A stretch of DNA of 64,000 nt, from positions 1 to 64,000 of the IMG/VR virus record IMGVR_UViG_3300032330_001040; one strand, 5' to 3'. The position numbers were made by a program, and so were the translations under genes. The DNA is from a virus. Lineage: Duplodnaviria; Caudoviricetes. Positions within the stretch are counted from its first letter, which is position 1. Every line of letters begins with the position of its first letter. Positions 1 through 64,000 of the stretch are shown here, piece by piece. The notes under the pieces were generated by a model. It had not been told where the DNA came from, did not search any database, and was given only the letters and a program-made list of their open reading frames with translations.

Positions 1-1
1 A

Positions 2-439
2 AATAAGTTTTGGATGATCCTTTATGCAAATGAAATTATGGATCCTCAATGGGATTGGCCTTTAACATCTAAACAATTTGATGCATATTTAATAAACAAA
101 TATAGTGAAGCTGCTGGTGGAGATAATCAAGTTTTTACTTATATTTCAAACACAATTCAAGAATATAGAAAAACAATTACATCTTATGATAGTACGTCAT
201 TAACTACAACATCAAAAACTGTTGTGGTTGATTTGACTACATATAATAGTACCATAGAAAGTTCAACAACACAAACATTTAGTAGTGGTGCTTCTGTAAC
301 CAGAACAATATCAAAAACCGCTGTTAGCATTTACGATTATGAAATAGAATTAAATGAAGCAAAACAAAATATTAAATTAATTAATTCTTCATATAGTAAT
401 CAACTTGAAAAAGATTTAAAAAATTTGATGGCTCAATAA
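2..439 (+). CDS. gp53: Baseplate wedge subunit gp53 (5' end truncated by window edge)
   Basis: Frame is open from base 2 (NKFWMILYANEIMDPQWDWPL); W-x-I-L-x-x-N...DWPL and C-terminal YEIELNEAKQNIKLI are typical of T4-like gp53; position upstream of hub/gp5. Confidence 0.85.
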   Translation, partial: NKFWMILYANEIMDPQWDWPLTSKQFDAYLINKYSEAAGGDNQVFTYISNTIQEYRKTITSYDSTSLTTTSKTVVVDLTTYNSTIESSTTQTFSSGASVTRTISKTAVSIYDYEIELNEAKQNIKLINSSYSNQLEKDLKNLMAQ

Positions 440-440
440 T

Positions 441-1778
441 ATGGCAGGTATAAAGAATCAACTAGATTATTCGTTAACGAATCTTACGTTATTAACCTCA
501 GTTACTACGTTTGATTTAAAGAATACTATGCAAGAAATATCTTACAATGAAGATATATTCAGCAACACATTAAGTGGTTATGTAATGTTAGTTGAAGCTT
601 CTGGCTTTATTGAAACTTTAGCAATAAATGGTACAGAATTTCTTAGATTAACTTTTAGTAAATCTGGCGACAGTAGTAATCAAATTGATAAAATATTTCG
701 TGTATATAAAGTAGGTAATAGAAAACTTGAAGGTACAATGTATAAAGAATCTTATGTTCTTTATTTTTGTTCAGAAGAATTATTATTATCTGAACAATAC
801 AAGATTAGTAAAGCATATAAGAATCAATTAGTTTCTGACAATATTAATGATATATTGAATAATTATTTAAAAATACCAGCAAATAAAAAAGGTACTATTG
901 AAACAACTTACGGTAAATATAATTTTATTATACCAACATTAAAACCATTTGATGCAATTAATTGGTTGACAAACTATGCAAGACCTAATCCACAAAATCC
1001 TGGTGCTGATATGTTGTTTTATGAGGATAAGAATGGTTTTCAGTTTAGGTCATTACAAAGTTTGATGAAACAACCATCATACTATACATACACATATAAA
1101 CCAAAAAATATTGATGCTAGAAATTTAGATAGTGATGTACACAATGTTTTAACTTACGAATTTTTAGATTCTTTTGATACATTGAATGGTATTACTTCAG
1201 GCGCATTTGCCAATCAATTAATATCGGCAAATCCATTAACAAGGCAAAGAAAAATAACTAATTTTAATTATGTTACTTATCAACAAAGTGCTAAAAATTT
1301 AAACCCATATCCAATTATTGATGACTCAACAAATAGAAAAGGTGATAAGTTAAATCAAACTCCACAATCTATGTTAAAAATGATATTTTCTAATTTTGAT
1401 AGTGCTAGTTCTTCTTATGTTGCTGGAGTTCCAGGTGCAGCAGGAAACGATGTATATGCCGAAACATATATTCCTTATAGAACAGCACAATTACAATTAG
1501 CAAATTATACAAGATTAAGAATATCTGTGCCTGGTGATTGTAATTTAACTGTAGGTCGTGTCCTTACGTTTAATTTAATGTCTAGAAATGTAGGAAATAA
1601 CGGAGCTCTCGATAAATATTACTCTGGAAATTACTTCATTACTGGAGTTCGACACATTATTGATTTAACTACATTTAGAACTATATTAGAAATAACAAAA
1701 GAAAGTGTACCAACTTCATATCCAGGAAATGATAATAAATCTACACTATGGAATAATACAGTAAAAGGAATTATATAA
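441..1778 (+). CDS. Probable baseplate hub protein (gp27/phage late-control-D-like)
   Basis: Lies between gp53 and gp5; C-terminal LRISVPGD...GNYFITGVRHII resembles the hub/VgrG-gp27 fold C-terminus. Confidence 0.6.
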   Translation: MAGIKNQLDYSLTNLTLLTSVTTFDLKNTMQEISYNEDIFSNTLSGYVMLVEASGFIETLAINGTEFLRLTFSKSGDSSNQIDKIFRVYKVGNRKLEGTMYKESYVLYFCSEELLLSEQYKISKAYKNQLVSDNINDILNNYLKIPANKKGTIETTYGKYNFIIPTLKPFDAINWLTNYARPNPQNPGADMLFYEDKNGFQFRSLQSLMKQPSYYTYTYKPKNIDARNLDSDVHNVLTYEFLDSFDTLNGITSGAFANQLISANPLTRQRKITNFNYVTYQQSAKNLNPYPIIDDSTNRKGDKLNQTPQSMLKMIFSNFDSASSSYVAGVPGAAGNDVYAETYIPYRTAQLQLANYTRLRISVPGDCNLTVGRVLTFNLMSRNVGNNGALDKYYSGNYFITGVRHIIDLTTFRTILEITKESVPTSYPGNDNKSTLWNNTVKGII

Positions 1779-2080
1779 TGGGTAAAGGTGCAAACAATCA
1801 TAATTTTGCTGGTCTTAATGGTTTTGTATGGTGGCTAGGCGAAATTGAAAATCGTATGGATCCTTTAGGATTAGGCCGGTGTCAAGTTCGTATTTTTGGT
1901 TGGTATGGTGATGAAATTGCAACTGAAGATTTACCTTGGGCTTTTCCAATGAATCCAATAAACAATACAAGACATTTTGAAGCGCCTTCATTAGGTGAAT
2001 GGGTTGTTGGGTTTTTTATGGATAGTGAATCAGCACAAGTTCCAATAATGATGGGTGTTATACCCGGTATTAAACAATAG
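1778..2080 (+). CDS. gp5: gp5 N-terminal OB-fold domain as a stand-alone 100-aa protein
   Basis: FVWWLGEIENRMDPLGLGRCQVRIFGW...DLPWA...GEWVVGFFMD..AQVPIMMG is the gp5 OB-fold signature; TAG stop directly after the domain. Confidence 0.85.
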   Translation: MGKGANNHNFAGLNGFVWWLGEIENRMDPLGLGRCQVRIFGWYGDEIATEDLPWAFPMNPINNTRHFEAPSLGEWVVGFFMDSESAQVPIMMGVIPGIKQ

Positions 2081-2088
2081 AGGATAAA

Positions 2089-2907
2089 ATGGCAATTACA
2101 GTAAAATTAGCAGGAACAACAGTAGCTCCTGGAAATTATGATAGATTAGTAGAAACGGATCCTCCAACACCTGTGGCTACCGCTGATGCTATCAACAAAG
2201 GTTCAGCGACAGTTTCACAAATATCCAGAGGTTATATTTCAAACACTTCAATAGCAATATCAAATGCTGAAATATGGCATATTTGCGACCCAAAATCTGA
2301 AGTTGCTCTTTATCTTGCCACAAAATCTTCTGAAATTGCAGAAGCAATACAAAAAGCTAGAAATGCTTTAATTACGGCTTTATTTGGAGATACCACAAGT
2401 CCTGCTCTTACTGCAATTAAAGCTTTGATTAAAGATGCAATTGCTTTATTAAAAAGAATCAACAAAATTTTAAAAGCAATTAACAAAGCAATTCAAACAG
2501 CAAAAGAAGTTATTGCAGATATTAATGCTTTTATTAATATTATTAATACTTTACCACAAAGAATTGCTCAAGCATTACAACAATGTTTAGTTTTACTGCA
2601 ACAAACATTAGCTAAAGCATTAACAATTGGTTTAGGTGATTTAGGTACTATTATACAACAAACAAATTTGGCGATTTCTCAGACAAACCAAGCAGTAAGT
2701 GGTGTAAAAGGTCTTGGTAATGATTTAAATGGTTTGGCAACAAATTTAGCGTCTGTGCCTACTGCTTTATCAGCTGGAATAAAATCTGCATCTACATCAT
2801 TATCAACAAGTGTAACTAATTTTGCTGATAATGTGAGTAACATAAGTGCCAATATAAACCAAGGTAATGGCACGGCTTTTGTACAAATTAGCAATTCAAG
2901 GCCTTAA
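2089..2907 (+). CDS. Helical/amphipathic baseplate-spike-associated protein (middle part of split gp5 locus)
   Basis: AGGA SD; long Ala/Ile/Leu-rich amphipathic helices; lies between the two gp5 halves. Confidence 0.55.
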   Translation: MAITVKLAGTTVAPGNYDRLVETDPPTPVATADAINKGSATVSQISRGYISNTSIAISNAEIWHICDPKSEVALYLATKSSEIAEAIQKARNALITALFGDTTSPALTAIKALIKDAIALLKRINKILKAINKAIQTAKEVIADINAFINIINTLPQRIAQALQQCLVLLQQTLAKALTIGLGDLGTIIQQTNLAISQTNQAVSGVKGLGNDLNGLATNLASVPTALSAGIKSASTSLSTSVTNFADNVSNISANINQGNGTAFVQISNSRP

Positions 2908-2909
2908 AT

Positions 2910-3695
2910 ATGGCAGATAATATTTACAAAAGCACTTGGACATCAGCCGCCAACACACAAGTTGGTACATATCCATATATCAACGCAACTCAAACTGAAT
3001 CTGGTCATCTAGATTTAAAAGATGATACCCGTGGCGCTGAAGCGATGAGAAGGCAACACGGAATCTCAGGAACTTACGAACATTGGGCTCGTAATGGTGA
3101 TGTCGATACAGTTGTCAAAGGTAATAATTTTACAGTTGTAGTTAGAGATAATAATGTTATAATTCAAGGTATTTGTAACATAGAAATTCATGGAGATTCA
3201 AAACTTCATGTTTATGGTAATACAATTACTCAAATAGATGGTAATATGCAGGCCGTAGTGTCTGGAGATACCAATATACATTCAGATGGAGATATTGATG
3301 TATCTTCTGATGGAGATGTTAATATTTCAGGAAGTGTGGTTTATCTGAATTCTCCTAGTGATGTCATTGTTAGTGGAGACCTGAGAGTTGATGGTGAAAT
3401 TACTTGTGCGGCTTTATCATCAAAAACTAATGTTACCGCCAATTATAAAATTTTTGGTGTAGGTGGTATAGAAACATTAGGTGGAATTAATGCTGGTTTT
3501 GTAACACCAGGACCTGTAGTTCCTCCTGGTGTTATTACTTCTATATCATCAATTGAATGTCCATTGGCCACTTTTGGTGTTATGAAGTCAATTTTAATGT
3601 CTGATACATTAAATTCAAAAATATATGATACTCATGTACATCCTTCATTTAAAGGACCTACAGGAATACCAGCCGTACCTTTTATTGGAGTTTAA
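2910..3695 (+). CDS. gp5: gp5 C-terminal beta-helix spike with HxH metal-binding tip
   Basis: YPYINATQTESGH..DDTRGAE...HGISGTY motif, VxG-type beta-helix repeats, C-terminal THVHP...GPTG. Confidence 0.8.
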   Translation: MADNIYKSTWTSAANTQVGTYPYINATQTESGHLDLKDDTRGAEAMRRQHGISGTYEHWARNGDVDTVVKGNNFTVVVRDNNVIIQGICNIEIHGDSKLHVYGNTITQIDGNMQAVVSGDTNIHSDGDIDVSSDGDVNISGSVVYLNSPSDVIVSGDLRVDGEITCAALSSKTNVTANYKIFGVGGIETLGGINAGFVTPGPVVPPGVITSISSIECPLATFGVMKSILMSDTLNSKIYDTHVHPSFKGPTGIPAVPFIGV

Positions 3696-3698
3696 ATT

Positions 3699-4508
3699 AT
3701 GTTTGTTAGTAATACAGCAGGTGTATATACAGCACTAGGTTACAATTTTAGTGACCCAAATGGTGATATATCAAATTTATCAGCAGATACATTATCTCAT
3801 ATGAATTCTATGCCAGCTATAATTAATAGTTGGCAAGCAGCAGATATTACAAATAATAGTGTTACTGGTTATTTTAAAAATCCTGTGGCAAATGATGTTC
3901 AAACTATATGGGATACAGCAAATTCAATTATAACTCTAACTCAAAACAATGAAACATTAAATACAACCATTTATGTTACTGCAACGGCTTTGGCTGTAAC
4001 TTCAAATGCTTTTATGATTCATACAAATAGAATTTCAAATGTAGAACCTTTTACTGGTGCTGATGGTGTAGATACTAGTGCTCCTTTTTATACTACTGCC
4101 ATAGCTTATGGAATAAATGCCTTATACATTACGAATCAAACTGATGGAATTATCAATAATTCACCAATATTAGGCAGTTTTACTAGCATTTTGGTTGGTC
4201 CACAGATAAGTGCAAATGCAAATACTATAAGTCCTTATGTAACTTTAATTTCACATAGTATTGATTCTTTATCAAATACTTCAAATTTGACGGCTGGACA
4301 AATTACTCAAATAAACAACGATTTATCAAATACCAATTCTTTGTTATCTAGTAGAAGAACAGCAGATTTTACATATTATTCAAATTTAAAAACTTTTATC
4401 AATAATTACAATATTGTAAAAGGAATTGGTAATATGGGTGAAACAGAAAAATACTTGGCAAACAATTTCATAGGAACAGACAAACTTAAAACAAGAATTA
4501 ATTCCTAA
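3699..4508 (+). CDS. Hypothetical virion protein
   Basis: 269-aa Asn/Thr/Ser-rich ORF in the baseplate operon; no recognised motif. Confidence 0.6.
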   Translation: MFVSNTAGVYTALGYNFSDPNGDISNLSADTLSHMNSMPAIINSWQAADITNNSVTGYFKNPVANDVQTIWDTANSIITLTQNNETLNTTIYVTATALAVTSNAFMIHTNRISNVEPFTGADGVDTSAPFYTTAIAYGINALYITNQTDGIINNSPILGSFTSILVGPQISANANTISPYVTLISHSIDSLSNTSNLTAGQITQINNDLSNTNSLLSSRRTADFTYYSNLKTFINNYNIVKGIGNMGETEKYLANNFIGTDKLKTRINS

Positions 4509-4586
4509 AATTTCGAAATTTTGCGTTCCGGCCTAGAATTTCTCCGGCGACATCTCAAAACTTAGAAAAGCGAATTTACTTTTGCG

Positions 4587-4594
4587 TATAAATA
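4587..4594 (+). promoter_or_regulatory. T4-type late promoter TATAAATA (gp25)
   Basis: Exact consensus, 4 nt before the ATG; gp55 is encoded in the window. Confidence 0.85.
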
Positions 4595-4598
4595 AAGA

Positions 4599-4991
4599 AT
4601 GGCAAACCTACAAAAAATATACTCCGATTTAGATTTAACTTTTAAAAGGTTACCCGTAACCAATGATGTTGCTTTAAGTTATGATGAACAGTCTGTAATT
4701 CGTTCAGTTAGAAATTTATTATTAACTGGTTTCTATGAAAGACCATTTCAACCAAATTTAGGTTCAAATTTAAATAAATTGTTATTTGAACCGGCAGACC
4801 AGTTGACAGCAAATTTAATTGAAAATGAAGTCAGAAATGTAATTTTAAATTTTGAACCAAGAATTACAATTAATACAATTAATGTATCAGTATCACCTGA
4901 TGAAAATTCATTTAATTTAAGTATGACTTTTTTTGTGGGTAATAATACAAGAGCAACAACAGTCAATTTACTTCTTCAAAGGTCAAGGTAA
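4599..4991 (+). CDS. gp25: Baseplate wedge subunit gp25
   Basis: YSDLDLTF...SVRNLLLT..YERPFQPNLGS...FEPRI. Confidence 0.95.
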   Translation: MANLQKIYSDLDLTFKRLPVTNDVALSYDEQSVIRSVRNLLLTGFYERPFQPNLGSNLNKLLFEPADQLTANLIENEVRNVILNFEPRITINTINVSVSPDENSFNLSMTFFVGNNTRATTVNLLLQRSR

Positions 4992-7069
4992 TGGCTTCAA
5001 ATACAAATATAAACATAACACAATTAGATTTTAGCTCAATTAAATCTAATTTTATCAACTATTTACAAAAACAAGATACATTCAAAGATTATAACTTTGA
5101 AGGTTCATCAATGTCTGTTTTATTAGATGTTTTGGCATACAACACACAATACAATGCTTATTATTTGAATATGGTTGCCAATGAAATGTTTTTGGATTCA
5201 GCATTACAAAGAAGTTCAGTTGTTTCTCATGCCAAATTATTAAATTATACACCAAAATCAGCTATTGCTCCTTCAGCCGAAATATCTTTAGTTTTTAATG
5301 GTACTGCCAATGGGGCATTTACATTACCTAAATTTACTAATTTTACATCAGAAGCAATTAACGGAGTAAACTACAACTTTGTAACTGTAGATGCCAAAAC
5401 AGTTAATGCAGTAGACAATACAGCAACATTCGATACTGTTACTATTAAACAAGGTGTGCCAGCATCTTATAGATATACAGTAAATTCTACTTCTAATCCT
5501 TCATATACATTCCAAATACCTGATGCAACGATTGACACAACGACTATTGAGGTTGTTGTACAAGAATCATCAACAAACACATCAACTACTGTGTATAATT
5601 CAGCTGCAAATTATTTGACATTAGATTCAACGTCTACTGTATATTTTTTACAAGAAGCTTTAAATGGAAATTATGAAATATATTTTGGTGATGGCGTTTT
5701 AGGAAAGTTATTGTCTGATGGTAATATCGTAAATATTTCTTACGTTTCTACTGAAGGAACGATGGCGGCTGGTGCCAATAATTTTGTATTGATGGATTCA
5801 ATACCAGGTTATACTACTTTACAAATATATCCTGTTGTTGAAGCGACAACAGGTGGCAATAAAGAAAGTATTACTTCTATTAAATTTCAAGCACCTAAGG
5901 CTTTCTCAGCACAAAGTCGTGCAGTAAGTAAAAATGATTACATTACTGCCATTCAACAAAATACTTTAGGTTATGCATTTGATGCTGTTAATGTTTGGGG
6001 TGGAGAAGAAAATGACCCGGTTGTATATGGTCAAGTATTTGTTTGTTTAAAACCAACAGGTGGTTATAATTTAACTGCAACACAAAAACAAAGATTAATT
6101 GCTGAAGTTATTAAACCAATTTCAGTACTAACTGTTGTACCTACTATTGTTGACCCTGATTATACTTATATCCAAATAAATGCTTCAGTATATTACACAG
6201 CAGAAAATACAAATTTAACAGCAGCCCAATTATCAACAGGAATTAAATCTTCAATTCAAACTTGGGGTAATAGTTCATTAAACACTTTTAACTCTACGTT
6301 TAATTCATATGATTTGTTATCAACAATTCAAAGTTATAACCAATCAATTGTTAGTAGTGAATTTAATGTTAAATTACAGAAAAAGTTCTTGCCAAATTTG
6401 AATTCTGGTACAACATATAAGTTATATTATAATACATCTATTCAACCAGGTAAATTTGGTAGTGGTATAACAAGTTATCCTGATTTACAATATAGAGACC
6501 CAACTAATCTATCTACAATTATTGATGGTATTTACATTGAAGAAGTTCCATCATCAACATATGGCGTTGATACTATTGATGTAATTAATCCAGGTTATGG
6601 TTATCAGTCAGCCCCAACAATTACTATTTTAGGTGATGGTTCTGGCGCTACTGCTACAGCAACTATTGTAAATGGAAGTATAACAAAGATTACAGTAGTT
6701 AATTCTGGTAATAATTATACACAAGCAATTGCAACAATAACTCCGGCATCTGGTGATACAACAGGTCAATTAGGTGCGGTTGTAGTCAATCTACAAGGTA
6801 GATATGGTACATTAAGAGCATATTATAATAACACAAACAAAGTTAAAACGATATTTAATTCTAACATTGGTACAGTTGATTACCTCAATGGTATTATTAC
6901 ATTAAATAACTTTAATCCTCATGGCGTTAATGACCCATTAGGTCAATTAACTCTTTCTGTTACTCCAACTACAAACATTATATCATCTTCATATAATAGA
7001 ATTATTACTATTGATCCTTATGATTCAAATGCTATTAAAGTTAGTGTTACAGCCAAAACAAGTACATGA
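4991..7069 (+). CDS. gp6: Baseplate wedge subunit gp6
   Basis: LDFSSIK...FKDYNFEGS..SVLLDVLAYNT...NEMFLDSA..RSSVVSHAK; SRAVSKNDY; VWGGEEN. Confidence 0.95.
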   Translation: MASNTNINITQLDFSSIKSNFINYLQKQDTFKDYNFEGSSMSVLLDVLAYNTQYNAYYLNMVANEMFLDSALQRSSVVSHAKLLNYTPKSAIAPSAEISLVFNGTANGAFTLPKFTNFTSEAINGVNYNFVTVDAKTVNAVDNTATFDTVTIKQGVPASYRYTVNSTSNPSYTFQIPDATIDTTTIEVVVQESSTNTSTTVYNSAANYLTLDSTSTVYFLQEALNGNYEIYFGDGVLGKLLSDGNIVNISYVSTEGTMAAGANNFVLMDSIPGYTTLQIYPVVEATTGGNKESITSIKFQAPKAFSAQSRAVSKNDYITAIQQNTLGYAFDAVNVWGGEENDPVVYGQVFVCLKPTGGYNLTATQKQRLIAEVIKPISVLTVVPTIVDPDYTYIQINASVYYTAENTNLTAAQLSTGIKSSIQTWGNSSLNTFNSTFNSYDLLSTIQSYNQSIVSSEFNVKLQKKFLPNLNSGTTYKLYYNTSIQPGKFGSGITSYPDLQYRDPTNLSTIIDGIYIEEVPSSTYGVDTIDVINPGYGYQSAPTITILGDGSGATATATIVNGSITKITVVNSGNNYTQAIATITPASGDTTGQLGAVVVNLQGRYGTLRAYYNNTNKVKTIFNSNIGTVDYLNGIITLNNFNPHGVNDPLGQLTLSVTPTTNIISSSYNRIITIDPYDSNAIKVSVTAKTST

Positions 7070-10000
7070 TAACCAATAATCAAAAAACTTCAATACTAGT
7101 ACCATCACAGTTACCTGAATTTATTCGGGATAACCCTGATTACGAAAATTTTGTATTGTTTTTGCAAGCTTATTATGAATGGATGGAATTACCGAACACA
7201 TCCAATTCATTAATTACTACAGCAACTACACAACAAGGTGCAACATATGGTTCTAAAAATTTATTAGAATACCAAGACATTGATGAGACTATTGATACAT
7301 TTACTTCACATTTTTATAATGAATTTATTTCTTATTTTCCTAATGAAATATTAGCTGATAAAAATAAAGTAATTAAGTTAGCTAAACAACTGTATCAAGC
7401 CAAAGGCACACCAGCATCATTTCAATTTTTCTTTAGAACATTATATAACTCTGATGTGGATTTCTTTTACACAAAAGACGCTGTACTAAAGGCTTCTTCA
7501 GGTAAATGGTATATTTCGAAAAGTTTAAAATTAGGTTCATCCGATTTAAATTTCTTAGAAACAAATAATTTAAGAGTTTTTGGTGAAACAACAAAATCAA
7601 TTGCAACGATTGAAAATTCTGTTTTATCCAAAGGTAAAATTGAAGTATTCATTTCTAATATTGAAAGATTATTTCAATCAGGTGAATTTGTCCGTGTAGT
7701 TGATAGTAATAATCAAAATGTTTATTTTAAAGATGGTAAAATTGTAACCTCCACTACTTCTGGTGCTGAAGTACTAAGAGCTAAAATTGTAGGTCAAATA
7801 AGCCAGATAAAAGTAACTCCTACAAAGAGAGGTTTATTATATGAAGGCACCAATACTTCTTCAGGTTATATTGGTGATCCAGTAATTGTTTATGGTGGAT
7901 TAAATAGTGTTGGAGGAATAGGTGCAACAGCAACTATCAATGAAACAACAAAAGGTTCAATAAAAAGTATAACTATTGCAAATTCATCTGGTATTTTACT
8001 CGGTGGATTTGGTTATTCTCAATCAAGTACGACTGCAAAAAATACTGGTGCAATTACTATTACTGGTGGAAATGGTGCTACTGCTGAAATTGCAGGATTA
8101 ACTACAGAAACAGTTTTTATTGGTAATTCTTTTTATAATCCTACTTCAACAATAAGTTTTGTACCGAATGATAGAATTGGTTCCAAAACTATAGGTAGCG
8201 TGTCATTAGGATTATCATTTGCAAATGCGACACATTATAGTTCAAGTTCTGATATAAATTATTATTTTGCGAACATAGTTACTTCAAATGCAACGACTAC
8301 ATTGGCCAATGCATTAACATTTGTAACACCATTTAATACTTATCCAATTTCTTCTGTAATTGTTACAAACCAAGGCGGTGGTATAAAATCAACACCAACT
8401 ATCACAGCACAATCTTTATATGAAAGTCAAGATACATTAACAAAAAGTGATTTGGGTACATTAGGTATTTTAGGCCCAATTAAAATTGATACAAAAGGTA
8501 CAGGTTATGCGGCCAATGATAAGATAAACATTATTGGCGGTTCAGGTTATGGTGCATATGCAAATGTAATTAATGTTGCAGCCAATGGAGCAATTTTAAA
8601 TGTTGCTTATGTATATTCCAAAACAACTTCTAGCCAATATCCTTTAGGTGGTTTGGGTTATAGATTAGATGCTCTGCCTACTCTTACAATCACATCTGCT
8701 AGTGGAACAGATGCTACATTGAGTATTACTGGTGTTGTTGGTCAAGGTGCAAAATTTGTTCCAGCATTAGACCGAGTTGGTTCTATAACGTCAATCAATA
8801 TCTCTGACTATGGTGAAGATTATGTTACTACACCAAATGTTTCTTTTAAAGTACAAGATATTGTTGTTACAAACATTAGTCCAGGTAATGCTCCTTCAAA
8901 AGGAGATACAATTTATCAAGGTACTAGTGCCACCAATTCAACATATTTGGCAACTGTAGATTCTTTATCATTAGTTCAAAATGATGCAGACCCAACAAAA
9001 TCTTTATATATTTTAAGAGCTTTTAATTATAATGCAACTCCAAATATAGCTAAGCCAATTGGAGCCAATAATAAGAGTTATTCTTTAACTATCTCAAATG
9101 ATTATTCATCTACCATAATATCACAATATAACGGTATTAATAGTCAAAGATATGCTAATGGTGTTATCACATACGGTGATGGCACAGCAACAGGATTTGC
9201 CACATTCTTAAATGGTTTAACATTAGGTGCAGGTCAATATCTAGATTCTTCCGGTCAACCTAGTTCTTATGATGTGTTACAGAATGAGATTTATAATAAC
9301 TACACTTATCAAATTACATTAGAAAAAGAGATAGCAAAATATAGAACAGCATTACTGAATCTATTACATCCTACTGGCATGAAAGTTATTGGCCGTTTTG
9401 CGATGAAATCTAATAATAATTATAACATAACAACTTCTGATGCATTGTATGGCGGACATAGTTTATACTATAATACAAGATCCAATTCTTCAAATGCTTT
9501 AGTAAGTTCTAATGGAGATTTTTCAGTATTAAGTTCTAATATTATTAAATTTGATAATTTATTTGGTGCCAATTTAGCCAATTTTATATTTTCAAATACT
9601 TCTATTCGATTTACTAATGCAAATAGTGAACAAGTATTTTCTGATGTAGATTCAATAAATTATTCAGACAATACGGTAAAGCTTAAAAATAATGTTTGGT
9701 TAACTTTTATAAATGTTGCCAGCGGTAGAGCAAGTGCTGGAGGAAATACGATAAATATAGGCAACGTTTATACTTCATCATATAACATTTATAATAATGG
9801 TGTTTATAGTAACGCCAACAATCCATTAATTGATATGATACATACTGGTGATTTTATTAAAGTTAATAACCAGGTAAAACTTGTAACTAATATTAATTAT
9901 ACAACAAAAATAATTACAGTAAGTAATAATTTTACATATGCAGCAACAGGAAATGTTAGTTTAAATAAGGTACTTAGTGCGACAGCTCAATATGTACAAT

Positions 10001-10098
10001 TATTTGGTCCATTAGGTCAACAATATGTACCACAATTAACAACAGAAAATGGTGATTTTATCACCACAGAAAATGGAAATACAATTTTAATTAATTAA
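7066..10098 (+). CDS. gp7: Baseplate wedge initiator gp7-like
   Basis: SQLPEFIRD..FVLFLQAYYEW, LYQAKGT..SFQFFFRTLY, LLHPTG; follows gp6 with ATGA overlap. Confidence 0.8.
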   Translation: MITNNQKTSILVPSQLPEFIRDNPDYENFVLFLQAYYEWMELPNTSNSLITTATTQQGATYGSKNLLEYQDIDETIDTFTSHFYNEFISYFPNEILADKNKVIKLAKQLYQAKGTPASFQFFFRTLYNSDVDFFYTKDAVLKASSGKWYISKSLKLGSSDLNFLETNNLRVFGETTKSIATIENSVLSKGKIEVFISNIERLFQSGEFVRVVDSNNQNVYFKDGKIVTSTTSGAEVLRAKIVGQISQIKVTPTKRGLLYEGTNTSSGYIGDPVIVYGGLNSVGGIGATATINETTKGSIKSITIANSSGILLGGFGYSQSSTTAKNTGAITITGGNGATAEIAGLTTETVFIGNSFYNPTSTISFVPNDRIGSKTIGSVSLGLSFANATHYSSSSDINYYFANIVTSNATTTLANALTFVTPFNTYPISSVIVTNQGGGIKSTPTITAQSLYESQDTLTKSDLGTLGILGPIKIDTKGTGYAANDKINIIGGSGYGAYANVINVAANGAILNVAYVYSKTTSSQYPLGGLGYRLDALPTLTITSASGTDATLSITGVVGQGAKFVPALDRVGSITSINISDYGEDYVTTPNVSFKVQDIVVTNISPGNAPSKGDTIYQGTSATNSTYLATVDSLSLVQNDADPTKSLYILRAFNYNATPNIAKPIGANNKSYSLTISNDYSSTIISQYNGINSQRYANGVITYGDGTATGFATFLNGLTLGAGQYLDSSGQPSSYDVLQNEIYNNYTYQITLEKEIAKYRTALLNLLHPTGMKVIGRFAMKSNNNYNITTSDALYGGHSLYYNTRSNSSNALVSSNGDFSVLSSNIIKFDNLFGANLANFIFSNTSIRFTNANSEQVFSDVDSINYSDNTVKLKNNVWLTFINVASGRASAGGNTINIGNVYTSSYNIYNNGVYSNANNPLIDMIHTGDFIKVNNQVKLVTNINYTTKIITVSNNFTYAATGNVSLNKVLSATAQYVQLFGPLGQQYVPQLTTENGDFITTENGNTILIN

Positions 10099-10107
10099 GG
10101 TAAAAAG

Positions 10108-12048
10108 ATGTCAACCGTAAAAATAACCGAACTGCCTTTAATATCGACTATTAATGCCAATACGGCCAACACTTTATTTTTAGGTGTTGATTTGCCAAAT
10201 TTAAGTACAGGTAAAATGACTGTAACTACATTGGCACAAGGTTTATATTCAAATAATACTTTAGTTGTTGGTCAAAGTAACCAACAATTACCAAATACAG
10301 TTGCTTCATTTTCTTTGAGTGGTGATTCATATGTACAAACAAACTTCTTCAATTCAAATGATGGTGGTACTGCTGACCATGTAATTACTGCTAACTCTGG
10401 TTCAGGTGGTACTGATTCTAAATTGTTTATTGATATGGGTTTTGCTAATAAGAATTATGTTCCAGGTTCAGAGTTTAATAATATTGGCACAGCCATTCAT
10501 CCATTAGATGGTTATCTGTATGCTCAAGGCAATACAAACACAAGTCCTGGTGGTAACTTAATTGTTGGTACTACAACATCTAATACATCATTAAAGTTTA
10601 TTGTTGGTGGTGGTACGGCAGCTAACATAGTTGCTTATATGTCTAGTAATAGTTTGGTGTTAAACACACAATCATATATTACTTTTGCTGATGGTACAAA
10701 ACAATCTACAGCAGGCGCCACGAATGCTTATTCTATTGCTGCGTTTGCTCAGGCAAATTCAGCATCTGCCAATACTGTAGTTAGTCAAGGTGTTAATTCA
10801 ACTCAGAATACAAACATTCAATCTGCATGGACACAAGCAAACTTAGCCAACTCGATTGCTAATACTGCTGTACAAAATACAACAACTATATCAGTAAGAA
10901 ATTTAAACATTACTGGTAATATGGTTGCAAATACATTAGGTACAACAGTATCTTTTGATAATATTACTTCTAACAATGCAACATTCTCTAAAGACTTAGT
11001 TATTCTTGGACAATTAACTGCAAATACATTATTAGGTAACGTATTCTTTTCAAATGTTGTTACAGGAACATCACAGTCAAATTCAATACTTTGGTTTCCA
11101 CAATCAATTTCACCAACACAAGTACCTGGTCAAGTATGGTATTCTGCAAATACTATTTCTTTAATTCAAGATACAGATGTAACTGGTGATAGACCTGCAA
11201 TTTCTAAAGTTCTTTTTGAAAGAGTGTATAACAATACAGGTTCATCTATTCCTAATAGTTCATGGGTGCGATTAGCAGGCGGTGTTACTGCTAATGCTGT
11301 ACCATATATACAATTAGCAGACGCTGGTTCTGCCGCTAACTCAGTAGTAGAAGGTTTTGTTAAACAAAGTATTGCTAACGGCGCTTATGGTTTTGTATAC
11401 ACCAGAGGTATTATATCAGACCTTGATGCTTCTACTTTTGGCACTAACGGACAATTATTATTCTTATCAACAACACCAGGTCAAGCAAGTAATACGGCAC
11501 CTACTGGTGCAAACTCAGTTGTTGGTGTTGCTAAGATTCTATCAAATGGTTCTGCCAATGGTAAATTACAAGTTGCAATCGCTAATCAACAAGCATACGG
11601 TAAACCAAACGGTGCTATATTATTTGCCAACAATAATTTAATACAGGCAAGTAATACTTTATTCATCAATGAAACAATTGGCCAATTAAATGTTTCAAGC
11701 ACACTCTATGCTGCTAACGGTATCATTTATGCTTCAAGAACATATCCAAGCACACAGACAGCCATTACAATTAGTATGTCAACAGATACATGGGTAAGAG
11801 CAAACGTTGGTGCTTCACTTGGAGTAACAGTTTCAAATTTTGTTCAAGGTACTGAAGTGGATGTTATTTTAACAAATCCAAATGCCGGTGGTGGCGCAGC
11901 AAGAACGATTACTCATGGATGTTCTGCTCTTAATTCTTCTGTTGGAGCAACCACATTTAGTTTGGGTGGTACAACAACAGCATTTTTGAAATACTATTCT
12001 TTTGGTGCTGATTTAGCAAATACTTACGTTAAAGTATCCTTCTCATAA
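10108..12048 (+). CDS. Baseplate-attached fibre/appendage protein
   Basis: N-terminal VKITELP motif; Thr/Asn/Ser-rich beta content; GxGFVYTRG...LFLSTTPG module; between gp7 and gp8. Confidence 0.6.
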   Translation: MSTVKITELPLISTINANTANTLFLGVDLPNLSTGKMTVTTLAQGLYSNNTLVVGQSNQQLPNTVASFSLSGDSYVQTNFFNSNDGGTADHVITANSGSGGTDSKLFIDMGFANKNYVPGSEFNNIGTAIHPLDGYLYAQGNTNTSPGGNLIVGTTTSNTSLKFIVGGGTAANIVAYMSSNSLVLNTQSYITFADGTKQSTAGATNAYSIAAFAQANSASANTVVSQGVNSTQNTNIQSAWTQANLANSIANTAVQNTTTISVRNLNITGNMVANTLGTTVSFDNITSNNATFSKDLVILGQLTANTLLGNVFFSNVVTGTSQSNSILWFPQSISPTQVPGQVWYSANTISLIQDTDVTGDRPAISKVLFERVYNNTGSSIPNSSWVRLAGGVTANAVPYIQLADAGSAANSVVEGFVKQSIANGAYGFVYTRGIISDLDASTFGTNGQLLFLSTTPGQASNTAPTGANSVVGVAKILSNGSANGKLQVAIANQQAYGKPNGAILFANNNLIQASNTLFINETIGQLNVSSTLYAANGIIYASRTYPSTQTAITISMSTDTWVRANVGASLGVTVSNFVQGTEVDVILTNPNAGGGAARTITHGCSALNSSVGATTFSLGGTTTAFLKYYSFGADLANTYVKVSFS

Positions 12049-12054
12049 TAAATA
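12047..12054 (+). promoter_or_regulatory. Late promoter AATAAATA (gp8)
   Basis: nATAAATA 4 nt before the ATG, no SD. Confidence 0.7.
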
Positions 12055-12058
12055 AACT

Positions 12059-13453
12059 ATGGCTAATCAAAATCTACTTACATACGGTTTCAATGCTTCA
12101 CAGATAAAACAAGACTATTATTCACCAAGCCTTGTTTTATCCGGAAGTACATCTCCAACCGAATCAATATATTGTTTTCTTTCTCAGGTGCTTCCTTGGA
12201 CTGATGATAATAGTCCAGATACTCCATTACAATCACAAAGATATCTTAAAAATGTATTTAATAGTATGTTTGTGGCAAAACATATCACTTCAAATAATAT
12301 TACTCCTGTAGCACAAAGAATTGATTGGACTAGTGGTCAAGTATATGATTATTATCGTGATGATGTTGATATGTTTGAAAAAGACAGTTCAGGTTTGTTG
12401 GTCAAAAAATTCTATGTGAAAAATAGATATGACCAAGTCTTTAAATGTTTAGATAATAATAATGACGCAGCATCAACTGATGAACCTTTCTTTCAACCAG
12501 GTACATACAACACAAATAATGTATTTGCTAGTAATATTGACGGTTATAAATGGAAATATATTTTTACAGTAGATGTTGGTAGTAAAGTTAAATTTATGGA
12601 TTCAACTTGGATTCCTGTCCCTGTTGGTTCACATACTCCAAATGCTTTAACTACAGCCGGTACTGGTAGTATTGATGCCATCATTCTCACAAATGGCGGT
12701 ACAGGTTATGAAGTTTCAAATACCTCAATAACAATTAGCGGAGACGGTACTGGAGCCTCGGCAAATTTAACAATTTCTAGTGGAGTTATTACTGATATTA
12801 ATATCTTCAACCCAGGATCAAATTATACATACGCCAACGTGTCTATTACATCAGCTAACACTATGGCGTCAAACGCTACAGCATTTGCACCTGTGTCTCC
12901 TGTAGGCGGACATGGTTATGATCCGGTATCTGAATTAGGTTGTAATCATATCATGTATACTGTTGAATTCAATTCAACCGAAAGATTGAATGGTGTTGAT
13001 TATATTCCAACCGATATTGATTATCGGCAAGTTGGTTTATTAATTAATCCGATGTCAGACGGAAACTCAACGGCATTTGCAAATGGTTCAATATATGATT
13101 TAAGTACGCACGTAACTGTTGCATCAGGTTTTGGAACATTTACTGCAGATGAAGCTGTAACTCAAACTGATATTAATCCAAACTCAACAACGTTTGGACA
13201 AGTTGTTTTTTCAGGAACAGTTTTAAGTTTTAATACATCAACCAATGTAATTAAGCTCATAAATACTAATGGAACTCCGATAACAAATTTTTCAATACAA
13301 GGCGGAGATTCGGGAACCACAAGAACTTTATTAGCAACAGCCCCACCAAAATTTATGAAATTTTCAGGATACATAGCTTATATTCAAAATAGAAGTGCTG
13401 TACAGAGAAGCTCAGACGGAATAGAACAATTTAAATTTGTACTAGGATACTAA
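12059..13453 (+). CDS. gp8: Baseplate wedge subunit gp8
   Basis: RIDWTSG..YDYYRDD, VFKCLDNN, DGYKWKYIF, GGHGYDPVSELG, YRQVGLLINP. Confidence 0.9.
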   Translation: MANQNLLTYGFNASQIKQDYYSPSLVLSGSTSPTESIYCFLSQVLPWTDDNSPDTPLQSQRYLKNVFNSMFVAKHITSNNITPVAQRIDWTSGQVYDYYRDDVDMFEKDSSGLLVKKFYVKNRYDQVFKCLDNNNDAASTDEPFFQPGTYNTNNVFASNIDGYKWKYIFTVDVGSKVKFMDSTWIPVPVGSHTPNALTTAGTGSIDAIILTNGGTGYEVSNTSITISGDGTGASANLTISSGVITDINIFNPGSNYTYANVSITSANTMASNATAFAPVSPVGGHGYDPVSELGCNHIMYTVEFNSTERLNGVDYIPTDIDYRQVGLLINPMSDGNSTAFANGSIYDLSTHVTVASGFGTFTADEAVTQTDINPNSTTFGQVVFSGTVLSFNTSTNVIKLINTNGTPITNFSIQGGDSGTTRTLLATAPPKFMKFSGYIAYIQNRSAVQRSSDGIEQFKFVLGY

Positions 13454-13462
13454 AGGAATAAA

Positions 13463-16400
13463 ATGGCATTAAATTTTAACGTTGACCCATACTACGATGA
13501 CTTTGACCCGTCAAAAAACTTTCATCGAATTCTTTTTAAACCTGGATATGCGGTACAAGCTCGTGAATTAACACAAGCACAAACTATTTTACAAAGTCAA
13601 ATTTCCAAATTTGCTGATAACATATTTTCACAGAATACTCCAGTAACAGGTGGTAAAGTTACAACAAATTTAAATTGTTATTATCTAAAATTAAATACAC
13701 AGTATGCTGGCGTTGATATTACAGCCTCAAATTTTCTTAATAAAGTTATTCAAGATTCTACTGGTACAGTATTAGCCAAAGTTATTCAAACTATTGAAAC
13801 AACTACATCAGGCACAGTCACAGGGGATCCACCAACACTTATAATTTCATACTTATCTGGTGTTAAATTTTCTGATGCACAAGTCATTTATTGTGCTGAC
13901 GGTTCAAACTTTAATGCAACAACTTCTGGTATTTCTGGTGGTACAACTTGTACAGGATTATCTTCTGTAGCTTCAATTTCAGATGGTGTTTTTTATATTG
14001 TCAATGGTTATTCACAATCATCTACACCAAACTCTGATGGTAGTTTTACAAAATATTCTATTGGTAATTTTGTTTCGGTTCAACCACAAACTACCATTTT
14101 AAGTAAGTATAGTAATACACCTTCAGCTAGAGTTGGTTTACAAATTACAGAAACAATTTATGATTATATTAATGATGCTTCTTTATTAGACCCAGCGATT
14201 GGTGCTTCAAACTATCAATCTCCGGGTGCCGACCGTTATGTAATTCAATTAGAATTAATTACTTTACCTTTAACATTAGGTAATGATGATGGATTTATTG
14301 AATTACTTAGAGTTGAAAATGGTAATATACTAAAGCAAACTGATGACACAGTATACTCTGTTATTGATGACTATTTTGCTAAACGTGACTATGAAACTAA
14401 CGGTGATTACATTGTTAATGATTTTAAATTAACTCCAAACACAGAGAGTTCTGGTGATTCAACCAAATACAATTTAGGTGTAGGACCTGGTATTGCTTAT
14501 GTTCATGGTTACAGAGTAGAGAATCAATCAAAAGTTTTGTTGACAGGTAATAGAGCGCAAACAACAGAATCAGTAAGTGATAATGGTGTTTATATTGATT
14601 ATGGAAGTTACTTCTATGTTGATAATGCCAATGGAGTATTTGATGTTACAAGCATGCCTAGTGTGGATTTACATTCAGTTCCAGCTTCAAATATTGTTTC
14701 TACAAATACAACTACATACACATCAACATTAGTTGGTACTGGTTATATTAGAAACTTATCATACAGTTCATTTGGAACAAATTCTAATACAAAATCATAC
14801 GTATATAAGGCATATGTTAATGATGTAAAAACAAATACATTAAGTAGTAATGCGACTGGTTCATCAACAACTACTAGTATTGCTTTCTATGATACGACAG
14901 GCAAATTCTCATCTAAAGCCAACGCATACTATGGTGCCACAATATCTATTACTGGTGGTACAAGTGTTGGTGATATTAGAAAAGTTGTTTCATATGATGG
15001 TTCTACAAAAGTTGCTACTGTTGACCAAGCATTTACAATAACACCAGATACAACATCTAATTTTTCTATCGTCTTTAATACTACAGATATTGAATCTATT
15101 GTACAAGTTAATGGTTCATATGGATTAACAGCTAACGTAAATATTAATTCAAATAGTGGTAAAGTTAGTGGTATTAATACTGGTGATACAATCTATCAAA
15201 GTGTTGGCATGCCAGAAATGATATTCAGTCTTGGTTATCCATTTGCAGCCACATTAACTAATACAGATTACTATTCAACAAAAGTATATCGTGGAAAAAC
15301 ATTTACAGGTAATGTGTTAACATTAGATTCTAAATCAGGTAATGCTAGTAGCCCAATTAGATTCCAAGGTTCGGGTACATTAAGTGCTGATGCTGTTAAA
15401 CAAAATTTTATTGTTATTGACAGAGCAACGGGCAGTTTATTAGACTTCTCATCATCAGGCAATACAGTATCCATTTCAGGTAGTAATACTGCAACATTTA
15501 CAGGTAATACAACATCAGGAATATATTCTGGTAAGACTGTTGATATTATTGCTCAAGTTCAAGTATCAAGTGGTGATTCAACTTCATATGTTTTAAAGAG
15601 TAAAAATCTTGTTAAAGGCAATACAACTGCTGCTCTTGCTCAGGTTTCTGGCACAGTAGTTGCCACAAACTCATATGTGTATCCAACAGCAGGCCAAGTT
15701 TACATTCTTAACGCTGGCATTTCTAATCCACCATCTTCAATATCATTATATGTTAGTGATGTTAAGAAGATTAAAAAGATTGTTGATACAAAAGCATCAG
15801 GAACAGTTGTAACAAATGCCATGTTATCAGATTCTACATATGATGTTACAAACTTCTTCTCATTTGATAATGGTCAAAGAGATAATTTTTATGACCATGC
15901 TTCAATTAAGTTATTACCTGGTGCTCCAAAACCACAAGGTAATATTTTAGTTATATTTGATTGTTATGACCATACTGCAGGTAGTAGTGGCGATGGATAC
16001 TTTAGTGTTCGCTCTTATTTGGGTTCCGGTTCTGGTGGTGTTGCCACTTCTCCAGAAAAATATGCAGAGATTGGAAGTTATACAAGTACACATGGTACAA
16101 CATACAGACTTGCTGATTCTGTTGACTTTAGACCAGTCAGAGCAAACTTCTCAACAACACGTACTTGGGAATATACAGCCACACCAACAAATTCAAATGA
16201 TGTGGGTACATTGATACCTTATAACCTTTCAAATTTCCAAGGTGATTATTCTTATTATTTGGGAAGAAAAGATAAATTAATTTTAACTAAGGATAAACAA
16301 TTCTTAATTATAGAAGGTACACCATCTACAAATCCTAGATACCCAACTGAGCCAGATGGCTCTTTGGTTATTGCAAATATATCACTTGACCCATACACAG

Positions 16401-18784
16401 CTTACGTTCCTGGTGAAAACTCACCTACTGAAACATCTAGTTTGTCAATTAACAAAGTATTACACAAACGTTGGGCTAAAAAAGATATTACAGACTTGGA
16501 AGACCGTGTTAATAATTTAGAGTATTATACCTCATTAAATTTATTAGAACAAAATGCACAATCATTACAAGTACCAGATGCAAACGGTTTAAATCGTTTT
16601 AAAAATGGTATTCTTGTTGATGACTTCTCATCTTTCTCTACTGCTGATACAACTAATCCAGATTATAGTTCAAATATTAACATTAGAAAAAATCAATTAT
16701 CACCATTGTCGTTGGTTAATAATTTCCAATTACAAAACCCAGCTGTATTAGCCAGTTTAGGTACTTTATCTAATACAAATACATATGCAGTATCAAGTAT
16801 ATCTGGAACACAAACAAATATATTTACACTACCATACACAACATCTAATGTGATTGTTCAACCTTTGGCAAGTAGTACGATAAGCGTCAATCCATTTAAC
16901 GTAGTTGTTCAAGAAGGTGTTACACAGTTGAATCCTCCAATGGATAATTGGGTTGATAACAATCAAGCGCCTGCAATATTGGTGACCGACCCAGCATTAC
17001 AAGTATATCAGCAGTCAGCTGGTATTAATTATACTAATATGGGTGATTGGCATACAATACCTGGCACAACAACTTCAACTTCAACAACAACAAATTATGA
17101 GAACCATGGAAGATTTAATGGTCCATATGGCGGTAATATTGGTTATAGTCAAACATTAACCAATACTTACGGAAGTCAACTACAAAATATTACATCAAGC
17201 GGTTATACATCTATACCTACAGGTTCAGCAATTAACAATGGATTTTTAACAAACATTTCTATATTGCCTTATATTAGACCTCAACAGATTGTAGTTAAAG
17301 CTAAAGGTTTATTAGTAAATACTCCTATCTCAACATTCTTTGATAGTAAAAATGTTGGTCAATATATGACCGCACCAAACACGATTGAATTAACTAATGT
17401 TAATGCTACAAATGGTGGATTTAAAGAGAATGATATCGTAGGTTTCTATCTTGCTGGTACAGGTAATTTCTATCCTGTTGCTCGTGTTATTTCTGTTTAT
17501 AATTATCCAAACTTTGGCACATCAGGTTCAGCAAATACTTCAAGATTGTATGTCGCTAAAGTTGTTAATACAGCAAACACTTATGGTACAACAACTTTAC
17601 AAAATGCAACCTTTGATTCAAATGGAAATTATTTAAGTTCTGGTAATACAGCACAAGGAACATTAACATCAACCAATATCATTACATTACACCAATCAGG
17701 AACGGTATCTGGTGTTGGTGGTGGTTATGCTAACGTCTTAGGCGGAAGTGCAACGACACAATACTATGTGGCACCAGATGTAGGCAACTATAGTTCATTC
17801 TTAAATCAGTATGGTATTTGGGGTGACCAAACTAATAGTACAACATATAATGCTGCTTTCCCTGTAGTATTTTCAAGCACAGATACTTATACATTAACTA
17901 TCGCTTGTTCAGGTTCAGCAACAGTTTATTCAAATGGAACATCAATTGGTACATCATCTTCTGTATCCCCAACAACGACAACTGTTTCTATTTCAGCAAG
18001 CGCAAATCCAAAAACAATATCTTGGTCTGCATCAAGTAGTGGAACAACAACTTCTGCTTTTGCTTTAACAATTACAAATTCAGCTGGCACGATTGTATTT
18101 GATACTACTAATCCAGTTTACTATTCAACATATAGTGTACCAACAGGTGTATCAACTGAAATTATTATGCCAAAAGGTGGTGCATGGTTTACAGGAGTAA
18201 CTCAAGTTAAATTGGCTTCTGATGCTTCTTCAAATACAAATTTCTATGCTGGTTCAAAAATTAATATCACATCAAAATATGTATATGAAGTAACCGTTGC
18301 TGCTACATATGTACCTCCTCCACCAGCACCTTCAGGTGGTGGCGGTGGTGGTGGTCGTGTAATTTGTACTCATATGACTGAGATTGGTGAAATGTCATTA
18401 GATGACCTTGCTGCTGACTTAGAATTTACAAAACAAATTGATGAGAATACAATCAAAGGTTATCATTCTTGGGCATTTTTCATTGTTGAACATATGAGAA
18501 AACATCCAAAATCATTAGTAACTACAATTGCAAAATACTTGGCACAACATAGAACCAATGAGATTAAATATCAATTAGGACTTACAGATAAACCAGATTA
18601 TATTGGTAAGTATGTAAGATTCTTTGGTGAAACTTATTGTTGGGGTCTAGGTACTCTCATAAATAATTCAAATATGGTTGGTGTAAAAGAAAAAATACAA
18701 AAACAACTTGAACAAGCAGAGAAAACATTAAAAGAACCAAGCATGAATTATATTGCTAAGGTATATGAAAAGGCATTCAAATGA
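13463..18784 (+). CDS. Large virion structural protein (DUF4815/VrlC-like), N-terminal part, with an appended Gly-linker + VICT helical domain
   Basis: NFNVDPYYDDFD..KNFHRILFKPG.AVQARELTQ, PGADRY, LEYYTSLNLLE, RFKNGILVDDF. Confidence 0.85.
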   Translation: MALNFNVDPYYDDFDPSKNFHRILFKPGYAVQARELTQAQTILQSQISKFADNIFSQNTPVTGGKVTTNLNCYYLKLNTQYAGVDITASNFLNKVIQDSTGTVLAKVIQTIETTTSGTVTGDPPTLIISYLSGVKFSDAQVIYCADGSNFNATTSGISGGTTCTGLSSVASISDGVFYIVNGYSQSSTPNSDGSFTKYSIGNFVSVQPQTTILSKYSNTPSARVGLQITETIYDYINDASLLDPAIGASNYQSPGADRYVIQLELITLPLTLGNDDGFIELLRVENGNILKQTDDTVYSVIDDYFAKRDYETNGDYIVNDFKLTPNTESSGDSTKYNLGVGPGIAYVHGYRVENQSKVLLTGNRAQTTESVSDNGVYIDYGSYFYVDNANGVFDVTSMPSVDLHSVPASNIVSTNTTTYTSTLVGTGYIRNLSYSSFGTNSNTKSYVYKAYVNDVKTNTLSSNATGSSTTTSIAFYDTTGKFSSKANAYYGATISITGGTSVGDIRKVVSYDGSTKVATVDQAFTITPDTTSNFSIVFNTTDIESIVQVNGSYGLTANVNINSNSGKVSGINTGDTIYQSVGMPEMIFSLGYPFAATLTNTDYYSTKVYRGKTFTGNVLTLDSKSGNASSPIRFQGSGTLSADAVKQNFIVIDRATGSLLDFSSSGNTVSISGSNTATFTGNTTSGIYSGKTVDIIAQVQVSSGDSTSYVLKSKNLVKGNTTAALAQVSGTVVATNSYVYPTAGQVYILNAGISNPPSSISLYVSDVKKIKKIVDTKASGTVVTNAMLSDSTYDVTNFFSFDNGQRDNFYDHASIKLLPGAPKPQGNILVIFDCYDHTAGSSGDGYFSVRSYLGSGSGGVATSPEKYAEIGSYTSTHGTTYRLADSVDFRPVRANFSTTRTWEYTATPTNSNDVGTLIPYNLSNFQGDYSYYLGRKDKLILTKDKQFLIIEGTPSTNPRYPTEPDGSLVIANISLDPYTAYVPGENSPTETSSLSINKVLHKRWAKKDITDLEDRVNNLEYYTSLNLLEQNAQSLQVPDANGLNRFKNGILVDDFSSFSTADTTNPDYSSNINIRKNQLSPLSLVNNFQLQNPAVLASLGTLSNTNTYAVSSISGTQTNIFTLPYTTSNVIVQPLASSTISVNPFNVVVQEGVTQLNPPMDNWVDNNQAPAILVTDPALQVYQQSAGINYTNMGDWHTIPGTTTSTSTTTNYENHGRFNGPYGGNIGYSQTLTNTYGSQLQNITSSGYTSIPTGSAINNGFLTNISILPYIRPQQIVVKAKGLLVNTPISTFFDSKNVGQYMTAPNTIELTNVNATNGGFKENDIVGFYLAGTGNFYPVARVISVYNYPNFGTSGSANTSRLYVAKVVNTANTYGTTTLQNATFDSNGNYLSSGNTAQGTLTSTNIITLHQSGTVSGVGGGYANVLGGSATTQYYVAPDVGNYSSFLNQYGIWGDQTNSTTYNAAFPVVFSSTDTYTLTIACSGSATVYSNGTSIGTSSSVSPTTTTVSISASANPKTISWSASSSGTTTSAFALTITNSAGTIVFDTTNPVYYSTYSVPTGVSTEIIMPKGGAWFTGVTQVKLASDASSNTNFYAGSKINITSKYVYEVTVAATYVPPPPAPSGGGGGGGRVICTHMTEIGEMSLDDLAADLEFTKQIDENTIKGYHSWAFFIVEHMRKHPKSLVTTIAKYLAQHRTNEIKYQLGLTDKPDYIGKYVRFFGETYCWGLGTLINNSNMVGVKEKIQKQLEQAEKTLKEPSMNYIAKVYEKAFK

Positions 18785-18897
18785 GATATATTAAAATTAT
18801 TCTTTCTTTACCTGCTATTCTTATTGGTGGAATTGGACTAGTAGCTTTATTTTCTGTTCTTGTTCCAAAAACTCTTATCGGCAAAGTGGTAAAATAA
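18781..18897 (+). CDS. 38-aa hydrophobic, probably single-pass membrane peptide (MRYIKIILSLPAILIGGIGLVALFSVLVPKTLIGKVVK); not in the ORF track
   Basis: ATGA overlap with the upstream stop; its TAA abuts the next ATG; fills the intergenic gap exactly. Confidence 0.7.
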   Translation: MRYIKIILSLPAILIGGIGLVALFSVLVPKTLIGKVVK

Positions 18898-21063
18898 ATG
18901 ACAACACAAACATTTTCAAGCATTTACAATTATACCGCAACTATAACAAGTTATGATGCAACTACAAAAATTGCTACATTAGATACTCCTGTAAACATTT
19001 CTTTAGGATATAATGATGATTATGGTGTTGTAGCTTCACAGTATAGTCTTGATGGCCGTTTATCAAATTTAGCAACAGCGATTCAATCAGGCAATACTGC
19101 CACATTATCAACTGATGAAAAAGGTAATTTTGTTGGTATCTTTAATGTTCCTTCTACTACATTTCAAACTGGTACAAGAGTATTTCGTATTGATAATAGA
19201 ACTGTTGCAACTGCTCCTGATTCAGCAACAACATATTCTGAAGCCACATTTACTGCTTCCGGATTACAGACTTCATCACAACAATTAAATTTTTCACCTT
19301 CTGTTGATGCTTCAGCAGGTTCTTTTACACAAGTGAATCAAATAAGTAATCAACTAATTGGAACAATCTCATCAATTTCTCCGTATGATCCTTTAGCCCA
19401 AACATTTATTGTAGAAAAAGATAATTATCCTAACGGTATTTTTATAAAATCTATAAAATTATTTTTCTATTCAAAACCAACACAAGATATTCCTGTTACT
19501 GTATCGATTGTTGGTACATTAAATGGATATCCTAACGGTCAAGTTGTGCCTTACTCAACTAAATTATTACATCCAAATCAAGTATTGACATCAAATAATC
19601 CACATTACTTAGATTCTAGTACATATACAGAATTTATGTTTGATGCACCGGTTTATATACAACCAGGTGAAATGTATGCGTTTATGATTAAATCAACTTC
19701 AGCTGATTATCAATTGTATTATGCGCAACAAAATACTTTGGCTGTTCCTTCAACGGCTAAAGCTTTACCGACAGATGATAAACCATCAAATCCAACTAAA
19801 ATTGGTGCTTTACCACAAGTTGGTTCATTATTTGAATCACAAAATGCCATCACATGGACAGCAGACCAAACTAAAGATTTGATGTTTGTAATAGATAGGT
19901 GTGTATTCAATACAAGTAGTGCAACAATACCATTTGTTGTTCCACAAAATTTACCATTTAGAAAAATGGGTGATGATGATATTTTACATAAATTAAATCC
20001 TGATAGTGTGTCTAATTTATATGGTAACCATTCACAAGATGCTTTAGTTGATGCGTTAAATGTTTCAACTACAGATTTTGTTCCTTCTGGTGCATCTATT
20101 AATTATTCTTATATTACAACTTTAAATTCAGACCACACAAAAACAACAGCGCAATCTATTACTCCAGGAAAATTTGGTACGCCAACTCCAGAGAGTGTTT
20201 ATTTGGATGATGGACTTGGAGAAAGAGCTTTAATACAAACTTCAAATAATTCATTCTCTTTATATGCTACATTAAGTACTACTGATTCTGATGTAAGCCC
20301 CATTATTTCAGATGACGGAGTTTCACTTTACACAGTAAGATATTTAATTAATAATATGGAGTTAAGTAATTCAGTTATTGGTATTACTGCTTCAGGTAAT
20401 GGTTATAATGTTCTTACATCTACTGTTACAGTTAGTGCTCCGGATCTTTCTACTGGCGTACAAGCAACCGCTGGAGTTACAGCGAATGCTAGTGGTTCAA
20501 TTACATCTTGTTATATAATAACTCCTGGTTCTGGTTACATCAAAACACCTACAATTACTATTAGTGACCCAACAACAAGGTCTGGAAAATCAAATGCTTC
20601 TATTGTAGTGTATGGAGAAACTTCACCTAAAGGTGGTAATTCTTGGACTAAATATTTTACTAAGAAAGTTGTACTCACACCAAGTAATGATTCTGGTGAT
20701 TTGAGAGTATTCTATACTGCTTATAGACCAACAGGTACAAACATTTTTGTTTATTACAAAATATTAAATAGAAATGATACACAAAATTTTGAAGATGGTT
20801 CTTGGCAGTTGATGTCAACTTTAAGTAATCCTAATACATTCTCAAACTCAAGAGATAATTTAATTGAATTTGAAGCTGCTCCTGGTGTTTATGGTAGTAC
20901 TCAAGCCAATAATAATATTTCTTATACAAGTACAACTGGCCAAACTTATACAGAATTTAGTCAATTTGCCATTAAGATTGTATTGGCAACCAATGATAAT
21001 ACTGTTGTACCGTATTTAACAAATCTTCGTGCATTGGCACTACCACCAGGAACAGGTATCTAA
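18898..21063 (+). CDS. DUF4815/VrlC-like virion structural protein, C-terminal part
   Basis: DPLAQTF, GIFIKSIKLFF, GSLFESQNAITWTADQTKDLMF, FAIKIVL...LRALAL are the usual C-terminal motifs of this family. Confidence 0.85.
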   Translation: MTTQTFSSIYNYTATITSYDATTKIATLDTPVNISLGYNDDYGVVASQYSLDGRLSNLATAIQSGNTATLSTDEKGNFVGIFNVPSTTFQTGTRVFRIDNRTVATAPDSATTYSEATFTASGLQTSSQQLNFSPSVDASAGSFTQVNQISNQLIGTISSISPYDPLAQTFIVEKDNYPNGIFIKSIKLFFYSKPTQDIPVTVSIVGTLNGYPNGQVVPYSTKLLHPNQVLTSNNPHYLDSSTYTEFMFDAPVYIQPGEMYAFMIKSTSADYQLYYAQQNTLAVPSTAKALPTDDKPSNPTKIGALPQVGSLFESQNAITWTADQTKDLMFVIDRCVFNTSSATIPFVVPQNLPFRKMGDDDILHKLNPDSVSNLYGNHSQDALVDALNVSTTDFVPSGASINYSYITTLNSDHTKTTAQSITPGKFGTPTPESVYLDDGLGERALIQTSNNSFSLYATLSTTDSDVSPIISDDGVSLYTVRYLINNMELSNSVIGITASGNGYNVLTSTVTVSAPDLSTGVQATAGVTANASGSITSCYIITPGSGYIKTPTITISDPTTRSGKSNASIVVYGETSPKGGNSWTKYFTKKVVLTPSNDSGDLRVFYTAYRPTGTNIFVYYKILNRNDTQNFEDGSWQLMSTLSNPNTFSNSRDNLIEFEAAPGVYGSTQANNNISYTSTTGQTYTEFSQFAIKIVLATNDNTVVPYLTNLRALALPPGTGI

Positions 21064-21064
21064 T

Positions 21065-21292
21065 ATGTTAGTCAAAGTAAATAATTCCACTTTTGTAAGA
21101 GACACAAATAGTATGGCTCTTATGGATACTGATATGGCTTCTAAAAATGAATACTTATCCAAAGTTCGTATGTTACAGACACAAAAAGAAGAAATAAATA
21201 AAGTAAAATCAGAAATTGCAATCGTCAAAGATGACCTTCAAGAAATCAAACATCTATTGACACAATTAATAAGCAAAGGTTCAAATGTCTAA
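21065..21292 (+). CDS. Small conserved coiled-coil protein of T4-like phages
   Basis: ATG at 21065 ([19 protein letters not shown]...EINKVKSEI...EIKHLL); usual position after the DUF4815 gene. Confidence 0.7.
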
Positions 21293-24200
21293 CGCATATT
21301 CTTTATTAAGTACTGGTAATACTTTTGGTGATTGGATTGTTACAACTAATGCTTTAGTAAAAGAAAACAATGATTTTCATGCCAATAATTACCATAAAAA
21401 TGCAGGTACGTTATACTTAGATGATTCTTCATTAGGACTACAAGTAAATAATCAAGCAATTTTTGCTGGTTCTTTACAAGTAACCGGTACTGGTTCGTCA
21501 GCAACTATTCAAAATAATTTAACAGTACAATCAGGACAAGTATATTTTCAAAATACACAATTAACTTTAGTTGCTTCTGGTCTTATACAAGCCAATGGTC
21601 CTGGTACAGGACTTTATGTTGCTAATACTTCTAATCTTGCTGGCAGATTAAATGTTACAGGTAATACTTTTTTAGGAAACAATTTAAATGTAGTTTACAA
21701 CACAACTACAAGTAACAGTATAACATCACTTGATTCATATGTTGGTAGAACTTTAAATGTAGTTGGAAAAACTTGGACTGATGTATTACAAGCCAATACA
21801 AGTGCCAATACTGCACTATTAACTGTTACTGGTAGAGCATATGTAGATGTATTACAAGCCAATACATCAATAAACACAGCAAATTTAAATGTTACAAATA
21901 ATGTAACAACTGCTAATTTGGTTGCTACAGGTAGTGTTTATGTAACTACTAATATAAATGCAGCTAATATCGTATCAACCAATGTTACGGCTTCTGGTAA
22001 TATATTTTCATCGAATTCTTTTGTTACAAGTAATATTACCACATCAAATGTAGTAGCCACAGGTAGTGTTTATGTAACCAATAATGTTACAACATCTAAC
22101 GTGGTTGTTACAGGTAGTGTTTATGTAACTAGCAATATTAATGCAGCCAATGTTGTGTCTACAAACGTAACTGCTTCAGGTAATATATTTTCATCTAATT
22201 CTTTTGTTACAAGTAACATAACTACATCTAACGTGGTTGCTACAGGTAGTGTGTATGTAACCAATAACGTAACTACATCTAATGTAGTAGCCACAGGTAG
22301 TGTCTATGTAACTACTAATATTAATGCGGCCAATATTGTATCAACCAATGTTACCGCTTCTGGTAACATTATAAGTTCTAATGTATTTGTAACCAATAAC
22401 GTAACTACATCTAATGTAGTAGCCACAGGTAGTGTGTATGTAACCAATAATGTTACAACATCTAACGTGGTTGCTACAGGTAATGTATGGGTTAATAGTA
22501 ATGTACAGGCATCCAATGTTGTAGCTTCGAAATTATATGTTTCAGGTACAACACAGTTAGTTGGTACAGCAAATACTACTGCTGACTTAGGAGTTGGAGG
22601 TAATTTGAATGTACCTAATGCTTTATTCATGGGTAATTCAACATCATCTGCAAACATTTATAATTTAACTGTTGGTCAATCACCGGGAAATGGTGGATTA
22701 ACTGTTCAAGGTAATTTCACTATTGCACAACCAACAATCTATCAAGCACCAAGCTTTACATTGTATGGTGGCACAGCAATTACAGCAGGTAATTATGCAT
22801 ATTTTAATGTAAATAGATTGCCTGGAACTAATGCTTCAATTCGTTGGAATGAAACAAATAAAGAATGGGGCGTTGCAAACGTCATTAGTGGTTCTGTTTA
22901 TCGTATTGTAACTGATGAATATGCAAATGGTAGTTCATCATCAAGTAACTCGATGACATATGCCACTTCGTATGCCTTGGCAAATGCTAATACATTCTTA
23001 CAAAATTTAGATACTGCATCTAATACTGCCATGAAGGCATATGTAGACCAAGCTAATACAGGCATGGCATCATATGTAGTTGCTTCGAATACTGCCATGA
23101 AAGCATATGTGGACCAAGCTAATACAGGCATGGCATTATATGTAGTTGCTTCTAATACTGCTATGAAGGCATATGTAGACCAAGCTAATACTGGTTTAAA
23201 ATCATATACTGATGCTACACATTTCGCAAAATCTGGTGGAGATATTACAGGAACAACAAATGTACAAAGTACATTATTTGTAACATCAACATTGTCAGCC
23301 AATGGTGGTATAAAAATTGGCAGTACAACCATTGCAAATGCTGCTGGTTATTGGACAGGTCCTACTGCTCCTGGTTTTCAAGGTCCTCAAGGATTCCAAG
23401 GCGTACAAGGTGTTGCTGGTTTTCAAGGTCCCCAAGGATTCCAAGGTGTTCAAGGTGCTACGGGACCACAAGGTCCTCAAGGATTCCAAGGTGCTACTGG
23501 TGCTCAAGGTGCTACTGGTGCTCAAGGTCCTCAAGGATTCCAAGGTGCTACTGGTGCTCAAGGTGCTACTGGTGCTCAAGGTCCTCAAGGATTTAATGGA
23601 TTTAATGGTACACAAGGTGCTACTGGACCACAAGGCGCTACAGGAGCTCAAGGACCTACAGGAAGTCCAGGTGGTACAGGACCACAAGGTTTATCAAGTG
23701 GGTCAAGTTTAGTAGTTAGCGGTCCTTTAACTGTTGGCACACAAGGTGCTCCAAATATATCTGCATATATTCAAAATAGTGGCCAAGGGCAAATTTTAGC
23801 TAATACATATTTGACTGGTGTTGGCACCACTAGTGGTAATAATGTTGTCTGTGTCACCACAACCGGAGGCCTTGCCAAGGCAATAAGGTTTGTGGCGCAA
23901 ATAAGCCCAACTAGCTTTACTGATTGGGGTTATCTTGGTGCTGCAGGTCCAATTACTCCGAGTAGTAACTGGTCAATTCAAATGACTGCTACTGGAAAAA
24001 CTTACTACTTTACTTCAGATGGAGATTTTACAGCACCAGGTAATATCACTGCCTACTCTGATATGAGACTGAAAACTAATGTAACTACAATTTCTGGTGC
24101 TTTAGATAAAGTTTCTGCTCTTCGTGGTGTAAGTTTTGATAAAGACGGCAAACGTGGTCTTGGTGTAATTGCTCAAGAAATTCAAAAAATATTACCAGAG

Positions 24201-24323
24201 GTTGTACTTGAAAATAATGATGATGATAAAACATTATCTGTAGCTTATGGTAATATTGTTGGTGTTCTGATTGAAGCTATCAAAGAACTCAAAGTTGAGA
24301 TTGACGAATTGAAGAAAAAATAA
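21285..24323 (+). CDS. Tail fibre with beta-repeats, coiled coil, short collagen and C-terminal peptidase S74 intramolecular chaperone
   Basis: N-terminal NTFGDW motif; repeats; Gly-X-Y run; [12 protein letters not shown]...GVIAQEI...[17 protein letters not shown]. Confidence 0.85.
21880..22530 (+). repeat. Intragenic tandem repeats encoding [16 protein letters not shown]-type units (beta-helix shaft)
   Basis: Many near-identical DNA and protein copies. Confidence 0.85.
23015..23205 (+). repeat. Three 66-nt repeats ([22 protein letters not shown]), coiled coil
   Basis: Direct repeats visible in DNA and protein. Confidence 0.85.
23373..23696 (+). repeat. Collagen-like Gly-X-Y repeat (~36 triplets)
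   Basis: [12 protein letters not shown] triplets. Confidence 0.9.
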
Positions 24324-24326
24324 TGG

Positions 24327-24334
24327 CATAAATA
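24327..24334 (+). promoter_or_regulatory. Late promoter CATAAATA
   Basis: Intergenic nATAAATA followed by a GAGGA SD. Confidence 0.7.
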
Positions 24335-24366
24335 TCCAATAGGATAATGATTTCACAGAGGAAACA

Positions 24367-24702
24367 ATGCCAGCTGCATATACCAATCTTTACATAGAAC
24401 AAGGTGCGACTTTTTCAACAAGCATCACATTAGATGATGTGTATGGTGATGCTTATAATTTGGTAGGTTATACAGCCAATAGTCAAATTCGTAAATCTCA
24501 CTATTCTTCTAATACAACAGCGATATTTCAAACATCAATTAACTCAAATACAGGTTCAATTACATTGAATTTATCGGCCGCAAACACAGCAAATATTCCA
24601 GCAGGTCGTTATGTGTATGACGCCAAAATTACTGACCGAAGTAATAATGTATTGAGAATATTAGAAGGAATTGCTGAAGTATTACCATCGGTAACAAGAT
24701 AA
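24367..24702 (+). CDS. Conserved small virion protein (Ig/BppU-like adaptor)
   Basis: NLYIEQGATF...YNLVGYTANSQIRK...GRYVYD...RILEG.AEV.P.VTR family motif of T4-like phages. Confidence 0.7.
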   Translation: MPAAYTNLYIEQGATFSTSITLDDVYGDAYNLVGYTANSQIRKSHYSSNTTAIFQTSINSNTGSITLNLSAANTANIPAGRYVYDAKITDRSNNVLRILEGIAEVLPSVTR

Positions 24703-24941
24703 TGCCAAATGTAACAATCACTCCTCCAGCCTCAATTAATGTAAGAGTTGGAACTCCAACTCCACCTACGGTTACAAGCCGTAATTTAGGCAATAGATTA
24801 CACCAAGCACCAGATTTAAACTTAAATGGTTTGGCTGATGGTTCTATTATTGCATATAGTGCTAACACAGATAATTTTTATCTAACAAATGCAGGAACTT
24901 TACCGTTTAATTTAACATCGCTTGACGCAGGGTATTTCTAA
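24702..24941 (+). CDS. Small fibre-adaptor-like protein ending LDAGYF
   Basis: TAATG-coupled to the previous gene; shared C-terminal motif. Confidence 0.65.
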   Translation: MPNVTITPPASINVRVGTPTPPTVTSRNLGNRLHQAPDLNLNGLADGSIIAYSANTDNFYLTNAGTLPFNLTSLDAGYF

Positions 24942-24942
24942 A

Positions 24943-25209
24943 TTGGCCAATACAACAATACAAATACTCCGGTCGTATGTAACTGCCGTACCAACAGATT
25001 TAAGTGATGGTGAATTAGCCTATTCTTTTGTTTCAAATACACTTTTTATTGGTAATAACAATAGTGGTGTAATTAAAATTGGCGGACAGTATTATATTAA
25101 CACTCTTGAAAATGCAACTAGGAATAATACAGCAAATACATTAGTTTTTAGAGATTCTAATGGTTCTGCGAATGTTTTTGTAGATTTAATAGATGGTGGT
25201 AGTTTTTAA
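24943..25209 (+). CDS. Small fibre module (IQILRS...GELAYS N-domain, ends IDGGSF); probable TTG start
   Basis: TTG at 24943 gives MANTTIQ, parallel to the MANTNIL and MANTTIV starts of paralogues. Confidence 0.65.
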   Translation: MANTTIQILRSYVTAVPTDLSDGELAYSFVSNTLFIGNNNSGVIKIGGQYYINTLENATRNNTANTLVFRDSNGSANVFVDLIDGGSF

Positions 25210-25215
25210 TAAATA
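25208..25215 (+). promoter_or_regulatory. Late promoter AATAAATA
   Basis: nATAAATA at gene boundary upstream of an AGGA SD. Confidence 0.6.
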
Positions 25216-25253
25216 GAATAATAAAAATAGAATAATAATAACAGGATCCAAAA

Positions 25254-27167
25254 ATGGCTAATACAAATATTTTAATTAAACGGTCAAGTGTTACTTCTTC
25301 CCCGACCAGTTTAGCTTCAGGTGAATTTGCATATTCGTACCTTTCAAACACACTTTTCTTAGGTAATACTTCTGGAACTGGCGTTGTTAATATTGGTGGT
25401 CTACTTTATACTCAAACAATTGACGCAGCAACTTCTGCTAATACAGCAAATACTTTAGTAAAACGTAGGTCTGATGGTGCTTTTTTTGGTCAATTATTTG
25501 GTACTGCTAACTTAGCTATTGCAACTGTATCAAATAATACTTTCCAGATTTCTGGTGGTGATATTACCGCTTCAGCACAATACTTTCAAGGCAATAATAA
25601 TGTCTCATTAAATGCTTCTTTAAATAGTGTTTCTGGTTTAAGTGCAGGTTATTACGGTAGTTCGACAAGTATTCCTACATTACAAATTGGTGCAAATGGT
25701 CGCATTCTTTCTGTAACAACCAATACAATTTCTTCTAGTATTACAATTTCTGGTAACACAGGTTCTAGTACATTACAAACTGGTAATGTACTTTCAATCG
25801 TAGGTAATGGAACAGGTATTGTTGCAACTGAAACAGCCAATGGTTCAGGTGGTGCCAACGTAGTCATTTCTACTGATAATACGATTGCTCGAACTAATAC
25901 AACTTCGGTTGGTCTACAAACTATTTCTACTGACTTAACAATTGCTGGTAATTTAATTGTTACAGGTACACAAACATTTGTAAGTACTGCTACTGTACAA
26001 ACTAATGATTCTCTAATTAAATTAGCTGCAAATAATAATACAGCAGATGTTGTAGATATCGGTTTCTATGGTGGTTCTAATACAGGTTCTTCTGTAGCTT
26101 ATCACGGTTTGATTCGTGAAGGTTCGGGTGGTACATCCGCTGGCAACTTCTATTTGTTTAAAAATTTAGCAACCGATCCTACAGGTAATACAGTAAACTA
26201 TGCTTCGCTATCTAAAGCATCTTTGATTGCTGATTTATCATTATCTACAGGCCTTTCATTAACTACTGGTGTAAGTGGTACATTACCTGTTGCTAATGGC
26301 GGTACAGGAACTACAACAAGTACTGGTACAGGTTCAGTTGTTTTAAGTCAGAGTCCAACATTTACTGGTACTGCAAACTTTACAAATATCAACACTGCAT
26401 CAATTTCTGTTGGTTCTACAACATTCGTTGCAAATAATTTACTTGGTTCTTTCTCTGCTAACAGTAATACTTTTGCACAATTTGTTATTCAAAATGCTAA
26501 TACAGGAACACAATCATCTGTCGATTTCGTTGTAAATAACGATAGGTCCACTAACGACACCTACTTTGGTGATTTTGGTATGAACAGTTCTGGATTCTCT
26601 GGTCCAGGTGTATTAGACTTACCAAATGCAGTTTACCTATATGCTAAAGATGCAGATTTAGTTCTTGGTACACATAGCGCTAACGCAATTCATTTTGTAG
26701 TAGCTAATGGTACTACTGATGCCATGAACATCAATTCGTCTGGTGTTGTTACTTTAGGTACTGCTCTTGCCGTTTCTTCTGGTGGTACTGGCCGTAATAC
26801 ATTTACTTCAGGACAAATGATAGTTGGTAATGGTACAGGCGCCTTACAATCATTAGCAAATTCATCATTAACAGTTACAGGAACTTCCGGTCTACAAAAT
26901 AATACAATCACTTCTGTATCTGTTGACGCTTATGGTAGAACAACTGCTTTAACATATTCCGTAATCTCTGGATTAACAGTAGGCCAAGGCGGTACTGGGG
27001 CTTCTTCATTTACAACAAACGGTATCACTTATGGTAATGGAACAGGTGCGATTGGTGTTACCGCTGCTGCAGGTACTTCTGACCAAACTTGGTCGAATCA
27101 AATTCTTACTGTAACAAATGCAGGAGTTCCTGTTTGGACAACAACAATGGATGGTGGCACGTTCTAA
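25254..27167 (+). CDS. Fibre protein (ILIKRS...GEFAYS N-domain, GGTG repeats, ends MDGGTF)
   Basis: Repeated LxVxxGGTG fibre motifs; Thr/Ser/Gly-rich. Confidence 0.75.
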   Translation: MANTNILIKRSSVTSSPTSLASGEFAYSYLSNTLFLGNTSGTGVVNIGGLLYTQTIDAATSANTANTLVKRRSDGAFFGQLFGTANLAIATVSNNTFQISGGDITASAQYFQGNNNVSLNASLNSVSGLSAGYYGSSTSIPTLQIGANGRILSVTTNTISSSITISGNTGSSTLQTGNVLSIVGNGTGIVATETANGSGGANVVISTDNTIARTNTTSVGLQTISTDLTIAGNLIVTGTQTFVSTATVQTNDSLIKLAANNNTADVVDIGFYGGSNTGSSVAYHGLIREGSGGTSAGNFYLFKNLATDPTGNTVNYASLSKASLIADLSLSTGLSLTTGVSGTLPVANGGTGTTTSTGTGSVVLSQSPTFTGTANFTNINTASISVGSTTFVANNLLGSFSANSNTFAQFVIQNANTGTQSSVDFVVNNDRSTNDTYFGDFGMNSSGFSGPGVLDLPNAVYLYAKDADLVLGTHSANAIHFVVANGTTDAMNINSSGVVTLGTALAVSSGGTGRNTFTSGQMIVGNGTGALQSLANSSLTVTGTSGLQNNTITSVSVDAYGRTTALTYSVISGLTVGQGGTGASSFTTNGITYGNGTGAIGVTAAAGTSDQTWSNQILTVTNAGVPVWTTTMDGGTF

Positions 27168-27196
27168 AATTTATTAATTTATTATAGGAGTTTGAA

Positions 27197-27802
27197 ATGA
27201 GTAATGAGAATTATGTTAATTATTATGTAGAAATTTTAACAAGTACATTAACGGACGCAATTGTAAGAAATGTTTCTTTACAGGCAAATGCAAAAGTTAC
27301 TAATGAAGTTATTGAAACACAATCTAAACAATTAGATAATTTAAATGGTATTATTGATAATTTAAATGATGAATTAGAAATAATTAAACATAATAATTCT
27401 GTTGATAATGATAATCGTATAGAAAATTTACAATCAGAATTGAAACAAAAAAATGAACATATTGATAATTTGAACAGACAAGTAAATGAATTAAATTCAA
27501 TGAGGTCTGAATATGATAATGTAAAACATCAAATTTCTCATTTAGATACTTTTAGAAATGAACTATCTAAAGAAAGAGATTTACATCAAAATACTCGCAA
27601 TGATTATGAAAGTAAATTAAAAAATTTACAAGAATCACATAGTGAAAAAATTAAAGAATTGACTGATAAAATTGACTATTTACAATTAACTCCTGCCAAA
27701 CGTAAAAAAATTGATGAAATAAAAAATACTGTTGTTATTGAAAATTTAGAAATTGTTACACCAGAAAATAATACCATAATAAAGGATGGCGGAAGTTTTT
27801 AA
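27197..27802 (+). CDS. Coiled-coil protein ending KDGGSF (fibre-associated or assembly chaperone)
   Basis: AGGAG SD; heptad-rich and charged; shared C-terminal motif. Confidence 0.65.
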   Translation: MSNENYVNYYVEILTSTLTDAIVRNVSLQANAKVTNEVIETQSKQLDNLNGIIDNLNDELEIIKHNNSVDNDNRIENLQSELKQKNEHIDNLNRQVNELNSMRSEYDNVKHQISHLDTFRNELSKERDLHQNTRNDYESKLKNLQESHSEKIKELTDKIDYLQLTPAKRKKIDEIKNTVVIENLEIVTPENNTIIKDGGSF

Positions 27803-27806
27803 TTAA

Positions 27807-28937
27807 ATGGCAAATACAACAATAGTATTAAAAAAATCTGGAGTTCCTGGCAACGTACCATCAACACTAGCCAACGGTGAACTTTCGATTAACTACGCTG
27901 ACGGTAAATTATTTTATCGTGCGGCTAATGGAACAATCTCAACAATTTCCGGTTCAGGCGGAGGCGGAAGTTCGGCAAATTCTTTTGCCACAATTAATTC
28001 AAACTCATCTTTAATATTAGCTACAAGTGCCAGCGATACACTCACTTTTATTGGTGCAAATGGTATTAGTATTACAACGAATACAACATCAAAAACAATT
28101 ACTATTGGTCAAGGTGCTACAGGTCCACAGGGTGTACAAGGTGCTACAGGTCCACAAGGTTCTCAAGGTTCAACTGGACCTCAAGGTGTACAAGGTGCCA
28201 CAGGACCTCAAGGTGTACAAGGAGCTACCGGTCCACAAGGTTCTCAAGGTTCAACTGGACCTCAAGGTGTACAAGGTGCCACAGGACCTCAAGGTGTACA
28301 AGGAGCTACCGGTCCACAAGGTGTACAAGGTTCAACTGGACCTCAAGGTTCTGTAGGTGCTCAAGGTTCTACTGGACCTCAAGGTGTACAAGGAGCTACC
28401 GGTCCACAAGGTGTACAAGGTTCAACTGGACCTCAAGGTTCTGTAGGTGCTCAAGGTTCTACTGGACCACAAGGTTTTCAAGGTTATCAAGGTAGTATAG
28501 GTCCTTATGGTCCAACAGGCCCTCAAGGTAGTACAGGACCTCAAGGTGTACAAGGTGCGGCCGGAACATCAACGAATTCATTTGCAACAGTTAATGCAAA
28601 TGGAACTCCAATTTATGCGGATACTTCAACAGATGCATTGAACATTCAAGCTGGTAATAATATTACCATATCAGCAAATAGTTCAACAAAAACCATCACA
28701 ATTAATTCTACAGGTGGTGGCGGTACAAGCCAAGGTATTGGTGGTTATAATCATTCAACATTAAATTATTTTCCGGTGTATGATTATTTAAAAAATGAAA
28801 GTTATGATGAAAATGAAGCCTATGTTGGTGAAGCAGGTCCTACAGTTGATGCTTTTGGAATTAGTTTGACTACATCTTTTGATTGTATGGATCCTATAGG
28901 CAGTACACAAATATCAGATTTAGGAACTATATCATAA
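27807..28937 (+). CDS. Collagen-containing fibre protein
   Basis: IVLKKS...GELSIN N-domain; about 51 Gly-X-Y triplets flanked by two copies of an NSFAT...KTITI domain. Confidence 0.8.
28113..28571 (+). repeat. Collagen Gly-X-Y repeat with near-identical DNA units ([15 protein letters not shown])
   Basis: Highly periodic DNA, indicating recent expansion. Confidence 0.9.
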
Positions 28938-28946
28938 TTAAACTAT

Positions 28947-28954
28947 GATAAATA
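28947..28954 (+). promoter_or_regulatory. Late promoter GATAAATA
   Basis: Intergenic, followed by a GGAG SD. Confidence 0.7.
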
Positions 28955-28976
28955 TATAAAATATTCGGAGCTTTAG

Positions 28977-31049
28977 ATGCCATCACAAGTACAATTTAGA
29001 AGAGGTAATACTGCACAAGTCCAAGCTTTTACAGGAGCTGTGGGTGAAATTGCAATTGATACAACAACAAAACAAATTTCTGTTCAAGACGGAGCTACTC
29101 CTGGTGGTACATATTTAGCTACACAAAGTTTTGCTCAAGCGGCATACAATACTGCCAATAGCGCAGCATCTGGTGCATATGCAACGGCAGCTTTTGATAC
29201 TGCCAATGGCGCATTTATAAAAGCAAACACAGCCAATACTACTGCTGATGCTGGATTTGCCAAAGCAAATTTAGCCAACACACTTGCTCAATCAGCATTT
29301 AATCAAGCGAATACAGCCAACGTTACCGGTCAATCTGCCTTTGATAAAGCAAATGTGGCAAATACAATTGCTCAATCATCATATAATTGGTCTAATACAA
29401 TTAATGTATTTGCTCAATCAGCATATACTATGGCAAATACGGCCAACATTACTGGCCAAGCTGCCTTTGATAAAGCAAACTTAGCCAATATTACCGCTGA
29501 TGCTGGATTTGCCAAAGTAAATACAGTTTTACTTTATGCGCAATCAGCATTTTCTTTAGCAAATACTACTTCAACAGTATCTCAATCTGCATATGATTGG
29601 TCTAATACAATTAATGTATTTGCACAGTCAGCATATAGTAAAGCCAATGTGGCCAATACTACAGCAGAAGCAGGATTTGCTAAAGCAAACGTAGCTAATA
29701 CAACAGCAGATGCTGGTTTTGCCAAAGCAAATTTAGCCAATACGTTAGCTCAAGCTGCTTTTGATAGAGCAAATACAAAATTTAATTCGTCTGGTGGTAC
29801 AATTTCTGGTGATGTTACTGTAACAGGTAATATATTACCAACATCAGCAAATACAAATACTTTAGGTTCAGCAAGTTATCCTTGGAAATCAGTTTATGTT
29901 GGACCAAATTCATTATATATTGGTGACATAAAATTAAGTAGTGTTGGTGGTGCATTACAGTTAGATAATGCAACAAATCTTGTATTAAATGGAACATCAG
30001 TACCAAATAGTTCAGATATTTCTTTAACTGCTAATGCAGCCTTTGCTAAAGCCAATATAGCTAACACTACGGCTGATGCTGCTTATGCTTGGGGTAATAC
30101 AATTAATGTGTTTACTCAATCTGCTTTTTCAAAAGCAAACGTAGCCAATACTACTGCTGATGCTGGATTTGCCAAAGCAAACTTAGCCAATACTCTTGCT
30201 CAATCAGCATATGATAGTTCAAATACAGTTTTAGTATATGCACAATCGGCATTTTCTTTAGCAAATACTACTTCAACAGTAGCTCAAGGTGCTTTTGATA
30301 GAGCGAACACAAAATTCAATTCTTCTGGTGGTACAATTTCTGGTGCAGTTACAATTTCAGGCAATAATAGTTTAACTGTTACTGGTAACTTAATCGTTCA
30401 AGGTACAACATTTAGTTCCAATACAACAACATTTGAATTGAATGACCCATTAATATTATTAGGTGTTGGTAATTACTTATCAGATACTAAAGATATTGGA
30501 TTTGCTGGTCACTATAATGATGGTACAAATGCTCACTCAGGACTTGTTCGTGATTCAAGTACAAAAGAATATTACTTCTTTAAAGGATATACTCCTGATA
30601 TTGATGCAAATAATAACGTTGATATTTCACACTATTCATTTGCTACAGCCAACGTAAACGCTAATAAAGTTACTGCTAAAGACATGGTGGCTAATACATT
30701 TACCATGTATGATAATGCTTGTACTTCAATTTCACTTACTTCAGTAGGTTCGGCTTGTACATCATTTTTAAATATGAGTTCAACTGTTGATACATGGTCT
30801 TCAATGACATATCGTACTGCAAAATACTTGTGTCAAATAACTGCAGGTTCAAGTTATCATGCAATAGAATTATTAGCAATACATGATGGTAATACAGCCA
30901 ATTTAGTTCAGTATGGTGAAATTGTAACTGCAAATTCTCTTGGTTATTTTGATGCCTATGTAATGGCAGGAACATTCACACTTACATTTACACCAACAGT
31001 CAATCAATACTCTTTTATTAAATTTACAAAAGAATTGGTTAAATCTTAA
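28977..31049 (+). CDS. Fibre protein with Mtd_N-like N-terminus, AFxKAN coiled-coil repeats and C-terminal YRTAKY domain
   Basis: QVQFRRG..AFTGAVGEIAIDT; repeats; DTWSSMTYRTAKYLCQI...ELLAIHDG...QYGEI. Confidence 0.8.
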   Translation: MPSQVQFRRGNTAQVQAFTGAVGEIAIDTTTKQISVQDGATPGGTYLATQSFAQAAYNTANSAASGAYATAAFDTANGAFIKANTANTTADAGFAKANLANTLAQSAFNQANTANVTGQSAFDKANVANTIAQSSYNWSNTINVFAQSAYTMANTANITGQAAFDKANLANITADAGFAKVNTVLLYAQSAFSLANTTSTVSQSAYDWSNTINVFAQSAYSKANVANTTAEAGFAKANVANTTADAGFAKANLANTLAQAAFDRANTKFNSSGGTISGDVTVTGNILPTSANTNTLGSASYPWKSVYVGPNSLYIGDIKLSSVGGALQLDNATNLVLNGTSVPNSSDISLTANAAFAKANIANTTADAAYAWGNTINVFTQSAFSKANVANTTADAGFAKANLANTLAQSAYDSSNTVLVYAQSAFSLANTTSTVAQGAFDRANTKFNSSGGTISGAVTISGNNSLTVTGNLIVQGTTFSSNTTTFELNDPLILLGVGNYLSDTKDIGFAGHYNDGTNAHSGLVRDSSTKEYYFFKGYTPDIDANNNVDISHYSFATANVNANKVTAKDMVANTFTMYDNACTSISLTSVGSACTSFLNMSSTVDTWSSMTYRTAKYLCQITAGSSYHAIELLAIHDGNTANLVQYGEIVTANSLGYFDAYVMAGTFTLTFTPTVNQYSFIKFTKELVKS
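29130..30345 (+). repeat. Ala/Asn-rich coiled-coil repeats (AFDKANVANTTA...) with a duplicated AFDRANTKFNSSGGTISG block
   Basis: Repeats visible in protein and DNA. Confidence 0.8.
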
Positions 31050-31072
31050 AAAAACAAAGGGGACAATGAACC

Positions 31073-32500
31073 TTGGCCACATCAAATTTATTTGTAGTTA
31101 AAAACGGTTTAGCCGTTGGTAACACAAATGTTATCAATTCTTCAGGACAATGGATAGGACCAAGTACTAATATTACTGGTCCTTCTGGTGCTCAAGGACG
31201 TAATGGTGTTCAAGGTTCTACAGGTCCAACCGGTAATACAGGTGTTTCTGGTATTCAAGGACCACAAGGACTTGCTGGAGCTCAAGGTCCACAAGGTTTT
31301 CAAGGCCCCCAAGGATTTCAAGGACCTACAGGAACTCCTGGTGTACAAGGAACTTTAGGTGCTTCAGGTGTACAAGGCGCTACTGGACCACAAGGTGTAC
31401 AAGGTGCTCAAGGACCTCAAGGCAGTACAGGTTTTCCTGGACCTTCAGGTCCATCTGGCGTTCAAGGACCACAAGGTGTATCAGGAGTGCAAGGTGCTCA
31501 AGGTACTACTGGTCCACAAGGTTCACAAGGACCAACAGGCGCTCAAGGTCCATCTGGTGTTCAAGGCCCTCAAGGTACTTCAGGCAGTGCAGGTTTTCAA
31601 GGACCACAAGGTTTAAATGGTGCTCAAGGCACTCAAGGACCACAAGGCGCTCAAGGTCCAGTAGGTAGTAATGGTCCTCAAGGTGCTCAAGGTGGGCCTG
31701 GTTTAATAGGTCCACAAGGTGCAACAGGAGTTACAGGTGTTCAAGGTCCTCAAGGTTCATCTGGAACTGTTGGTGCTACTGGAATTCCTGGTGGTACAGG
31801 TCCAACAGGTCCTCAAGGTGTTCAAGGTCCATCCGGTGTACAGGGTGCTCAAGGACCAGCAGGCGCTCAAGGTCCAGCCGGTGCTCAAGGTTCAGCAGGA
31901 AGTCCTGGCGCTCAAGGACCAGCAGGCGCCACAGGTCCTACAGGTACACCTGGTGCTCAAGGACCTACAGGTGGTTCAGGTCCAGCCGGCGCTCAAGGTC
32001 CAACAGGACCCACAGGACCAACAGGACCCACAGGTCCAACAGGTCCAACAGGACCATCAGGTTCTGGTACGACTTCATCTACTGGTTCTGTTTCCGCATT
32101 AGGAGTTAATGCTTCAGTTGGACCTACAGGTACGATTCAATGTTCGGGTGACATCGTTGCTTTCTATTCTGATGAGAGACTAAAAAAGAATATTGAAATC
32201 ATAAAAGATTGTTTATATAAAGTACAGAGTATGACAGGAATATATTACACAATTAATAAAGTGGCAGAAAAACATGGTTTTACAGATTATAGTAGACAAG
32301 TTGGTTTAATTGCACAACAAATTGAATCTTTTGCACCTGAAGTTATTAAACCAGCACCGTTTGATATAGATGAAAATGGCGATAGTAAATCTGGACAAAA
32401 TTATTTAACTGTACAATACGAAAAAATAGTTCCAATTCTCATTGAAGCAATTAAAGAACAACAAACGAGAATTAAAATATTATTGGAGGAAAGTAAATAA
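31073..32500 (+). CDS. Collagen fibre chain A (98 Gly-X-Y triplets) with S74 auto-cleaving chaperone; TTG start
   Basis: FVVKNGL anchor; collagen 31178-32059; [13 protein letters not shown]. Confidence 0.9.
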
Positions 32501-33945
32501 TGGCTACCAATAATAATTTTAATATTAAAAATGGTTTAACAGTTTCTAGTGCATCATCTAATACTTCTGTTATTAATTCTAGTGGTGTTTGGACAGGACC
32601 AACAACAAATATTCAAGGCGCTCAAGGACCTCAAGGTACACAAGGTGTACAAGGTGCCACAGGACCTCAAGGTTATCAAGGTTCACAAGGTGCAACAGGA
32701 TTTCAAGGCGTAGCTGGTGTTCAAGGTGCTCAAGGTCCAAATGGTAATCAAGGTGCTCAAGGTGTGTCTGGTGTTCAAGGTGCTCAAGGTGCTACCGGTC
32801 CACAAGGTTCACAAGGACCTGCTGGCGCTCAAGGTGCGCAGGGTTCATTAGGAGCTCAAGGCACAATAGGAAATTCAGGTGTTCCAGGAACTCAAGGTGC
32901 CACAGGTTCTACAGGTGTACAAGGTGCACAAGGTAATGCTGGCGCTCAAGGTTCTTCAGGTTTTCCTGGACCTTCAGGTCCATCTGGTGTTCAAGGTGCT
33001 CAAGGACCTACAGGTATGGCTGGTTTTCCAGGTCCTCAAGGTGCACAAGGTGTACAAGGTGCTCAAGGTGCTCCAGGTTCTTTAGGTGCTCCTGGTATTC
33101 CAGGTGTTTCGGGACTTCAAGGACCTACTGGTTCTTCAGGTGCTCAAGGTCCAGCAGGACCACAAGGTGTTCAAGGCCCCGCAGGTCCTACAGGACCACA
33201 AGGTGTTCAAGGTTTTCAAGGTGCTGGAGGTTCTTTAGGTGCTCCTGGTAGACAAGGACCTTCTGGTGCTCAAGGTCCGGCAGGATTTCCAGGACCAACA
33301 GGAACAACTGGACCTACAGGTAGTACAGGATTTCCAGGACCTTCAGGCCCAGCCGGTGCTCAAGGACCTACAGGTTTTACAGGCAGACAAGGTTCTACAG
33401 GAAGTCCAGGTCCTTCCGGTGCTCAAGGACCAGCAGGCGGTACAGGTAGTACCGGACCTCAAGGTCCAACAGGACCTACAGGACCTACAGGTCCATCAGG
33501 AACATCTCCTTCAAGTTTATCAACATCAGTTAGTGCTTTAGGTGTAAATACTGCCGCAGTTACCACAGGATGGTTACATGCAACAGGTGATATTGTTGCT
33601 TATTATTCCGACATACGACTTAAAGATAATATTGAAACTATTAAAAATGCCGGCGATAAATTATATACACTTAATGGAATTTTTTACACACAAAATAAAT
33701 TTGCTGAACAGTTTGGTTATAATGATTATAAAAGGCAAGTTGGTTTAATTGCACAAGAAGTTCAAAAAATTATGCCAGAAGTTATTAAACCAGCACCGTT
33801 TGATGTAGATGAAAATGGTAATAGTAAATCAGGTGAAAATTATTTAACTATTCAATATGAAAGATTAATTCCACTTATTGTAGAAACTATAAAAGAACAA
33901 CAAAAAGAAATTGAAGAATTGGAAAAGTTAAATGGCCACCAATAA
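32500..33945 (+). CDS. Collagen fibre chain B (98 triplets) with S74 chaperone
   Basis: FNIKNGL anchor; collagen 32617-33498; [13 protein letters not shown]. Confidence 0.9.
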
Positions 33946-35356
33946 TAATTTTATTGTTAAAAATGGATTAGCTATTGCTAATACCACATCCAATACTGTT
34001 GTAATTGCTGCTAACGGTGTTTGGGTTTCTTCACAATCATCCTATAGTGGTTATCAAGGTCCTCAAGGACCACAAGGTGCATCAGGTGTTCAAGGACCAC
34101 AAGGTTCTGTAGGTACACAAGGTCCTCAAGGTGCACAAGGTACTGTTGGTCTTTCAGGATTTCAAGGCGCAATAGGTTTTACAGGTGCTCAAGGTACACA
34201 AGGACCAACAGGCGCTCAAGGTTCTTCAGGTTTTCCTGGACCAAATGGCGTTCAAGGACCGGCAGGAGTTGCAGGCGTTCAAGGTAATTTAGGTCCTCAA
34301 GGTAGTCAAGGACCTACTGGTGCTCAAGGTCCACAAGGTTTTCAAGGACCTTTAGGTTCACCTGGTGTTCAAGGACCATTAGGTGCATCTGGTGTACCTG
34401 GCGCTCAAGGCACACAAGGTTCTCTTGGCCCTCAAGGTTTTATGGGAGCATCTCCAACAGGACCTCAAGGATTTCAAGGAAACTTAGGTTCACCTGGTGT
34501 TCAAGGAGCTCAAGGCAGACAAGGACCACAAGGTTTTCCTGGACCAAATGGCGTTCAAGGACCTGCTGGTCCAGCCGGCTTTCAAGGACCTGTAGGTTCT
34601 CCTGGTTCTCTTGGTAGACAAGGTGTTCAAGGACCAACAGGTGCTCAAGGCCCAGCTGGCGCTCAAGGACCACAAGGCCCCGCAGGTGTTCAAGGTTCTA
34701 CAGGACCTAGTGGCGTTCCGGGTACAACAGGCCCACAAGGAACTTTTGGCGCTTCAGGATCCACAGGTCCTCAAGCGGCTTCAGGTGCACAAGGTCCTCA
34801 AGGACCACAAGGACCTACAGGACCATCTGGTGCTCAAGGACCAACAGGTGGTACAGGTGCAACAGGACCTACAGGACCTACAGGAAGTCCAGGTGGTACG
34901 GGACCAACAGGTCCTCAAGGACCTTCAGGAGGTTCAGTAACACAAGTTGTTGCATTAAATGTTAACACTTCTGGTGCACCAACTGGTTATGTTTATGCTA
35001 CATCAGATATAACCGTTTTTTATTCTGATAAGAGATTAAAAGATATTGAAACAAACATACAAGAAGCATTACAAAAAGTAAATGAATTAAATGGTGTATA
35101 TTATGAACAGAACGATTTAGCTAAAAAGATGGGTTATAATAATGATGGTGAAAAACAAATAGGTTTAATTGCTCAGAATGTTCAGAAAGTTTTACCAGAA
35201 GTTATAGGATTGGCGGCTTTTGACACAGATAAATATGGACAGAGCAAATCAGGAAATAACTATTTAAGTATAAAATATGCAAAAATAGTACCTCTTTTAA
35301 TTGAAGCTCTAAAGCAACAGAAAGAACAGATAGAATATATTAAATCAAAAAAGTGA
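33932..35356 (+). CDS. Collagen fibre chain C (293-aa helix, two imperfections) with S74 chaperone
   Basis: FIVKNGL anchor; collagen 34049-34927; [13 protein letters not shown]. Confidence 0.9.
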
Positions 35357-35368
35357 AAGTGAATTATT

Positions 35369-35941
35369 ATGAATGGTGAATGGTGTTACTTTAAATCATA
35401 TTTTTCTCCAGAAAATTGTCAAAAAATTATTGATGATGCGGCAGATATACCGGTACAAGACGGCATTTTAGGTACTGGTGAAAATACTACGGTAGATTTA
35501 TCTTTTAGAAGAAGTAAAATTCGGTTTGTTAATTCTGACAATCCAAAATTTACTTGGTTATTTGATGAGTTATGGAAAACAGCTCTACAAGCAAACAGAG
35601 ATTTTTTCAATGTGCATATTACAAGATTACCATTTATTCAAATTGCTGAATATAATTATCTTGATAAAGGTGAATACAAAGAACATCATGATGTTTTTTG
35701 GTTAAACAATGATCCAATATACCACAGAAAACTTTCCTGTATTATTCAATTAAGCGACCCAAATGATTATCAAGGTGGTGATTTTGAAATTACAGAAGGT
35801 GTGGCGCCCCTCGATAAAGAAATTAAAAATCAAGGTTCAATCATTTACTTTCCTTCAATGTTTAGGCATCGTGCAAACCCTGTCCTAAGGGGTACTAGAT
35901 ATAGTGTAGCAGCCTGGTTTGAAGGACCTAAGTGGAGATAG
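35369..35941 (+). CDS. 2OG-Fe(II) oxygenase (prolyl-hydroxylase-like superfamily)
   Basis: HHD...RKLSCIIQLSDPNDYQGGDF...FPSMFRHRANPV.RGTRYS..AW. Confidence 0.9.
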   Translation: MNGEWCYFKSYFSPENCQKIIDDAADIPVQDGILGTGENTTVDLSFRRSKIRFVNSDNPKFTWLFDELWKTALQANRDFFNVHITRLPFIQIAEYNYLDKGEYKEHHDVFWLNNDPIYHRKLSCIIQLSDPNDYQGGDFEITEGVAPLDKEIKNQGSIIYFPSMFRHRANPVLRGTRYSVAAWFEGPKWR

Positions 35942-35942
35942 A

Positions 35943-36662
35943 ATGAATGATATTGTTATGGAAGTTGAGCCTTTTAAATATTTCATAGTTGATAATTTTT
36001 TACCATTAAATACAGCCAAAAAACTCTCAATAGAATTTCCTGATTTTGATTCATCAATTTGGTATGATTATGATAATCCATTGGAAGTAAAAAAGACAAT
36101 CAACAATTGGTTTCATTTCCCACCATTAACGTATAAACTATTCAATGATTTAAATGGCATTGAATTTACTGATTCATTAAAAGATTTTATGGATTTAGAA
36201 AGTCTTTATTCTGATATGGGTTTATATGGAGGCGGCTGGCACATTCATGGTCGTGGTGGAAAATTAAATGTACATCTTGATTACGCTGTACATCCAAAAT
36301 TGAACCTAGAACGTAAACTCAATCTCATTTTATACCTAACACCAGATTGGGATCCAAAATGGGGTGGTAATTTAGAGTTCTGGTCACACGATGAAAAATT
36401 AAACAAACCAAAAGAAAAAATTAAAACAATTGATTGTGTTTTTAATCGTGCTGTTATTTTTGATACATCACAAAACTCATGGCATGGTTTCAATGAACCA
36501 ATTAATTGTCCTGAAGGTGTGTATAGAAAAAGTGTGGCAACATACTATCACACAGATTTATCTCCAACTACACCAAAAAGAAAAAGAGCATTATATAGTC
36601 CATCAAAAGAACAAGAGAATGATAAAGAAATATTAGAATTGATTGAAAAGAGAGCAAAATAA
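35943..36662 (+). CDS. 2OG-Fe(II) oxygenase (2OG-FeII_Oxy_3 / prolyl hydroxylase-like)
   Basis: GGKLNVHLD, LNLILYL..DW...WGGNLEFW, FNRAVIF..SWHG, RKSVATYY; ATG 35943 after a GGAG SD. Confidence 0.9.
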   Translation: MNDIVMEVEPFKYFIVDNFLPLNTAKKLSIEFPDFDSSIWYDYDNPLEVKKTINNWFHFPPLTYKLFNDLNGIEFTDSLKDFMDLESLYSDMGLYGGGWHIHGRGGKLNVHLDYAVHPKLNLERKLNLILYLTPDWDPKWGGNLEFWSHDEKLNKPKEKIKTIDCVFNRAVIFDTSQNSWHGFNEPINCPEGVYRKSVATYYHTDLSPTTPKRKRALYSPSKEQENDKEILELIEKRAK

Positions 36663-38386
36663 TGGTTGAAAAAAAATGTAAAATTGTAATGACTACAATG
36701 TTTCAAAATGAATCTAAAACAATTAGAAGAATGTTGGAGTCTTGTTACAAATATATTGATTTTTGGGTAATACAAAATAATGGTTCAACAGATGGTACAG
36801 AAGAAATTGTCAAAGAGTTTTTTACTGAACATAAAATACCTGGTTTTTTATACAATGTGGAAGAAGGTTGGGTTGGATTTGGTTGGAACCGTGACCACTT
36901 AACACAAACTTGCCAAAGTATTGACCATGGTTGTGATTGGATTCTTAAAATGGATTGTGATGAGATTCTACAAGTAGATGATGATTTCGATTGGTCAATA
37001 CTAGATGATACATCAGTTCATTCTTGGGAAATTCCTTGTGTTCAAGGCACATCAACATACACTAGATGTTGGATGTGGAATGCAAAAATGAAATGGAGAT
37101 TTAATCACGACCCATGCCATGAAACTGTCTATTGTGCTGATGAGACTATTGGTGATAATTTTCAAAGAGTTTTATTGCCACAATCATTTAGACAAACTGG
37201 TTTTAACGAAGGTCAAAGTTGGGGAGTACCAACCAAATTTATGAGTCACGCTCTCATCTTAGAAGAAAAGATGATGGTCGAAGATAGTTTTAAAACAAAC
37301 CTATATCATTTTTGGTATATTGGTAAAAGTTATTTTGATGCTTGGGAATCAAATAATTTTCCATTGGGTGAAAGCCAAAAGAAAGAATATGGTCGTAGAT
37401 GTATCTATTATTTTAGTGAATATCTAAATCATACACACAGATTTGATGAAACACAATCAGCACAATTTATTGATGAAGTTTCTTATATGTCTATGTTAAT
37501 GATTGCACAAATCTATGGATATTTTAAAGACAATGAAAAACAAATAAGTTATTTAAAATTGGCAAATTCTTTTGCACCAGGTAGAAATGACCACTTTTTA
37601 TCTTTAGCATATAAGTACCAAGAATTAGGAGATTGGAAAAATATGCATCAGTATACAAGTATTATGATGCAACCCGAAAGAACAAATGCCTACCCAACTT
37701 ATACTAATTTTGTTAATTCAGCTATGTATCATGACGGTGGACCTTTAATACATGACTTGCATCAATTTGCAAGTAGTAAATTACAAGAAGAAAATAATTT
37801 ACACAATGAACATCCACCATTTTATATTAATAAATCATATGGTAAAAAATTGTTTGTTGTGGATAATTTCTACAATGATCCAGACACAATTAGAGAGTTT
37901 GCTTTAAATCAAGTTGAATATAAAGAAGATTTGAGATGGTATAAAGGACTTAGGTCTGTAAGACCATATCGTCCAAAAGGAATTAAAGAAGCCTTTGAGT
38001 TTATTATGGGTGAACCTATTGTGGATTTTGAACAAGGTTACAATGGTGTATTTCAAATTTGTATAGCACAAGACCCACAAGTTTATCATTATGATATGCA
38101 AAAATGGGCTGCCATGATATACATGACACCAGATGCACCATTAGAAAGTGGTACAAGATTACATAGGTCTAAAATTAATGGTGCCAGAAGAGCAACAGAT
38201 GCTGATGCTGATAGAGCTTTCTCTGGTGGATTTTATGATTCTACCAAATTTGATATTGCCGATTCAGCTGGTAACCTGTATAATAGATTAGTCATCATGG
38301 ATGCCAGATGTATTCATTCGGCAGGACCATATTTTGGACAAAACAAACAAGACGGCAGACTGACACATTTATTTTTCTTTGATTAA
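36662..38386 (+). CDS. Fusion: GT2 glycosyltransferase + TPR-like helices + C-terminal 2OG-oxygenase-like (DUF6445-like) domain
   Basis: NESKTI.RML.S...NGSTDGT, MDCDE (DxD), HET; helical middle region; VVDNFY.DPD...HYD...WAAMIY.TPDAP..SGT...YNRLVI...HSA...RL. Confidence 0.8.
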   Translation: MVEKKCKIVMTTMFQNESKTIRRMLESCYKYIDFWVIQNNGSTDGTEEIVKEFFTEHKIPGFLYNVEEGWVGFGWNRDHLTQTCQSIDHGCDWILKMDCDEILQVDDDFDWSILDDTSVHSWEIPCVQGTSTYTRCWMWNAKMKWRFNHDPCHETVYCADETIGDNFQRVLLPQSFRQTGFNEGQSWGVPTKFMSHALILEEKMMVEDSFKTNLYHFWYIGKSYFDAWESNNFPLGESQKKEYGRRCIYYFSEYLNHTHRFDETQSAQFIDEVSYMSMLMIAQIYGYFKDNEKQISYLKLANSFAPGRNDHFLSLAYKYQELGDWKNMHQYTSIMMQPERTNAYPTYTNFVNSAMYHDGGPLIHDLHQFASSKLQEENNLHNEHPPFYINKSYGKKLFVVDNFYNDPDTIREFALNQVEYKEDLRWYKGLRSVRPYRPKGIKEAFEFIMGEPIVDFEQGYNGVFQICIAQDPQVYHYDMQKWAAMIYMTPDAPLESGTRLHRSKINGARRATDADADRAFSGGFYDSTKFDIADSAGNLYNRLVIMDARCIHSAGPYFGQNKQDGRLTHLFFFD

Positions 38387-38389
38387 ATT

Positions 38390-39661
38390 ATGAAACAATA
38401 CAAATTTAGTTTTATCACACCTGAACACAGTCCAGAAAATATACCATATTTACTTGAATTATACGATTCAATTATTAATCAAACATATTCTAATTGGGAA
38501 TGGATTATTTTAACAAATAATAAATGTACTCCACATCATTTACCAGAAAAAATACAAAATGATTTAAGAGTAAAAATATTTCATTGGAATGGACAAACAG
38601 CCAGTATTGGCCGTTTAAAATTAGATGCGTTTAATTTGGGTACAGGTGATATATTAGTTGAAGCCGACCATGATGATATGTTTACTCCAGATTGTTTAGA
38701 AGAATTAAATAAAGCATACCAAGATGAATCAACTGGATTTGTTTATTCAGATAATGCTGTTTATCATATGAAAGATGAATTTGTTCCTTATTCATCAGAC
38801 AATGGCTGGACCTATAAAATGTATAATTGGAAAGGTAAAGATTTGTATGCGATGCATAGTTTTGAACCTTCTAGTCACAGTTTAGGTTATATTTGGTTTG
38901 CGCCAGACCATGTAAGAACATGGAGAGCATCCGTGTATAAAGAAATTGGTGGCCATAACCCCGAATTAGAGATTTGTGATGACCATGAATTGTGTATTCG
39001 AACTTACTTAAAAACTAAGATGGTTCGTATACCTAAGGTTCTCTATATTTACAGAGTTACTGGTGTTAATACATCAATGAACAGTAGAAATGCCGATATA
39101 CAAATTAAAACTGTAGAATTATTTAATCAATATGCAAGACAGTTGGCAGAAAAGGATGCTGATAATAAAGGATTATTAAAAGTAGATATTGGTGGAGGAT
39201 TAAATCCATTTCCAGGTTATGTGACGGTAGACCTTAGAGATACGGCTGATTATCCTAACTGTGATTTAAATGATGGTATTCCTTTACCTGATAATTCAGT
39301 TGGAGTATTAAATGCCAGTCATATTTTAGAACATTTACATGATAAAACCAAAATCATGTCTGAAATACATAGAGTATTGGCACATGGAGGATGGGCTTTT
39401 ATTGATGTCCCTAGTACCGATGGACGTGGAGCATTTCAAGACCCCACTCATGTAAGTTATTGGAATGAAAACAGTTTCTTATATTATACAGATGCTTACT
39501 TAGCTAACTTTATAGACAATAAAAATATTAAATTTCAACAATATAGGAAAGAAACTTATTTTCCAAATGATTGGATGAAAAGTCTAAATGTTTTAGTAAC
39601 AACCGCTTGGTTAGTATCCATTAAAGATGGACCTAGATTACCAGGACTACTGAAGATTTAA
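38390..39661 (+). CDS. Fusion: GT2 glycosyltransferase + class I SAM-dependent methyltransferase
   Basis: SIINQTYSNWEWII, EADHDD, EIGGHN...CDDHELCIR; VDIGGG, SHILEHL, EIHRVLAHGG, QDPTH. Confidence 0.85.
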   Translation: MKQYKFSFITPEHSPENIPYLLELYDSIINQTYSNWEWIILTNNKCTPHHLPEKIQNDLRVKIFHWNGQTASIGRLKLDAFNLGTGDILVEADHDDMFTPDCLEELNKAYQDESTGFVYSDNAVYHMKDEFVPYSSDNGWTYKMYNWKGKDLYAMHSFEPSSHSLGYIWFAPDHVRTWRASVYKEIGGHNPELEICDDHELCIRTYLKTKMVRIPKVLYIYRVTGVNTSMNSRNADIQIKTVELFNQYARQLAEKDADNKGLLKVDIGGGLNPFPGYVTVDLRDTADYPNCDLNDGIPLPDNSVGVLNASHILEHLHDKTKIMSEIHRVLAHGGWAFIDVPSTDGRGAFQDPTHVSYWNENSFLYYTDAYLANFIDNKNIKFQQYRKETYFPNDWMKSLNVLVTTAWLVSIKDGPRLPGLLKI

Positions 39662-39665
39662 AACT

Positions 39666-39707
39666 AGTTTCTCCTGTTACATAAATACACTAATAATAGG
39701 AGAAACT
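39666..39707 (+). promoter_or_regulatory. 14-bp hairpin sequestering the gp13 SD, with late promoter CATAAATA (39680-39687) in its loop
   Basis: AGTTTCTCCTGTTA pairs with TAATAGGAGAAACT (one G:U). Confidence 0.85.
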
Positions 39708-39708
39708 G

Positions 39709-40482
39709 ATGGCAACAATAACAAATAGAAACGATTTCAAACAATATTGCCTTCGTAGACTTGGATTCCCTGTCATTGAAATTAACGTAGATGATGACCA
39801 AGTGGAGGACCGTATTGATGATGCGTTACAATACTGGCAAGATTATCACTTTGACGGATTACAAAAAATATATTATGTCAAAGCAATTCAACAAGCTGAT
39901 ATTAACCAAAAATATATTGATTTAAGTAATGTTGTCGATGCTTCCAACAATACGATGGAGATTGTGGGTGTTACCCGTGTATTTCCAATTACCGATTCAC
40001 AGGCAACTATTAATATGTTTGACTTGAGATATCAGTTACGTCTTAATGAGTTATATGACTTCACCTCCGCATCGTATATCAATTATACTTTAACACAACA
40101 ACACTTACGTTCTCTTGAACTTATGTTCACTGGAGAAGTTCCTATTCGTTTCCAAAGACACATGCAAAAACTGTTTATTGATTGGGCATGGGGCACTTCA
40201 CAAGCCAACGTTGGTGATGTTGTAGTTGCCGAATGTTATGCCTCAATTAATCCAAATGTTTATGGTAGAGTATGGAATGACCGATGGATGAAAGAATATG
40301 CCACAGCATTAATCAAAAGAATGTGGGGAAACAATCTCAAGAAATTTGCCGGATTACAATTACCTGGTAGTGTAACATTAAATGGTGACAAAATTTATCA
40401 AGAAGCAACAGATGAGATTGAAAATTTACAAAATCAAATGCAAACTGAATATGGCGCCCCTTTAGAAATTATGATGAACTAA
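39709..40482 (+). CDS. gp13: Neck protein gp13
   Basis: YCLRRLGFPVIEINVDDDQVEDRIDDAL; WMKEYATALIK..WGNNL.KF.GLQLPG. Confidence 0.95.
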   Translation: MATITNRNDFKQYCLRRLGFPVIEINVDDDQVEDRIDDALQYWQDYHFDGLQKIYYVKAIQQADINQKYIDLSNVVDASNNTMEIVGVTRVFPITDSQATINMFDLRYQLRLNELYDFTSASYINYTLTQQHLRSLELMFTGEVPIRFQRHMQKLFIDWAWGTSQANVGDVVVAECYASINPNVYGRVWNDRWMKEYATALIKRMWGNNLKKFAGLQLPGSVTLNGDKIYQEATDEIENLQNQMQTEYGAPLEIMMN

Positions 40483-40483
40483 T

Positions 40484-41365
40484 ATGGCAACTTCAGTATA
40501 TTTTAATAATTACAACTCAACAGGTGAACAACACCTTATAGAAGATTTAATTGTTGAATCAATTAAAATCATGGGGTTTGATGCATTTTATATGCCAATT
40601 TTTAATCCTGAAGATAGAGACATTTTATATGGAGAAGATCCAGTTAAAAAATTTAAAACTTCTTATCCATTAGAAATGTACCTATCAGATTCTTCTGGTT
40701 ATGAAGGTCAACAAGATTTCTTTTCTAAGTTTGGTTTAGAAATTCGAGACGTTGTTAAAGTAATATTATCAAAAAGGTCATTTGAACAAAGATTGCCTCA
40801 AGGAATATTAACAAGACCTAGAGAAGGTGATTTAATATATGTACCTTTCTTAAATGGTACTGGTGAATTGTATGAGATTACTTTCGTTGAACAAGCCAAA
40901 GATTTTCATCAATTAGGAAGAAAAGCACCATATTTCTATGAATTAAACCTTGAGAAATTCAAGTACTCACAAGAAATTATTAACACAGGTATGGCAGATA
41001 TTGATAAAGTTTCTAATGATTCTTCTTATACATTACATTTAAATACTGGAACTGGAACAGGTGTTTATACAATTCAAGAAATTATATATCAATCTTTAGA
41101 CGGCACATACGCAAATGCAAATACAGTTGCATATGTACAGTCTTGGATTCCAAGTTCAAATACATTATCAGTTACAAATATTGCTGGCGAATTTATTGAT
41201 GGAAGGTTGTTAATTGGTAAAACAAGTAATGCTCGTTATACATTAACATCATTTGATCCATTACAATCACCAGCACACTTAGAAGTATATGATAATTTTT
41301 ATCTTGCTAACACAGCGAATTCTATTATAGATTTCTCTGAATCTAATCCTTTTGGTTCAATCTAA
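40484..41365 (+). CDS. gp14: Neck protein gp14
   Basis: EQHLIEDLIVESIK, SKFGLEIRD, RPREGDLIY, DFSESNPFG. Confidence 0.95.
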   Translation: MATSVYFNNYNSTGEQHLIEDLIVESIKIMGFDAFYMPIFNPEDRDILYGEDPVKKFKTSYPLEMYLSDSSGYEGQQDFFSKFGLEIRDVVKVILSKRSFEQRLPQGILTRPREGDLIYVPFLNGTGELYEITFVEQAKDFHQLGRKAPYFYELNLEKFKYSQEIINTGMADIDKVSNDSSYTLHLNTGTGTGVYTIQEIIYQSLDGTYANANTVAYVQSWIPSSNTLSVTNIAGEFIDGRLLIGKTSNARYTLTSFDPLQSPAHLEVYDNFYLANTANSIIDFSESNPFGSI

Positions 41366-42354
41366 TGGCAAATGTAACATACAATCGTGTTATTCGTAAA
41401 CTTGTAGTAGGTTTTGGTAATCTATTTGATGAGATTACTTTGGTTCGATACAATTCAAATAACACAGAAGCAGAAAGATTTATTGTTCCTATTGCCTATT
41501 CAGCAAAAGAATTATATGTTCAAAGACTATCATTTGATCCTGATTTAGATAAAAAAGCAGGATTGACTTTACCAAGAATGTCTTTTGAAATGACAGGTAT
41601 GCAGTATGATGTATCGAGAAAACAAAATACAAACATAAAGAATTACACAAATACAAATTCTGGTGTAGTGTCTCAATATAATCCGGTACCTTATGATTTT
41701 GATTTTTCTTTATATTTGTATGTAAGAAATACAGAAGATGGTACTCAATTATTGGAACATATTATTCCTTTTTTTACCCCCGATTACACAATTAAATTAA
41801 ATTTAATACCAGATTTAGGTGTTGTGAAAGAAGTACCTGTTATTTTAAATAATGTAACTTCTGAAGTTAATTATGAAGGTGATAGAAATTCTCCAACTAG
41901 AATGATTATATGGACTTTAAACTTTACAGTTAAAGGATTTATATTTGGTTCTTATACTACACCAAAATTAATTCGTACATCTATTACAAATATATTAAAT
42001 GATATAAAAGATACCGATATAGTAAGATTTAGAATGACAGCAAATACTGGAGTTGGTAGTTATCAGGCAGGTGAAATTGTTTATCAAGGATATACTCCAC
42101 AAATTTCAACCGCTACAGCTAAAGTTGTTAGTTGGAATTCTAGTAATAATGTTTTGCATTTAACAAATATTAATGGTAATTTTGTTTCATCTCAATCAAT
42201 TATTGGTGTAAACACAAATGCAAATTATACATTTAATTCTTATCAAGTACCAACAGCTAATTTGGCCACTATTAGAATTACTCCAAATCCAATAACTGCT
42301 AATGCTAATTCTGATTATACATATACCACCACAATAACAGAAACAAAAATTTAA
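41365..42354 (+). CDS. gp15: Tail sheath stabiliser/terminator gp15 with C-terminal extension
   Basis: IRKLVVGFGNLF, VPIAY, TLPRMSFE, PVPYDF, EHIIPFFTP. Confidence 0.95.
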   Translation: MANVTYNRVIRKLVVGFGNLFDEITLVRYNSNNTEAERFIVPIAYSAKELYVQRLSFDPDLDKKAGLTLPRMSFEMTGMQYDVSRKQNTNIKNYTNTNSGVVSQYNPVPYDFDFSLYLYVRNTEDGTQLLEHIIPFFTPDYTIKLNLIPDLGVVKEVPVILNNVTSEVNYEGDRNSPTRMIIWTLNFTVKGFIFGSYTTPKLIRTSITNILNDIKDTDIVRFRMTANTGVGSYQAGEIVYQGYTPQISTATAKVVSWNSSNNVLHLTNINGNFVSSQSIIGVNTNANYTFNSYQVPTANLATIRITPNPITANANSDYTYTTTITETKI

Positions 42355-42357
42355 ACT

Positions 42358-42771
42358 ATGAACAATCTTGACAAAAATCTAAGCAAAGTCTTTGATGTAA
42401 CTCCTATTGGTGAACCAGAACCAAAAAAAACTACAATATCTACACATTATAAACAACCTGATATTGAATCTGATTTAACAGATGCTTATCAACAATCAAA
42501 AGAAAATCTTCAAGGTATCATTGACCAAGGTCAAGAAGCCATGTATGAAATATTGGAAATTGCCAAAGCAGGTCAACATCCAAGAGCCTTTGAAGTATAT
42601 GCCACTTTATTAAAGAACATGACTGAAGCCAATGATAGACTTCTAAAGATTCAAAAAGAAATGCGGGAAATCTCTGGTGTTAAAAAAGAAACTAATACCA
42701 CCAATATAGACAAAGCCATTTTTGTGGGTTCTACATCTGAATTAAGTAAGTTACTAAAAAGTAAAGACTAA
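42358..42771 (+). CDS. gp16: Terminase small subunit gp16
   Basis: HPRAFEVYA..., AIFVGSTSEL. Confidence 0.95.
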   Translation: MNNLDKNLSKVFDVTPIGEPEPKKTTISTHYKQPDIESDLTDAYQQSKENLQGIIDQGQEAMYEILEIAKAGQHPRAFEVYATLLKNMTEANDRLLKIQKEMREISGVKKETNTTNIDKAIFVGSTSELSKLLKSKD

Positions 42772-44450
42772 TGGCAACACAAAAGAAAGAGTCGTATCGT
42801 GATAATCCTCTACTAAAAAGAGTAGGTATAGATGTTAGTTTTACCGAAGAACAAGTAGAAGAATATATTAAATGTCGAAAAGACCCATTATATTTTGCCA
42901 AATACATTAAAATTATCACACTTGATGAAGGTGTGACTGAGTTTAAAATGTATGACTTTCAAGAAGAAATGATACGAACATTTCACAATAACCGTTTTAC
43001 CATCATGAAATGTCCTCGTCAGGTTGGTAAAACTACTACAACAGTCGCATATCTTCTTTGGACAATTCTATTCCAAGATTCTCAATCTGTAGCAGTTCTT
43101 GCTAACCGAGGTGAAACCGCTCGTGGTATTTTAAGTAAGTTACAATTAGCTTATGAAAATTTACCTATGTGGTTACAACAAGGCGTTGTTGAATGGAACA
43201 AAGGCCGGGTAGAATTAGAAAACGGTTCTGTTATCGTAGCATCTTCAACATCAAGTTCAGCGGCTCGTTCTGGTTCGTTTAACATTGTGTTCTTAGATGA
43301 GTTTGCTTTCGTACCATCTAATATTGCTACAGAATTCTTTACCTCAGTTTATCCTGTTATTACTGCTGGTACAAAAACAAAGATTATTATTGTTTCTACA
43401 CCTAACGGCATGAATTTGTTTTATAAAATTTGGACTGATGCAGTTAATAAAAACAATAATTATATTCCATTTGAAGTTCATTGGTCAATGGTACCAGGTA
43501 GAGATGAAGCTTGGAAAGAAGAAACTATTAAGAATACTTCCGAAAGACAATTCAGACAAGAGTTTGAAACTGAATTCTTAGGTTCTTCTAATACACTTAT
43601 CTCTGGTCAAAAATTACAACAGTTGGCTTATAAACCACCAATTGCCAACCACGACAAGATGAATATCTATAAACATCCTGTAAAAGGTAATGATGAAACT
43701 ACCAAAGACCACTTATATGGTATTTGGGTTGATGTATCTGAAGGTAAAAATTTAGACTGTTCTACTTTTTCTGTAATAGATATATCAACCACACCATATG
43801 AGCAAGTAGCCACATATAGAAGTTCTTCAATTTCTCCTATACTTTTTCCAACAGTCATCTATAATGCTGCTAAGTATTATAATGATGCTTATGTTTTAGT
43901 AGAGATAAATAACACACCACAAGTTGCTGATATTTTACACCAAGACCTTGAGTATGAAAATTTATTTAAAGTATTTACAGGTAATAAACAACCACAACAG
44001 TTGTCAGCTGGGTTTGCTAGAGGTGTACAACTAGGTTTGAAAATGTCAGTTCAAGTTAAAAGAATGGGTTGTTCTAATCTTAAGACTTTAATTGAAGGCA
44101 ATAAATTACTTATTAATGATTTTGATACAATATCAGAGTTAACTACTTTTGTTGCTAATAAAACATCATTTTCAGCAGAAGCAGAAGCAAATGATGATAT
44201 GGTTATGGGTTTAGTGATGTTTGCGTGGGCAACCACACAAAAATATTTTAAAGAAATAGTAAATCATGATATAAGAAAACAGATTCAGTTGGAAGATATG
44301 AATCAACTGGACCAAGAAATATTGCCAGCACCAATTATTGAAGATGGACTGGAACATAAATTTGAAGTTTTCGATGGTGATGTATGGGAAGCCGCTGATG
44401 GTGGCGAAATTTATTCAAGTTTTATCAGAGATTCTATTAGGAATCTATAA
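42771..44450 (+). CDS. gp17: Terminase large subunit gp17
   Basis: PRQVGKTT Walker A, FLDEFAF Walker B, STPNG, DDMVM. Confidence 0.97.
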   Translation: MATQKKESYRDNPLLKRVGIDVSFTEEQVEEYIKCRKDPLYFAKYIKIITLDEGVTEFKMYDFQEEMIRTFHNNRFTIMKCPRQVGKTTTTVAYLLWTILFQDSQSVAVLANRGETARGILSKLQLAYENLPMWLQQGVVEWNKGRVELENGSVIVASSTSSSAARSGSFNIVFLDEFAFVPSNIATEFFTSVYPVITAGTKTKIIIVSTPNGMNLFYKIWTDAVNKNNNYIPFEVHWSMVPGRDEAWKEETIKNTSERQFRQEFETEFLGSSNTLISGQKLQQLAYKPPIANHDKMNIYKHPVKGNDETTKDHLYGIWVDVSEGKNLDCSTFSVIDISTTPYEQVATYRSSSISPILFPTVIYNAAKYYNDAYVLVEINNTPQVADILHQDLEYENLFKVFTGNKQPQQLSAGFARGVQLGLKMSVQVKRMGCSNLKTLIEGNKLLINDFDTISELTTFVANKTSFSAEAEANDDMVMGLVMFAWATTQKYFKEIVNHDIRKQIQLEDMNQLDQEILPAPIIEDGLEHKFEVFDGDVWEAADGGEIYSSFIRDSIRNL

Positions 44451-44461
44451 AGATAGCGTTT

Positions 44462-44469
44462 GATAAATA
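44462..44469 (+). promoter_or_regulatory. Late promoter GATAAATA (gp18)
   Basis: Intergenic, upstream of AAGGAG. Confidence 0.75.
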
Positions 44470-44520
44470 TAGTAATGGTATTATAACTGCCAATAACATA
44501 ATAATTTAAGGAGAACACAA

Positions 44521-46290
44521 ATGGCATTTCAAATCTCTCCAGGTGTAGCCACTTCCGAAGTCGATTTAACGACAGTAGTTCCTTCGGTACAAACTACAGC
44601 CGGTGCATTCGTAGGGTCTTTTACATGGGGACCTGCGGAAAAAGTAATTCAAATTACTAATGAAACAGAATTACTTAGTAAATTTGGTAAACCTGTAACA
44701 ACCGCAGGAACCACAATAGCTGCTAATGTAATTACAAGTTTTCACACTGCTGCTTCTTTTTTAGCTTATGGAAATAATCTTAAAGTTGTTAGACAAATTA
44801 GTTCTTTATCTAATAATGCTACAGCAAATTCTTCTAGTCCTGGTGTACAAGTAAAAAATGAAGATATTTTTGAATATTCTTATTTAAATACAACAAATAA
44901 TAATAACGCATATGGTGCTTTTATAGCAAGATACCCAGGAACTTTAGGTAATTCATTAACTGTATCTGCTTGTGATGCTGGTGGTGCTTTTTCAACATGG
45001 AATGTTAATGGTGTTGGTGTTTCTACTTATTTCCCTGGCGCTCCAGGAACTTCTGCTCAAGCTACAGCCGCTGGAGCATCAAATGATGAAATACATATTG
45101 TTGTTGTAGATAGTGGTGGAGAATTTACAGGTACAAAAAATACAGTATTAGAAGTATATCCGTATTTGTCAAAAGCTCGTGATTCAGTAGATTCTTTAGG
45201 AAATTCAAATCATTATATTGATTATCTTTATAAAAATTCAAAATATGTTTATGCAATTGATCCTCCTTTAAGAAATACCCCAGGTTCAGCAGGAACTACT
45301 CCAGCAAATACATGGATATATCCTTTAGCAAATACAACTAATACAGCTTATGCTACAATGAATACGACACCAACATTAACATTAGGTGGCGGTACTTCTG
45401 TTGTATCTACAGATGCAGAAAAAATTACTGCTTGGAATTATTTTTCAAATCCAGATTCAGTTGATATTTCTTTAGCAATAACTGGAAGTTCTAATATTAC
45501 AATTCAACAACACGTTATTGATAATATTGCAACCTCTAGAAAAGATTGTGTAGCTTTCATTTCACCTCCTTCAGTAAACGTTATTAATCAAACAGGTAGT
45601 GAAACAACTAATATTCAAAATTGGATAGCAGCATTAAGTCGCTCTTCATCTTATGTTTTTGCTGATTCTGGTTGGAAATATATGTTTGACAAGTACACTA
45701 ACGCTTATCAATGGATTCCATTAAACGGAGACATTGCTGGTTTATGTGTTTATACTGATGCTGTTCGGGATCCTTGGTATTCACCTGCTGGTTATAACCG
45801 TGGTAACTTAAAGAATGTTGTTAAGTTAGCATGGAATCCAAATAAAACACAACGTGATAGTTTATACTCTATTGGTGTTAATCCAGTTGGTACATTCCCT
45901 GGTCAAGGTACTGTATTGTTTGGAGATAAAACATTACAATCCAAACCATCTGCATTCGATAGAATCAATGTTCGTAGATTGTTTATTGTGTTAGAAAAAT
46001 CAATTGCTCAAGCAGCTAAGTTTTCTTTGTTTGAATTTAATGATGTTTCTACACAAAATCAATTTGTTAATTTGATAACTCCATTTTTAGCAGACATTAA
46101 AGCACGCCGTGGTATCTATGACTTCCGTGTTGTTTGTGATTCTACAAATAATACTCCGGCAGTTATTGATGCTAATCAATTTGTTGGTGATATTTACGTT
46201 AAACCTTCTCGTTCAGTTAACTATATTCAATTGAATTTTGTTGCTGTAAGAACTGGTGTCGATTTCACAACAATCGTTGGACAAGCTTAA
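44521..46290 (+). CDS. gp18: Tail sheath protein gp18
   Basis: FQISPGV..EVDLT, PWYSPAGYNRG, GDKT..SAFDRINVRRLF. Confidence 0.97.
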   Translation: MAFQISPGVATSEVDLTTVVPSVQTTAGAFVGSFTWGPAEKVIQITNETELLSKFGKPVTTAGTTIAANVITSFHTAASFLAYGNNLKVVRQISSLSNNATANSSSPGVQVKNEDIFEYSYLNTTNNNNAYGAFIARYPGTLGNSLTVSACDAGGAFSTWNVNGVGVSTYFPGAPGTSAQATAAGASNDEIHIVVVDSGGEFTGTKNTVLEVYPYLSKARDSVDSLGNSNHYIDYLYKNSKYVYAIDPPLRNTPGSAGTTPANTWIYPLANTTNTAYATMNTTPTLTLGGGTSVVSTDAEKITAWNYFSNPDSVDISLAITGSSNITIQQHVIDNIATSRKDCVAFISPPSVNVINQTGSETTNIQNWIAALSRSSSYVFADSGWKYMFDKYTNAYQWIPLNGDIAGLCVYTDAVRDPWYSPAGYNRGNLKNVVKLAWNPNKTQRDSLYSIGVNPVGTFPGQGTVLFGDKTLQSKPSAFDRINVRRLFIVLEKSIAQAAKFSLFEFNDVSTQNQFVNLITPFLADIKARRGIYDFRVVCDSTNNTPAVIDANQFVGDIYVKPSRSVNYIQLNFVAVRTGVDFTTIVGQA

Positions 46291-46296
46291 TAAATA
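46289..46296 (+). promoter_or_regulatory. Late promoter AATAAATA (gp19)
   Basis: Overlaps the gp18 stop, upstream of AGGAG. Confidence 0.7.
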
Positions 46297-46319
46297 ATAC
46301 AACGATATAGGAGAAAAAA

Positions 46320-46868
46320 ATGGCATTTAACGTATCACAATTTAGGTCAGAACTTCAGTTTGACGGAGCTCGGCCAAATCTTTTCGAAGTGAATTTAACA
46401 TTCCCAACAGCAGTACCTGGTGCTGGTGATGCCACTCGTAAAGCTTTGTTCCAAGCAAAATCTGCTCAGTTACCTGGTTCAACTATTGGTACTGTTCCAT
46501 TATATTATTTTGGTCGTGAAATGAAATTTGCTGGTAACAGAACTTTCACAGATTGGACAGTAACAATTATCAATGATGAAGATTTTACAATCCGTAATTC
46601 TTTAGAAAAATGGATGAATCTAATCAATGGTCACTCAGGTAATGTAAGAAATGCAGCCTTTAATACACCATTAGGTTATACCGTTAACGCAAACGTAGTA
46701 CAATATGGTAAAGATAGTTCTGTATTAAAGAGATGTACTTTTGTTGGAATGTTTCCAGTTGATGTAGCGCCAATTGATTTAGATTGGGGTTCAAATGATT
46801 CTATTGAAGAATATTCAGTAACATTTGCTTATCAATACTGGACTTCAGATTCAACAGATAACGTTTAA
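46320..46868 (+). CDS. gp19: Tail tube protein gp19
   Basis: GARPNLFEV, KFAGNRTFTDWTVTIINDEDF. Confidence 0.97.
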   Translation: MAFNVSQFRSELQFDGARPNLFEVNLTFPTAVPGAGDATRKALFQAKSAQLPGSTIGTVPLYYFGREMKFAGNRTFTDWTVTIINDEDFTIRNSLEKWMNLINGHSGNVRNAAFNTPLGYTVNANVVQYGKDSSVLKRCTFVGMFPVDVAPIDLDWGSNDSIEEYSVTFAYQYWTSDSTDNV

Positions 46869-46883
46869 TTTTTATTATTTTAT

Positions 46884-46908
46884 AGAGAGGACTCAGGTCC
46901 TCTCTTTT
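46884..46908 (+). terminator. Intrinsic terminator after gp19
   Basis: AGAGAGGAC-TCAG-GTCCTCTCT followed by T-rich sequence. Confidence 0.85.
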
Positions 46909-46936
46909 ATGTTTTTTTGAATTGAAATAGGACAAT

Positions 46937-48565
46937 ATGGCCGCTAATAAATTTTCACTTTTTGGTTTTACAATTTCACGGAAAGACGATGACGTCCAAG
47001 CCGTGCAACAATCCTTTACGCCTCCAGTTAATGATGATGGTGCTCTTACCATTACTTCTGCCGCTTACTATGGCACTTACGTTGACTTAGACGGCTCCGC
47101 TAAAAATGAAATAGAACTCATTGGTCGATATCGTGAAATGGCAATGCAGCCAGAAATTGAATCTGCTATTGATGACATTATCAATGAAGCTATTTGCCAA
47201 GATGATGATGGTAGAAATATTCGTATGATTTTGGACGAATTAAAGCAACCAGATAAAATTAAAAAATCATTACAAACAGAATTTAGTACCGTGCTTAGAT
47301 TGTTAAACTATAATCAAATGGCACAAGACATTTTTCGTAGATACTATGTTGATGGTAGATTATATTACCACATGATTATTGATAGAGAAGCGCCTACAGA
47401 AGGTATTAAAGAATTAAGATATATTGACCCACGAAAAATTCGTAAAGTTAGAGAAGTTAAAAAATCAAAAGACGAAAGGACTGGCGTAGAAGTTGCCAAT
47501 GTAATCAATGAATACTACATTTTTAACGATAAAGTTATTTCTGGTTCTTCTAGTAATTTTGGGCCTGTGGGTGTTAGAATTACCACCGACTCAATTATTT
47601 CTGTTGTTAGTGGTCTTATGGACTCTCGTAGGGCTGTGGTATTGTCATACCTACACAAAGCGATAAAACCACTTAACCAATTAAGGATGATTGAAGATGC
47701 TACTGTCATATATCGAATTTCTAGGGCTCCTGAGCGTAGGATTTTTTATATTGATGTGGGTAATTTACCGAAATTAAAGGCAGAACAATACCTTCGTGAC
47801 ATCATGGTTAAGTATAAAAATAAATTAGTCTATGATGCTGTTACAGGTGAAGTAAGAGATGACCGTAAATTCTTATCAATGATGGAAGATTTTTGGTTAC
47901 CTCGTAGAGAAGGTGGTAAAGGTACCGAAATCTCAACATTACCTGGCGGCCAAAACTTAGGTGAGTTGGAAGATGTTAAATATTTTGAAAAGAAATTATA
48001 TAAAGCACTTAGTGTTCCAGTCTCACGTTTAAATCCAGAATCTTCTGGTTTTTCATTAGGTCGTACCAATGAAATTACCCGTGACGAATTAAAGTTTGCT
48101 AAATTTGTTGACAGACTTCGTAATAAATTTTCTAATTTATTTGACCAAGCAATGCGTGTACAAGTAGTATTAAAAGGTATTTGTACAGCAGAAGAATGGG
48201 ACATGATGAAAGAAAATATTTATTATGATTTCATTAAAGATAACAACTTTACAGAATTAAAAGATGCTGAGTTAATGACTAATCGTTTAGGTTTGTTACA
48301 GACTATTGACCCATATACAGGTAGATACTTTTCTCAATTATGGATTCAAAGAAATGTTTTACGTTTATCTGATGATGAGATTGAAGAAATGGATAAAGAA
48401 ATTGAAATGGAAAAAGAACAAGGACTTGGACTACCAGTTGGTGTAATGAATGATGTATCACAACAACAAATGATGTCTCAAGTGCCGGCACAACCTCAGA
48501 ATCCAGAGGACCAAAAACATGAAATTGCAATGGCAACAAAACAACAATCCAAAAGTGATAAATAA
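46937..48565 (+). CDS. gp20: Portal protein gp20
   Basis: YRISRAPERRIFYIDVGNLPK.KAEQY, EDFWLPRREGGKGTEI. Confidence 0.98.
   Translation: MAANKFSLFGFTISRKDDDVQAVQQSFTPPVNDDGALTITSAAYYGTYVDLDGSAKNEIELIGRYREMAMQPEIESAIDDIINEAICQDDDGRNIRMILDELKQPDKIKKSLQTEFSTVLRLLNYNQMAQDIFRRYYVDGRLYYHMIIDREAPTEGIKELRYIDPRKIRKVREVKKSKDERTGVEVANVINEYYIFNDKVISGSSSNFGPVGVRITTDSIISVVSGLMDSRRAVVLSYLHKAIKPLNQLRMIEDATVIYRISRAPERRIFYIDVGNLPKLKAEQYLRDIMVKYKNKLVYDAVTGEVRDDRKFLSMMEDFWLPRREGGKGTEISTLPGGQNLGELEDVKYFEKKLYKALSVPVSRLNPESSGFSLGRTNEITRDELKFAKFVDRLRNKFSNLFDQAMRVQVVLKGICTAEEWDMMKENIYYDFIKDNNFTELKDAELMTNRLGLLQTIDPYTGRYFSQLWIQRNVLRLSDDEIEEMDKEIEMEKEQGLGLPVGVMNDVSQQQMMSQVPAQPQNPEDQKHEIAMATKQQSKSDK
48557..48564 (+). 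promoter_or_regulatory. Late promoter GATAAATA (gp67-like)
   Basis: At the gp20 end, upstream of AGGAG. Confidence 0.65.
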
Positions 48566-48583
48566 ATTAATTAGGAGAATAAA

Positions 48584-48763
48584 ATGGAAAAAAGTATAAT
48601 CGACTACGCAATGGACCAAGATGGTGTTCAATTTAGAAATGCACTATATGCTTCTATTCAAGATAAAGTAACTGCACATATCGAAGCAGCTAAACAAAGT
48701 TTGGCAAAAAATTTAATTACGCCACAAGATTATGAAGAATCTGAAGAACAATCAGAAGAATAG
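48584..48763 (+). CDS. gp67: Prohead core protein gp67-like (59 aa; below ORF-track cutoff)
   Basis: MEKSIIDYAMDQDGVQFRNALYASIQDKV...EESEEQSEE; AGGAG SD; acidic tail; position right after gp20. Confidence 0.7.
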   Translation: MEKSIIDYAMDQDGVQFRNALYASIQDKVTAHIEAAKQSLAKNLITPQDYEESEEQSEE

Positions 48764-48770
48764 ATAAATA
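48763..48770 (+). promoter_or_regulatory. Late promoter GATAAATA
   Basis: At gene boundary, upstream of AGGA. Confidence 0.65.
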
Positions 48771-48787
48771 AATTAACAGGATAAAAA

Positions 48788-49321
48788 ATGGCAACGTCAA
48801 ATAGCACACAAATATTAGTTGATTCAAATAAACGAACCGTCATTAAACGGATTGGTATTTTTGATGCATCTGGAGGAAATGAAAACTTAACAGTTATTAT
48901 TGACCCACGAACTTTGTCTGGTGCTTTAAATGCAAATAATTTACCATATCAAGCTGGTAATACAGTTGCTCCTGGTTTTGCTAATTCTGCATTTACAATT
49001 TCCCGTGTTATCTATAATGTTGATGCAGAAGTTGGTCATTTACAATTAAAGTGGCAAGGTACATCTGCTGACGCTACCATCTTTGCTTTAGGTGTTGGTG
49101 CTGGTGATACAAACCCACAATATCAATTACCTGCAATCACAAACAACGCAAATGGTCCTACAGGTAATGTAACAATTACAACAGTTGGTACTACCGCCAA
49201 TGCTGCTTATACATTAATTATTGAGTTACATAAAGACAATAGATTCTTTGATGCTGGTTGGGGTCGTGACCCAGCTGCATTTAACTACGGAGATTATAGT
49301 ATAACTCCACATACTTCATAG
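48788..49321 (+). CDS. Hypothetical head-module protein (beta-rich) at the gp68 position
   Basis: 177-aa ORF with SD between gp67 and gp21; does not resemble basic T4 gp68. Confidence 0.6.
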   Translation: MATSNSTQILVDSNKRTVIKRIGIFDASGGNENLTVIIDPRTLSGALNANNLPYQAGNTVAPGFANSAFTISRVIYNVDAEVGHLQLKWQGTSADATIFALGVGAGDTNPQYQLPAITNNANGPTGNVTITTVGTTANAAYTLIIELHKDNRFFDAGWGRDPAAFNYGDYSITPHTS

Positions 49322-49328
49322 GCCAATT

Positions 49329-49976
49329 ATGAAACTTATTAAAGAAATAAACGACAACGTAAATTATACCTACTTAGAAGAATCTAACGGTAAAAAATCT
49401 TTACATATTGAAGGACCTTTTTTGGTTGCTGAAACTAAAAATAAAAATGGTCGTTTGTATGAATACAATACTATGAAAAAAGAAGTATCTCGTTATACTA
49501 ATGAGTACATTAACAAAAGCCGAGCCTTTGGTGAATTAGGACATCCTGAATCACCTTCTATTAATCTTGACCGTGTATCACATATGATTGTAGGGTTAAG
49601 AGAAGATGGTAATATTTGGATAGGTAAAGCAAAGATATTAGATACGCCAATGGGTAATATAGCAAAAAGCCTTATTGAAGGTGGTGCTCAGTTAGGTGTA
49701 TCTTCAAGAGGCATGGGTTCATTGAAGAACGTCAATGGCGTTAACGTAGTTCAACCCGATTTTTATCTAGCCACAGCGGCAGATATTGTAGCAGACCCTT
49801 CAGCACCTGGTGCTTTTGTACAAGGTATCATGGAAGGTAAAGAATGGATGTTAGTCAATGGTGTTTGGACAGAACAATATATTGAAGAAGCTAAGAGAGA
49901 AATCAAACAAGCTTCAAGAAAAGATATTGAAGCAGTAAGTCTACGCATATTTGAGAACTTCATGAAAAAACTTTAA
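49329..49976 (+). CDS. gp21: Prohead protease gp21
   Basis: GELGHP, LGVSSRGMGS, DIVADPSAPGAFV. Confidence 0.97.
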   Translation: MKLIKEINDNVNYTYLEESNGKKSLHIEGPFLVAETKNKNGRLYEYNTMKKEVSRYTNEYINKSRAFGELGHPESPSINLDRVSHMIVGLREDGNIWIGKAKILDTPMGNIAKSLIEGGAQLGVSSRGMGSLKNVNGVNVVQPDFYLATAADIVADPSAPGAFVQGIMEGKEWMLVNGVWTEQYIEEAKREIKQASRKDIEAVSLRIFENFMKKL

Positions 49977-49977
49977 A

Positions 49978-49985
49978 TATAAATA
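49978..49985 (+). promoter_or_regulatory. Late promoter TATAAATA (gp22)
   Basis: Exact consensus upstream of AAGGAG. Confidence 0.85.
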
Positions 49986-50014
49986 TATCCAAATAAATCA
50001 AGGAGATTTTCAAA

Positions 50015-51280
50015 ATGGCAAATTTTAATTTATCTGACGCCGCTAAAAGTGTTTTATTAGGCGAAGATTCGAAATCAATTCAAGCATCTACCATTTACGG
50101 TAAAAGACCTGAAGGTGGTAAGTTACCTACATCAGTAGTTACTGGTCAACAAGACGCAGGTAAAATTGGTGATTCACCAACAAAAATGGGCGATGCAAAT
50201 CCAAACTATACTGCTGGCACACCATCTGCCACTCCTCCAGGCGCTACACCTCCTGTAGGTTCACAAAAAGATGGCGTTGGTGCTTCTAAACCAAAAGGTC
50301 AACCAGGCGATGAAGGTACGGCAACAACTCCTGTACAACAAGCTGCTACTGACTATGCCGCTATTCGTGACCGTATTGCTGGTAAACGTGCTGCACAAAC
50401 TATGACTGCTAATCCAGGCGCTACATTTCAATCTTACGGTGAAGAAGCTGAAGTTGAAGGTGATTTAGTTGAAGAAGAAAAAGAAGAAAAAGGTCATGAA
50501 GATGCAGCTCAAGATAAAAAATTAATCAAAAAAATGATTAGTAAGGAAAAAATGAAAGAAGATATGGACGCTTTACTTTCTGGTGAAAATCTTTCAGAAG
50601 AATTTGTAACTAAAGCCACTACAATTTTTGAAGCTGCTGTTATTGCTCGTGCTGAAGAAGTTATTGCTGAAGCCGAAGAGCAGTTAATGGAAGAATTTGA
50701 AATTGCCGTTGAGTCAATCAAAGAAGATTTGGCAGCTAAAGTAGATGACTACCTAAATTATATGGTAGAAGAATGGATGAAAGATAACGAACTTGCAATT
50801 CAATCTGGTCTCAAATCAGAGATTACAGAAGAATTCTTAACTGGTTTAAGAGATTTATTCATTGAACACAACATTGATATCCCTGAAGATAAGGTAGATA
50901 TTGTTGAAGAATTGGCAGCTCAATTAGAAGCTACTGAAGCCGTTCTAAATGAAGAAATTGCTCGTGGTGTTGAATTAACAAAAGCACTAAACGAACAGAA
51001 AAAAATTGAGGCTATCTACACAGCGTGTGAAGGCCTAACGCAAACTCAAGTAGAAAAAATGAAGTCGCTCGCAGAGGGCGTTGACTTTACTACTGAGGAA
51101 GAGTTTACAACCAAACTTGAAACTTTGAAAGAATCATATTTCAAAGCAGATGTGAAAGTTGCAACTACTGATGCTTTAGATGACGAAGTTTTGCTAGAAG
51201 AAGAAAAGAGGACAATTAAATCTTCAAATTCTGAAATCGATTATTATGCAAAAACTATTTCACAGACTTTGGTAAAATAA
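50015..51280 (+). CDS. gp22: Prohead scaffold gp22
   Basis: LSEEF..KATTIFEAAV, KVDDYLNYMVEEWM.DNELAI, KLETLKESYF. Confidence 0.95.
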   Translation: MANFNLSDAAKSVLLGEDSKSIQASTIYGKRPEGGKLPTSVVTGQQDAGKIGDSPTKMGDANPNYTAGTPSATPPGATPPVGSQKDGVGASKPKGQPGDEGTATTPVQQAATDYAAIRDRIAGKRAAQTMTANPGATFQSYGEEAEVEGDLVEEEKEEKGHEDAAQDKKLIKKMISKEKMKEDMDALLSGENLSEEFVTKATTIFEAAVIARAEEVIAEAEEQLMEEFEIAVESIKEDLAAKVDDYLNYMVEEWMKDNELAIQSGLKSEITEEFLTGLRDLFIEHNIDIPEDKVDIVEELAAQLEATEAVLNEEIARGVELTKALNEQKKIEAIYTACEGLTQTQVEKMKSLAEGVDFTTEEEFTTKLETLKESYFKADVKVATTDALDDEVLLEEEKRTIKSSNSEIDYYAKTISQTLVK

Positions 51281-51286
51281 TAAATA
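51279..51286 (+). promoter_or_regulatory. Late promoter AATAAATA (gp23)
   Basis: Upstream of the AAGGAG SD of the major capsid gene. Confidence 0.75.
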
Positions 51287-51321
51287 AAATACCAAAACAA
51301 GAAACTCACAAGGAGAATTAA

Positions 51322-52647
51322 ATGTATTTAACAGAAGAATTATCAAAAGCTTGGTCTCCAGTTCTGGATCATCCAGAATTAGAACCAATTAAAGACCCGT
51401 ACAAGCGTGCAGTTACAACTGTTATTCTTGAAAATCAACGTCAAGCTATGGCTCAAGACCGTCAACAGTTAAATGAAACTTTAACTGATACTGGTCCTAC
51501 AAACTTAGCTGGTGGTGTTCAAAACTTTGACCCAATCTTGATTTCTTTAGTACGCCGTGCTTTGCCTAACTTAATCGCTTATGACGTTGCTGGTGTTCAA
51601 CCAATGACTGGTCCTACAGGTTTAATTTTCGCAATGCGTGCTCGTTACGAAAATCAATCTGGTGCTGAAGCTTTCTACAATGAAGCAAACACAGTATTCT
51701 CAGGTACTAAATCTATCAACAACCCATACGGTTTTCAAGGTTCATTAGCAACTGATACTGCAAACACATTCCAAAACGTAACTTCTGGTGCAACTACTTC
51801 TGGTATTGCATTCCCAACAGCTAACGCTGAGTTGTTAGGTTCTGAGTCTGGTGCTGCTTTCCAACAGATGGCATTCACGATTGACAAAGTTACTGTAACT
51901 GCTCAATCACGTGCTCTCAAGGCTGAGTACTCATTAGAATTAGCACAAGACTTAAAAGCAATTCATGGTCTTGACGCTGAAACAGAATTGTCTAACATTC
52001 TGTCTACAGAAATTTTAGCTGAAATTAATCGTGAAGTTATCCGTACAATCTATACTTGTGCTGTTGCTGGTGCTCAGTATGGTACTACTTCTGCTGGTTA
52101 CTTTGACTTAGACACAGACTCTAACGGTCGTTGGTCAGTTGAGCGTTTCAAAGGTTTGATTTTCCAAATCGAACGTGATGCTAACGTAATTGCAAAACAA
52201 ACTCGTAGAGGTAAAGGTAACGTATTAATCGTTTCTTCTGACGTTGCTTCTGCTATGGCAATGGCTGGTGTATTGTCTTATACTCCTGCTCTCCAAGCTG
52301 ACTTGCAAGTAGATGATACTGGTAATACATTTGCTGGTTTGTTACATGGCCGTATCAAAGTTTATATCGACCCATATTTTGGTGGTTACATTGCTAACCA
52401 AGAACTCGTAACTATCGGTTACAAAGGTTCTTCACCATATGATGCTGGTATTTTCTATTGTCCATACGTTCCTCTCCAAATGGTTCGTGCTGTTGACCAG
52501 TTTACATTCCAACCTAAGATTGGTTTCAAAACTCGTTACGGTATGGTTGCTAACCCATTTGCAAAAGGTTTAACTGCTGGTACAGGTACATTAGATGCTC
52601 GTACTAACGTTTATTACCGTTTGTTTGGCGTTAAGAACTTGATGTAA
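51322..52647 (+). CDS. gp23: Major capsid protein gp23
   Basis: GVQPMTGPTGLIFAMR, SRALKAEYSLELAQDLKAIHGLDAE, FYCPYVPLQM, FQPKIGFKTRYG. Confidence 0.99.
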   Translation: MYLTEELSKAWSPVLDHPELEPIKDPYKRAVTTVILENQRQAMAQDRQQLNETLTDTGPTNLAGGVQNFDPILISLVRRALPNLIAYDVAGVQPMTGPTGLIFAMRARYENQSGAEAFYNEANTVFSGTKSINNPYGFQGSLATDTANTFQNVTSGATTSGIAFPTANAELLGSESGAAFQQMAFTIDKVTVTAQSRALKAEYSLELAQDLKAIHGLDAETELSNILSTEILAEINREVIRTIYTCAVAGAQYGTTSAGYFDLDTDSNGRWSVERFKGLIFQIERDANVIAKQTRRGKGNVLIVSSDVASAMAMAGVLSYTPALQADLQVDDTGNTFAGLLHGRIKVYIDPYFGGYIANQELVTIGYKGSSPYDAGIFYCPYVPLQMVRAVDQFTFQPKIGFKTRYGMVANPFAKGLTAGTGTLDARTNVYYRLFGVKNLM

Positions 52648-52674
52648 TCAAATCACCACAGAGTGATACTTTAG

Positions 52675-52702
52675 AGAGACCTCTTTGGAGGTCTCTTTTT
52701 TT
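52675..52702 (+). terminator. Intrinsic terminator after gp23
   Basis: AGAGACCTC-TTTG-GAGGTCTCT followed by a T run. Confidence 0.9.
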
Positions 52703-52706
52703 ATAA

Positions 52707-52714
52707 GATAAATA
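52707..52714 (+). promoter_or_regulatory. Late promoter GATAAATA for the solute-binding-protein island
   Basis: Directly after the terminator, upstream of a GGAG SD. Confidence 0.7.
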
Positions 52715-52746
52715 GATATATAAACTTTAGCTTACTGGAGAATAAA

Positions 52747-53715
52747 ATGAAAAAAACTTTAAATTGGGTATTAGCTCACGAGCCATATCACGTTTTCATC
52801 AAAGCTGCCAAAAGTTTTGCTGAAGAAGTTTATGCAGAAACCAATGGAGAATACAAAATTAATGTGGTTAGTTTATCTGAGTGGAACAAACTATCACAAA
52901 CAAATTTAACCAATCACACAACAGACCGTGAAAAAATTATCAATTTAATTGATGATGGTGCGATTGATTTGGCTACTGTTTATGCAAGTACACTTGGTAA
53001 ATTTGATAACGATATTAATGCTTTAGCTATGCCTTTTTTATTCAATAATCATGAAGAAGCAAGCAACATCATTGATGGTCAAATTGGACAACATTTACTT
53101 TCTAAAATTGCCAAACGTAAAAATATTCGAGGATTAACATTTACTTATAGTGGTGGTTTTAAAATTATTCCAAGTACAAAAGCAATTGAAACATTAGAAG
53201 ATTTCTATCGTTTAGATTTAAGTTGCACCAATAATGCTGTATCTATTGGTACCATTGAAGCAGTTGGTGCTAATCCTGTACCAGCAATGATTGAAGATAT
53301 TGCTAAGAAATTATCAATTGGTGAAATTGATGGTGGTGAAACAACATATACACGTTACTTTATTTTAGAACAAGATAAGTATACAAAATATATTAACGAT
53401 AACGAACATAGTTTATTTTTAACAAGCTTAGTTATTAATGAACAACTATGGCAATCTTTAAGTTCAGAAGTACAACAGGTATTTTCTCGTGCGGCTATGA
53501 GAGCGGCAAAGATTGAACGTGAAGATAGTTTGGCGGATAATTTAATTGTTGAAGCACAAGCTGCTAAAGCAGGTATTGTTACTGTAAAAATGAACAACAA
53601 AGAAAAATCTAAATTTGTTAATGCTACTAAAGGTTTGTATAGTGCGTTAAACGGTTACTTTAGTCCAGGTTTATTAAACGAAATTATTGAAAATAAAAAA
53701 TATACAAAACATTAA
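52747..53715 (+). CDS. TRAP-type (DctP-like) solute-binding-fold protein lacking a signal peptide
   Basis: FAEEV..ETNGEYKI, GAIDLA, LAMPFLF, GANPVP, GEIDGGE, KYIND..H....LVINEQLWQSLS.EVQ. Confidence 0.8.
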   Translation: MKKTLNWVLAHEPYHVFIKAAKSFAEEVYAETNGEYKINVVSLSEWNKLSQTNLTNHTTDREKIINLIDDGAIDLATVYASTLGKFDNDINALAMPFLFNNHEEASNIIDGQIGQHLLSKIAKRKNIRGLTFTYSGGFKIIPSTKAIETLEDFYRLDLSCTNNAVSIGTIEAVGANPVPAMIEDIAKKLSIGEIDGGETTYTRYFILEQDKYTKYINDNEHSLFLTSLVINEQLWQSLSSEVQQVFSRAAMRAAKIEREDSLADNLIVEAQAAKAGIVTVKMNNKEKSKFVNATKGLYSALNGYFSPGLLNEIIENKKYTKH

Positions 53716-53718
53716 ATA

Positions 53719-54462
53719 ATGAAAAAACCAAATTTGAATATACCACTTAGTGATTATGATAGTTTATGGGATTGGACCAAGTCACGTAGTAATTACCATT
53801 TCGACAACAATCGTGTGGATGCTCCAGGTTCTGTTTACAAAGTATTAGGTAAATTTGAAAATACTTGGTCTCACTTACTTGATGATATCAAACAAAAATC
53901 ATTTTCAAGTACTTGGAGCAATATTACAACCACAGGCGGTGGCAAACAACGACCAGTTAGTTATGAAAAACGTAAAAATGATATTGCTAAAGGTGGTGGT
54001 AATATTGATGAAATACAATTAACAAACATAACAGAAAATCCAACACAATATCCAGAATTTAAAAAAATTGTAGATTATTTTCATCTAGATGGTCCTGTAG
54101 AATCTAGATTTCATGTACAACTTACTGGTCAAATGTTTACATTACATATTGACCCAAATCACCATAGATTTGCCGAACCTGGTTCTAATCCACTTGGACC
54201 TTTTAATTATGATCCTAATGATATAGTACGAATTACTATTATGTTAGAAGATTGGCAACCTGGACAATTTGTAATTTATGGAAATAGTATTTACCAACAA
54301 TGGCAATCTGGAGATTTTCATATATTCGATTGGCCTAATATACCTCATGCCACAGCCAATGCAAGTCAACAATGTCGAATCACATTACAAATAACCGGAT
54401 TAAGAACCGAAAAAACAAATCAGTTGATTGGACCTAATCCTTTTTTATACCCCATTTTTTAA
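53719..54462 (+). CDS. Cupin / 2OG-Fe(II)-type oxygenase (Asp/Asn beta-hydroxylase-like fold)
   Basis: LHID...RITIMLEDWQPGQ...WQSGD..FDW.NIPHATAN...RITLQITG (HxD...H...R). Confidence 0.65.
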   Translation: MKKPNLNIPLSDYDSLWDWTKSRSNYHFDNNRVDAPGSVYKVLGKFENTWSHLLDDIKQKSFSSTWSNITTTGGGKQRPVSYEKRKNDIAKGGGNIDEIQLTNITENPTQYPEFKKIVDYFHLDGPVESRFHVQLTGQMFTLHIDPNHHRFAEPGSNPLGPFNYDPNDIVRITIMLEDWQPGQFVIYGNSIYQQWQSGDFHIFDWPNIPHATANASQQCRITLQITGLRTEKTNQLIGPNPFLYPIF

Positions 54463-54484
54463 TTTTTAACTTTGAAAGACTTTT

Positions 54485-55393
54485 ATGAAACGATTGATAT
54501 TTATTATATTAACACTATTATCATTTAATTTATTTGCAAATCCAATTAGAGTTCCAATTGTTTGGCCTTTTGCTCCGGCAGCAACTGAAGGAGTTTTTAT
54601 TAGAGCAATAGTAGAAGAAGCAAATAAATTACAAAACAAATATATTTTTAATTTTGAAAGTAAACCTGGAGCCGGTGGTACAATTGCAACTCGATATGTA
54701 CAAGATTATCAAGGCATTGCTATTTTAAGTAGTTCAAGTAGTTTCTTTGCAAGACCAGTTTTTTATCCAAATGAAAGTTATCAAACATCAAATTTTACAC
54801 CAGTTATGATTGAGTGTACAGGACAACCTTATGTAATAGTTAGTTCAAAATATAAAACAATTGAAGAATTAAATAAAGAAAAAGAATTAACTGTTGGTGT
54901 AATTTTAGGTGCCATGTCAGAAGTTTTAGCAAGACAACTACAAACAAAATTACCTAATACAAAATTAATTTTTGTTGGATTTAATGGAACAGTACAAGGT
55001 ACACAAGAAGTGATAGCTGGCCGATTAGATTTAAATGTTAGTGTTCCTGAAGATTCAAATAAATGGTTATCTTCTGGAAAAATTAATGTTATTGGAATTA
55101 GTGGTACAAAAAACATAATGGAAATGAAAACATTTCATAGTCAAGGAATTAGTGGATTTGAAGATTTGGTTGGTAATTATATGATGGTTACTCGTACTAA
55201 TGTTCCGGATAATATCATAGAAGAAATGAATCTTATTTTAACTGAAGCATCAAAAAAATCTTCATCATTAAAGTCATTATATGAAAGTGCTGGGTGTACA
55301 TTTTCAAATAGTACACTAGAACAATCTAATCAAAGTTTTGCAAAATGGAAAAAATATTGGCCAGAAAAATTACAATCGTTGAAAAATAATTAA
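54485..55393 (+). CDS. Tripartite tricarboxylate transporter substrate-binding protein (TctC/Bug family) with signal peptide
   Basis: MKRLIFIILTLLSFNLFA signal; IVWPFAP; ESKPGAGGTIA; VIAGRLD; SGKINVIGISG. Confidence 0.85.
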   Translation: MKRLIFIILTLLSFNLFANPIRVPIVWPFAPAATEGVFIRAIVEEANKLQNKYIFNFESKPGAGGTIATRYVQDYQGIAILSSSSSFFARPVFYPNESYQTSNFTPVMIECTGQPYVIVSSKYKTIEELNKEKELTVGVILGAMSEVLARQLQTKLPNTKLIFVGFNGTVQGTQEVIAGRLDLNVSVPEDSNKWLSSGKINVIGISGTKNIMEMKTFHSQGISGFEDLVGNYMMVTRTNVPDNIIEEMNLILTEASKKSSSLKSLYESAGCTFSNSTLEQSNQSFAKWKKYWPEKLQSLKNN

Positions 55394-55406
55394 GTATTTT
55401 TTATGG

Positions 55407-55414
55407 ACTAAATA
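55407..55414 (+). promoter_or_regulatory. Late promoter variant ACTAAATA (gp3)
   Basis: 5 nt before the ATG, no SD. Confidence 0.6.
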
Positions 55415-55419
55415 CCTGT

Positions 55420-55947
55420 ATGACTGTACTTACAAGAGCCCCTCAAAATATTAATTATTTACAACCGTCAAAGTTTCTTTTAAGCTTTGACAGGATGCCT
55501 ACTGTTCAATATTTTTGCCAAGAAGTAAATTTACCTGGTGTTTCAATGGGACAAGCTCCTATTAATACTCCAATGTTGGACATATATGCACCTGGCAATA
55601 AATTAACCTACAATAATCTTACTGTATCGTTTACAATAGATGAAGGTTTAATTGGTTGGCAAGAAATTTATAATTGGTTTAAAGCGATGGGTTCTCCAGC
55701 AGGATTTGAAGAAAGAAATCGTTTATCAGAAATACAAAGTAAAAGAACAACCAGTTCTAAAAGTTATTCTAATGCCACTTTAACAATTCTTTCAGCATTA
55801 AATAATCCATTAAAAAGAATTACCTATTATAATGCTTTCCCTTTAACATTATCTGACATTCAATTTGATACCAAATCTGACGCAAATCAGATTCTTACCG
55901 CTAGCGCATCTTTTAATTACGATTACTTTGAATTTGCATCAGCTTAA
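55420..55947 (+). CDS. gp3: Tail tube terminator/completion protein gp3
   Basis: NYLQPSKF...QYFCQEVNLPG, FTIDE...EIYNW, ATLTIL..NNP, FPLTLS..FD. Confidence 0.9.
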   Translation: MTVLTRAPQNINYLQPSKFLLSFDRMPTVQYFCQEVNLPGVSMGQAPINTPMLDIYAPGNKLTYNNLTVSFTIDEGLIGWQEIYNWFKAMGSPAGFEERNRLSEIQSKRTTSSKSYSNATLTILSALNNPLKRITYYNAFPLTLSDIQFDTKSDANQILTASASFNYDYFEFASA

Positions 55948-55961
55948 TATAATAATATATT

Positions 55962-56984
55962 ATGTATAAATTGTCAGACATAAAATCATTGCATCTAGAA
56001 ACTACTTCCAAATGTCAAGCTAAATGTCCACAATGTGCTCGTAACTGGCATGGAGGTAAACTTAGGCCGCATATTGAATTGGATGAAATCACTTTAGAAC
56101 AATTTAAAGAATGGTTTTCTTCAGATTTTATTAAACAACTTACCAATATTTCTATGTGTGGTAGGTTAGGGGATCCTATAATTGCTAAAGATACTTTAGA
56201 AATATTTAAATATTTAAGAGAAACAAACAACAATTTAATATTAAATATGTCTACCAATGGTAGTGCAAGAAACTCACAATGGTGGACAGATTTAGCTAAA
56301 CTTGGTGTTAATGTTTATTTTGCCCTTGATGGATTAAGTGATACACATTCCATTTACAGAATTGGAACCAACTGGGAAAAAGTTATTGAAAACGCCAAAA
56401 CTTTTATTAAATCTGGTGGTCAAGCACATTGGGAAATGCTTGTTTTTAAACACAATGAACATCAAGTAGATGATTGTGAAAAATTAAGCCGGCAATTGGG
56501 ATTTGTTAGATTTGAATCAAAACATACCAATCGATTTGATTCAACTGGTATGTTAAAGGTTTTAAATGATGAAGGAACTCCAATCAATATTATATACCCA
56601 ACAAAAAAAAGTGAAGGTATGATTGGTAAAATTATAAAACAAAAAGAACAACAAGAACAATTACCAACTATTAATTGTATGGTTAAAAAAACCAATCAAA
56701 TTTATATAAGTGCCACAGGAACAGTTAACCCTTGTTGTTGGACAAACATAGAACATGATTGCCATACTGATTTATCAAGAGTTGATTATATGGACCTTAT
56801 AGGTGTTTGGCCAAATTTAAAAAAACAAAAATTATCTGAAATATTTGATAGTGGGTATTTTGATAAAATAGAAGAAACATGGACCACTTCACCATTAAAA
56901 GTTTGTAAAAAGAATTGTGGAAAATTTAATGTATATTATGAACAATACAGAAATGACTATCTTACGCTTGACACGATAACATAG
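55962..56984 (+). CDS. Radical SAM protein with SPASM/twitch-like C-terminus
   Basis: CQAKCPQC (CxxxCxxC), GDP, STNGS, C-terminal C...PCC...CKKNC. Confidence 0.9.
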   Translation: MYKLSDIKSLHLETTSKCQAKCPQCARNWHGGKLRPHIELDEITLEQFKEWFSSDFIKQLTNISMCGRLGDPIIAKDTLEIFKYLRETNNNLILNMSTNGSARNSQWWTDLAKLGVNVYFALDGLSDTHSIYRIGTNWEKVIENAKTFIKSGGQAHWEMLVFKHNEHQVDDCEKLSRQLGFVRFESKHTNRFDSTGMLKVLNDEGTPINIIYPTKKSEGMIGKIIKQKEQQEQLPTINCMVKKTNQIYISATGTVNPCCWTNIEHDCHTDLSRVDYMDLIGVWPNLKKQKLSEIFDSGYFDKIEETWTTSPLKVCKKNCGKFNVYYEQYRNDYLTLDTIT

Positions 56985-56997
56985 GTCGTGTTATAAT
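56968..56997 (+). promoter_or_regulatory. Sigma70 promoter for uvsY (TTGACA-18-TATAAT, extended TG)
   Basis: Perfect hexamers; ACACGA..TCGTGT inverted repeat across the spacer. Confidence 0.85.
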
Positions 56998-57028
56998 GTA
57001 GATTTAGTGTTATTACTTTGAATATATT

Positions 57029-57463
57029 ATGGAAACTTTAGAACAAATACTTGAATTGTGGAAATCGGATGCAGACATGGACCAGACAGAACCTGGTAAA
57101 GAACTGTTAAAGATTCCTAAACTTCACAACAAATACCTCACTATATTAGTTAGACATAAAATGGCCAGTAAAAAGGCACATTTTAATTATCTACGCATGC
57201 GTAAAGTTAAGATTGACTATTATGGAGGTCGCCTAAGTAAAGAAGAACTATTGATGCACGGATGGGAACCATTTCAATTTGTTCTTAAATCGGATGTAAA
57301 TGCTTATTTGGAAGCAGATGAAGATTTAATCCATTTGTTAGAAAAAAAAGTATATCATGAAGAAGTAGTGTCTGTGATTGAATCTATTATGAATGAATTA
57401 AAACAAAGAACATGGCAGTTGCGTGATTTTATATCTTGGGAAAAATTTATAGGTGGACAATAA
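57029..57463 (+). CDS. uvsY: Recombination mediator UvsY
   Basis: IPKLHNKYL, YYGG, YLEADED, RTWQLRDFISW.KF. Confidence 0.92.
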   Translation: METLEQILELWKSDADMDQTEPGKELLKIPKLHNKYLTILVRHKMASKKAHFNYLRMRKVKIDYYGGRLSKEELLMHGWEPFQFVLKSDVNAYLEADEDLIHLLEKKVYHEEVVSVIESIMNELKQRTWQLRDFISWEKFIGGQ

Positions 57464-58937
57464 TTTAGTTATTTCTAAAGTCAATGAGGTATACTTAAAA
57501 GTTGAATGTGAAAAACATATAGCTAAAGAGTTATCGGAGTTTTTTACATTTTTTGTTCCTGGTTATACTTTTGTTCCTGCTTATAGGAATAAAATTTGGG
57601 ATGGAAAGATAAGACTTTTTGATTTAAGAAGTAATCAAATATATATTGGTTTATTACCATACTTAGAAGAATTTTGCCAAGAAAGAGATTATACTTGGCA
57701 CCACGATTTTGTACAAGACGAATACTCAGTTTACCATGCGAACAAATTTATATCACAAATTAATCCACATTCTCGTGGACAACGAATTGAAGTCAGGGAA
57801 CACCAACTCTCTGCCTATATTCACGCAATGCAAAACCGAAGAGCTTTACTCCTGTCTCCAACCGCTTCGGGAAAATCGCTCATCATCTACCTTATTTTCA
57901 GACAACTCTTAGAATATCAAAAGTTAAAAGGTCTTATTATTGTTCCAACCACTTCTTTGGTGGAACAATTATATACAGACTTTGAAGATTATGCTAACGA
58001 TTCAATGCAATCTTTAGTACATAGAATATATCAAGGAAAAGAAAAAGAGTCAAGCCTTCCTTTAACAATTTCTACATGGCAATCATTATATAAGATGCCT
58101 AAAGAATATTTTCATCAATTTGATTATATAATAGGTGACGAAGCCCATCTATTCAAAGCACAATCATTAACAACAATACTCACTTCTTGTATTAATGCCA
58201 AATACCGTATAGGACTTACTGGAACGTTGGATGGAACGAAAACACACAAGTTAGTACTAGAAGGTCTATTTGGCAAAGTAAATAAAGTTATTAGTACAAA
58301 AGAATTGATTGATAAAAAACAAGTTTCAGATTTTGAAATTAAATGTTTAGTATTAAAACATGCAGATGAAAAATGTTTAGAGTTAAAAGATAAAACTTAC
58401 CAAGAAGAAATTCAATATCTAATTTCAAATGAAGCCAGAAATAAATTCATTAAAAATCTTGCAGTTAGCCTAGGTAAAAATACTTTGGTGTTATATCAAA
58501 TGGTTGACAAACATGGTCAAATCCTGTATGATATCATAAGAAACACAGAAAAGATAGGCAGCAGAAAGGTATTTTTTGTTCATGGTGGAACTGATACTAC
58601 AGACCGTGAAGAAATTAGAAAAATTATGGAAATAGAAAATGATGCAATCGTGGTGGCTTCTTATGGTACTTTTAGTACTGGAATCAATATTCGTAATTTG
58701 CATAATATCATATTTGCAATGCCAACTAAATCTACAATTAGAACATTACAGAGTATTGGTAGAGGCCTTAGGCAAAATGAAGGCAAAGAAATAGCAACTC
58801 TATATGATATTTCTGACGACCTTAGATATAAAAAACATATGAATTATACTTTAAAACATTTCGTGGAAAGAACTAAGATATATAATGATGAACAGTTCCC
58901 ATATAAAATCTACAAAATAGGACTAAAAAATGTTTAG
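57453..58937 (+). CDS. uvsW: DNA helicase UvsW (GTG start)
   Basis: WDGKIRLF, SPTASGKS, GDEAH, GLTGT, QSIGRGLR. Confidence 0.96.
   Translation: MDNNLVISKVNEVYLKVECEKHIAKELSEFFTFFVPGYTFVPAYRNKIWDGKIRLFDLRSNQIYIGLLPYLEEFCQERDYTWHHDFVQDEYSVYHANKFISQINPHSRGQRIEVREHQLSAYIHAMQNRRALLLSPTASGKSLIIYLIFRQLLEYQKLKGLIIVPTTSLVEQLYTDFEDYANDSMQSLVHRIYQGKEKESSLPLTISTWQSLYKMPKEYFHQFDYIIGDEAHLFKAQSLTTILTSCINAKYRIGLTGTLDGTKTHKLVLEGLFGKVNKVISTKELIDKKQVSDFEIKCLVLKHADEKCLELKDKTYQEEIQYLISNEARNKFIKNLAVSLGKNTLVLYQMVDKHGQILYDIIRNTEKIGSRKVFFVHGGTDTTDREEIRKIMEIENDAIVVASYGTFSTGINIRNLHNIIFAMPTKSTIRTLQSIGRGLRQNEGKEIATLYDISDDLRYKKHMNYTLKHFVERTKIYNDEQFPYKIYKIGLKNV
58504..58532 (+). promoter_or_regulatory. Candidate internal sigma70 promoter in uvsW (TTGACA-17-TATGAT)
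   Basis: Near-consensus hexamers with ideal spacing, pointing at gp55. Confidence 0.55.
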
Positions 58938-59310
58938 CACACAAATAATAAAATTACAAAATGGGGAAGAATTGATAGCTAATGTGGATTTGAGTATTAC
59001 TGGCACATCTTATGTTTTAGAAGAACCAATGAAATTTTGGATTGATTATCGTAATAACAACTCTTTAGTTATTCAACATTATTTACCGGTACAATTAATT
59101 AAAGAAAATAAAATTTCTATTAACGTTAAAAATATATTAACAATAATGAGTCCTACGGAAGACTTTGTTGAATATTACTATCATACTATTGAAAAAATTA
59201 AAAGACTGATGAAAGCTAAAGCAGATATTGCCGAGATGACAGATGAAGAAATAAATTATATAATAAATGAATTTGAAATGGAAAACAATGAAACAGGAAC
59301 ATTACATTAA
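58930..59310 (+). CDS. Conserved hypothetical (Sm-like fold) between uvsW and gp55
   Basis: IIKLQNGEELIA N-terminus; conserved position. Confidence 0.7.
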   Translation: MFSTQIIKLQNGEELIANVDLSITGTSYVLEEPMKFWIDYRNNNSLVIQHYLPVQLIKENKISINVKNILTIMSPTEDFVEYYYHTIEKIKRLMKAKADIAEMTDEEINYIINEFEMENNETGTLH

Positions 59311-59384
59311 TATTAATCTCAAAACAGGACATACTCGACTTTACTCTCTTGTCAAGCGTTTGTCAATAACTTTAGGTGGTAAAC

Positions 59385-59921
59385 ATGGCTTCTAAACCAA
59401 AACAATATGTAAACAATGCAGATTTCTTAGCTGCTCTTATTGATTATAAAGAAAAATGTAAGATAGCTAAAGCAGATAAGAAACCACCACCAGCAATACC
59501 TAATTACATAGGTGAATGTTTTATGAAAATAGCAGAAGGTCTATCACATAAACCTAATTTCATTAACTATACCTATCGTGATGAAATGATATCGGATGGT
59601 ATTGAAAATTGTTTAATGTATTTTGATAATTTTAATCCAGACAAATCTAAAAATCCATTTGCCTATTTTACACAGATAATTTACTTTGCCTTTCTTAGAA
59701 GAATTAGTAAAGAAAAGAAACAACAATATGTTAAGTATAAAGCCACAGAACAAATGGGTATACTTGATGAATTTGAAATGTTAGAATTTGAAGATGGTAC
59801 CACAAAACAGTTTGAACTATATGATAATATTTCAGAGTTTATTGAAAATTATGAAATAGCAAATAAAAAGAAAAAAGAAACAAAAAAACCAAAAGGGCTT
59901 GAAAATTTCTTAGGAGAGTGA
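59385..59921 (+). CDS. gp55: Late-transcription sigma factor gp55
   Basis: YVNNADFL, YIGECFMKIA..LS.KPNF..YTYRDEMISDGIENC, NPFAYFTQI. Confidence 0.96.
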   Translation: MASKPKQYVNNADFLAALIDYKEKCKIAKADKKPPPAIPNYIGECFMKIAEGLSHKPNFINYTYRDEMISDGIENCLMYFDNFNPDKSKNPFAYFTQIIYFAFLRRISKEKKQQYVKYKATEQMGILDEFEMLEFEDGTTKQFELYDNISEFIENYEIANKKKKETKKPKGLENFLGE

Positions 59922-59927
59922 TATACT
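59899..59927 (+). promoter_or_regulatory. Sigma70 promoter for gp47 (TTGAAA-17-TATACT, extended TG)
   Basis: Overlaps the gp55 3' end; TGnTATACT. Confidence 0.7.
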
Positions 59928-59936
59928 TATTTAATT

Positions 59937-61007
59937 ATGAAAATAGCAATTATAACAGACCAACATTTTGGTGCTCGGAATGATTCAATCCATTTTTTGG
60001 ACTTCTATGAAAAGTTTTATAAAGAAACTTTTTTTCCTAAACTATTAGAAGAAAAAATTGATACCGTTCTTATTCTTGGTGATACCTTTGACCGTAGAAA
60101 ATACATAAACTTTTATTCATACAAACGTGCCAGAGAGATGTTCTTTGACAAATTGTTTTATTATAAAATGAATGTGTTTATGTTAGCCGGTAACCATGAT
60201 ACCTATTTTAAAAATACCAATGATGTAAACTCTGTTGACTTATTATTACGTGAATATAATAACATTATTGTAATTGATAAACCAGATATCATTTATGTTG
60301 GTGATACAAAGATTTGTATGTTGCCTTGGATTTGTCCTGAAAATTATGATGAATCGATGGCAACAATAAAAGAAACTGATGCTAAACTTTGTATGGGGCA
60401 TTTAGAAGTTGATGGATTTACTATGCACCGTGGAATGGTGGCAGAAGGAGGATTGAATCGTGAAATCTTTGGCAAATTTGATATGGTCTTTTCTGGCCAT
60501 TACCACCATAGGTCTAGCGCAGATAACATTAATTATCTTGGGAACCCTTACGAGCTTACCTGGCAAGATTACGGTGATACTAGGGGCTTTCATCTTTTTG
60601 ATACTGACACTTATGATTTGGAGTTTGTACCTAATCCGAACATAATGTTTCACCGTATCGTATATGATGATAAGAAAGAATCTATTACAGAAATTACCAA
60701 CAAAAACTTAACAAAATATACCAACACTTATATTAAAGTAGTGGTCATCAATAAGACTAATCCTTTCCTATTTGATAAATTTATGGAAAATATCTATAAT
60801 ATTAATCCAATTGATGTTACCATTGTTGAGGACCATACAGACTTGACAGAAGGCGTAGAAGATGATACAATAGACCAAGCACAAGATACAATGACGATTA
60901 TTGAACATTTTGTGGATGGTATCAAAGAAGAACATATTAATAATGATAAGCTGAAAACTGTAATGAAAGAACTTTACGTTGAGGCGTTGAACTTAGAGCA
61001 GGCATGA
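59937..61007 (+). CDS. gp47: Recombination endonuclease gp47 (Mre11/SbcD-like)
   Basis: TDQHFG, LGDTFD, GNHD, GHL, FSGHYH. Confidence 0.96.
   Translation: MKIAIITDQHFGARNDSIHFLDFYEKFYKETFFPKLLEEKIDTVLILGDTFDRRKYINFYSYKRAREMFFDKLFYYKMNVFMLAGNHDTYFKNTNDVNSVDLLLREYNNIIVIDKPDIIYVGDTKICMLPWICPENYDESMATIKETDAKLCMGHLEVDGFTMHRGMVAEGGLNREIFGKFDMVFSGHYHHRSSADNINYLGNPYELTWQDYGDTRGFHLFDTDTYDLEFVPNPNIMFHRIVYDDKKESITEITNKNLTKYTNTYIKVVVINKTNPFLFDKFMENIYNINPIDVTIVEDHTDLTEGVEDDTIDQAQDTMTIIEHFVDGIKEEHINNDKLKTVMKELYVEALNLEQA
60843..60871 (+). promoter_or_regulatory. Internal sigma70 promoter in gp47 (TTGACA-17-TACAAT, extended TG)
   Basis: Near-perfect consensus upstream of the Cys-rich gene and gp46. Confidence 0.65.
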
Positions 61008-61273
61008 TTTGTCCATATCTAGATGAAAATAAACTTTGCTCAATATATGAGTTTAGATTTAATTGTTGTCGAAGCTTTCCTAATAGAGAAACTGGAATGT
61101 TTTGTAGTGAAACTACCAGATGCGTTTATGATGCAAATGGAAACGTAGACTGCTTTAATTGCAAAGATAAATGTTGTGAACATTTAGAAATACCAGATAA
61201 TACTCCCATTTGGGAAGTTGTTAAAATATTGGATATTTCTTGTGTTAAATGTAAAGAAACTTATTGTAAATGA
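61004..61273 (+). CDS. Cys-rich YkgJ/CxxCxxCC-like metal-cluster protein (13 Cys in 89 aa)
   Basis: CPYL....CSIYE.R..CCR.FP and CxxCxxxCC motifs; ATGA overlaps at both ends. Confidence 0.7.
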   Translation: MICPYLDENKLCSIYEFRFNCCRSFPNRETGMFCSETTRCVYDANGNVDCFNCKDKCCEHLEIPDNTPIWEVVKILDISCVKCKETYCK

Positions 61274-62982
61274 TTATATTTCAAAAACTCCGTTGGAAGA
61301 ACATTCTTTCTACGGGTAATAGTTTTACTGAACTTGATTTAACCAAATCACCAAACACACTTGTTATTGGTAATAACGGTGCGGGTAAATCGACCATGTT
61401 GGATGCCTTATGTTTTGGTTTGTTTGGTAAACCATTTCGTAAAATCAACAAACCCAATCTATTAAACTCTATCAATCAACAACAAGGTGTGGTTGAGATT
61501 GAGTTTTCTATTGGCAAAAAACAATACAAAGTAATTCGTGGTATTAAGCCAAATGTATTTGAAGTATTTTGTAATGGTGTTTTAGTGGACCAAGATGCGA
61601 AAGCTAAAGACTACCAAGACCACTTAGAGAAATTCATTCTCAAAATAAATTTCAAGTCTTTTACGCAAGTAGTCATCTTGGGTTCCGCATCATTTGTTCC
61701 GTTCATGCAGTTATCGCCTGGTGACCGAAGAGCAATCATTGAGGACTTATTAGATATTGGTATTTTCTCATCAATGAATGGTATTGTTAAAGAAAAGATT
61801 TCTGCCAATAAATCAGAATCATTAAAAACAAAATATGATTTAGATTTGACAGCAGAAAAAATTAAACTTCAAAAAGAAGCCATTGAAGAATCTAAAAAAC
61901 ATAATGAAGCCGAAATTGAAAAGAAGAAAAAAGAAGTGAATGATTCTATTCATCAAAATTTTACATTACAAAAAGACATTGAATTAATCCAAAAACATAT
62001 TGATGTATTAAATAAGAGAATTAGTGATAAGTTATCTATAGAAAAAAAAGTGAACCAACTGGTTCAATTGGAGTCCAAACTAGAATCTCGATTAAAAAAA
62101 TTAGATAAGGAGCATAAATTCTATGAAGAAAACCACGACTGCCCAACCTGTAAACAAAGCATCGCTGACACCTTCAGACATAGCCAGCTTAGTGGAATCG
62201 ATAAAACAAAAGGAGAAATCGGAGTTGGACTTAAAGATATCGAGGCTAAAATCCAAGCGACAAACAGCCGCATCGAAGAAATCCAAAAGATAGTTTTACA
62301 TATTCAATCACACAATAATGAAATCGTCAAACACAATTCAACCATATCAGCAATCAATACTTACGTTACTAAACTACAACGAGAAATTGAAACTTTGTCT
62401 GAACAGAAAAACTCGCTTGTTGATGATAATGCCAAACTTAAAGAACTCAAATCAGAACTTGGAGTTTTAGTTGCCAAACAACAAGAATTGTCGGATGAAA
62501 AACAATATTTGGAATATGCCGGTAATTTATTAAAAGATACTGGTATCAAAACAAGAATCATCAAACAGTATTTGCCAATCATGAACAAGTTGATTAACAA
62601 GTACCTGACAGCAATGGACTTCTTCGTAAACTTTAATATTAACGAATCATTTGAAGAAACAATTAAGAGTAGGCATCGTGATGATTTTAGTTATGCCAAT
62701 TTTTCTGAAGGTGAGAAGATGCGTATTGACTTGGCGTTGTTATTTACTTGGCGGCAAATTGCCAAGATGAAGAATTCAACCAATACCAATTTATTGATAT
62801 TAGATGAAGTGTTTGATAGTAGTTTAGATACAGTTGGTACAGATGAATTTTTAAAATTACTTTATGATATGGACAAAGATACAAATGTATTTGTTATTTC
62901 ACATAAAGGAGACCAATTGTTTGATAAGTTCCGAAGTGTAATTAAATTTGAGAAACATAATAACTTTAGTAGGATAGCATAA
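61270..62982 (+). CDS. gp46: Recombination ATPase gp46 (Rad50/SbcC-like)
   Basis: GNNGAGKST, CPTC zinc hook, FSEGEKMRIDL, LILDEVFD, ISH. Confidence 0.97.
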   Translation: MIIFQKLRWKNILSTGNSFTELDLTKSPNTLVIGNNGAGKSTMLDALCFGLFGKPFRKINKPNLLNSINQQQGVVEIEFSIGKKQYKVIRGIKPNVFEVFCNGVLVDQDAKAKDYQDHLEKFILKINFKSFTQVVILGSASFVPFMQLSPGDRRAIIEDLLDIGIFSSMNGIVKEKISANKSESLKTKYDLDLTAEKIKLQKEAIEESKKHNEAEIEKKKKEVNDSIHQNFTLQKDIELIQKHIDVLNKRISDKLSIEKKVNQLVQLESKLESRLKKLDKEHKFYEENHDCPTCKQSIADTFRHSQLSGIDKTKGEIGVGLKDIEAKIQATNSRIEEIQKIVLHIQSHNNEIVKHNSTISAINTYVTKLQREIETLSEQKNSLVDDNAKLKELKSELGVLVAKQQELSDEKQYLEYAGNLLKDTGIKTRIIKQYLPIMNKLINKYLTAMDFFVNFNINESFEETIKSRHRDDFSYANFSEGEKMRIDLALLFTWRQIAKMKNSTNTNLLILDEVFDSSLDTVGTDEFLKLLYDMDKDTNVFVISHKGDQLFDKFRSVIKFEKHNNFSRIA

Positions 62983-63554
62983 TGAGTGATATAATTAAAT
63001 TCAATACGGAAGATGCTGTCAAAGATGGCATAGTATTACCACAACAAGCCAAAACATTTAATTTGGTTGCTGAAGATAACCCAATCTTAAGAGAAGTTAT
63101 GCCTGAATTTAACTTTGATAATCCTCCAGTTAATCCCAATGAGTTTGCTTCTACTTTGGTAGAAACTTGTAAAATAAATCGAGGTTATGGTTTATCCGCC
63201 AATCAATGTGGATTTAAACATAGAGTATTTGTAATGGGTACTGGTGATGATTATGTTGCCTTTTATAATCCAAAAATAATTTCTCAAAAAGGAGAAAGTC
63301 ATTTAGCCGAAGGATGTTTATCTTTTCCTCTTTTGGGATTACATATTACCAGAGCCTCAATCATTGATGTTGAATACCAAGATTTTAATGGTGTAATTAG
63401 GCAATCTACTTTTTCTGGCATATCTGCTCGGTGTTTTCAACATGAGCTTGACCATATGAATGGAATAGTGTATACTCGAAGAGTGAAGCCAATGGCGTTA
63501 CAGTCAGGCTTGAAAAAACGTAACAAACTTATTAAGAAAATAAAACTCATATAA
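62982..63554 (+). CDS. def: Peptide deformylase
   Basis: GYGLSANQCG, EGCLS, QHELDH. Confidence 0.95.
   Translation: MSDIIKFNTEDAVKDGIVLPQQAKTFNLVAEDNPILREVMPEFNFDNPPVNPNEFASTLVETCKINRGYGLSANQCGFKHRVFVMGTGDDYVAFYNPKIISQKGESHLAEGCLSFPLLGLHITRASIIDVEYQDFNGVIRQSTFSGISARCFQHELDHMNGIVYTRRVKPMALQSGLKKRNKLIKKIKLI
63448..63476 (+). promoter_or_regulatory. Candidate internal sigma70 promoter in def (TTGACC-17-TATACT)
   Basis: Ideal spacing; the -35 is preceded by GC as at 56968 and 59899. Confidence 0.55.
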
Positions 63555-64000
63555 TGGCAAGAGAAACTCAAACTAGAAGTACCCTGTGGGGCGATGAAGA
63601 ATACTTAGCAACTACAAATGAAATTCTTTCTGTTGATGAACAATGGGATGTTTGGCAAAAACAAAACCCTATAAAATCTTTTGAACATATTGATACTGAA
63701 AAATTGGTTAAAATTTTAACTAGTGATTTAACTTATGCTTCTAATATGGATGTGAAAGAATATACACTATATCAAAAATGGTGTGAAATTAAAGAAAGAT
63801 ATCCAACCGAAACAAAATCAATTATTCATGATGGCACATCAAAAATATCTAATGTATTGATTGATCCAGAACAAGAAAGACTTATTAATAAATTAAAAAA
63901 TAAATTTTGGATGCCAAAAGAACCTGATGATTATGCCAAATTACAACCTGTTATGAAATTACATAATGGTGAGTTGGCTGAGACATGGAATGCCATAAGA
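63554..64000 (+). CDS. Hypothetical protein running off the window end (MARETQTRS...EYTLYQKWCEIKERYP...)
   Basis: TAATG-coupled to def; frame stays open to the end of the window. Confidence 0.75.
   Translation, partial: MARETQTRSTLWGDEEYLATTNEILSVDEQWDVWQKQNPIKSFEHIDTEKLVKILTSDLTYASNMDVKEYTLYQKWCEIKERYPTETKSIIHDGTSKISNVLIDPEQERLINKLKNKFWMPKEPDDYAKLQPVMKLHNGELAETWNAIR

What the first reader, a model, noticed from the sequence alone, without database searches (positions are those of the whole stretch)
18224..18984. DUF4815 protein is split in the middle of a domain by a Gly-linker/VICT domain and a membrane peptide
Seen: an intact internal module reads FSSKANAYYGATISIT-GGTSVGD-IRKVVSYDGSTKVATVD (~14905-15025). 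A second copy is divided between two genes: ASSNTNFYAGSKINIT near the end of 13463-18784 and TATITSYDATTKIATLD at the start of 18898-21063. In place of the short loop sit YVPPPPAPSGGGGGG, a ~140-aa helical domain (RVICTH...GYHSWA...G.TYCWGLG), a stop codon and a 38-aa hydrophobic ORF, all translationally coupled. Inference: the two chains reconstitute one domain in trans, and the Cys-initiated domain after a poly-Gly linker may be an autoprocessing or sorting module, positioned like Hint or CFI-box-CTERM domains. Protein trans-splicing or an RNA-level bypass are less likely alternatives.
Basis: partly seen in the sequence, partly recalled or inferred. Interest (0 to 1): 0.72.

Follow-up and report, generated by a model that had tools for sequence, protein, structure and literature searches.

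The report
Split phage baseplate gene with swappable cap
An uncultured marine T4-like phage encodes its giant baseplate protein (VrlC) as two genes cut at the tip of a beta-hairpin, and the first piece ends in one of several interchangeable add-on modules, here an unnamed helical domain that comes with its own tiny membrane peptide.

Summary
Genes 13463-18784 and 18898-21063 are the two parts of one VrlC/DUF4815 baseplate protein. About a tenth of close relatives encode it as a single ORF of about 2335 aa. The break maps to the turn of a confidently predicted long beta-hairpin in a small beta domain, so the halves probably re-pair non-covalently. No C-intein, intron or bypass signal was found.

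After a conserved Pro/Gly tether, the first piece carries a polymorphic cap. Among 96 relatives there are 20 'RVICT' helical domains (this window), 11 'KIICK' domains, 24 'CCVVAT' domains, 16 true Hint domains starting at Gly|Cys, 15 short Trp-rich tails and 10 unsplit genes. Cap type changed at least 23 times on the backbone tree.

The RVICT domain is all-alpha, not a Hint fold. It belongs to an unnamed family of at least 426 clusters, nearly always C-terminal behind a Gly-rich linker, with no Pfam, NCBIfam, PHROG or PDB match. KIICK and probably CCVVAT are relatives that carry a fused transmembrane helix.

The 38-aa membrane ORF is real. A 42%-identical copy follows an RVICT cap at a different VrlC break point elsewhere. 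Cap function is inferred, most likely membrane association. Earlier notes of this scan report Hint and KIIC caps at VrlC splits in other genomes.

The parts
13463..18784 (+). VrlC/DUF4815 N-fragment gene (1773 aa) including linker and cap
   Evidence: Pfam PF16075 at 187 bits and phrog_358 profile 5-1287. Homologues share this backbone.
14906..15025 (+). Intact internal copy of the small beta module (aa 482-521)
   Evidence: It is conserved in 71 homologues and was used to build the module HMM.
18224..18313 (+). N-half of the split module (aa 1588-1617), first strand of the long hairpin
   Evidence: Aligns with the unsplit L117 segment 'YYVGSNINVTSKFVYV'. That segment is strand E117-128 of the AF2 model, with pLDDT above 90. 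The HMM N-half hit is weak at 3.1 bits.
18314..18355 (+). Pro/Gly tether PPPPAPS-GGGGGGG
   Evidence: Conserved as 'YVPPPPAPSGGGG' in all split relatives, immediately before the point where the sequences diverge.
18356..18781 (+). RVICT ('VICT') cap domain: core aa 1632-1737 plus two extra helices
   Evidence: 426 representative clusters at E<=1e-3, with matches starting at residue 1. C4, G35, Y36, W39, G84, E92 and G99 are invariant. AF2 predicts an all-alpha fold. No Pfam, PHROG, NCBIfam or PDB match.
18781..18897 (+). 38-aa single-pass membrane peptide gene, coupled through an ATGA overlap
   Evidence: Kyte-Doolittle 2.55 over 19 aa. The product is unchanged in L003 (4 base differences, all synonymous) and differs at one residue in L002. 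A 42%-identical, gap-free homologue follows the RVICT cap of L198 with the same ATGA overlap.
18898..21063 (+). VrlC C-fragment gene (721 aa). Its first ~45 aa (18898-19032) are the C-half of the split module.
   Evidence: phrog_358 profile 1272-1597. Aligns to Bellamy gp113 residues 1534-1884. HMM C-half hit at residues 14-35. Aligns with strands E131-163 of the unsplit model.

Best explanation
This is a gene fission of the baseplate protein VrlC, with a swappable C-terminal cap on the first piece.

Shown: the ancestral single gene is cut at or near the turn of a long two-stranded beta-hairpin inside a small beta domain. Each piece keeps one strand.

Inferred: the two proteins re-form the domain non-covalently by strand pairing when the baseplate assembles.

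Shown: the new C-terminus of the first piece is extended by a flexible Pro/Gly tether. The tether carries one of several interchangeable caps, which are exchanged between lineages at the poly-Gly. In this phage the cap is an all-alpha RVICT domain made together with a translationally coupled 38-aa transmembrane peptide, and the two travel as a two-gene cassette.

Inferred, moderate confidence: the caps are membrane-directed accessory modules. Sister cap types are homologous domains with a fused TM helix, Trp-rich tails, or Hint domains followed by a hydrophobic helical tail. They could hold the first fragment at the cell membrane during assembly or contact the host envelope at infection. They are not needed to rejoin the halves. 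Hint-type caps in relatives very probably cut themselves off at Gly|Cys. Whether the RVICT cap is removed is unknown.
For: Split versus unsplit:
- Colinear PHROG coverage of the two ORFs.
- Single-ORF homologues in cyanophage Bellamy, phiM9 and AG-345-E15.
- Ten close unsplit relatives of 2331-2360 aa, against an expected 1612+721 aa, and unsplit IMG/VR loci such as L117-L129.

Break point:
- Alignment A4 and the AF2 model of unsplit L117. Strands 117-128 and 131-146 form a hairpin with pLDDT 92-96.
- VIA matches to single beta domains of phage tail proteins span both halves, with Z up to 6.0.

Caps:
- Sequences diverge exactly after 'YVPPPPAPSGGGG' into five cap types.
- At least 23 state changes on a tree built from residues 700-1500. 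Strongly supported sister pairs carry different caps, for example P0177 (RVICT) with P0180 (Hint), and P0183 (Hint) with P0184 (KIICK).
- hhalign gives RVICT vs KIICK 98.8% probability (E 6e-17) and RVICT vs CCVVAT 88.7%.
- KIICK and CCVVAT caps contain a TM-like segment.
- Hint caps are confirmed by Pfam.

Cassette:
- The RVICT cap plus TM ORF recurs at a different VrlC break point in L198, profile position ~1130 rather than ~1280.

No splicing machinery:
- C-fragments start within 0-113 nt of the stop and have no C-intein.
- No Rfam intron.
Against: - No experiment or co-fold shows that the two chains associate. The AF2 model is of an unsplit relative, and contacts could not be inspected.
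- The N-half HMM hit is weak (3.1 bits).
- The RVICT domain itself has no hydrophobic stretch (best Kyte-Doolittle window 0.57).
- The membrane role rests on neighbours and relatives. Most RVICT-family members elsewhere lack a downstream TM ORF.
- Two conserved cysteines and conserved Arg, Glu, Tyr and Trp residues could mean a binding or catalytic function that I cannot name.
- The cap tree could be distorted by recombination within the backbone.
Confidence: 0.6

Rival explanations
1. The cap cassette is a selfish or hitch-hiking mobile insert, derived from or travelling with intein-like elements. It lands in permissive loops of VrlC and leaves a tolerated 'gene in pieces'. It does nothing useful for the phage.
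For: - Hint domains occupy the same site in relatives.
- Caps swap often.
- The RVICT+TM cassette sits at two different VrlC break points.
- Unsplit forms are nested among split ones. P0181 keeps a remnant 'PSGGAGGS' linker, as if a cap had been deleted.
- Hint-polyGly-RVICT occurs in single proteins.
Against: - No homing endonuclease or other mobility domain lies in or next to the cap.
- The RVICT family is strongly conserved, with 7 invariant and 8 near-invariant positions in 47 diverse sequences.
- About 90% of this clade keeps some cap, or at least a Trp tail, which suggests selection.
Confidence: 0.2
2. The caps are polymorphic effector or toxin-like cargo displayed on the baseplate, analogous to C-terminal toxin domains of Rhs, evolved VgrG and PAAR proteins. 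They would be delivered to, or inserted into, the host envelope at adsorption. The small TM ORF would act as a chaperone or immunity-like partner.
For: - The layout is a conserved trunk, a demarcating linker and then a variable C-terminal domain.
- A Hint domain lies directly upstream of RVICT in P0117, P0127 and P0137, as in pretoxin-HINT architectures.
- A small ORF is tightly coupled downstream.
- The top structural rows are IpaH/SspH1-type NEL domains, which also use a catalytic Cys, but only at Z 4.1-4.7.
Against: - Z below 5 for a helical bundle is within noise.
- No toxin family hit.
- A sixth of relatives carry only 10-20-residue Trp-rich tails, which cannot be enzymes.
- In the other cap types no separate downstream ORF exists.
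Confidence: 0.12
3. The two pieces are covalently rejoined, either by protein trans-splicing or thioester ligation, or at the RNA level by an intron or translational bypass.
For: Hint domains with Cys1, block B 'TINHP' and block F motifs occur at this site in relatives and could form a Gly thioester.
Against: - In this window the cap is all-alpha and gives no Hint hit.
- The C-fragment starts MTTQTF with no C-intein, and no relative has one.
- Most Hint caps lack the terminal His-Asn.
- There is no Rfam intron.
- The intervening ORF is a conserved gene.
- All three ORFs have their own starts.
Confidence: 0.04
4. The split is a sequencing or assembly artefact, or a recent pseudogene.
For: None beyond the a priori possibility in a metagenomic contig.
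Against: The same three-ORF layout appears in independent contigs at 93-99% identity, with the TM-ORF product unchanged in one and differing at one residue in the other. It also appears in 19 protein clusters of 1767-1773 aa. Split forms dominate the clade.
Confidence: 0.01

Closest known systems
VrlC / DUF4815 baseplate proteins of T4-like cyano-, pelagi- and rhizophages and SPO1/A511-type phages
   Same: The two genes together are a VrlC. VrlC is reported as a baseplate component linked to double-layered baseplates, and as replacing gp7 in pelagimyophages (PMC4621102, PMC7029224). Here it lies between the gp8-like wedge gene and the tail fibres.
   Different: Described VrlC genes are treated as single ORFs. 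This one is split inside a domain and carries a cap and a membrane-peptide gene at the break.
'Genes in pieces' and 'fractured genes' in phages (split genes with inserted elements; Dassa et al. 2009, PMC2677866; T4-type mobile elements, PMC2988022)
   Same: A gene that is contiguous in relatives is divided by inserted coding DNA, and the pieces are expected to reassemble.
   Different: There is no homing endonuclease and no split intein halves. The inserted DNA encodes a tethered C-terminal domain and a TM peptide. The target is a structural protein rather than a replication enzyme.
Hedgehog-type / bacterial intein-like (BIL) Hint autoprocessing domains
   Same: In sister lineages a Hint domain with Cys1 directly after poly-Gly, block B and block F sits at the same position, followed by an ~85-aa helical tail. 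This matches the Hint-plus-adduct-region layout.
   Different: The window's cap is not a Hint domain. The resemblance is positional only.
Polymorphic toxin / evolved VgrG-PAAR-Rhs C-terminal domain swapping (Zhang et al. 2012, PMC3482391)
   Same: A conserved trunk, a linker that marks the recombination point, many unrelated C-terminal modules, and Hint domains next to the variable module.
   Different: No recognisable toxin or immunity family. Several 'caps' are only Trp-rich tails. The carrier is a phage baseplate protein fragment.
Puniceispirillum phage HMO-2011 gp49 (hypothetical protein)
   Same: It is the only one of 50,697 GenBank phage records with an RVICT domain, again at the extreme C-terminus.
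   Different: It is a podovirus protein between the portal and coat genes, with an unrelated N-terminal part. It has no poly-Gly run and no downstream TM ORF.

Membership tests
VrlC / DUF4815 (PF16075, phrog_358) | Significant match to the family model | tested here: met
   PF16075 at 187.2 bits against a cut-off of 30. phrog_358 E 5.8e-223 for P0001 and 5.5e-93 for P0003.
VrlC / DUF4815 (PF16075, phrog_358) | The two ORFs cover the family profile colinearly, as one protein does in relatives | tested here: met
   Profile 5-1287, then 1272-1597. Single ORFs in Bellamy, phiM9, AG-345-E15, P0181 and L117.
Hint / intein superfamily (for the RVICT cap) | Beta-rich Hint fold and a match to Hint models | tested here: not met
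   AF2 gives seven helices and no strands. No Hint family appears even at E<=10.
Hint / intein superfamily (for the RVICT cap) | Nucleophile (Cys/Ser) as first residue of the domain, plus block B TxxH | tested here: not met
   The domain starts R-V-I-C, so Cys is residue 4. The only partly conserved His (GYH) is not invariant.
Naturally split intein (trans-splicing) | C-intein of ~35 aa ending in Asn at the start of the downstream protein, followed by Cys/Ser/Thr | tested here: not met
   P0003 starts MTTQTF and aligns from residue 1-3 with the unsplit sequence.
C-terminal sorting signals (GlyGly-CTERM, CFI-box-CTERM, PEP-CTERM) | Short motif plus TM helix plus basic tail at the very C-terminus, matched by NCBIfam models | tested here: not met
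   No NCBIfam hit at E<=0.1 for the cap or the peptide. The C-terminus of P0001 is hydrophilic.
Polymorphic toxin systems | Conserved trunk with recombining, unrelated C-terminal modules | tested here: met
   Five cap types after one linker, with at least 23 changes on the tree.
Polymorphic toxin systems | Recognisable toxin domain and cognate immunity gene | tested here: inconclusive
   No toxin family hit. The downstream TM ORF is conserved with the RVICT cap, but its role is unknown.
Fractured genes / HEG-split genes | Free-standing homing endonuclease at the break | tested here: not met
   Between the pieces lie only the cap and a 38-aa TM ORF. No endonuclease family was found.
IpaH-type NEL domain | Structural match clearly above background | tested here: inconclusive
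   Best Z 4.7, rmsd 2.8 over 68 residues. This is within the noise expected for helical bundles.

The most novel reading that the evidence does not exclude
The RVICT/KIICK/CCVVAT domains, Trp tails and Hint modules together form a polymorphic 'cap' system on the baseplate of abundant ocean myophages. It would be a phage counterpart of evolved VgrG/Rhs tips. Tethered, membrane-active modules, here a helical domain loaded with its own TM peptide, would be displayed at the tip of a hairpin and released or inserted into the host envelope on adsorption. Hint caps would provide self-release or thioester chemistry.
Probability: 0.15. Interest if true: 0.85.

Novelty: new variant of a known kind. Interest (0 to 1): 0.66.

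Why it matters
VrlC is a core baseplate gene of pelagimyophages and cyanomyophages, among the most abundant viruses in the sea. It is used as a phylogenetic marker (PMC7029224).

- In one large clade, about 90% of the genes are split at one hairpin and carry recombining caps. This affects gene calling and core-gene phylogenies.
- It offers a natural example of a structural domain assembled from two chains.
- It defines a large, unnamed C-terminal domain family (at least 426 clusters at 50% identity) with a strict 'Gly-rich linker then RVIC(T/N)' start and no known fold or function.
- It places bona fide Hint autoprocessing domains and unrelated helical domains at an identical position, giving a tractable system to ask what these end modules do on virions.

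Tried and rejected
- Pfam, PHROG and NCBIfam scans of the cap and the peptide gave nothing meaningful.
- The PDB profile search found no hit. Foldseek against PDB found nothing at E<=0.001.
- VIA-wide gave a best Z of 4.7 (IpaH NEL), which I treat as noise.
- BFVD returned only uncharacterised phage proteins of the same family. The ESM Atlas returned only unnamed viral clusters.
- Rfam on 17800-19400 found no intron or other RNA.
- The trans-splicing, bypass, artefact and pseudogene readings were rejected, as set out under the rival explanations.
- A regex harvest of module copies failed and was replaced by phmmer/HMM.
- A degenerate DNA pattern for RVICT..GYHxWA found only 4 loci, so the general genomic context of the family stays thinly sampled.
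- A possible -1 slippery heptamer (T_TTA_AAA) precedes the stop in L198, read. It is absent in the window (A_TTC_AAA), so frameshift fusion of cap and peptide is not proposed.
The C4-C95 distance and the contacts between the two hairpin strands could not be measured.
Full report
**What is in the sequence**

ORF 13463-18784 (1773 aa), ORF 18781-18897 (38 aa) and ORF 18898-21063 (721 aa) lie head to tail on the + strand.
- The first stop overlaps the next start (ATGA at 18781-18784).
- The second stop, TAA, directly abuts the third ATG.
The internal module is aa 482-521 (14906-15025). 'ASSNTNFYAGSKINIT' is aa 1588-1603 (18224-18271). PPPPAPS-G7 is 18314-18355. A 142-aa domain beginning RVICTH is 18356-18781.
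- The third protein starts MTTQTF..YTATITSYDATTKIATLD.
- The 38-aa product has a 19-residue window with Kyte-Doolittle 2.55, so it is a single-pass membrane peptide.

**Context**

The window is part of a 114-kb IMG/VR virus record, estimated 69% complete.
- Neighbouring genes are gp6-like and gp8-like baseplate wedge proteins upstream. Tail fibre, sheath, neck and scaffold genes lie downstream.
- The large ORF is a DUF4815 protein (PF16075, 187 bits) and belongs to phrog_358.
- Its relatives in GenBank phages are annotated VrlC or 'structural protein'.
- VrlC has been localised to the baseplate of phage A511 and linked to double-ringed baseplates (PMC4621102).
- In pelagimyophages and cyanomyophages it is described as replacing T4 gp7, and it borders the hypervariable host-recognition cluster (PMC7029224).

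**The gene really is split**

- P0001 covers phrog_358 profile positions 5-1287. P0003 continues at 1272-1597.
- Cyanophage Bellamy gp113 (2522 aa), phiM9 VrlC (1737 aa) and Marine virus AG-345-E15 carry both parts in one ORF.
- I searched with P0001 residues 1363-1631, the part just before the break. This returned 96 DUF4815 clusters.
- Ten of them are unsplit: nine of 2331-2360 aa plus a partial one of 1969 aa. The expected length is 1612+721=2333.
- IMG/VR loci confirm single ORFs through the junction: L117, L118, L120, L122, L123, L125, L129, L162, L165 and L166.
- In the shortest form (L117) the junction is a contiguous 'YYVGSNINVTSKFVYV-LNNIYYNKTQTFNATITAYSNITKLVTLD'.
- In alignment A4 the window-type N-fragment ends on the first part and the C-fragment begins on the second.
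- AlphaFold2 on the unsplit L117 segment predicts residues 82-180 with pLDDT 85-96. Strands 117-128 and 131-146 form one long hairpin around a two-residue turn. The break maps at or next to that turn.
- VIA alignments of this model to single beta domains of phage tail proteins span both halves. Examples are the K1 lyase insertion domain (Z 6.0), phage Chi tail tip (Z 5.8), lambda J and T5 pb9. These Z values are modest.
The C-half gives 14.1 bits on P0003 residues 14-35. The N-half gives only 3.1 bits on P0001 residues 1588-1608. Unsplit relatives show both halves colinear with a variable 20-80-aa loop between them.

Shown: one domain is divided between two genes. Inferred: the two strands pair in trans.

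**The cap is polymorphic**

All split relatives share '...ITSKYVY..ATYVPPPPAPSGGGG' and then diverge abruptly. Among the 96 clusters (with P0180 reassigned by eye):

| Cap type | Clusters | Notes |
|---|---|---|
| RVICT domain (this window) | 20 | all-alpha |
| 'KIICK..GY(I/L)RWA' domain | 11 | ends in a TM-like segment |
| 'CCVVATALT..HRGYH' domain | 24 | contains a TM-like segment |
| Hint domain | 16 | Cys lies directly after the Gly run; ~85-aa helical, hydrophobic-ended tail |
| Trp-rich tail | 15 | 10-25 residues, e.g. GNWFQQHGWW |
| Unsplit | 10 | about 2335 aa |

- The Hint caps are supported by Pfam. L139 gives Hom_end_hint at 33.3 bits, above its cut-off. L158 has four tandem Hint units (E 1e-42). 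The others are sub-threshold.
- The Hint caps have Cys1, block B 'TINHP' and block F 'VYNLW.DGDGTY.VNG'. Most lack a terminal His-Asn.
- Profile-profile comparison makes KIICK caps clear homologues of RVICT (98.8%, E 6e-17). CCVVAT caps are probable distant ones (88.7%, E 2.5e-6).
- On a FastTree of residues 700-1500, which are away from the cap, cap state changes at least 23 times. The minimum possible is 5, and the mean after shuffling the cap labels is 59.
- Strongly supported sister pairs carry different caps: P0177 with P0180, P0183 with P0184, P0222 with P0225, and P0241 with P0243/P0246.
- Unsplit forms are nested inside split clades.
- P0181, nested in the RVICT clade, is unsplit but keeps a 'PSGGAGGS' remnant, as expected if a cap had been deleted.

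So the caps are exchanged by recombination at the linker. Fission and fusion have each happened more than once, or the 3' part recombines.

**The RVICT domain**

- An exhaustive phmmer search found 426 representative clusters at E<=1e-3. In nearly all, the match begins at query residue 1 and ends near the C-terminus, in proteins of 110-1450 aa.
- In 148 of the 150 listed hits, 'RVIC(T/N)' or a close variant is visible about 110-170 residues from the end. It almost always follows Gly/Ser-rich or glycine-zipper-like sequence.
- Invariant positions in 47 diverse members are C4, G35, Y36, W39, G84, E92 and G99. R1, V2, G11, D21, V44, R66, R88 and C95 are at least 90% conserved.
- N-terminal partners are varied. 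They include FN3/Ig-like repeat proteins with signal-like N-termini, glycine-zipper proteins, and three proteins with a Hint domain followed by poly-Gly and RVICT.
- AF2 gives a confident helical bundle: pLDDT 86.6 overall and above 90 for residues 1-100.
- No family or fold match was obtained. See 'tried and rejected' for the individual searches.
- Among 50,697 GenBank phage records only Puniceispirillum phage HMO-2011 gp49 has the domain, again at its C-terminus.

The domain is therefore not a Hint domain and is not 'Cys-initiated'. It is an unnamed family.

**The membrane peptide is a real, co-inherited gene**

- In close relatives the product is unchanged in L003 (4 base differences, all synonymous) and differs at one residue in L002.
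- Decisive is a metagenomic contig, L198. A different, shorter VrlC lineage is cut at another place there, phrog_358 position ~1130 instead of ~1280.
- Its N-fragment ends in a Gly-rich linker plus an RVICT domain. The same ATGA overlap follows, then a 39-aa ORF that is 42% identical and 68% similar to the window's peptide, without gaps. Two further ORFs then carry the rest of VrlC.
- The other cap types have no ORF in the 0-83-nt gap before the C-fragment. Their TM segment is inside the cap.
- The simplest reading is that 'helical domain plus TM helix' is the functional unit. It is fused in KIICK and CCVVAT caps and split into two translationally coupled products in the RVICT cassette.

**Mechanism, with status**

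Shown:
- fission of a domain at a hairpin;
- a conserved tether;
- recombining caps;
- homology of three cap types;
- a two-gene RVICT+TM cassette at two break points;
- absence of splicing elements.

Inferred:
- non-covalent strand complementation;
- Hint caps cutting at Gly|Cys, based on the motifs;
- a membrane-directed role of the caps, either assembly at the membrane or envelope contact at infection.

Unknown:
- whether the RVICT cap stays on the virion;
- what its conserved Cys pair and polar residues do.

**Rivals**

- A purely selfish insert fits the mobility. It does not fit the strong conservation or the lack of any endonuclease.
- An effector or toxin-like cargo fits the polymorphic-toxin-like layout and the Hint adjacency. 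It lacks any toxin signature, and Trp tails cannot be enzymes.
- Covalent rejoining is contradicted by the lack of a C-intein, by the all-alpha cap, and by there being no intron.
- An artefact is excluded by many independent contigs.

**Relation to earlier notes of this scan**

Other windows from other genomes were reported with Hint domains at VrlC split points, and with a 'poly-Gly-KIIC hydrophobic domain' or a 'KIVCT domain' at the break. My results agree and connect them: all are alternative caps at VrlC breaks, and the KIIC type is homologous to the RVICT domain studied here.

**Verdict**

The arrangement combines known principles (gene fission, C-terminal module swapping, Hint autoprocessing) in a way I could not find described. 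A search for DUF4815 found three papers, and I opened none of them; two are on unrelated subjects by title and the third is the PHROG database paper. The VrlC papers I read treat the gene as a single ORF. The arrangement also involves an unnamed, widespread domain family.

Noticed in passing
L198:1-2133 (JGI contig JACCDP011017937.1): A different VrlC lineage is cut into at least three pieces. The RVICT cap plus a 39-aa TM ORF sits at another break point (phrog_358 position ~1130). A 141-aa ORF follows, then a C-fragment starting near 'DLAQTF'. A T_TTA_AAA heptamer precedes the cap's stop, so a -1 shift would fuse cap and peptide. The window has no such heptamer.
   Followed up: partly
L158:6615-9188: One relative's cap is 858 aa long and holds four tandem Hint units, some ending in the classical ..IVHN. 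This is far larger than the usual ~220-aa Hint cap.
   Followed up: partly
P0181 (2360 aa) junction near residue 1620: An unsplit VrlC nested inside the RVICT-capped clade keeps a 'PSGGAGGS' linker remnant between the two hairpin strands. This suggests re-fusion after loss of a cap rather than an ancestral unsplit state.
   Followed up: partly
P0117, P0127, P0137 (metagenomic proteins): Single proteins have the order Hint domain (ending ..IVHNK), then poly-Gly, then RVICT domain. The two kinds of module that alternate at the VrlC break can therefore also occur in tandem.
   Followed up: partly
L001:4066-6354 (Puniceispirillum phage HMO-2011 gp49): This is the only cultured-phage protein with an RVICT domain. 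It is 762 aa, lies between the portal and coat genes of a podovirus, and is annotated hypothetical.
   Followed up: partly
window 18335-18355: The Gly7 run is encoded by near-perfect GGT repeats (ggtggtggcggtggtggtggt). Such a tract could serve as the recombination site for cap exchange.
   Followed up: no
L118/L119/L124 unsplit VrlC, about 170 aa after the junction: A run of 12-13 prolines precedes the conserved 'DPLAQTF' segment in some unsplit relatives. That is the position where the L198 lineage has its second break.
   Followed up: no

Follow-up and report, generated by a model that had tools for sequence, protein, structure and literature searches.

A candidate tail-peptide joint between consecutive fibre proteins of an uncultured T4-like aquatic phage

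The long tail fibre of phage T4 consists of gp34, gp35, gp36 and gp37, which are joined end to end in such a way that gene order equals position along the fibre; the accessory chaperones gp57A and gp38 are encoded nearby. To our knowledge, these joints use no single repeated motif pair. In chaperone-usher pili, each subunit supplies a terminal strand that completes or extends the fold of its neighbour; the subunits are monomers with N-terminal donor strands, and a chaperone can fill the site beforehand with a similar strand of its own. In phage DT57C, N-terminal strands of LtfA add onto the sheets of LtfC (PMC10713586). In the anchor-branch RBP systems (KP32/KP34/K1-5/SP6/G7C-type), the second protein contributes the anchoring peptide with its N-terminus, and the first contributes the dock, an internal T4 gp10-like branching domain (PMC6872550; PMC13352976). 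Mtd sits at fibre ends (PMC2408619). In the literature searched, we found no published structure or statement on how its N-terminal domain, Mtd_N, is held, and no paper describing a joint of the tail/Mtd_N type.

The fibre locus and its genes

The window analysed here is a stretch of 64,000 nt (positions 1 to 64,000 of IMG/VR record IMGVR_UViG_3300032330_001040) within a 114-kb contig of an uncultured T4-like aquatic phage. Its fibre run extends from 24367 to 35356 on the plus strand, and we consider it fairly probable (roughly 0.65) that this run encodes one multi-protein side fibre in which a generic joint links successive segments end to end. In such a joint, the last ~6-20 residues of the proximal protein (the plug) would form a beta-strand of the type D-x-G-x-hydrophobic, which is often present in duplicate and stops 0-2 residues short of the carboxyl end. 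The strand would be added to the small trimer domain at the N-terminus of the following protein (the socket), either Mtd_N proper or a putative relative, here called ANT. The genes of the run are:

24367..24702, plus strand: LtfC/p132-like platform protein, 111 aa; first gene of the module, tentatively assigned by PHROG and profile matches
24702..24941, plus strand: anchor protein, 79 aa; extended N-terminus rich in Pro/Thr/Val, candidate plug LDAGYF at the end
24943..25209, plus strand: adaptor, 88 aa, TTG start; ANT N-domain (candidate socket) and IDGGSF tail (candidate plug)
25254..27167, plus strand: main fibre, 637 aa; ANT N-domain, C-terminus MDGGTF
27197..27802, plus strand: coiled-coil protein, 201 aa; C-terminus KDGGSF, without an N-terminal socket
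27807..28937, plus strand: distal collagen fibre, 376 aa; ANT N-domain of the 'LKKSG..GNVP' subtype, candidate plug of a second type, DLGTIS
28977..31049, plus strand: Mtd_N fibre, 690 aa; N-terminus MPSQVQFRRG, C-terminal 'YRTAKY' domain at ~30780-31046
31073..32500, plus strand: collagen/S74 chain 1, 475 aa; Pfam Collagen and Peptidase_S74
32500..33945, plus strand: collagen/S74 chain 2, 481 aa; sequence motifs and PHROG scan
33932..35356, plus strand: collagen/S74 chain 3, 474 aa; Pfam Collagen and Peptidase_S74

Assembly order would follow gene order, from the platform via the 79-aa anchor and the 88-aa adaptor to the 637-aa main fibre and then to the distal segments, namely the 376-aa collagen fibre, the 690-aa Mtd_N fibre and the collagen/S74 chains. 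The last joint would be of a different kind, connecting the YRTAKY domain to an FxVKNGL N-terminus. The coiled-coil protein, which has a plug and no socket, would be an accessory, either a chaperone that caps the socket of the distal fibre or a side branch.

The platform protein matched phrog_3304 ('L-shaped tail fiber protein assembly', E 2.5e-20) and phrog_1084 (E 4e-25); its score against Pfam LtfC (PF23926) was 20.8 bits, under the cut-off of 27. The top two PDB matches of its family profile were DT57C LtfC (8hqz_Q, E 4.3e-4) and T5 p132 (7qg9_R, E 1.3e-3), and in nearly all related loci the anchor gene comes after an LtfC-like gene. Homologues of the anchor are 65-177 aa long and carry D[AG]GxF ends in related loci; in Pelagibacter phage HTVC008M, an anchor-type N-terminus is fused onto a 1020-aa fibre. 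The ORF lister started the adaptor at TTG 24922, but its homologues begin where TTG 24943 lies, one base past the upstream stop; L005 has an ATG there. Adaptors (61-95 aa) come and go among phages and are missing in many relatives, with the series still intact. Main-fibre homologues vary from 447 to 1054 aa and retain both ends; phrog_15769 matches the C-terminal 63 residues of the main fibre as well as the N-domain of the adaptor.

The protein encoded at 27197 is indeed a charged coiled coil, as first described from the sequence (30% charged residues, heptad-like windows over residues 1-125). In relatives it comprises 65-241 aa and ends in KDGGxF in most copies, while some end in ..DDF, ..NEF or ..DTF or have no such tail. 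The distal collagen fibre starts 4 nt past the coiled-coil stop, and this spacing is retained in 19 deduplicated junctions. The YRTAKY C-domain of the 690-aa fibre is common to P0002-P0005, L154 and L155. It occurs on three different fibre bodies, always with an FxVKNGL collagen gene next, so the succession of a YRTAKY-ending protein and FxxKNGL chains seen in the window recurs elsewhere. The three chains at 31073, 32500 and 33932 all start with MATxNxFxxKNGL and contain an SDxRLK-type motif (YSDERLK, YSDIRLK or YSDKRLK). The scanned proteins, 31073 and 33932, reached 38-44 bits for Peptidase_S74 (PF13884, cut-off 22) and ~146-148 bits for Collagen. The collagen/S74 chains have the architecture of fibres with a Peptidase_S74 intramolecular chaperone, that is, a C-terminal S74 domain with SDxRLK after a trimeric shaft.

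Tail motifs and N-terminal domains in consecutive genes

The earlier note had pointed to four consecutive ORFs ending in LDAGYF, IDGGSF, MDGGTF and KDGGSF. No other of the 849 stop-to-stop ORFs (>=40 aa) in the 114-kb contig has a D[GA]GxF end; elsewhere in the contig the motif occurs once, internally. A broader pattern ([DN]x[GA]x[ILVFYM] plus 0-2 residues), expected from composition in 1.6% of genes, was found at the ends of 5 of the 121 called plus-strand genes, and these are the five consecutive genes of 24702-28937. The ANT consensus, M-ANTxIx(I/L)x(R/K)S...P..L..GE, opens the proteins at 24943, 25254 and 27807, each encoded right after a gene with a DGGxF-type end, as the same note had observed. 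The distal collagen fibre ends in DLGTIS and is followed by the QVQFRRG protein, whose Mtd_N-like character was confirmed by Pfam. The N-domain pattern caught only three called genes in the contig, all in this run; the fourth socket gene, 24943, escaped the pattern owing to its called start at 24922. Each of the four sockets (three ANT, one true Mtd_N) directly follows one of the five tail-ending genes, and chance is excluded as the source of this run.

The module is conserved in that ~50 of 54 related IMG/VR loci keep the same grammar (LtfC/p132-like platform, anchor, adaptor, main fibre, coiled coil, distal fibres), with bodies that diverge to 30-60% identity. It is also present in the cultured phages Melnitz, Mosig, P-HM1 and Limnohabitans DC31. 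The deduplicated junctions of the related loci comprise 70 with a plug followed by a socket, 8 with a socket and no plug, 37 with a plug and no socket, and 232 with neither. The 37 were mostly main fibre followed by coiled coil, and once the coiled-coil protein was set aside, the number of plugs equalled that of sockets in every phage inspected. In a second set of 80 loci, fetched by Mtd_N alone, the motif ended 91 of 145 genes preceding a socket compared to 29 of 285 others; several of the pre-socket 'misses' were longer variants, such as DLGSDSSV. These counts overstate independence because the loci are phylogenetically related, and lineages were not separable by single-linkage clustering. 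The adjacency statistics called for at the outset thus gave strong enrichment, both contig-wide and in other phages.

The type of tail tracks the type of the next socket (matching types in 100 and 51 junctions, the other combinations in 13 and 3). Pairing appears to be preferential and non-exclusive, GG-aromatic tails going with K-R-S sockets and hydrophobic-G-x-aliphatic tails with R-R-G sockets; 13 deduplicated junctions combine a GG-aromatic tail with an RRG-type Mtd_N. The original proposal of a docking code therefore stands in part. Comparative evidence supports a chain of C-terminal plugs and N-terminal sockets in gene order, but not a specific code, considering that the tails are nearly identical, that cross-pairing occurs and that four plugs face three ANT sockets. 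Since the four DGGxF tails of this phage are almost the same, they cannot alone set the order.

A wider rule, a 'DxGxPhi' tail followed by a gene starting with Mtd_N, was also found in other lineages. In Bordetella phage BPP-1, Bbp9 ends in ADLGGIA and Mtd is next. T7-like two-gene fibres, with the tail on a virion-anchor protein and Mtd_N at the start of the receptor-binding protein, have the tails DFGAL (pphageT12) and DFGTL (S-TIP37), and T7-like Minorna has two joints in succession (DLGEL and DLGVIT). Tails precede Mtd_N-starting genes in Vibrio 1.021.B (DYGSVA) and Vibrio D69 (DDGGLS), the Pseudomonas jumbo phage D6 has DEGRVTP, and the rule is obeyed in Limnohabitans DC31, Melnitz, Mosig, P-HM1 and HTVC008M. 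Because the tail-bearing protein has the T7 tail-fibre N-terminal domain (PF03906) in pphageT12 and Minorna, and the Mtd_N protein carries a beta-helix in Vibrio 1.021.B, the second protein should reach the virion only via the first. Tail and domain are fused in a single chain in the Vibrio qdvp001 fibre (..NNDYGAV-VGDG-LVVKHRRGT..) and in P0008 (..SDFGTF-TNPTPA-RFRLRRG..). Mtd_N starts at residues 1-8 in 146 of the best 150 matches among 12,275 clusters. The motif is absent before the Mtd_N genes of K437b (..EDLRGN), Phosso (..GDLEQV) and MQM1 (..GDVFIQL), and P0006 and P0007 have internal Mtd_N copies without an upstream plug. Directly observed are the motifs, as well as how enriched and conserved they are and how far they extend across lineages; the recurrence of the pairing in unrelated phages makes it probable that tail peptide and next N-terminal domain are a general joint chaining fibre proteins in gene order.

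Domain identity, structure models and alternative explanations

The 690-aa protein matched Pfam Mtd_N (PF18454) with 41.4 bits (cut-off 26.3, E 1.4e-10, residues 5-41), and the profile of its Mtd_N subtype matched the Mtd crystal structures with E 9e-25. Foldseek placed Mtd variants at ranks 1-5 for its Mtd_N model (probability 1.00), with E only 8e-3 because the domain is small; the model superimposed on Mtd with an rmsd of 2.0 A over 42 columns and 55% identity. The ANT proteins 24943, 25254 and 27807 gave no Pfam match at E up to 0.1. Aligned with the Mtd_N subtype by hhalign, ANT matched over its full length and in register (E 7.6e-4, probability 25%), and VIA-align superimposed the ANT model on Mtd 1yu0 (model 7-51 on chain 5-49) with Z 2.9, all matches being at Z <4, and an rmsd of 2.9 A over 42 residues. 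Both domains follow the same kind of tail and are interchangeable behind homologous anchors. Altogether, the evidence is only suggestive of homology between ANT and Mtd_N.

We also modelled the window's own DLGTIS/Mtd_N junction with AlphaFold, reading through two stops. The tail formed a strand of 9 residues (15-23, pLDDT ~82), and strand 1 of Mtd_N lengthened to 39-48 (pLDDT 84), the Mtd_N part of the model superimposing on Mtd; a pLDDT of 70 was reached by the best of five models only (others 57-62), and the covalent 15-residue linker can bias strand pairing. We infer the strand partner of the DLGTIS tail from this model; likewise, physical contact between tail and socket and the strand-addition geometry are the parts of the joint that we infer.

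These observations can be read in other ways. The tail might be the last strand of the trimer's own C-terminal fold, with Mtd_N/ANT as a standard N-terminal trimer nucleus; the motifs would then be marks of segment ends or scars of gene fission rather than a specific inter-protein interface, and joining would use other surfaces. Consistent with this, the ~20-30 residues before the tail are semi-conserved (e.g. ..VPVW...DGGTF, ..FDCMEP.GS....DLG.LT), Mtd forms a stable trimer in crystals with no partner present (PDB 1yu0), and in a monomer model of the adaptor the tail is disordered (pLDDT <50; core residues 10-50 ~85). However, the terminal peptide is all that unrelated bodies (anchor, adaptor, coiled coil, T7-type anchor, collagen fibre) have in common, the kind of tail correlates with the kind of socket that follows, and the tail is paired as a strand in the read-through model, so we regard such end caps as unlikely. 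It is rather improbable, too, that all DGGxF tails bind one third partner, be it the LtfC/p132-like platform or a baseplate site, which would mean several separate short fibres and reduce ANT adjacency to inherited cassette order. Parallel attachment would fit the near-identity of the four tails, the excess of plugs over sockets (4 and 3), the LtfC-like gene that always heads the module, the acceptance of donated strands by LtfC in DT57C, and the exception L155, where the LtfC-like gene comes right after a GGSF-ending protein. On the other hand, BPP-1 and T7-like phages have the tail and Mtd_N adjacency with no LtfC-like gene in the regions examined, adaptors with both socket and plug are sensible only in series, and fused tail-plus-domain forms are known.

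Finally, GAY-GGN-GGN-NNN-TTY-stop might act as nucleic acid, as a ribosome-binding or coupling element serving the downstream gene, a recombination linker in cassette exchange, or a programmed read-through or frameshift site. Among the 50 junctions with the next start at a distance of <=9 nt, 41 use GGA for the second Gly, compared to 21% GGA overall, which suggests an overlaid Shine-Dalgarno element. Nevertheless, the peptide persists with ordinary Gly codon usage (GGT 24, GGC 17, GGA 10) where the spacer is 26-73 nt, and DNA similarity between junctions is weak and limited to 14-38 nt. The three frames are evenly represented among the junctions (25, 23 and 22), which leaves no sign of read-through or frameshifting. 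This explanation, by far the least credible, is largely refuted, and the conservation of the peptide supports selection on the motif at the protein level.

Comparison with known systems

Like BPP-1, this phage has a true Mtd_N, on the 690-aa protein, and the Bbp9 tail is of the same type as DLGTIS. Unlike BPP-1, which has one joint, it would have four in series as well as the divergent ANT form of the domain, and no diversity-generating retroelement is involved. With T5 and DT57C it would share a putative LtfC/p132 relative as the first gene of the module and, as proposed here, the donation of a beta-strand to a partner's sheet. In DT57C, however, the donor is the fibre N-terminus and the acceptor a dodecameric collar, whereas here the donor would be a C-terminal tail and the acceptor the N-terminal trimer domain of the next fibre. 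The end-to-end arrangement resembles T4 gp34-37, and the small coiled-coil protein resembles gp57A in kind; no sequence relation to gp34-37 was found, the PHROG 'long tail fiber' matches spanning the S74 chaperone region only. Chaperone-usher pili resemble the proposed joint in mechanism only, without homology, as trimers with C-terminal tails would be joined here; the DGGSF tail of the coiled-coil protein may be a strand of the chaperone type. No gp10-like domain was listed among the Pfam and PHROG matches of any protein in the run. Here the first protein would contribute the peptide with its C-terminus and the second the dock with its Mtd_N-like N-terminal domain, giving a linear joint, in contrast to the anchor-branch systems. 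As in those systems (PMC6872550; PMC13352976), the fibre would be modular, one protein anchoring the next through a short conserved peptide, and segments could therefore be added, lost or exchanged.

Tails and proposed sockets along the fibre genes

Attachment of a phage to its host cell is decided by the tail fibres. For most uncultured and many cultured phages, nobody is able to tell which of the numerous 'fibre' genes make up a single fibre or how they are arranged along it. The record analyzed here is linear and 114 kb long, with an estimated completeness of 69%. The window covers its initial 64 kb, has a G+C content of about 32%, and contains VrlC-like baseplate genes and others with relatives in T4-like cyano-, pelagi- and rhizobiophages. 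Across the fibre region, every gene is on the plus strand. The earlier note had described four consecutive genes with D(G/A)GxF ends (the tail, or plug), and three genes starting with an 'ANT' domain (a putative socket), of which the one at 27807 leads via an Mtd_N-like protein to three FxxKNGL-type starts. All of these were located in the order claimed:

Genes of the fibre module in the window
24702-24941, plus strand: 79-aa anchor; C-terminal tail, ends LDAGYF
24943-25209, plus strand: 88-aa adaptor; ANT start and C-terminal tail, ends IDGGSF
25254-27167, plus strand: 637-aa main fibre; ANT start and C-terminal tail, ends MDGGTF
27197-27802, plus strand: coiled-coil protein; C-terminal tail, ends KDGGSF
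27807-28937, plus strand: distal collagen fibre; ANT start, ends DLGTIS
28977-31049, plus strand: 690-aa Mtd_N fibre
directly after the Mtd_N gene, plus strand: three collagen/Peptidase_S74 genes starting MATxNxFxxKNGL

The pattern M-ANTxIx(I/L)x(R/K)S...P..L..GE was found at each of the three ANT starts, and the protein after 27807 matched Mtd_N (PF18454) with 41.4 bits against a cut-off of 26.3. For the second gene, the TTG at 24943 seems the best placed start; it lies one base past the upstream stop, and relatives have ATG there. No other ORF of the whole contig ends in D[GA]GxF. A broader tail pattern, expected from composition in 1.6% of genes, matched 5 of 121, namely the five neighbouring genes of the run. 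This phage has four plugs of the D(G/A)GxF type versus three ANT sockets.

The module in relatives and in other phage lineages

Among cultured phages, neither megablast with the region nor tblastn with the 637-aa fibre gave a match, and relatives could be reached only via small conserved proteins. A search with the 88-aa adaptor yielded 54 IMG/VR loci, about 50 of which share the same gene grammar.

Gene order of the module in related loci
Position 1: LtfC-like protein, about 112 aa
Position 2: tail-ending anchor, 65-177 aa
Position 3: adaptor, optional, 61-95 aa, ANT domain and tail
Position 4: main fibre, 447-1054 aa, ANT domain and tail
Position 5: coiled-coil protein, 65-241 aa, most copies with a tail
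Position 6: distal fibre with a distinct ANT subtype, 'LKKSG..GNVP'
Position 7: Mtd_N fibre, often present, with a D-[LYFM]-G-x-[ILV] tail ahead of it

After deduplication, and ignoring kinship between loci, a tail preceded a socket at 70 junctions, a socket lacked a tail at 8, a tail lacked a socket at 37 (in most of these the coiled-coil gene comes after the main fibre), and neither was present at 232. When the coiled-coil protein was excluded, tails and sockets were equal in number in every phage inspected, and adaptors were gained or missing between relatives without breaking the series. The module is also present in the cultured Methylophilales phage Melnitz, Pelagibacter phage Mosig, Prochlorococcus phage P-HM1 and Limnohabitans phage DC31 (a myovirus of 76 kb listed under Pakpunavirus). 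Pelagibacter phage HTVC008M has its anchor and a 1020-aa fibre fused in one protein, and there a 629-aa protein ending in DLGSVA precedes an Mtd_N protein.

Three related loci carry further elements. In L046 (8566-10617), a 684-aa gene within the fibre module, flanked by the coiled-coil gene and the distal fibre, encodes GT25, a PLOD-type glycosyltransferase domain and a 2OG-Fe(II) oxygenase, which agrees with the collagen-modification cassette downstream in the window. In L048 (4945-5559), a 204-aa ORF without a Pfam match lies exactly between an anchor gene ending in ITGGTF and a main fibre gene starting MANTVIQLKYS, and may represent a mobile element inserted at the joint. Locus L157 (2371-11647) holds two series, one leading from a 71-aa anchor to an 848-aa fibre, the other from a 186-aa tail-bearing protein via a 556-aa fibre, a coiled coil and a 470-aa fibre (ending DYGTL) to a 683-aa Mtd_N fibre, which suggests two fibres or one branch.

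The earlier note had suggested adjacency statistics for the motif pairs, and adjacency of tail and socket is enriched in other phages. In a second set of 80 loci, found with the Mtd_N subtype alone as query, the motif ended 91 of 145 genes ahead of a socket versus 29 of 285 other genes (kinship ignored). Several apparent misses were longer tail variants such as DLGSDSSV. Single-linkage clustering placed 196 of 286 upstream proteins in one cluster, so independent lineages could not be counted in this way. In Bordetella phage BPP-1, mtd comes after a fibre gene, bbp9, that ends in ADLGGIA; Mtd trimers are located at fibre ends (PMC2408619). Among ten further cultured phages of different groups, a tail-ending gene lies ahead of the Mtd_N gene in Pseudomonas pphageT12, Synechococcus S-TIP37, Vibrio 1.021.B, Vibrio D69, Pseudomonas jumbo phage D6 and, twice in succession, E. 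coli phage Minorna, while Vibrio K437b, Sinorhizobium Phosso and Aeromonas MQM1 are without the motif. In pphageT12 and Minorna, the tail is borne by the T7-type virion anchor (PF03906), and in Vibrio 1.021.B the Mtd_N protein contains a beta-helix; the second protein of these podoviruses can therefore be mounted only via the first. A search for fused forms gave two clear cases, the Vibrio qdvp001 fibre, in which tail, four residues and Mtd_N form a single chain, and the similarly arranged protein P0008, plus one possible case (P0023); the internal Mtd_N repeats of P0006 and P0007 are without a tail. With the Mtd_N profile, 12,275 protein clusters are recruited, so the rule would have a wide reach; among the best 150, 146 have the domain starting within residues 1-8. 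Judged by sequence, the tail-then-Mtd_N rule is general.

A different pairing follows the Mtd_N fibre. Its C-terminal YRTAKY domain (30780-31046, roughly 90 aa) matches no Pfam family, and a single-protein locus search found one close relative only. As the earlier note had it, a YRTAKY-ending protein is followed by an FxxKNGL-type chain: the domain ends three unrelated fibre bodies (Mtd_N type, 'TFGDW' type and anchor type), and an FxVKNGL collagen/S74 gene comes next in each case, with loci partly reached for proteins P0002-P0004. On this pattern, YRTAKY/FxVKNGL is a putative third, different kind of junction. Upstream of the module, at 21285-24323, lies an additional 1012-aa fibre with FapA-like beta-solenoid repeats, collagen and Peptidase_S74; its N-terminus is a different fibre start, likewise widely conserved.

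Nucleotide signals and structure at the junctions

Could the motif reflect the DNA rather than the protein? Read-through or frameshift fusion of adjacent genes was rejected, since the junction frames are near-even (25, 23 and 22), and so was recent duplication, as only short stretches of DNA similarity connect the junctions. A Shine-Dalgarno origin was likewise rejected as the cause. With the next start no more than 9 nt away, GGA encodes the second Gly of the tail at 41 of 50 junctions (27785-27806 in the window and equivalents in L004-L057), compared to 21% GGA overall; with longer spacers, this codon follows ordinary usage. The peptide is retained at either spacing and the bias occurs only where genes abut, which argues that the motif is selected as protein and that ribosome binding is an overlay on codon choice; where starts are close, codons of the tail appear to serve the next gene as its ribosome-binding site as well. 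Across the whole window, the hexamer-type motif of T4 late promoters, TATAAATA, was depleted rather than enriched (2 matches versus 12 expected from shuffles).

The adaptor model has a confident core (residues 10-50, pLDDT about 85) and a disordered tail, with no docking of the tail in cis. Foldseek and VIA-align gave no significant match for it; weak fold matches include Mtd, in register (Z 2.9). Alignment of ANT with the Mtd_N subtype by hhalign was full length (E 7.6e-4, probability 25%), and the two domains are likely related. PDB profile matches of ANT were designed beta-propellers only and were discarded as a chance 'DGxIYVGSNDG' match. To model the DLGTIS/Mtd_N junction, a read-through translation was made in which Gly replaces both in-frame stops, and this was aligned with 12 further junctions that are also in frame. 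In the predicted structure, the tail TQISDLGTI forms a 9-residue strand (block pLDDT 82), strand 1 of Mtd_N extends to ten residues (pLDDT 84; linker 56-58), and the Mtd_N portion fits Mtd with an rmsd of 2.0 Å; the pairing partner of the tail strand we infer. Tails ahead of Mtd_N genes (28880-28937 in the window; L064, L010, L167 and L169) often hold two motif copies about 10 residues apart (ADYGFV...YDYGTL; IDYGLV...LDYGSVA), and others a conserved FDCMEP.GS....DLG.LT element. A plug of about 20 residues is thus more probable than one of 5.

A proposed joint and its relation to known systems

We tentatively propose, with a probability of roughly 0.3 for the reading as a whole, that tail and Mtd_N-type domain are two halves of a single split beta-prism, which would be completed in trans via strand addition. 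At least two partly orthogonal versions of the joint would exist, GG-aromatic paired with K-R-S and hydrophobic-G-x-aliphatic paired with R-R-G. Gene adjacency would be maintained because the joint forms while the proteins emerge from one polycistronic message, and the coiled-coil protein, with a plug and no socket, would act as a strand-mimicking chaperone. A specific docking code, as in the earlier note, is not supported: this phage's tails are almost the same, and an RRG socket follows a GG-aromatic tail at 13 deduplicated junctions.

A general joint that can be read from sequence, made of a C-terminal DxGxhydrophobic tail and a following N-terminal Mtd_N-type domain, would turn gene order into an architectural map. 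If the proposal is true, genomes would directly reveal how multi-protein fibres are ordered and branched for the more than 12,000 clusters starting with Mtd_N. The joint would also address the near-constant placement of Mtd_N at residue 1 and the mounting of the classic Bordetella Mtd on its fibre, and it would single out the invariant Asp, the terminal hydrophobic residue and the socket's basic pair.

At the base of the module, the best PDB matches to the profile of the LtfC-like family are DT57C LtfC and T5 p132. In DT57C, LtfA strands add to LtfC sheets (PMC10713586); the 79-aa anchor, whose N-terminus is extended and strand-prone, may by analogy add strands to the LtfC-like protein. No published description of the tail-and-socket joint was found in the literature searched. 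The closest published concept is the anchor-branch system (PMC6872550), in which the docking peptides are N-terminal, whereas the joint peptide proposed here is a C-terminal tail.

Follow-up and report, generated by a model that had tools for sequence, protein, structure and literature searches.

Introduction

Collagen heterotrimers, in which different chains are chosen and set in register, are to our knowledge known from animals only. The collagen-like proteins of prokaryotes and phages have been described as homotrimers, a view that restricts their use as models and materials (PMC8968730), and our literature search turned up no natural heterotrimer among the collagens of phages or bacteria. 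Homotrimers are also the rule among fibres that carry a Peptidase_S74 chaperone: the solved S74 assemblies nearest by sequence to those treated here, 6F45 and 7DC3, are both homotrimers, as is T5 pb1. In the T5 pb1 chaperone the terminal helix builds the coiled coil at the centre and is the proposed starting point of folding (PMC4690869).

Here, we analyse three adjacent collagen genes in a 64,000-nucleotide stretch of DNA from a tailed virus (Caudoviricetes), hereafter the window. A first reading of the letters alone (the original prediction) held that the three products must stay in register in one triple helix, with their divergent S74 domains acting as chain-selecting C-propeptides. This interpretation is partly supported by our comparison of the genes with their relatives. 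We favour, with a probability of roughly 0.6, the reading in which chains a, b and c would wind together as one heterotrimeric (ABC) collagen fibre, with S74 domains that choose the partner chains and are afterwards removed.

Results

Three collagen genes with equal tracts

Pfam detects a collagen domain (PF01391; E-values of 8.5e-44, 1.3e-45 and 3.2e-43 in a, b and c, above the curated cut-offs) and a C-terminal Peptidase_S74 domain (PF13884; 38.4, 49.4 and 44.0 bits against a cut-off of 22, with an E-value of 1.5e-9 for chain a) in each product of the trio (chains A, B and C of the original prediction; Table 1). These were the only two families matched; COLFI, C4 and C1q domains gave no match in the trio. 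Three of the four S74 copies found in a whole-genome profile scan belong to these genes. As had been stated, the genes are adjacent and overlap in the manner of coupled genes, by 1 nt between a and b (TAATG) and by 14 nt between b and c.

The shared architecture read from the sequence holds in all three chains: an FxxKNGL anchor motif is followed by G-x-W, nine residues separate the Trp from the first in-phase Gly, and the Gly-X-Y tract (297, 297 and 296 aa) is joined by a linker of 29–33 aa to an S74 domain with an intact S-D-x-R-x-K motif, whose Lys lies five residues after the Ser nucleophile (SDERLK with Ser366 in a, SDIRLK in b and SDKRLK in c). A recount from the first Gly to the last GPS returned the same 294, 294 and 293 aa, and the last GPS lies 36, 36 and 32 aa from the Ser, which agrees with the linker of 32–36 aa given earlier. 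Chains a and b each comprise 99 triplets without a break, and the tract of chain c amounts to 99 units (97 + 2 in-phase). The Gly loss at GAS-PT-G in chain c is present as reported, and a further triplet of this chain has Ala in place of Gly (AAS). The other collagen tracts of the window have 36 and 51 triplets, again as reported.

The charged residues in the listed tracts are Arg alone, one or two per chain, with no acidic residue and no lysine visible; a register code of axial charge pairs, which we considered, is not applicable to tracts of this composition. An AlphaFold2 monomer model of the chain b linker plus S74 domain had a low pLDDT of 44 and placed a helix at fragment residues 147–172.

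Table 1. Positions of the collagen genes, their parts and neighbouring features in the window
Feature	Position	Strand	Remarks
Chain a	31073..32500	+	475 aa; TTG start forced, directly after in-frame stop
Chain a, N-anchor	31073-31177	+	
Chain a, collagen tract	31178-32068	+	
Chain a, linker	32069-32167	+	
Chain a, S74 domain	32168-32497	+	
Extra 72 nt (8 triplets) of strain L005 in chain a	31955..31956	+	~unit 86/99; DNA and protein alignment
Chain b	32500..33945	+	481 aa ORF
Chain b, N-anchor	32500-32616	+	
Chain b, collagen tract	32617-33507	+	
Chain b, linker	33508-33606	+	
Chain b, S74 domain	33607-33942	+	
Extra 72 nt of strain L005 in chain b	33447..33448	+	~unit 92/99; alignment with L005
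Chain c	33932..35356	+	474 aa ORF
Chain c, N-anchor	33932-34048	+	
Chain c, collagen tract	34049-34936	+	
Chain c, break	34454..34459	+	Gly deletion (G-A-S-P-T-G) after unit 45; also in strain L005
Chain c, Gly-to-Ala triplet (A-A-S)	34775..34783	+	Unit 82; G-A-S in near-identical strain L005
Chain c, linker	34937-35023	+	
Chain c, S74 domain	35024-35353	+	
Extra 72 nt of strain L005 in chain c	34876..34877	+	~unit 92/99; alignment with L005
Downstream cassette	35369..39661	+	Kept directly after gene c in almost all related loci
2OG-Fe(II) oxygenases, two	35369-35941, 35919-36662	+	Pfam
GT2/DUF6445 protein	36662-38386	+	Pfam
423-aa ORF	38390-39661	+	ORF (Pfam covered the first three genes of the cassette)

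Genomic setting

The trio belongs to the tail-fibre module, used for host recognition, of a T4-like myovirus; baseplate/VrlC genes lie on one side of it and neck, terminase and sheath genes on the other. PHROG matches upstream are to baseplate wedge subunits, and those downstream are to terminase, sheath, portal, scaffold and major head protein. The same gene layout has been described for pelagi- and cyanomyophages (PMC7029224). The genes of the downstream cassette are candidate collagen-modifying enzymes. Among cultured phages, megablast with positions 27000-39000 gave no match and tblastn gave S74-domain matches alone, at ≤50% identity; no cultured representative was found by these searches, and in Pelagibacter phage HTVC008M the matching site lacks a trio of this kind.

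Unit counts are matched within clusters and vary between phages

A survey of related viral and metagenome contigs yielded 25 complete three-gene clusters; the Ser-Lys motif, present as SDxRLK in every orthologue aligned, was itself a selection criterion. Tracts were counted in Gly-anchored units by a rule chosen post hoc, in which a one-residue insertion counts 0 and a Gly deletion 1; this rounding rule replaced ceil(gap/3), which over-counted one-residue insertions (212 versus 187 units in chain c of L097). The tract end was set, also post hoc, at the L-G-V-N linker motif, an earlier rule having overrun into the linker of chain b in L143 (146 versus 138 units).

Between phages the count varies about nine-fold, from 22 to 203 units. 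Within clusters the range is at most 1 unit in 11, at most 3 in 16 and at most 4 in 20 of the 25; its median is 2 units, compared with 87 under permutation, and none of 100,000 permutations reached the observed match. The survey suggested with the original prediction has thus found clusters that come in threes, with lengths matched per genome and variable across genomes. Replication loci, which were fetched when the class HMMs and unit rule had been settled but the tract-end rule had not, have 138/138/139, 136/135/132, 28/30/28 and 29/30/28 units.

That the chain lengths are matched therefore stands; the quantity conserved is the number of Gly-anchored units, and the residue count, in which the match was originally expressed, is conserved less closely (median within-cluster ranges of 1 unit versus 12 residues in the first 19 clusters). 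Despite the 27 one-residue insertions in chain c of L097, and its 23 extra residues, the counts in this cluster are 188/187/186 units. PA14/GLEYA domains are inserted in the tract of one chain in some clusters and the unit counts still match (126/126/126 in L125). Since inserted lectin domains leave the match intact, strand pairing fits better than equal physical reach.

Unmatched counts occur in the three-gene clusters L007 (76/61/63), L112 (128/128/92) and L158 (137/135/96) and in the two-gene cluster L013 (49/30). The stretch absent from L112 falls within a tract of tandem repeats, and sister contigs nearly identical to L112 have matched lengths; contigs of a lineage similar to that of L158 carry longer c tracts (132 units in L159 and 125 in L157). 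The unmatched clusters could be assembly collapses or real variation. Clusters of two, four or more unmatched copies had been named in advance as evidence against a heterotrimer. Two-gene clusters do exist, in a sister lineage, but they too are length-matched (95/93, 81/79, 28/27, 158/156 and 192/190 units) and so do not speak against it in the way foreseen. Within this lineage, both genes differ by exactly 14 units between L014 and L015.

A coordinated length change in a near-identical strain

The DNA of the window cluster is 96.1% identical to that of strain L005, with exactly three 72-nt gaps, one per gene, so that the counts are 99/99/99 in the window and 107/107/107 in L005. The upstream collagen gene shows a one-triplet change only between the two. 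The 72-nt indels lie in a locally repetitive region, which makes 72 nt a natural slippage quantum; by our estimate, the concordance between the window and L005 would on its own be an event of about 1 in 16 if each variant is common in the population.

Triplet order and breaks

The triplet orders of the three chains are not colinear, as had been pointed out: the first GFP triplet is number 29 in a, 39 in b and 21 in c on recounting, and X/Y identity in ungapped register is at the shuffled-triplet baseline (z = 0.5, 0.4 and -0.7). The paralogous tracts of the window are alike over the last ~11 triplets only, and paralogous DNA matches are of ≤80% identity and off the diagonal. Because the paralogous tracts are non-colinear, recent gene conversion fails to explain the length match.

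In an exploratory analysis, breaks on different chains fell within ±3 units of each other 17 times against 27.6 expected (P = 0.006), and 12 times against 22 expected in the central region (P = 0.002). Breaks that coincide between chains, as in collagen IV, were looked for and rejected, with 3 exact coincidences against 4.2 expected.

Three S74 classes on generic anchors

In the S74 tree, clades a, b and c are supported at 100/99, 100/94 and 100/99, with one gene per cluster in each. Class calls are clear in 22 of the 25 clusters, each of which has one a, one b and one c, and all 25 have three genes; gene c is the last of the cluster in all relatives. S74 domains are 60% identical between orthologues versus 50% between same-genome paralogues, and the N-anchors lack a class signal (47% versus 49%). 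Judged by the tree, the S74 classes are an ancient paralogy. The combination of three S74 classes with generic N-anchors fits a chain-selecting, removable C-terminal domain. The charge of the terminal helix is class-specific, being acidic with Glu at inferred position g in classes b and d, and with Lys at inferred position e in classes c and e; the S74 domain is net negative in every b orthologue.

Gene junctions range from -23 to +3 nt across clusters, with the start codon as the reference point in nine clusters and the first open-frame codon in the others. In most of 18 listed clusters the first gene starts directly after an in-frame stop, with an apparent Leu (TTG) start.

Discussion

A proposed model for an ABC fibre

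We propose that the trio would form one fibre, ~85 nm long, of the host-recognition apparatus. Coupled translation would supply a, b and c in near-equal amounts. The class-specific S74 domains would associate first, through their terminal coiled-coil helices, with one chain admitted per class; their association would set the register, and the collagen helix would zip from its C-end to its N-end. The Ser-Lys dyad of SDxRLK would then release each S74 domain, in the manner of procollagen C-propeptide removal, and what is left of the fibre would be the triple helix between a trimeric N-anchor of generic type and a short tip, ~30 aa per chain. If all strands run in one helix, a change of length in one must be matched in the other two, and breaks would be tolerated solely where the other two strands are intact.

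We rate slightly above even the wider proposition that aquatic T4-like phages possess an obligate heterotrimeric collagen, ABC or, in the sister lineage with two genes, 2:1. Three S74 domains that have co-evolved and excise themselves would choose its chains and set their register, and the adjacent hydroxylase/glycosyltransferase cassette would probably modify the fibre.

Alternative explanations

The most serious competitor, although we consider it less likely, is that the genes encode three separate homotrimers (a3, b3 and c3) held to equal length by a shared outside constraint, such as docking at equivalent virion sites with the same distance to bridge, or both ends being tied together. Every solved S74 assembly and every characterised prokaryotic collagen is a homotrimer. 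The breaks also bear on the choice, in both directions. They are not aligned between chains, which is natural if each chain pairs with itself; in homotrimers, the periodic breaks of one chain, spaced 12 units apart, would make a rod with regular hinges, and the lectin inserts would form trimeric knobs. In a mixed helix, a Gly deletion or one-residue insertion in a single strand would upset the one-residue stagger and need a stretch or bulge at up to 27 sites, which a homotrimer would accommodate naturally, and this counts against the heterotrimer. Yet the breaks of different chains avoid each other, a dependence that independent fibres should lack. The length match, moreover, holds to ±1 unit (under 1 nm) over 20–175 nm, far finer than the reach of thermally flexible separate rods could require, and a fibre with PA14 knobs would be physically longer although its unit count equals that of the other chains. 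Finally, the only strongly class-specific part of each chain would be the domain that is discarded; as the N-anchors are generic, separate fibres would have to contend for a single docking site, and three classes of chaperone would have nothing to preserve them.

Far less probable are mixed helices of variable composition (a2b, ab2 and abc), in which the S74 domains would be loosely selective and matching would be needed for any combination. The length lock and the generic N-anchors fit any mixed assembly, as does a sister lineage with two length-matched chain classes, which, if heteromeric, would have to be a 2:1 mix. However, the presence of three genes in 25/25 clusters, with one each of a, b and c in 22, and the helix charge pattern point to a defined partner set, and translational coupling at 1:1:1 suits a defined abc trimer.

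We give hardly any credence to the idea that the equal lengths arose passively by concerted evolution, through gene conversion or unequal exchange between tandem paralogues, with no selection on length: some homogenisation is seen in chains a and b of L011, whose X/Y identity exceeds the shuffled baseline (z = 6.3), in the C-terminal triplets shared by the three chains and in the extra segment of L005 chain b, which is similar to part of chain c (93% over 57 nt), but the window tracts are at shuffled level with diverged paralogous DNA and yet count 99/99/99, the S74 classes are ancient, and indels are so frequent relative to substitutions (three of 72 nt at 4% divergence) that without selection the lengths would diverge long before colinearity vanished.

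Implications

Should the heterotrimer reading be right, collagen heterotrimers would have their first natural example beyond animals, with a 'procollagen' logic that evolved independently, and the host-recognition region of aquatic myoviruses, which are abundant, would have a new type of fibre. A trimerisation domain that is small, removes itself and assembles three defined chains in an E. coli-like cytoplasm would be a natural tool for register-defined heterotrimeric collagens, and the natural series of 22–203 units, with its single-chain breaks and looped-in lectin domains, would reveal what a mixed helix tolerates. Even if the fibres are separate, a sub-nanometre length lock among three of them needs explaining.

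Comparison with known systems

The trio shares PF13884, with SDxRLK at the junction, with the S74 fibres and spikes K1F endosialidase (3GW6), T5 pb1 and the S16 long tail fibre (6F45), and also with MYRF (7DC3). There, too, the domain ends a long trimeric fibre at its C-terminus and belongs to a tail-fibre module, and the terminal helix predicted here may correspond to the central coiled coil of their chaperone. The known S74 fibres are, however, products of single genes that form homotrimers, and their chaperone folds a beta-helical or beta-prism tip, whereas the trio has three classes on length-locked collagen chains; after cleavage, almost only collagen and ~30 residues would remain, unlike in those fibres.

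With Scl1/Scl2 of Streptococcus, BclA of Bacillus and the collagen-like tail fibres of E. coli prophages, the trio has in common Gly-X-Y repeats that are not rich in hydroxyproline, triplets in which Gln and Thr are frequent, a non-collagen domain at the flank that drives trimerisation, and use as the stalk of a surface or tail fibre. In those proteins the tract length drifts freely, whereas here two or three chains share a unit count.

Mimivirus likewise pairs collagen with a 2OG oxygenase and a glycosyltransferase, in the hydroxylase-glucosyltransferase L230, which in both viruses probably serve modification. The L230 enzyme acts on lysine, a residue not visible in the window tracts, and no length-locked multi-chain set is described in Mimivirus.

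If the heterotrimer reading is right, the trio would work like procollagen I with its C-propeptide, collagen IV with its NC1 domain and C1q with its A/B/C chains and gC1q heads, in that different chains have equal helices, a C-terminal non-collagen domain selects and registers them and zipping runs from C to N; removal of the selecting domain would be shared with procollagen. C1q tolerates a break that differs between its chains. The adjacent hydroxylase-type and glycosyltransferase genes parallel the collagen-modifying enzymes of animals. The animal selecting domain is non-homologous, the S74 domain cuts itself and needs no separate protease, and the system is viral, with no secretion pathway. 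As Pfam shows no COLFI, NC1 or gC1q homology, the likeness to procollagen would be one of function and not of descent.

Three collagen genes in the tail-fibre region

ORF calling in the window places genes a, b and c head to tail (table), and all three ORFs match the Pfam families Collagen (E ~1e-43 to 1e-45) and Peptidase_S74 (38–49 bits against a cut-off of 22). A scripted check recovered the architecture described in the original prediction: each chain has an F-x-x-K-N-G-L then G-x-W anchor, nine residues from the Trp to the first in-phase Gly, and an intact SDxRLK, the S74 Ser/Lys motif presumed to be the self-cleavage site. The collagen tracts are near-equal (297, 297 and 296 aa in a, b and c), chain c carries the predicted single Gly deletion, the first GFP triplet is unit 29 in a, 39 in b and 21 in c (a unit being one Gly-anchored Gly-X-Y), and the genes are adjacent and coupled, with overlaps of 1 and 14 nt; the other collagen tracts of the window, put at about 36 and 51 triplets, count 36 and 51. 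The sole possible start of gene a is a TTG immediately 3' of an in-frame stop. Chain c also has a Gly-to-Ala triplet, which reads G-A-S in L005, a near-identical strain of the window phage; Gly-to-Ala changes within the helix are of a type that causes disease in animal collagens.

Upstream of the trio lie genes for baseplate wedge and VrlC-type proteins; those for terminase, sheath, portal, scaffold and major head protein lie downstream. The trio thus sits in the tail-fibre/host-recognition region of a T4-like myovirus, of the pelagi- or cyanomyophage type, in which the surrounding genes are laid out in the same way (PMC7029224). The source record is a 114-kb contig of an uncultured virus, estimated to be 69% complete; nucleotide and translated searches of cultured phage genomes found no such trio.

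Features of the collagen cluster, its neighbours and the inserts in related contigs
Feature	Sequence	Positions	Strand	Description
Gene a	window	31073-32500	+	ORF, 475 aa
Gene b	window	32500-33945	+	ORF, 481 aa
Gene c	window	33932-35356	+	ORF, 474 aa
Gly deletion break, chain c	window	34454-34459	+	G-A-S-P-T-G
Gly-to-Ala triplet, chain c	window	34775-34783	+	A-A-S
Upstream fibre gene	window	21285-24323		1012 aa, 36 triplets, fourth S74 domain
Upstream fibre gene	window	27807-28937		376 aa, 51 triplets, without S74 domain
Upstream fibre gene	window	28977-31049		690 aa, Mtd_N-type N-terminus, Ala/Asn-rich repeats
Putative modification cassette	window	35369-39661		directly behind gene c: two 2OG-Fe(II) oxygenases, GT2/DUF6445 protein, conserved 423-aa protein
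PA14/GLEYA insert	L113	6570-7037
PA14/GLEYA insert	L113	3921-4421
PA14/GLEYA insert	L125	5550-6086
Insert without assigned family	L008	11856-12374
Insert without assigned family	L159	6801-7481
Insert without assigned family	L155	1683-2189

Chain classes in related phages

The S74 domain served as bait to collect relatives from IMG/VR and JGI metagenomes, and a maximum-likelihood tree was built from linker plus S74. It contains three clades (support 100/99, 100/94 and 100/99), and every three-gene locus included in the tree puts exactly one gene into each. All 25 complete clusters hold three genes; 22 give a clear call of one each of classes a, b and c, and the labels are ambiguous in the divergent L152, L153 and L163. 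Gene c invariably comes last, preceded by a-b or b-a, and wherever a locus of this lineage seems to retain only two genes, a contig end explains it. A sister lineage (L013–L016 and L215–L217) has exactly two genes, of classes d and e. Identity in the S74 domain is 60% between orthologues but 50% between same-genome paralogues, whereas the N-anchors (47% versus 49%) carry no class signal; the chains are therefore distinguished by the part that SDxRLK should remove.

Equal lengths in unit number

In counting units, a triplet or a Gly deletion (G-x-y-x-y-G) scored 1 and a one-residue insertion 0, large non-collagen inserts were excluded, and the tract stopped before the L-G-V-N linker motif. The unit and tract-end rules were both refined after the data had been seen; residue spans alone, without the unit rule, still correlate at r of at least 0.98. 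The expectation that such genes would come in threes, matched in length within a genome and variable between genomes, was borne out by the 25 complete clusters: chains have from 22 to 203 units, and the within-cluster range is at most 1 unit in 11 clusters, at most 3 in 16 and at most 4 in 20. Examples, as units per chain, are 99/99/99 (window), 107/107/107, 69/69/69, 126/126/126, 170/170/169, 166/166/167 and 202/202/203. The median range is 2 units, compared with 87 when genes are permuted between clusters; none of 100,000 permutations matched the observed lock, nor was any of 100,000 as good among 20 non-redundant lineages. Metagenome loci, fetched with the class models and unit rule already fixed but the tract-end rule not yet, repeat the lock (138/138/139, 136/135/132, 28/30/28 and 29/30/28). 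Two-gene clusters are likewise locked (95/93, 81/79, 28/27, 158/156 and 192/190), d and e differing by a constant 1–2 units.

There are outliers. L007 (76/61/63) has a perfect internal tandem duplication in its b chain, and L163 (40/34/34), which is of a distant type, has very long linkers. L112 (128/128/92), which misses a stretch within a long tandem repeat, is likely, though not proven, to be an assembly collapse; near-identical sister contigs have the matched length. For L158 (137/135/96), related contigs have longer c tracts when compared by count only (132 units in L159 and 125 in L157). The others are L096 (182/175/181) and the two-gene L013 (49/30). The trio and its length lock are real and under selection, and they are widespread among phages of this group.

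Close strains differ in a coordinated manner. The cluster DNA of L005 is 96.1% identical to that of the window (orthologous proteins 95–97%), and gaps of 72 nt occur at exactly three places in the alignment, one per gene, all near the C-end of the tract (about units 86–92 of 99), with a different inserted sequence in each; an unrelated upstream collagen gene differs by one triplet. Since each extra L005 segment resembles a neighbouring repeat or paralogue (87–93%), 72 nt is a natural slippage step and this comparison alone is modest evidence: three concordant changes are, we estimate, roughly a 1-in-16 event, assuming that such variants are common and independent. The pattern is seen again elsewhere: the two-gene L014 and L015 are exactly 14 units apart in both genes, and in sister pairs such as L009 (25/22/26) and L022 (69/69/69) all chains have shifted together.

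One helix or three equal fibres

The quantity held equal is the unit: the median within-cluster range in the first 19 clusters was 1 unit versus 12 residues. Chain c of L097, with 27 one-residue insertions, and that of L011, with 12 breaks of which 11 are Gly deletions, still equal their partners in unit count. Breaks on different chains of the same cluster lie within ±3 units of each other less often than expected from circular shifts (17 versus 27.6, P = 0.006; central region 12 versus 22, P = 0.002), in an exploratory test of which six variants were run. Independent fibres imply no such dependence, whereas a shared helix implies that two strands broken at the same level would be selected against. 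Coincident breaks on different chains were rejected (3 exact coincidences, 4.2 expected). Many clusters (L008, L010, L011, L084, L101, L007 and L022) have Gly-deletion breaks (G-x-S/A-P-x-G) exactly every 12 units in a single chain class, which varies between phages; in the two-gene lineage, class d is almost unbroken and class e has 3–20 Gly-deletion breaks.

The most economical cause of the single-unit lock, to which we assign a probability of about 0.6 from the sequences, is a single triple helix shared by the strands as a heterotrimer. This would also account for the three classes of discarded assembly domain, the generic N-anchors and the mutually avoiding breaks. The S74 domains would act like self-removing C-propeptides, leaving after cleavage an anchor, a collagen stretch of ~85 nm and, at the tip, ~30 residues per chain.

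Three separate homotrimers of equal length are a rather unlikely account. When one strand alone loses or gains a residue, the one-residue stagger of a mixed helix is disturbed, and the shift would have to be taken up by local stretch or bulge at up to 27 places, whereas in homotrimers all three strands would shift together at each break. Breaks at 12-unit intervals confined to one chain would give a neatly hinged homotrimeric rod, and a handful of clusters are unmatched. Against separate fibres stand the insert-bearing relatives. In some, one chain, or two at different levels, has its tract interrupted by a PA14/GLEYA lectin domain of 156–179 aa; others have mid-tract inserts of 169–227 aa in one or two chains, with no family assigned. 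A separate fibre bearing such a knob would be physically longer, yet once the insert is set aside the collagen units agree (126/126/126 in L125, 170/169/173 in L113 and 183/179/183 in L008). It appears that otherwise 'headless' fibres can carry binding domains, sugar-binding in some relatives, looped into the stalk.

Most of the remaining probability goes to looser mixed assemblies. Passive concerted evolution is very unlikely to have equalized the lengths; the window paralogues are, as judged from their sequences, old and not homogenized, X/Y identity in ungapped register being at the shuffled-triplet level (z = 0.5, 0.4 and -0.7), likeness being limited to the last ~11 triplets, ending G-P-T...G-P-S, and self-comparison of the cluster DNA giving short, off-diagonal matches of at most 80% identity.

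Possible modification, gene coupling and the predicted terminal S74 helix

The cassette comes immediately after gene c in almost all relatives (L005–L127), and the conservation of oxygenase and glycosyltransferase genes directly behind c suggests that the collagen fibre is modified. Both oxygenases are absent from the shortest-collagen loci (L009, with 22–26 units, L094 and L095).

Spacing at the gene junctions runs from -23 to +3 nt; for nine clusters it was measured to the start codon and elsewhere to the first open-frame codon. The first gene (class a, b or d) has a Leu (TTG) codon directly 3' of an in-frame stop in most of 18 listed clusters; tight junctions and this first-gene start fit equimolar synthesis. 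In most related clusters the N-terminal peptide of the first gene is (M)-A-T-x-x-x-F, the window codon being the forced TTG at 31073, and later genes mostly start with an ATG that abuts or overlaps the preceding stop.

The predicted terminal helix of S74 is acidic in class b (K-E-I-E-E-L type; the whole domain is net negative in 21/21 distinct b sequences), has I-K-S-K-L in class c and is basic further along in class a. Heptads drawn from hydrophobic spacing would place Glu at g in classes b and d and Lys at e in classes c and e; a low-confidence monomer model, the only structural support, has these residues helical. At the chaperone end of T5 pb1, three C-terminal helices form a central triple coiled coil, where folding is thought to start and inter-helix salt bridges may set the register (PMC4690869); in the predicted helix equivalent to this one, the charges are here conserved by class.

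Follow-up and report, generated by a model that had tools for sequence, protein, structure and literature searches.

In the cuticle collagens of annelids (Riftia, Lumbricus), hydroxyproline occupies the X position and galactosylated threonine the Y position of the triplet, and in Bacillus BclA the GPT repeats are O-glycosylated by neighbouring glycosyltransferases. Mimivirus reportedly encodes a lysyl hydroxylase-glucosyltransferase, L230, that acts on viral collagen-like proteins (Luther et al. 2011), and in this enzyme, as in animal LH3/PLOD3 (PDB 6fxk), an oxygenase is fused to a glycosyltransferase. SunS-type peptide glycosyltransferases use Cys or Ser of short peptides as acceptors and are not known to act on collagen. 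In bacteria, hydroxylation and sulfation systems for collagen-like and tail-collar proteins have been predicted (Iyer, Abhiman, de Souza & Aravind 2010, PMC2938197), with co-encoded collagen-like proteins inferred by comparative genomics as the substrates of adjacent 2OG oxygenases. The locus analysed here, from an uncultured T4-like aquatic phage, resembles those systems in its arrangement, and two of its relatives (L010 and L021) additionally encode sulfotransferase and APS-kinase-like genes. It differs in having P4H-, OGFOD1- and DUF6445-type oxygenases in place of the bacterial beta-hydroxylase and PhyH families, and in that these are fused or linked to glycosyltransferases within a phage structural operon.

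The locus lies in a window of 64,000 nt (positions 1 to 64,000 of the 114-kb IMG/VR record IMGVR_UViG_3300032330_001040), in which all features described below are on the + strand. Four tightly packed genes at 35369-39661 are located between the third collagen/S74 fibre gene, colC, and a gene encoding a gp13-like neck protein (39709..40482; phrog_211, 8e-43), which precedes gp14- and gp15-like genes and also bounds the cassette downstream in relatives (conserved synteny in L003-L019 and L106-L115). The first gene, ox1, starts at 35369, leaving a 12-nt gap after the colC stop at 35356; ORF3 (36662..38386) overlaps ox2 by 1 nt, and ORF4 (38390..39661) follows after a 3-nt gap, so that intergenic spacing within this unidirectional block ranges from -1 to 12 nt. 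The ORF list thus bears out the gap after colC and the four-gene packing before gp13 given in a preliminary description of this DNA, and the enzyme types named there were recovered from Pfam, homologues and structural modeling: both oxygenases belong to PF13640, the first fusion joins GT2, TPR-like and DUF6445 domains, and the second joins GT2 to a methyltransferase. No + strand terminator was detected among the four genes. A late-promoter-like motif, CATAAATA, is found at 39680..39687, 22 nt upstream of gp13, and the preceding same-strand copy is at 24327; as the NATAAATA motif is absent between 24327 and 39680, the cassette could be transcribed together with the fibre genes as a single late unit. 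None of the four cassette proteins contains a hydrophobic segment of membrane-span grade.

Collagen repeats in the 114-kb record are confined to five fibre genes at 21.3-35.4 kb, and PF13640 genes to ox1 and ox2. The upstream part of this region encodes a 1012-aa fibre-region protein (21285..24323) with a short collagen segment at ~23370-23627 (PF01391 matches, ORF list), the 376-aa collagen-like protein col0 (27807..28937), which has 51 uncharged triplets and lacks an S74 domain, and a 690-aa fibre protein with an Mtd_N-like N terminus (28977..31049; PF18454, 1.4e-10). The three putative substrates follow: colA (31073..32500; Pfam Collagen, 8.5e-44), a fibre chain ending in a Peptidase_S74 intramolecular chaperone (1.5e-9), and its paralogues colB (32500..33945) and colC (33932..35356), assigned as collagen/S74 chains by Pfam and composition. 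Their helices comprise 99, 99 and 97 triplets, make up ~60% of each chain, and contain nearly every Pro, Thr and Ser of that chain, repetitively arranged and accessible. Recomputed composition agrees with the helix chemistry described earlier: Asp, Glu and Lys are absent from all three, Arg occurs 1, 2 and 2 times, the Y position is mostly Gln (42-44 per helix), Thr (15-22) or Ser (10-12) with 6-10 Pro, and the triplets GFP, GSP, GTP, GVP and GIP all occur. The X position holds 29-37 Pro per helix. Lysyl hydroxylation of these helices, already discounted in the preliminary description, is excluded by their lack of Lys, in contrast to the Lys-rich cyanophage fibres with GT25/PLOD-type enzymes discussed below. 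The stress that had been laid on Y-position Pro does not carry over to relatives: among 92 collagen helices from the related phage loci fetched, mostly adjoining these enzymes, 37 have no Y-position Pro at all, whereas X-position Pro is present in nearly all (median 0.38 per triplet). Since Y-position Pro is missing from so many enzyme-linked helices and X-position Pro is near-universal, the latter appears to be the likelier conserved candidate if proline is hydroxylated.

The ox1 product (35369..35941) is a 190-aa 2OG/Fe(II) oxygenase of the P4H superfamily (PF13640, 3.9e-14), with a facial triad of H106-D108-H167 and 2OG-binding R177-x-S179, all invariant in 12 homologues. Compared with the PDB, the family profile detects PKHD hydroxylases first, then P3H1 (2.8e-7), followed by the P4Hs of B. 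anthracis, algae and others (e.g., 3itq, 5hv0 and 2jig). It thus shares PF13640 with the collagen P4H/P3H1/AspH group, but differs from animal C-P4H in being nearest to PKHD/PiuC-type enzymes and in having neither a PDI beta-subunit nor an ER context; the animal enzyme targets Y-position Pro, whereas the X position is the likely target here. The second oxygenase, ox2 (35943..36662), is an OGFOD1/Tpa1-like protein of 239 aa (PF13640, 7.4e-18; PF13661; OGFOD1 match, 1.8e-10). Its likelier start is the ATG at 35943, one base past the ox1 stop and preceded by GGAG; a TTG start at 35919 would give 247 aa. Numbered from this ATG, the HxD motif is H111-L-D113, and the distal His and RxS were read by eye.

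The 574-aa ORF3 product is a three-domain fusion. A GT2 (GT-A) domain occupies residues 1-185 (Pfam GT2 at 15-104) and carries D98-x-D100; residues 190-383 form a TPR-like helical domain, as indicated by a helical repeat in the predicted model and by Pfam TPR matches in homologues; and residues 388-574 are DUF6445, a prolyl-hydroxylase-like DSBH with an intact H476-x-D478...H552...R566 motif. The catalytic residues are invariant. In the AF2 model (pLDDT 95), residues 1-327 superimpose on SunS/ThuS (PDB 7msn, 7msp, 7msk) with Z scores of 20-21.6 and rmsd of 3.2-3.6 over 275-284 residues (Foldseek E 3e-15), the next-best GT2 enzymes reaching Z ≤15.8, and the top PDB sequence match is the flagellin glycosyltransferase GmaR. 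Like SunS/ThuS and Listeria GmaR, ORF3 places a GT-A domain ahead of a polypeptide-binding TPR-like helical domain, and the modeled GT2 domain therefore resembles peptide glycosyltransferases and is predicted to be a peptide-type sugar transferase. Sequence identity to SunS/ThuS is 14-16%; ORF3 differs in its additional C-terminal oxygenase, in having no glycocin precursor gene nearby, and in its proposed acceptor, a collagen repeat as opposed to Cys/Ser in a helical hairpin peptide. The modeled DUF6445 domain matches OGFOD1, PHD2, Trichoplax PHD and Pseudomonas P4H (Z 12.8-13.8), and its pairing of TPR-like and P4H/PHD-like DSBH domains is shared with P4HA, P3H1 and AspH. ORF4 encodes a 423-aa fusion of a GT-A glycosyltransferase (Pfam GT2 at 18-146, 1.7e-12; DHDD at residues 93-96) to a class I SAM methyltransferase (Methyltransf_11 at 288-338, 3.6e-9). 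Its model is tied among K4CP, SpsA and heparosan synthase (Z 20-21.7), and NCBIfam gives weak TuaG/WcaA matches; this generic fold would fit polysaccharide synthesis equally well.

The complete cassette precedes gp13 in relatives that are as little as ~55% identical, and every full-cassette locus showing upstream genes includes a collagen gene, with the exception of L121. Of 40 gp13-anchored records, seven contain both PF13640 and collagen (at a distance of ≤6 kb in 7/7), two collagen only, eight PF13640 only and 23 neither, for a Fisher p of 0.0077, or 2e-4 with strong ox1-type matches; these values are indicative only, as the related contigs are phylogenetically dependent. A collagen gene shares the locus in 35 of 58 ox1 clusters and lies within 1.2 kb in 30 of these. 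The anticipated co-occurrence therefore stands as an association but not as a rule, as eight of the 43 evaluable ox1-type clusters lack collagen despite at least 3 kb on both sides, and ox1-type genes also occur without collagen in L051 and L081. More distantly related DUF6445 proteins, in bacteria, have no collagen nearby either. Proximity is also partly positional, because collagen genes and cassette share the hypervariable fibre region by gp13. Together, the structure-based annotation and the co-occurrence seen in related phages by three independent tests make functional coupling of the cassette to the collagen fibre genes, as first proposed, well supported.

The cultured cyanophages S-PRM1 and S-CAM9 (NC_055761 gp158-gp162; NC_031922) provide an informative contrast. 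There, an ox1 homologue (45% identity) lies directly 3' of a Lys-rich collagen/S74 tail fibre gene, followed by a second PF13640 oxygenase and a GT25+PLOD-GT (+oxygenase) protein, where the window has Lys-free helices with GT2-TPR and GT2-methyltransferase enzymes. The only annotations found for these cyanophage genes are "2OG-Fe(II) oxygenase" and "hypothetical protein". GT25 and PLOD-GT are the animal families of hydroxylysine glycosylation. The two IMG/VR ox1-adjacent helices that contain Lys (L176 and L181) are likewise followed by a GT25+PLOD-GT protein, which was found in no Lys-free locus among the IMG/VR loci compared. This pairing suggests that enzyme type tracks helix composition and chemistry.

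Because the enzymes and collagen genes occur together in related phages, it is probable that the phage's own fibres are hydroxylated and glycosylated, and we put at about two in three the probability that the four genes are expressed late and act in the cytoplasm as a module that tailors its collagen-like tail fibres. In such a module, ox1, ox2 and the DUF6445 domain would hydroxylate nascent or unfolded chains, most likely at the X-position Pro of Gly-Pro-Gln/Thr/Ser triplets. The TPR-like domain of ORF3 would keep its SunS-like GT2 on the repetitive chain, coupled to its own hydroxylase domain, while the GT2 adds a first sugar to a side-chain hydroxyl, either of Y-position Thr/Ser or of new hydroxyproline. 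ORF4 may then extend this with a further sugar, which its methyltransferase domain would cap.

The cassette could instead remodel the host surface: in the course of infection, its glycosyltransferases would change the O-chain of the LPS, or some other glycan of the envelope, and so prevent superinfection, while the oxygenases and the methyltransferase would have a tailoring role. SAR11 myophage fibre regions are rich in glycosyltransferases, for which O-chain modification has been proposed (Zaragoza-Solas et al. 2020, PMC7029224), and this published reading of the pelagimyophage host-recognition cluster is joined by the polysaccharide synthase-like fold of ORF4 and by the sulfation-type genes of L010 and L021. 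We nevertheless regard a host-surface role as unlikely: the cassette proteins lack membrane segments, the scanned products of the cassette and its relatives include no flippase or Gtr-type partner, ORF3 joins a peptide-type transferase to a protein-hydroxylase-type domain, the genes are in a late structural block rather than an early one, and the tracking of collagen by the cassette and the pairing of Lys-rich helices with GT25-PLOD would go unexplained. Somewhat less probable is a general tailoring that is not specific to the collagen helix and acts on N-terminal anchors, linkers, further fibre proteins such as the one with the Mtd_N-like N terminus, or other proteins of the virion, with the collagen link reflecting shared fibre ancestry. 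In L021, GT2-TPR and DUF6445 genes lie behind three collagen-free, YadA-like S74 fibres that consist of NTAxG beta-helix repeats, so these two enzymes may recognise fibres more generally; the site by gp13 is also conserved regardless of the preceding fibres. Against this, L021 and most non-collagen fibre loci lack ox1 and ox2, collagen adjoins ox1 in about half of the clusters, and the helices hold nearly all of the Pro, Thr and Ser of the chains.

PPHD hydroxylates EF-Tu and OGFOD1 hydroxylates uS12, and the nearest PDB relatives of ox1 and ox2 are, respectively, PKHD/PiuC-type proteins with no known substrate and OGFOD1 itself. Oxygenases that modify host translation factors or ribosomal proteins, or that build a small molecule, would be in keeping with this, with the ox1 homologues in non-fibre contexts (L131, L139 and L172), and with the secondary-metabolite roles proposed for tandem cyanophage dioxygenases (Iyer et al. 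2010, PMC2938197). Where collagen-like and tail-collar proteins are co-encoded, however, that study predicts that they are hydroxylated, and the strong collagen co-occurrence and the fusion of one oxygenase domain to a TPR-bearing, peptide-type GT render such functions improbable. Least probable is a hydroxylase, glycosyltransferase and methyltransferase pathway acting on phage DNA bases: phages do use oxygenase and GT pathways on DNA, one example being reported in PMC13326640, but the oxygenases here are PF13640/OGFOD1-type protein hydroxylases, TET/JBP and AlkB families are absent among the Pfam and PDB matches, the GT bears a peptide-binding-type TPR domain, and the genes lie amid late structural genes and track collagen.

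Modification of the phage's own collagen fibres remains the preferred reading. As in mimivirus, a virus-encoded fusion enzyme accompanies viral collagen-like proteins, and LH3 is among the multi-domain Foldseek matches to ORF3 (E ~1e-7, with TM-scores of only 0.15-0.2). Unlike in L230 and LH3, Lys cannot be the substrate, as the window helices contain none; the transferase is a SunS-like GT2 rather than PLOD-type, the oxygenase is DUF6445/PHD-like rather than an LH domain, and the domain order is GT-TPR-oxygenase. The nearest parallel to the proposed modification is annelid cuticle collagen, in which X-position hydroxyproline is combined with glycosylation of Y-position Thr. Both it and BclA have uncharged Gly-Pro-Thr/Ser-rich helices that owe stability or surface properties to Thr glycosylation rather than to charge pairs or Y-position hydroxyproline. 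In the phage the modification is putative; those collagens are cellular, Gln dominates the Y position in the phage (42-44 of ~99 triplets), and no rhamnose or anthrose biosynthesis genes were seen. The cassette appears to represent a new form of collagen modification, independent of Lys and with putative chemistry, the likely benefit of which would be to stabilise triple helices that are free of charge pairs, or to alter their surface properties.

The window covers positions 1 to 64,000 of an IMG/VR record of 114 kb, which is estimated to be 69% complete. Its gp13, gp14, gp15 and terminase genes are T4-like, with nearest relatives among the marine cyanomyophages and the pelagimyophages; for the SAR11 pelagimyophages, a curli csgF/csgG operon has been described as a hallmark (PMC7029224). 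Every gene between 21 and 46 kb lies on the plus strand, and collagen repeats are present in five proteins of the fibre region. These are col0 (27807-28937, +), the paralogous fibre genes colA, colB and colC (31073-35356, +), each encoding ~99 Gly-X-Y triplets and ending in a Peptidase_S74 domain, an intramolecular chaperone, and, farther upstream, a fifth gene (21285-24323, +) whose 1012-aa product carries a short collagen segment at ~23370-23627. Twelve nucleotides after colC begins a cassette of four plus-strand genes, ox1 (35369-35941), ox2 (35943-36662), ORF3 (36662-38386) and ORF4 (38390-39661), which is followed by gp13. The junctions, counting the one with colC, measure −1 to 12 nt, and the collagen genes end 1.3 kb upstream of the ORF3 start. 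The longest ox2 reading frame starts at a TTG (35919) that still lies inside ox1, giving a 23-nt overlap; a start at the ATG at 35943, which is preceded by GGAG and sits one base past the ox1 stop, is more likely. All elements named in the preliminary description were recovered where it had placed them, and Pfam assigns PF13640 to ox1 and ox2, GT2 and DUF6445 to ORF3, and GT2 and Methyltransf_11 to ORF4. Its account of the helices was also confirmed by recounting: Asp, Glu and Lys are absent from the helices of colA-C, Arg occurs 1, 2 and 2 times, and the Y position is mostly Gln (42-44 per chain), Thr (15-22) or Ser (10-12), with some Pro (6-10). Pro occupies the X position in 29-37 triplets per chain, GPT accounts for 8-12 of the ~99 triplets, and Thr or Ser stands at Y in 25-34.

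Promoter motifs give a hint of how these genes may be expressed. Sigma-70 promoters and terminators, scanned for between 27 and 42.5 kb, were found in numbers at or below the shuffled expectation and are uninformative. The canonical T4 late motif TATAAATA occurs twice in the window. The looser reading, NATAAATA, the only one to yield a usable pattern, is found at 4587, 13258, 18658, 24327, 39680 and 49978, always on the plus strand and within ~240 nt upstream of gene starts, and is rarer in the window than in shuffled sequence (2 vs 12 expected; 4 vs 9). These sites are candidate late promoters. The stretch from 24327 to 39680 has no further NATAAATA copy, so that, on the evidence of the motif, fibre genes and cassette could be transcribed late as a single unit that stops shortly before the motif of gp13 itself.

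The claim that the cassette is coupled to collagen genes was supported by three co-occurrence tests, anchored on ORF3, gp13 and ox1. Among 19 viral contigs retrieved with ORF3, the order ox1-ox2-ORF3-ORF4 upstream of gp13 is kept down to about 55-60% identity, with collagen/S74 genes directly upstream and sometimes additionally between ORF4 and gp13. In two loci (L010 and L137), and likewise in the record that includes L009, the upstream distance to the collagen genes is 5.7-9 kb, and the sole case showing no collagen gene (L121) has 2.8 kb of upstream sequence. With gp13 as a neutral anchor (80 contigs, 44-81% identity), 40 whole records were searched with PF13640 and PF01391: seven held both, two collagen only, eight PF13640 only and 23 neither (odds ratio 10, Fisher p=0.0077), and counting strong ox1-type matches only gave 7/2/3/28 (p=2e-4), p-values that are indicative rather than rigorous because the contigs are interrelated and both gene classes occupy the same variable region. 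The two genes are at most 6 kb apart in all seven double-positive records. Record length is not what drives the association, as large, near-complete records free of collagen also lack strong ox1-type matches. The ox1 search yielded 79 new contigs, forming 58 clusters at 80% identity; a collagen ORF is present in the locus in 35 of these and within 1.2 kb in 30, while eight have none despite at least 3 kb on both sides and 15 have flanks too short to judge. Three architectures recur: collagen/S74 with ox1; collagen/S74 with ox1 and a free-standing DUF6445; and the full four-gene cassette. When bacterial and MAG contigs were searched with an alignment of DUF6445 only, collagen repeats were found just upstream in five of the nine best matches and were absent at distant ones.

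A more distant phage locus, L021 (360-12687), encodes three paralogous S74 fibres built of YadA-like NTAxG ('NTAxGxxAL') repeats, many with N-x-S/T, and no collagen. Behind the fibre genes come, in order, a sulfotransferase gene, an unknown gene, genes for a free DUF6445, a GT2-TPR and a GT2, and the tail sheath gene; ox1 and ox2 are absent from the locus. This arrangement suggests that GT2-TPR and DUF6445 may serve trimeric fibres more generally, and ox1 and ox2 look collagen-specific. At L010 (4272-8700) four more genes join the cassette, two of them GT2, one a sulfotransferase and one APS-kinase/cytidylyltransferase-like. This suggests sulfated glycans or sulfated hydroxyl groups and brings to mind the prediction by Iyer et al. 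(PMC2938197) of hydroxylation-sulfation systems for collagen-like and tail-collar proteins in bacteria. In another relative, a 1405-aa protein with two methyltransferase, three GT2 and one FkbM domain is encoded downstream of the cassette (L013:6821-11038). In Synechococcus phage DSL-LC02 (L105:3123-9567), a divergently oriented set of three genes separates that of a collagen-like protein from that of a tail fibre of 1787 aa; the three encode a mannosyltransferase, an FkbM methyltransferase of 717 aa and a DUF6445 protein whose annotation reads FkbM.

The ox1 and ox2 proteins score 53.8 and 65.8 bits against PF13640 (SMART P4Hc; gathering cut-off 27) and are the only matches to this family in their record. 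In ox1, residues H106, D108, H167, R177 and S179, forming an HxD...H triad and an RxS motif, are invariant among 12 homologues of 26-89% identity, and ox2 has its HxD at residues 111-113. The iron triad and the basic 2OG-binding residue are present both in ox1 and in the DUF6445 domain of ORF3. Searched against the PDB, the ox1 family profile matched PKHD-type hydroxylases first (3e-12), then human prolyl 3-hydroxylase 1 (P3H1; 2.8e-7), and then prolyl 4-hydroxylases from Bacillus anthracis, Chlamydomonas and other sources. The nearest relative of ox2 is OGFOD1 (1.8e-10), a prolyl hydroxylase of a ribosomal protein. No hydrophobic stretch fit for a membrane span was found in ox1, ox2, ORF3 or ORF4.

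ORF3 (574 aa) was modelled from 56 homologues with a mean pLDDT of 95. Its first 327 residues align structurally with SunS and ThuS, the peptide glycosyltransferases of glycocins (VIA-align Z 20.2-21.6, rmsd 3.2-3.6 over 275-284 residues; Foldseek E 3e-15 for the SunS/ThuS type), with other GT2 enzymes clearly below (Z ≤15.8), and the sole PDB sequence match is GmaR, the flagellin glycosyltransferase of Listeria. The GT-A DxD motif is D98-C-D100; a helical TPR-like domain follows, for which homologues give TPR Pfam matches. The C-terminal DUF6445 domain (PF20043; 28.1 bits against a gathering cut-off of 24, and up to 43.5 bits in homologues) spans residues 388-574 and superposes on OGFOD1, the Shewanella PKHD hydroxylase, PHD2, Trichoplax PHD and Pseudomonas P4H (Z 12.8-13.8). 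Its residues H476, D478, H552 and R566 are invariant in 10 homologues, and its placement is by fold comparison only, a profile of the domain having no match among PDB sequences. By its model and domain matches, ORF3 thus combines in one chain a peptide-type glycosyltransferase, a TPR-like domain for substrate binding and a domain of the prolyl-hydroxylase type. Weaker multi-domain Foldseek matches to AspH, P3H1 and LH3 involve similar pairings of an oxygenase with a TPR or glycosyltransferase domain, all in enzymes that modify proteins. A 585-aa Satyrvirus sp. protein (BFVD A0A3G5AE29) matches the whole three-domain model (Foldseek E 4e-44, 22% identity), indicating that the GT2-TPR-oxygenase fusion is common to phages and Nucleocytoviricota. 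Among isolate genomes the full architecture has no counterpart, with domain-level matches only; a representative protein library gave 4384 ORF3 matches, most of the 150 listed matching the C-terminal domain, and an N-terminal methyltransferase domain is frequently added in relatives. No glycocin precursor was found among cassette ORFs of at least 60 aa, and the adjoining candidate substrates are the collagen fibres; ORF3 is predicted to work like SunS but is not filed as a glycocin enzyme. A literature search on DUF6445 and on PiuC function returned nothing.

The ORF4 model (423 aa, pLDDT 82) combines a generic GT-A domain with a class I methyltransferase. The GT-A domain matches K4CP, SpsA, heparosan synthase, WrtF and TarS equally well (Z 18-21.7, all tied), so that the acceptor type is not readable from the model. 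NCBIfam gave nothing above cut-off for the cassette proteins, and blastn of the cassette against isolated phages gave two short matches only. The PHROG names 'DNA endonuclease', 'minor coat protein' and 'ferrochelatase' are inherited annotations unsupported by the Pfam and PDB matches.

The residue that the oxygenases would modify was considered across 92 non-redundant helices from related loci, in which the median X-Pro is 0.38 and the median Y-Pro 0.03 per triplet; 50 of the 92 have no Lys, Asp or Glu. The preliminary description had emphasized Y-Pro (GFP, GSP, GVP), an emphasis not borne out by these helices, 37 of which have no Y-Pro. Loci with ox1 and no Y-Pro include L130, L136, L142 and L145, and ox2 has no link to Y-Pro either, being present without it in L110, L113 and L117. 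The site, if proline is hydroxylated, is probably mainly X-Pro in Gly-Pro-Thr/Gln/Ser. The nearest chemical analogue would be the annelid cuticle collagens, which carry Hyp at X and glycosylated Thr at Y. P3H1 is the animal X-position enzyme, and it ranked above the P4Hs in the ox1 profile search, though by too slight a margin to be decisive.

Among cultured phages, ox1 has its closest homologues in Synechococcus phages S-PRM1 and S-CAM9 (45% identity), which carry a sister cassette (S-PRM1, NC_055761 gp158-gp162, L102:1558-10399; S-CAM9, L103). The fibre here is 1824 aa long and has an S74 domain and a Lys-rich collagen helix of 59 triplets; behind its gene come a small ORF, genes for two PF13640 oxygenases and one for a protein of 614 aa that matches GT25 (5e-29) and PLOD-GT (9e-46) and whose C-terminus matches the ox1 profile, pointing to an oxygenase-like domain. 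The sister-cassette genes are annotated solely as '2OG-Fe(II) oxygenase' or hypothetical protein. In animals, the galactosyl- and glucosyltransferases that modify hydroxylysine in collagen belong to the GT25 and PLOD-GT families, and the S-PRM1/S-CAM9 set is predicted to be an animal-type hydroxylysine-glycosylation enzyme set. Among the IMG/VR loci, a GT25/PLOD-GT protein of 607-618 aa is found behind L176 and L181, which have the sole ox1-adjacent helices containing Lys (0.18-0.20 Lys per triplet), and is absent from all Lys-free loci examined. Of the arguments for an action of such cassettes on collagen helices, this match between Lys and GT25/PLOD is regarded as the strongest, and it also marks the cassette in the window as a Lys-independent version. 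Lysyl hydroxylation was correctly ruled out at the outset, there being no Lys in the 295 triplets of colA-C. In PLOD/LH3 and mimivirus L230 the substrate has Lys at Y, whereas the window helices have none, and those enzymes contain a PLOD-type glycosyltransferase (PF25342) and/or GT25, for which the window proteins have no Pfam match; they resemble ORF3 in uniting an oxygenase and a glycosyltransferase in one polypeptide encoded with collagen genes. Glycosylated bacterial collagen of the BclA type is marked by a GPT-rich helix and adjacent glycosyltransferases; in the window, glycosyltransferases adjoin helices in which GPT makes up 8-12 of ~99 triplets, and the cassette showed no genes for deoxy-sugar biosynthesis.

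Glycosyltransferases in the fibre region of pelagimyophages have been read as modifiers of the host O-chain that act against superinfection (PMC7029224). Applied to the window, modification of the host LPS O-chain would accommodate the generic fold of ORF4, but it was ranked low, as it leaves unexplained why ORF3 has a peptide-glycosyltransferase fold and is fused to a protein-hydroxylase domain, why the cassette proteins have no membrane segments, why the cassette co-varies with collagen and why Lys corresponds to GT25-PLOD. Hydroxylation of a host protein, synthesis of a small molecule and modification of DNA are less likely still. The cassette is instead predicted to be a new, Lys-independent, phage-borne form of collagen post-translational modification, with the GT2-TPR-prolyl-hydroxylase-like fusion, itself new, at its centre. 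In its fullest form, the reading is that aquatic T4-like phages carry collagen-maturation cassettes matched to helix chemistry: GT25/PLOD enzymes for Lys-rich helices, and ox1/ox2/DUF6445 with a SunS-like glycosyltransferase and a GT2-methyltransferase for charge-free Gly-Pro-Thr/Gln helices. The version in the window would then make an annelid-cuticle-like collagen in the bacterial cytoplasm, in which Hyp would occupy X and Thr or Ser at Y would bear a methylated glycan. This joint proposal is tentative, and we would give it a probability of roughly one in three (0.35).

Enzymatic hydroxylation and glycosylation of collagen are established in animals and in mimivirus. Such modification has also been predicted for some bacteria, and literature searches turned up no description of it on bacteriophage fibres. 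In viromes of the Baltic Sea, prolyl 4-hydroxylase is reported to rank among the viral auxiliary genes of highest abundance, with a role termed 'cryptic' (PMC9301287). If the joint proposal is true, it would explain the abundance of such cryptic P4H genes in marine viromes, and the glycosyltransferases of the pelagimyophage host-recognition cluster would be reassigned from LPS modification to virion glycosylation. The cultured phages S-PRM1 and S-CAM9, with their sister cassette, make the idea directly testable. Should the cassette act on the fibres, viral P4H genes and fibre-region glycosyltransferases would gain a concrete substrate, and a Lys-independent route to stabilizing or decorating charge-free triple helices would be added, along with compact, soluble, prokaryote-compatible enzymes for modified recombinant collagens. 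The host range and fibre stability of abundant ocean and lake phages would then hinge on a post-translational chemistry that is invisible to annotation.
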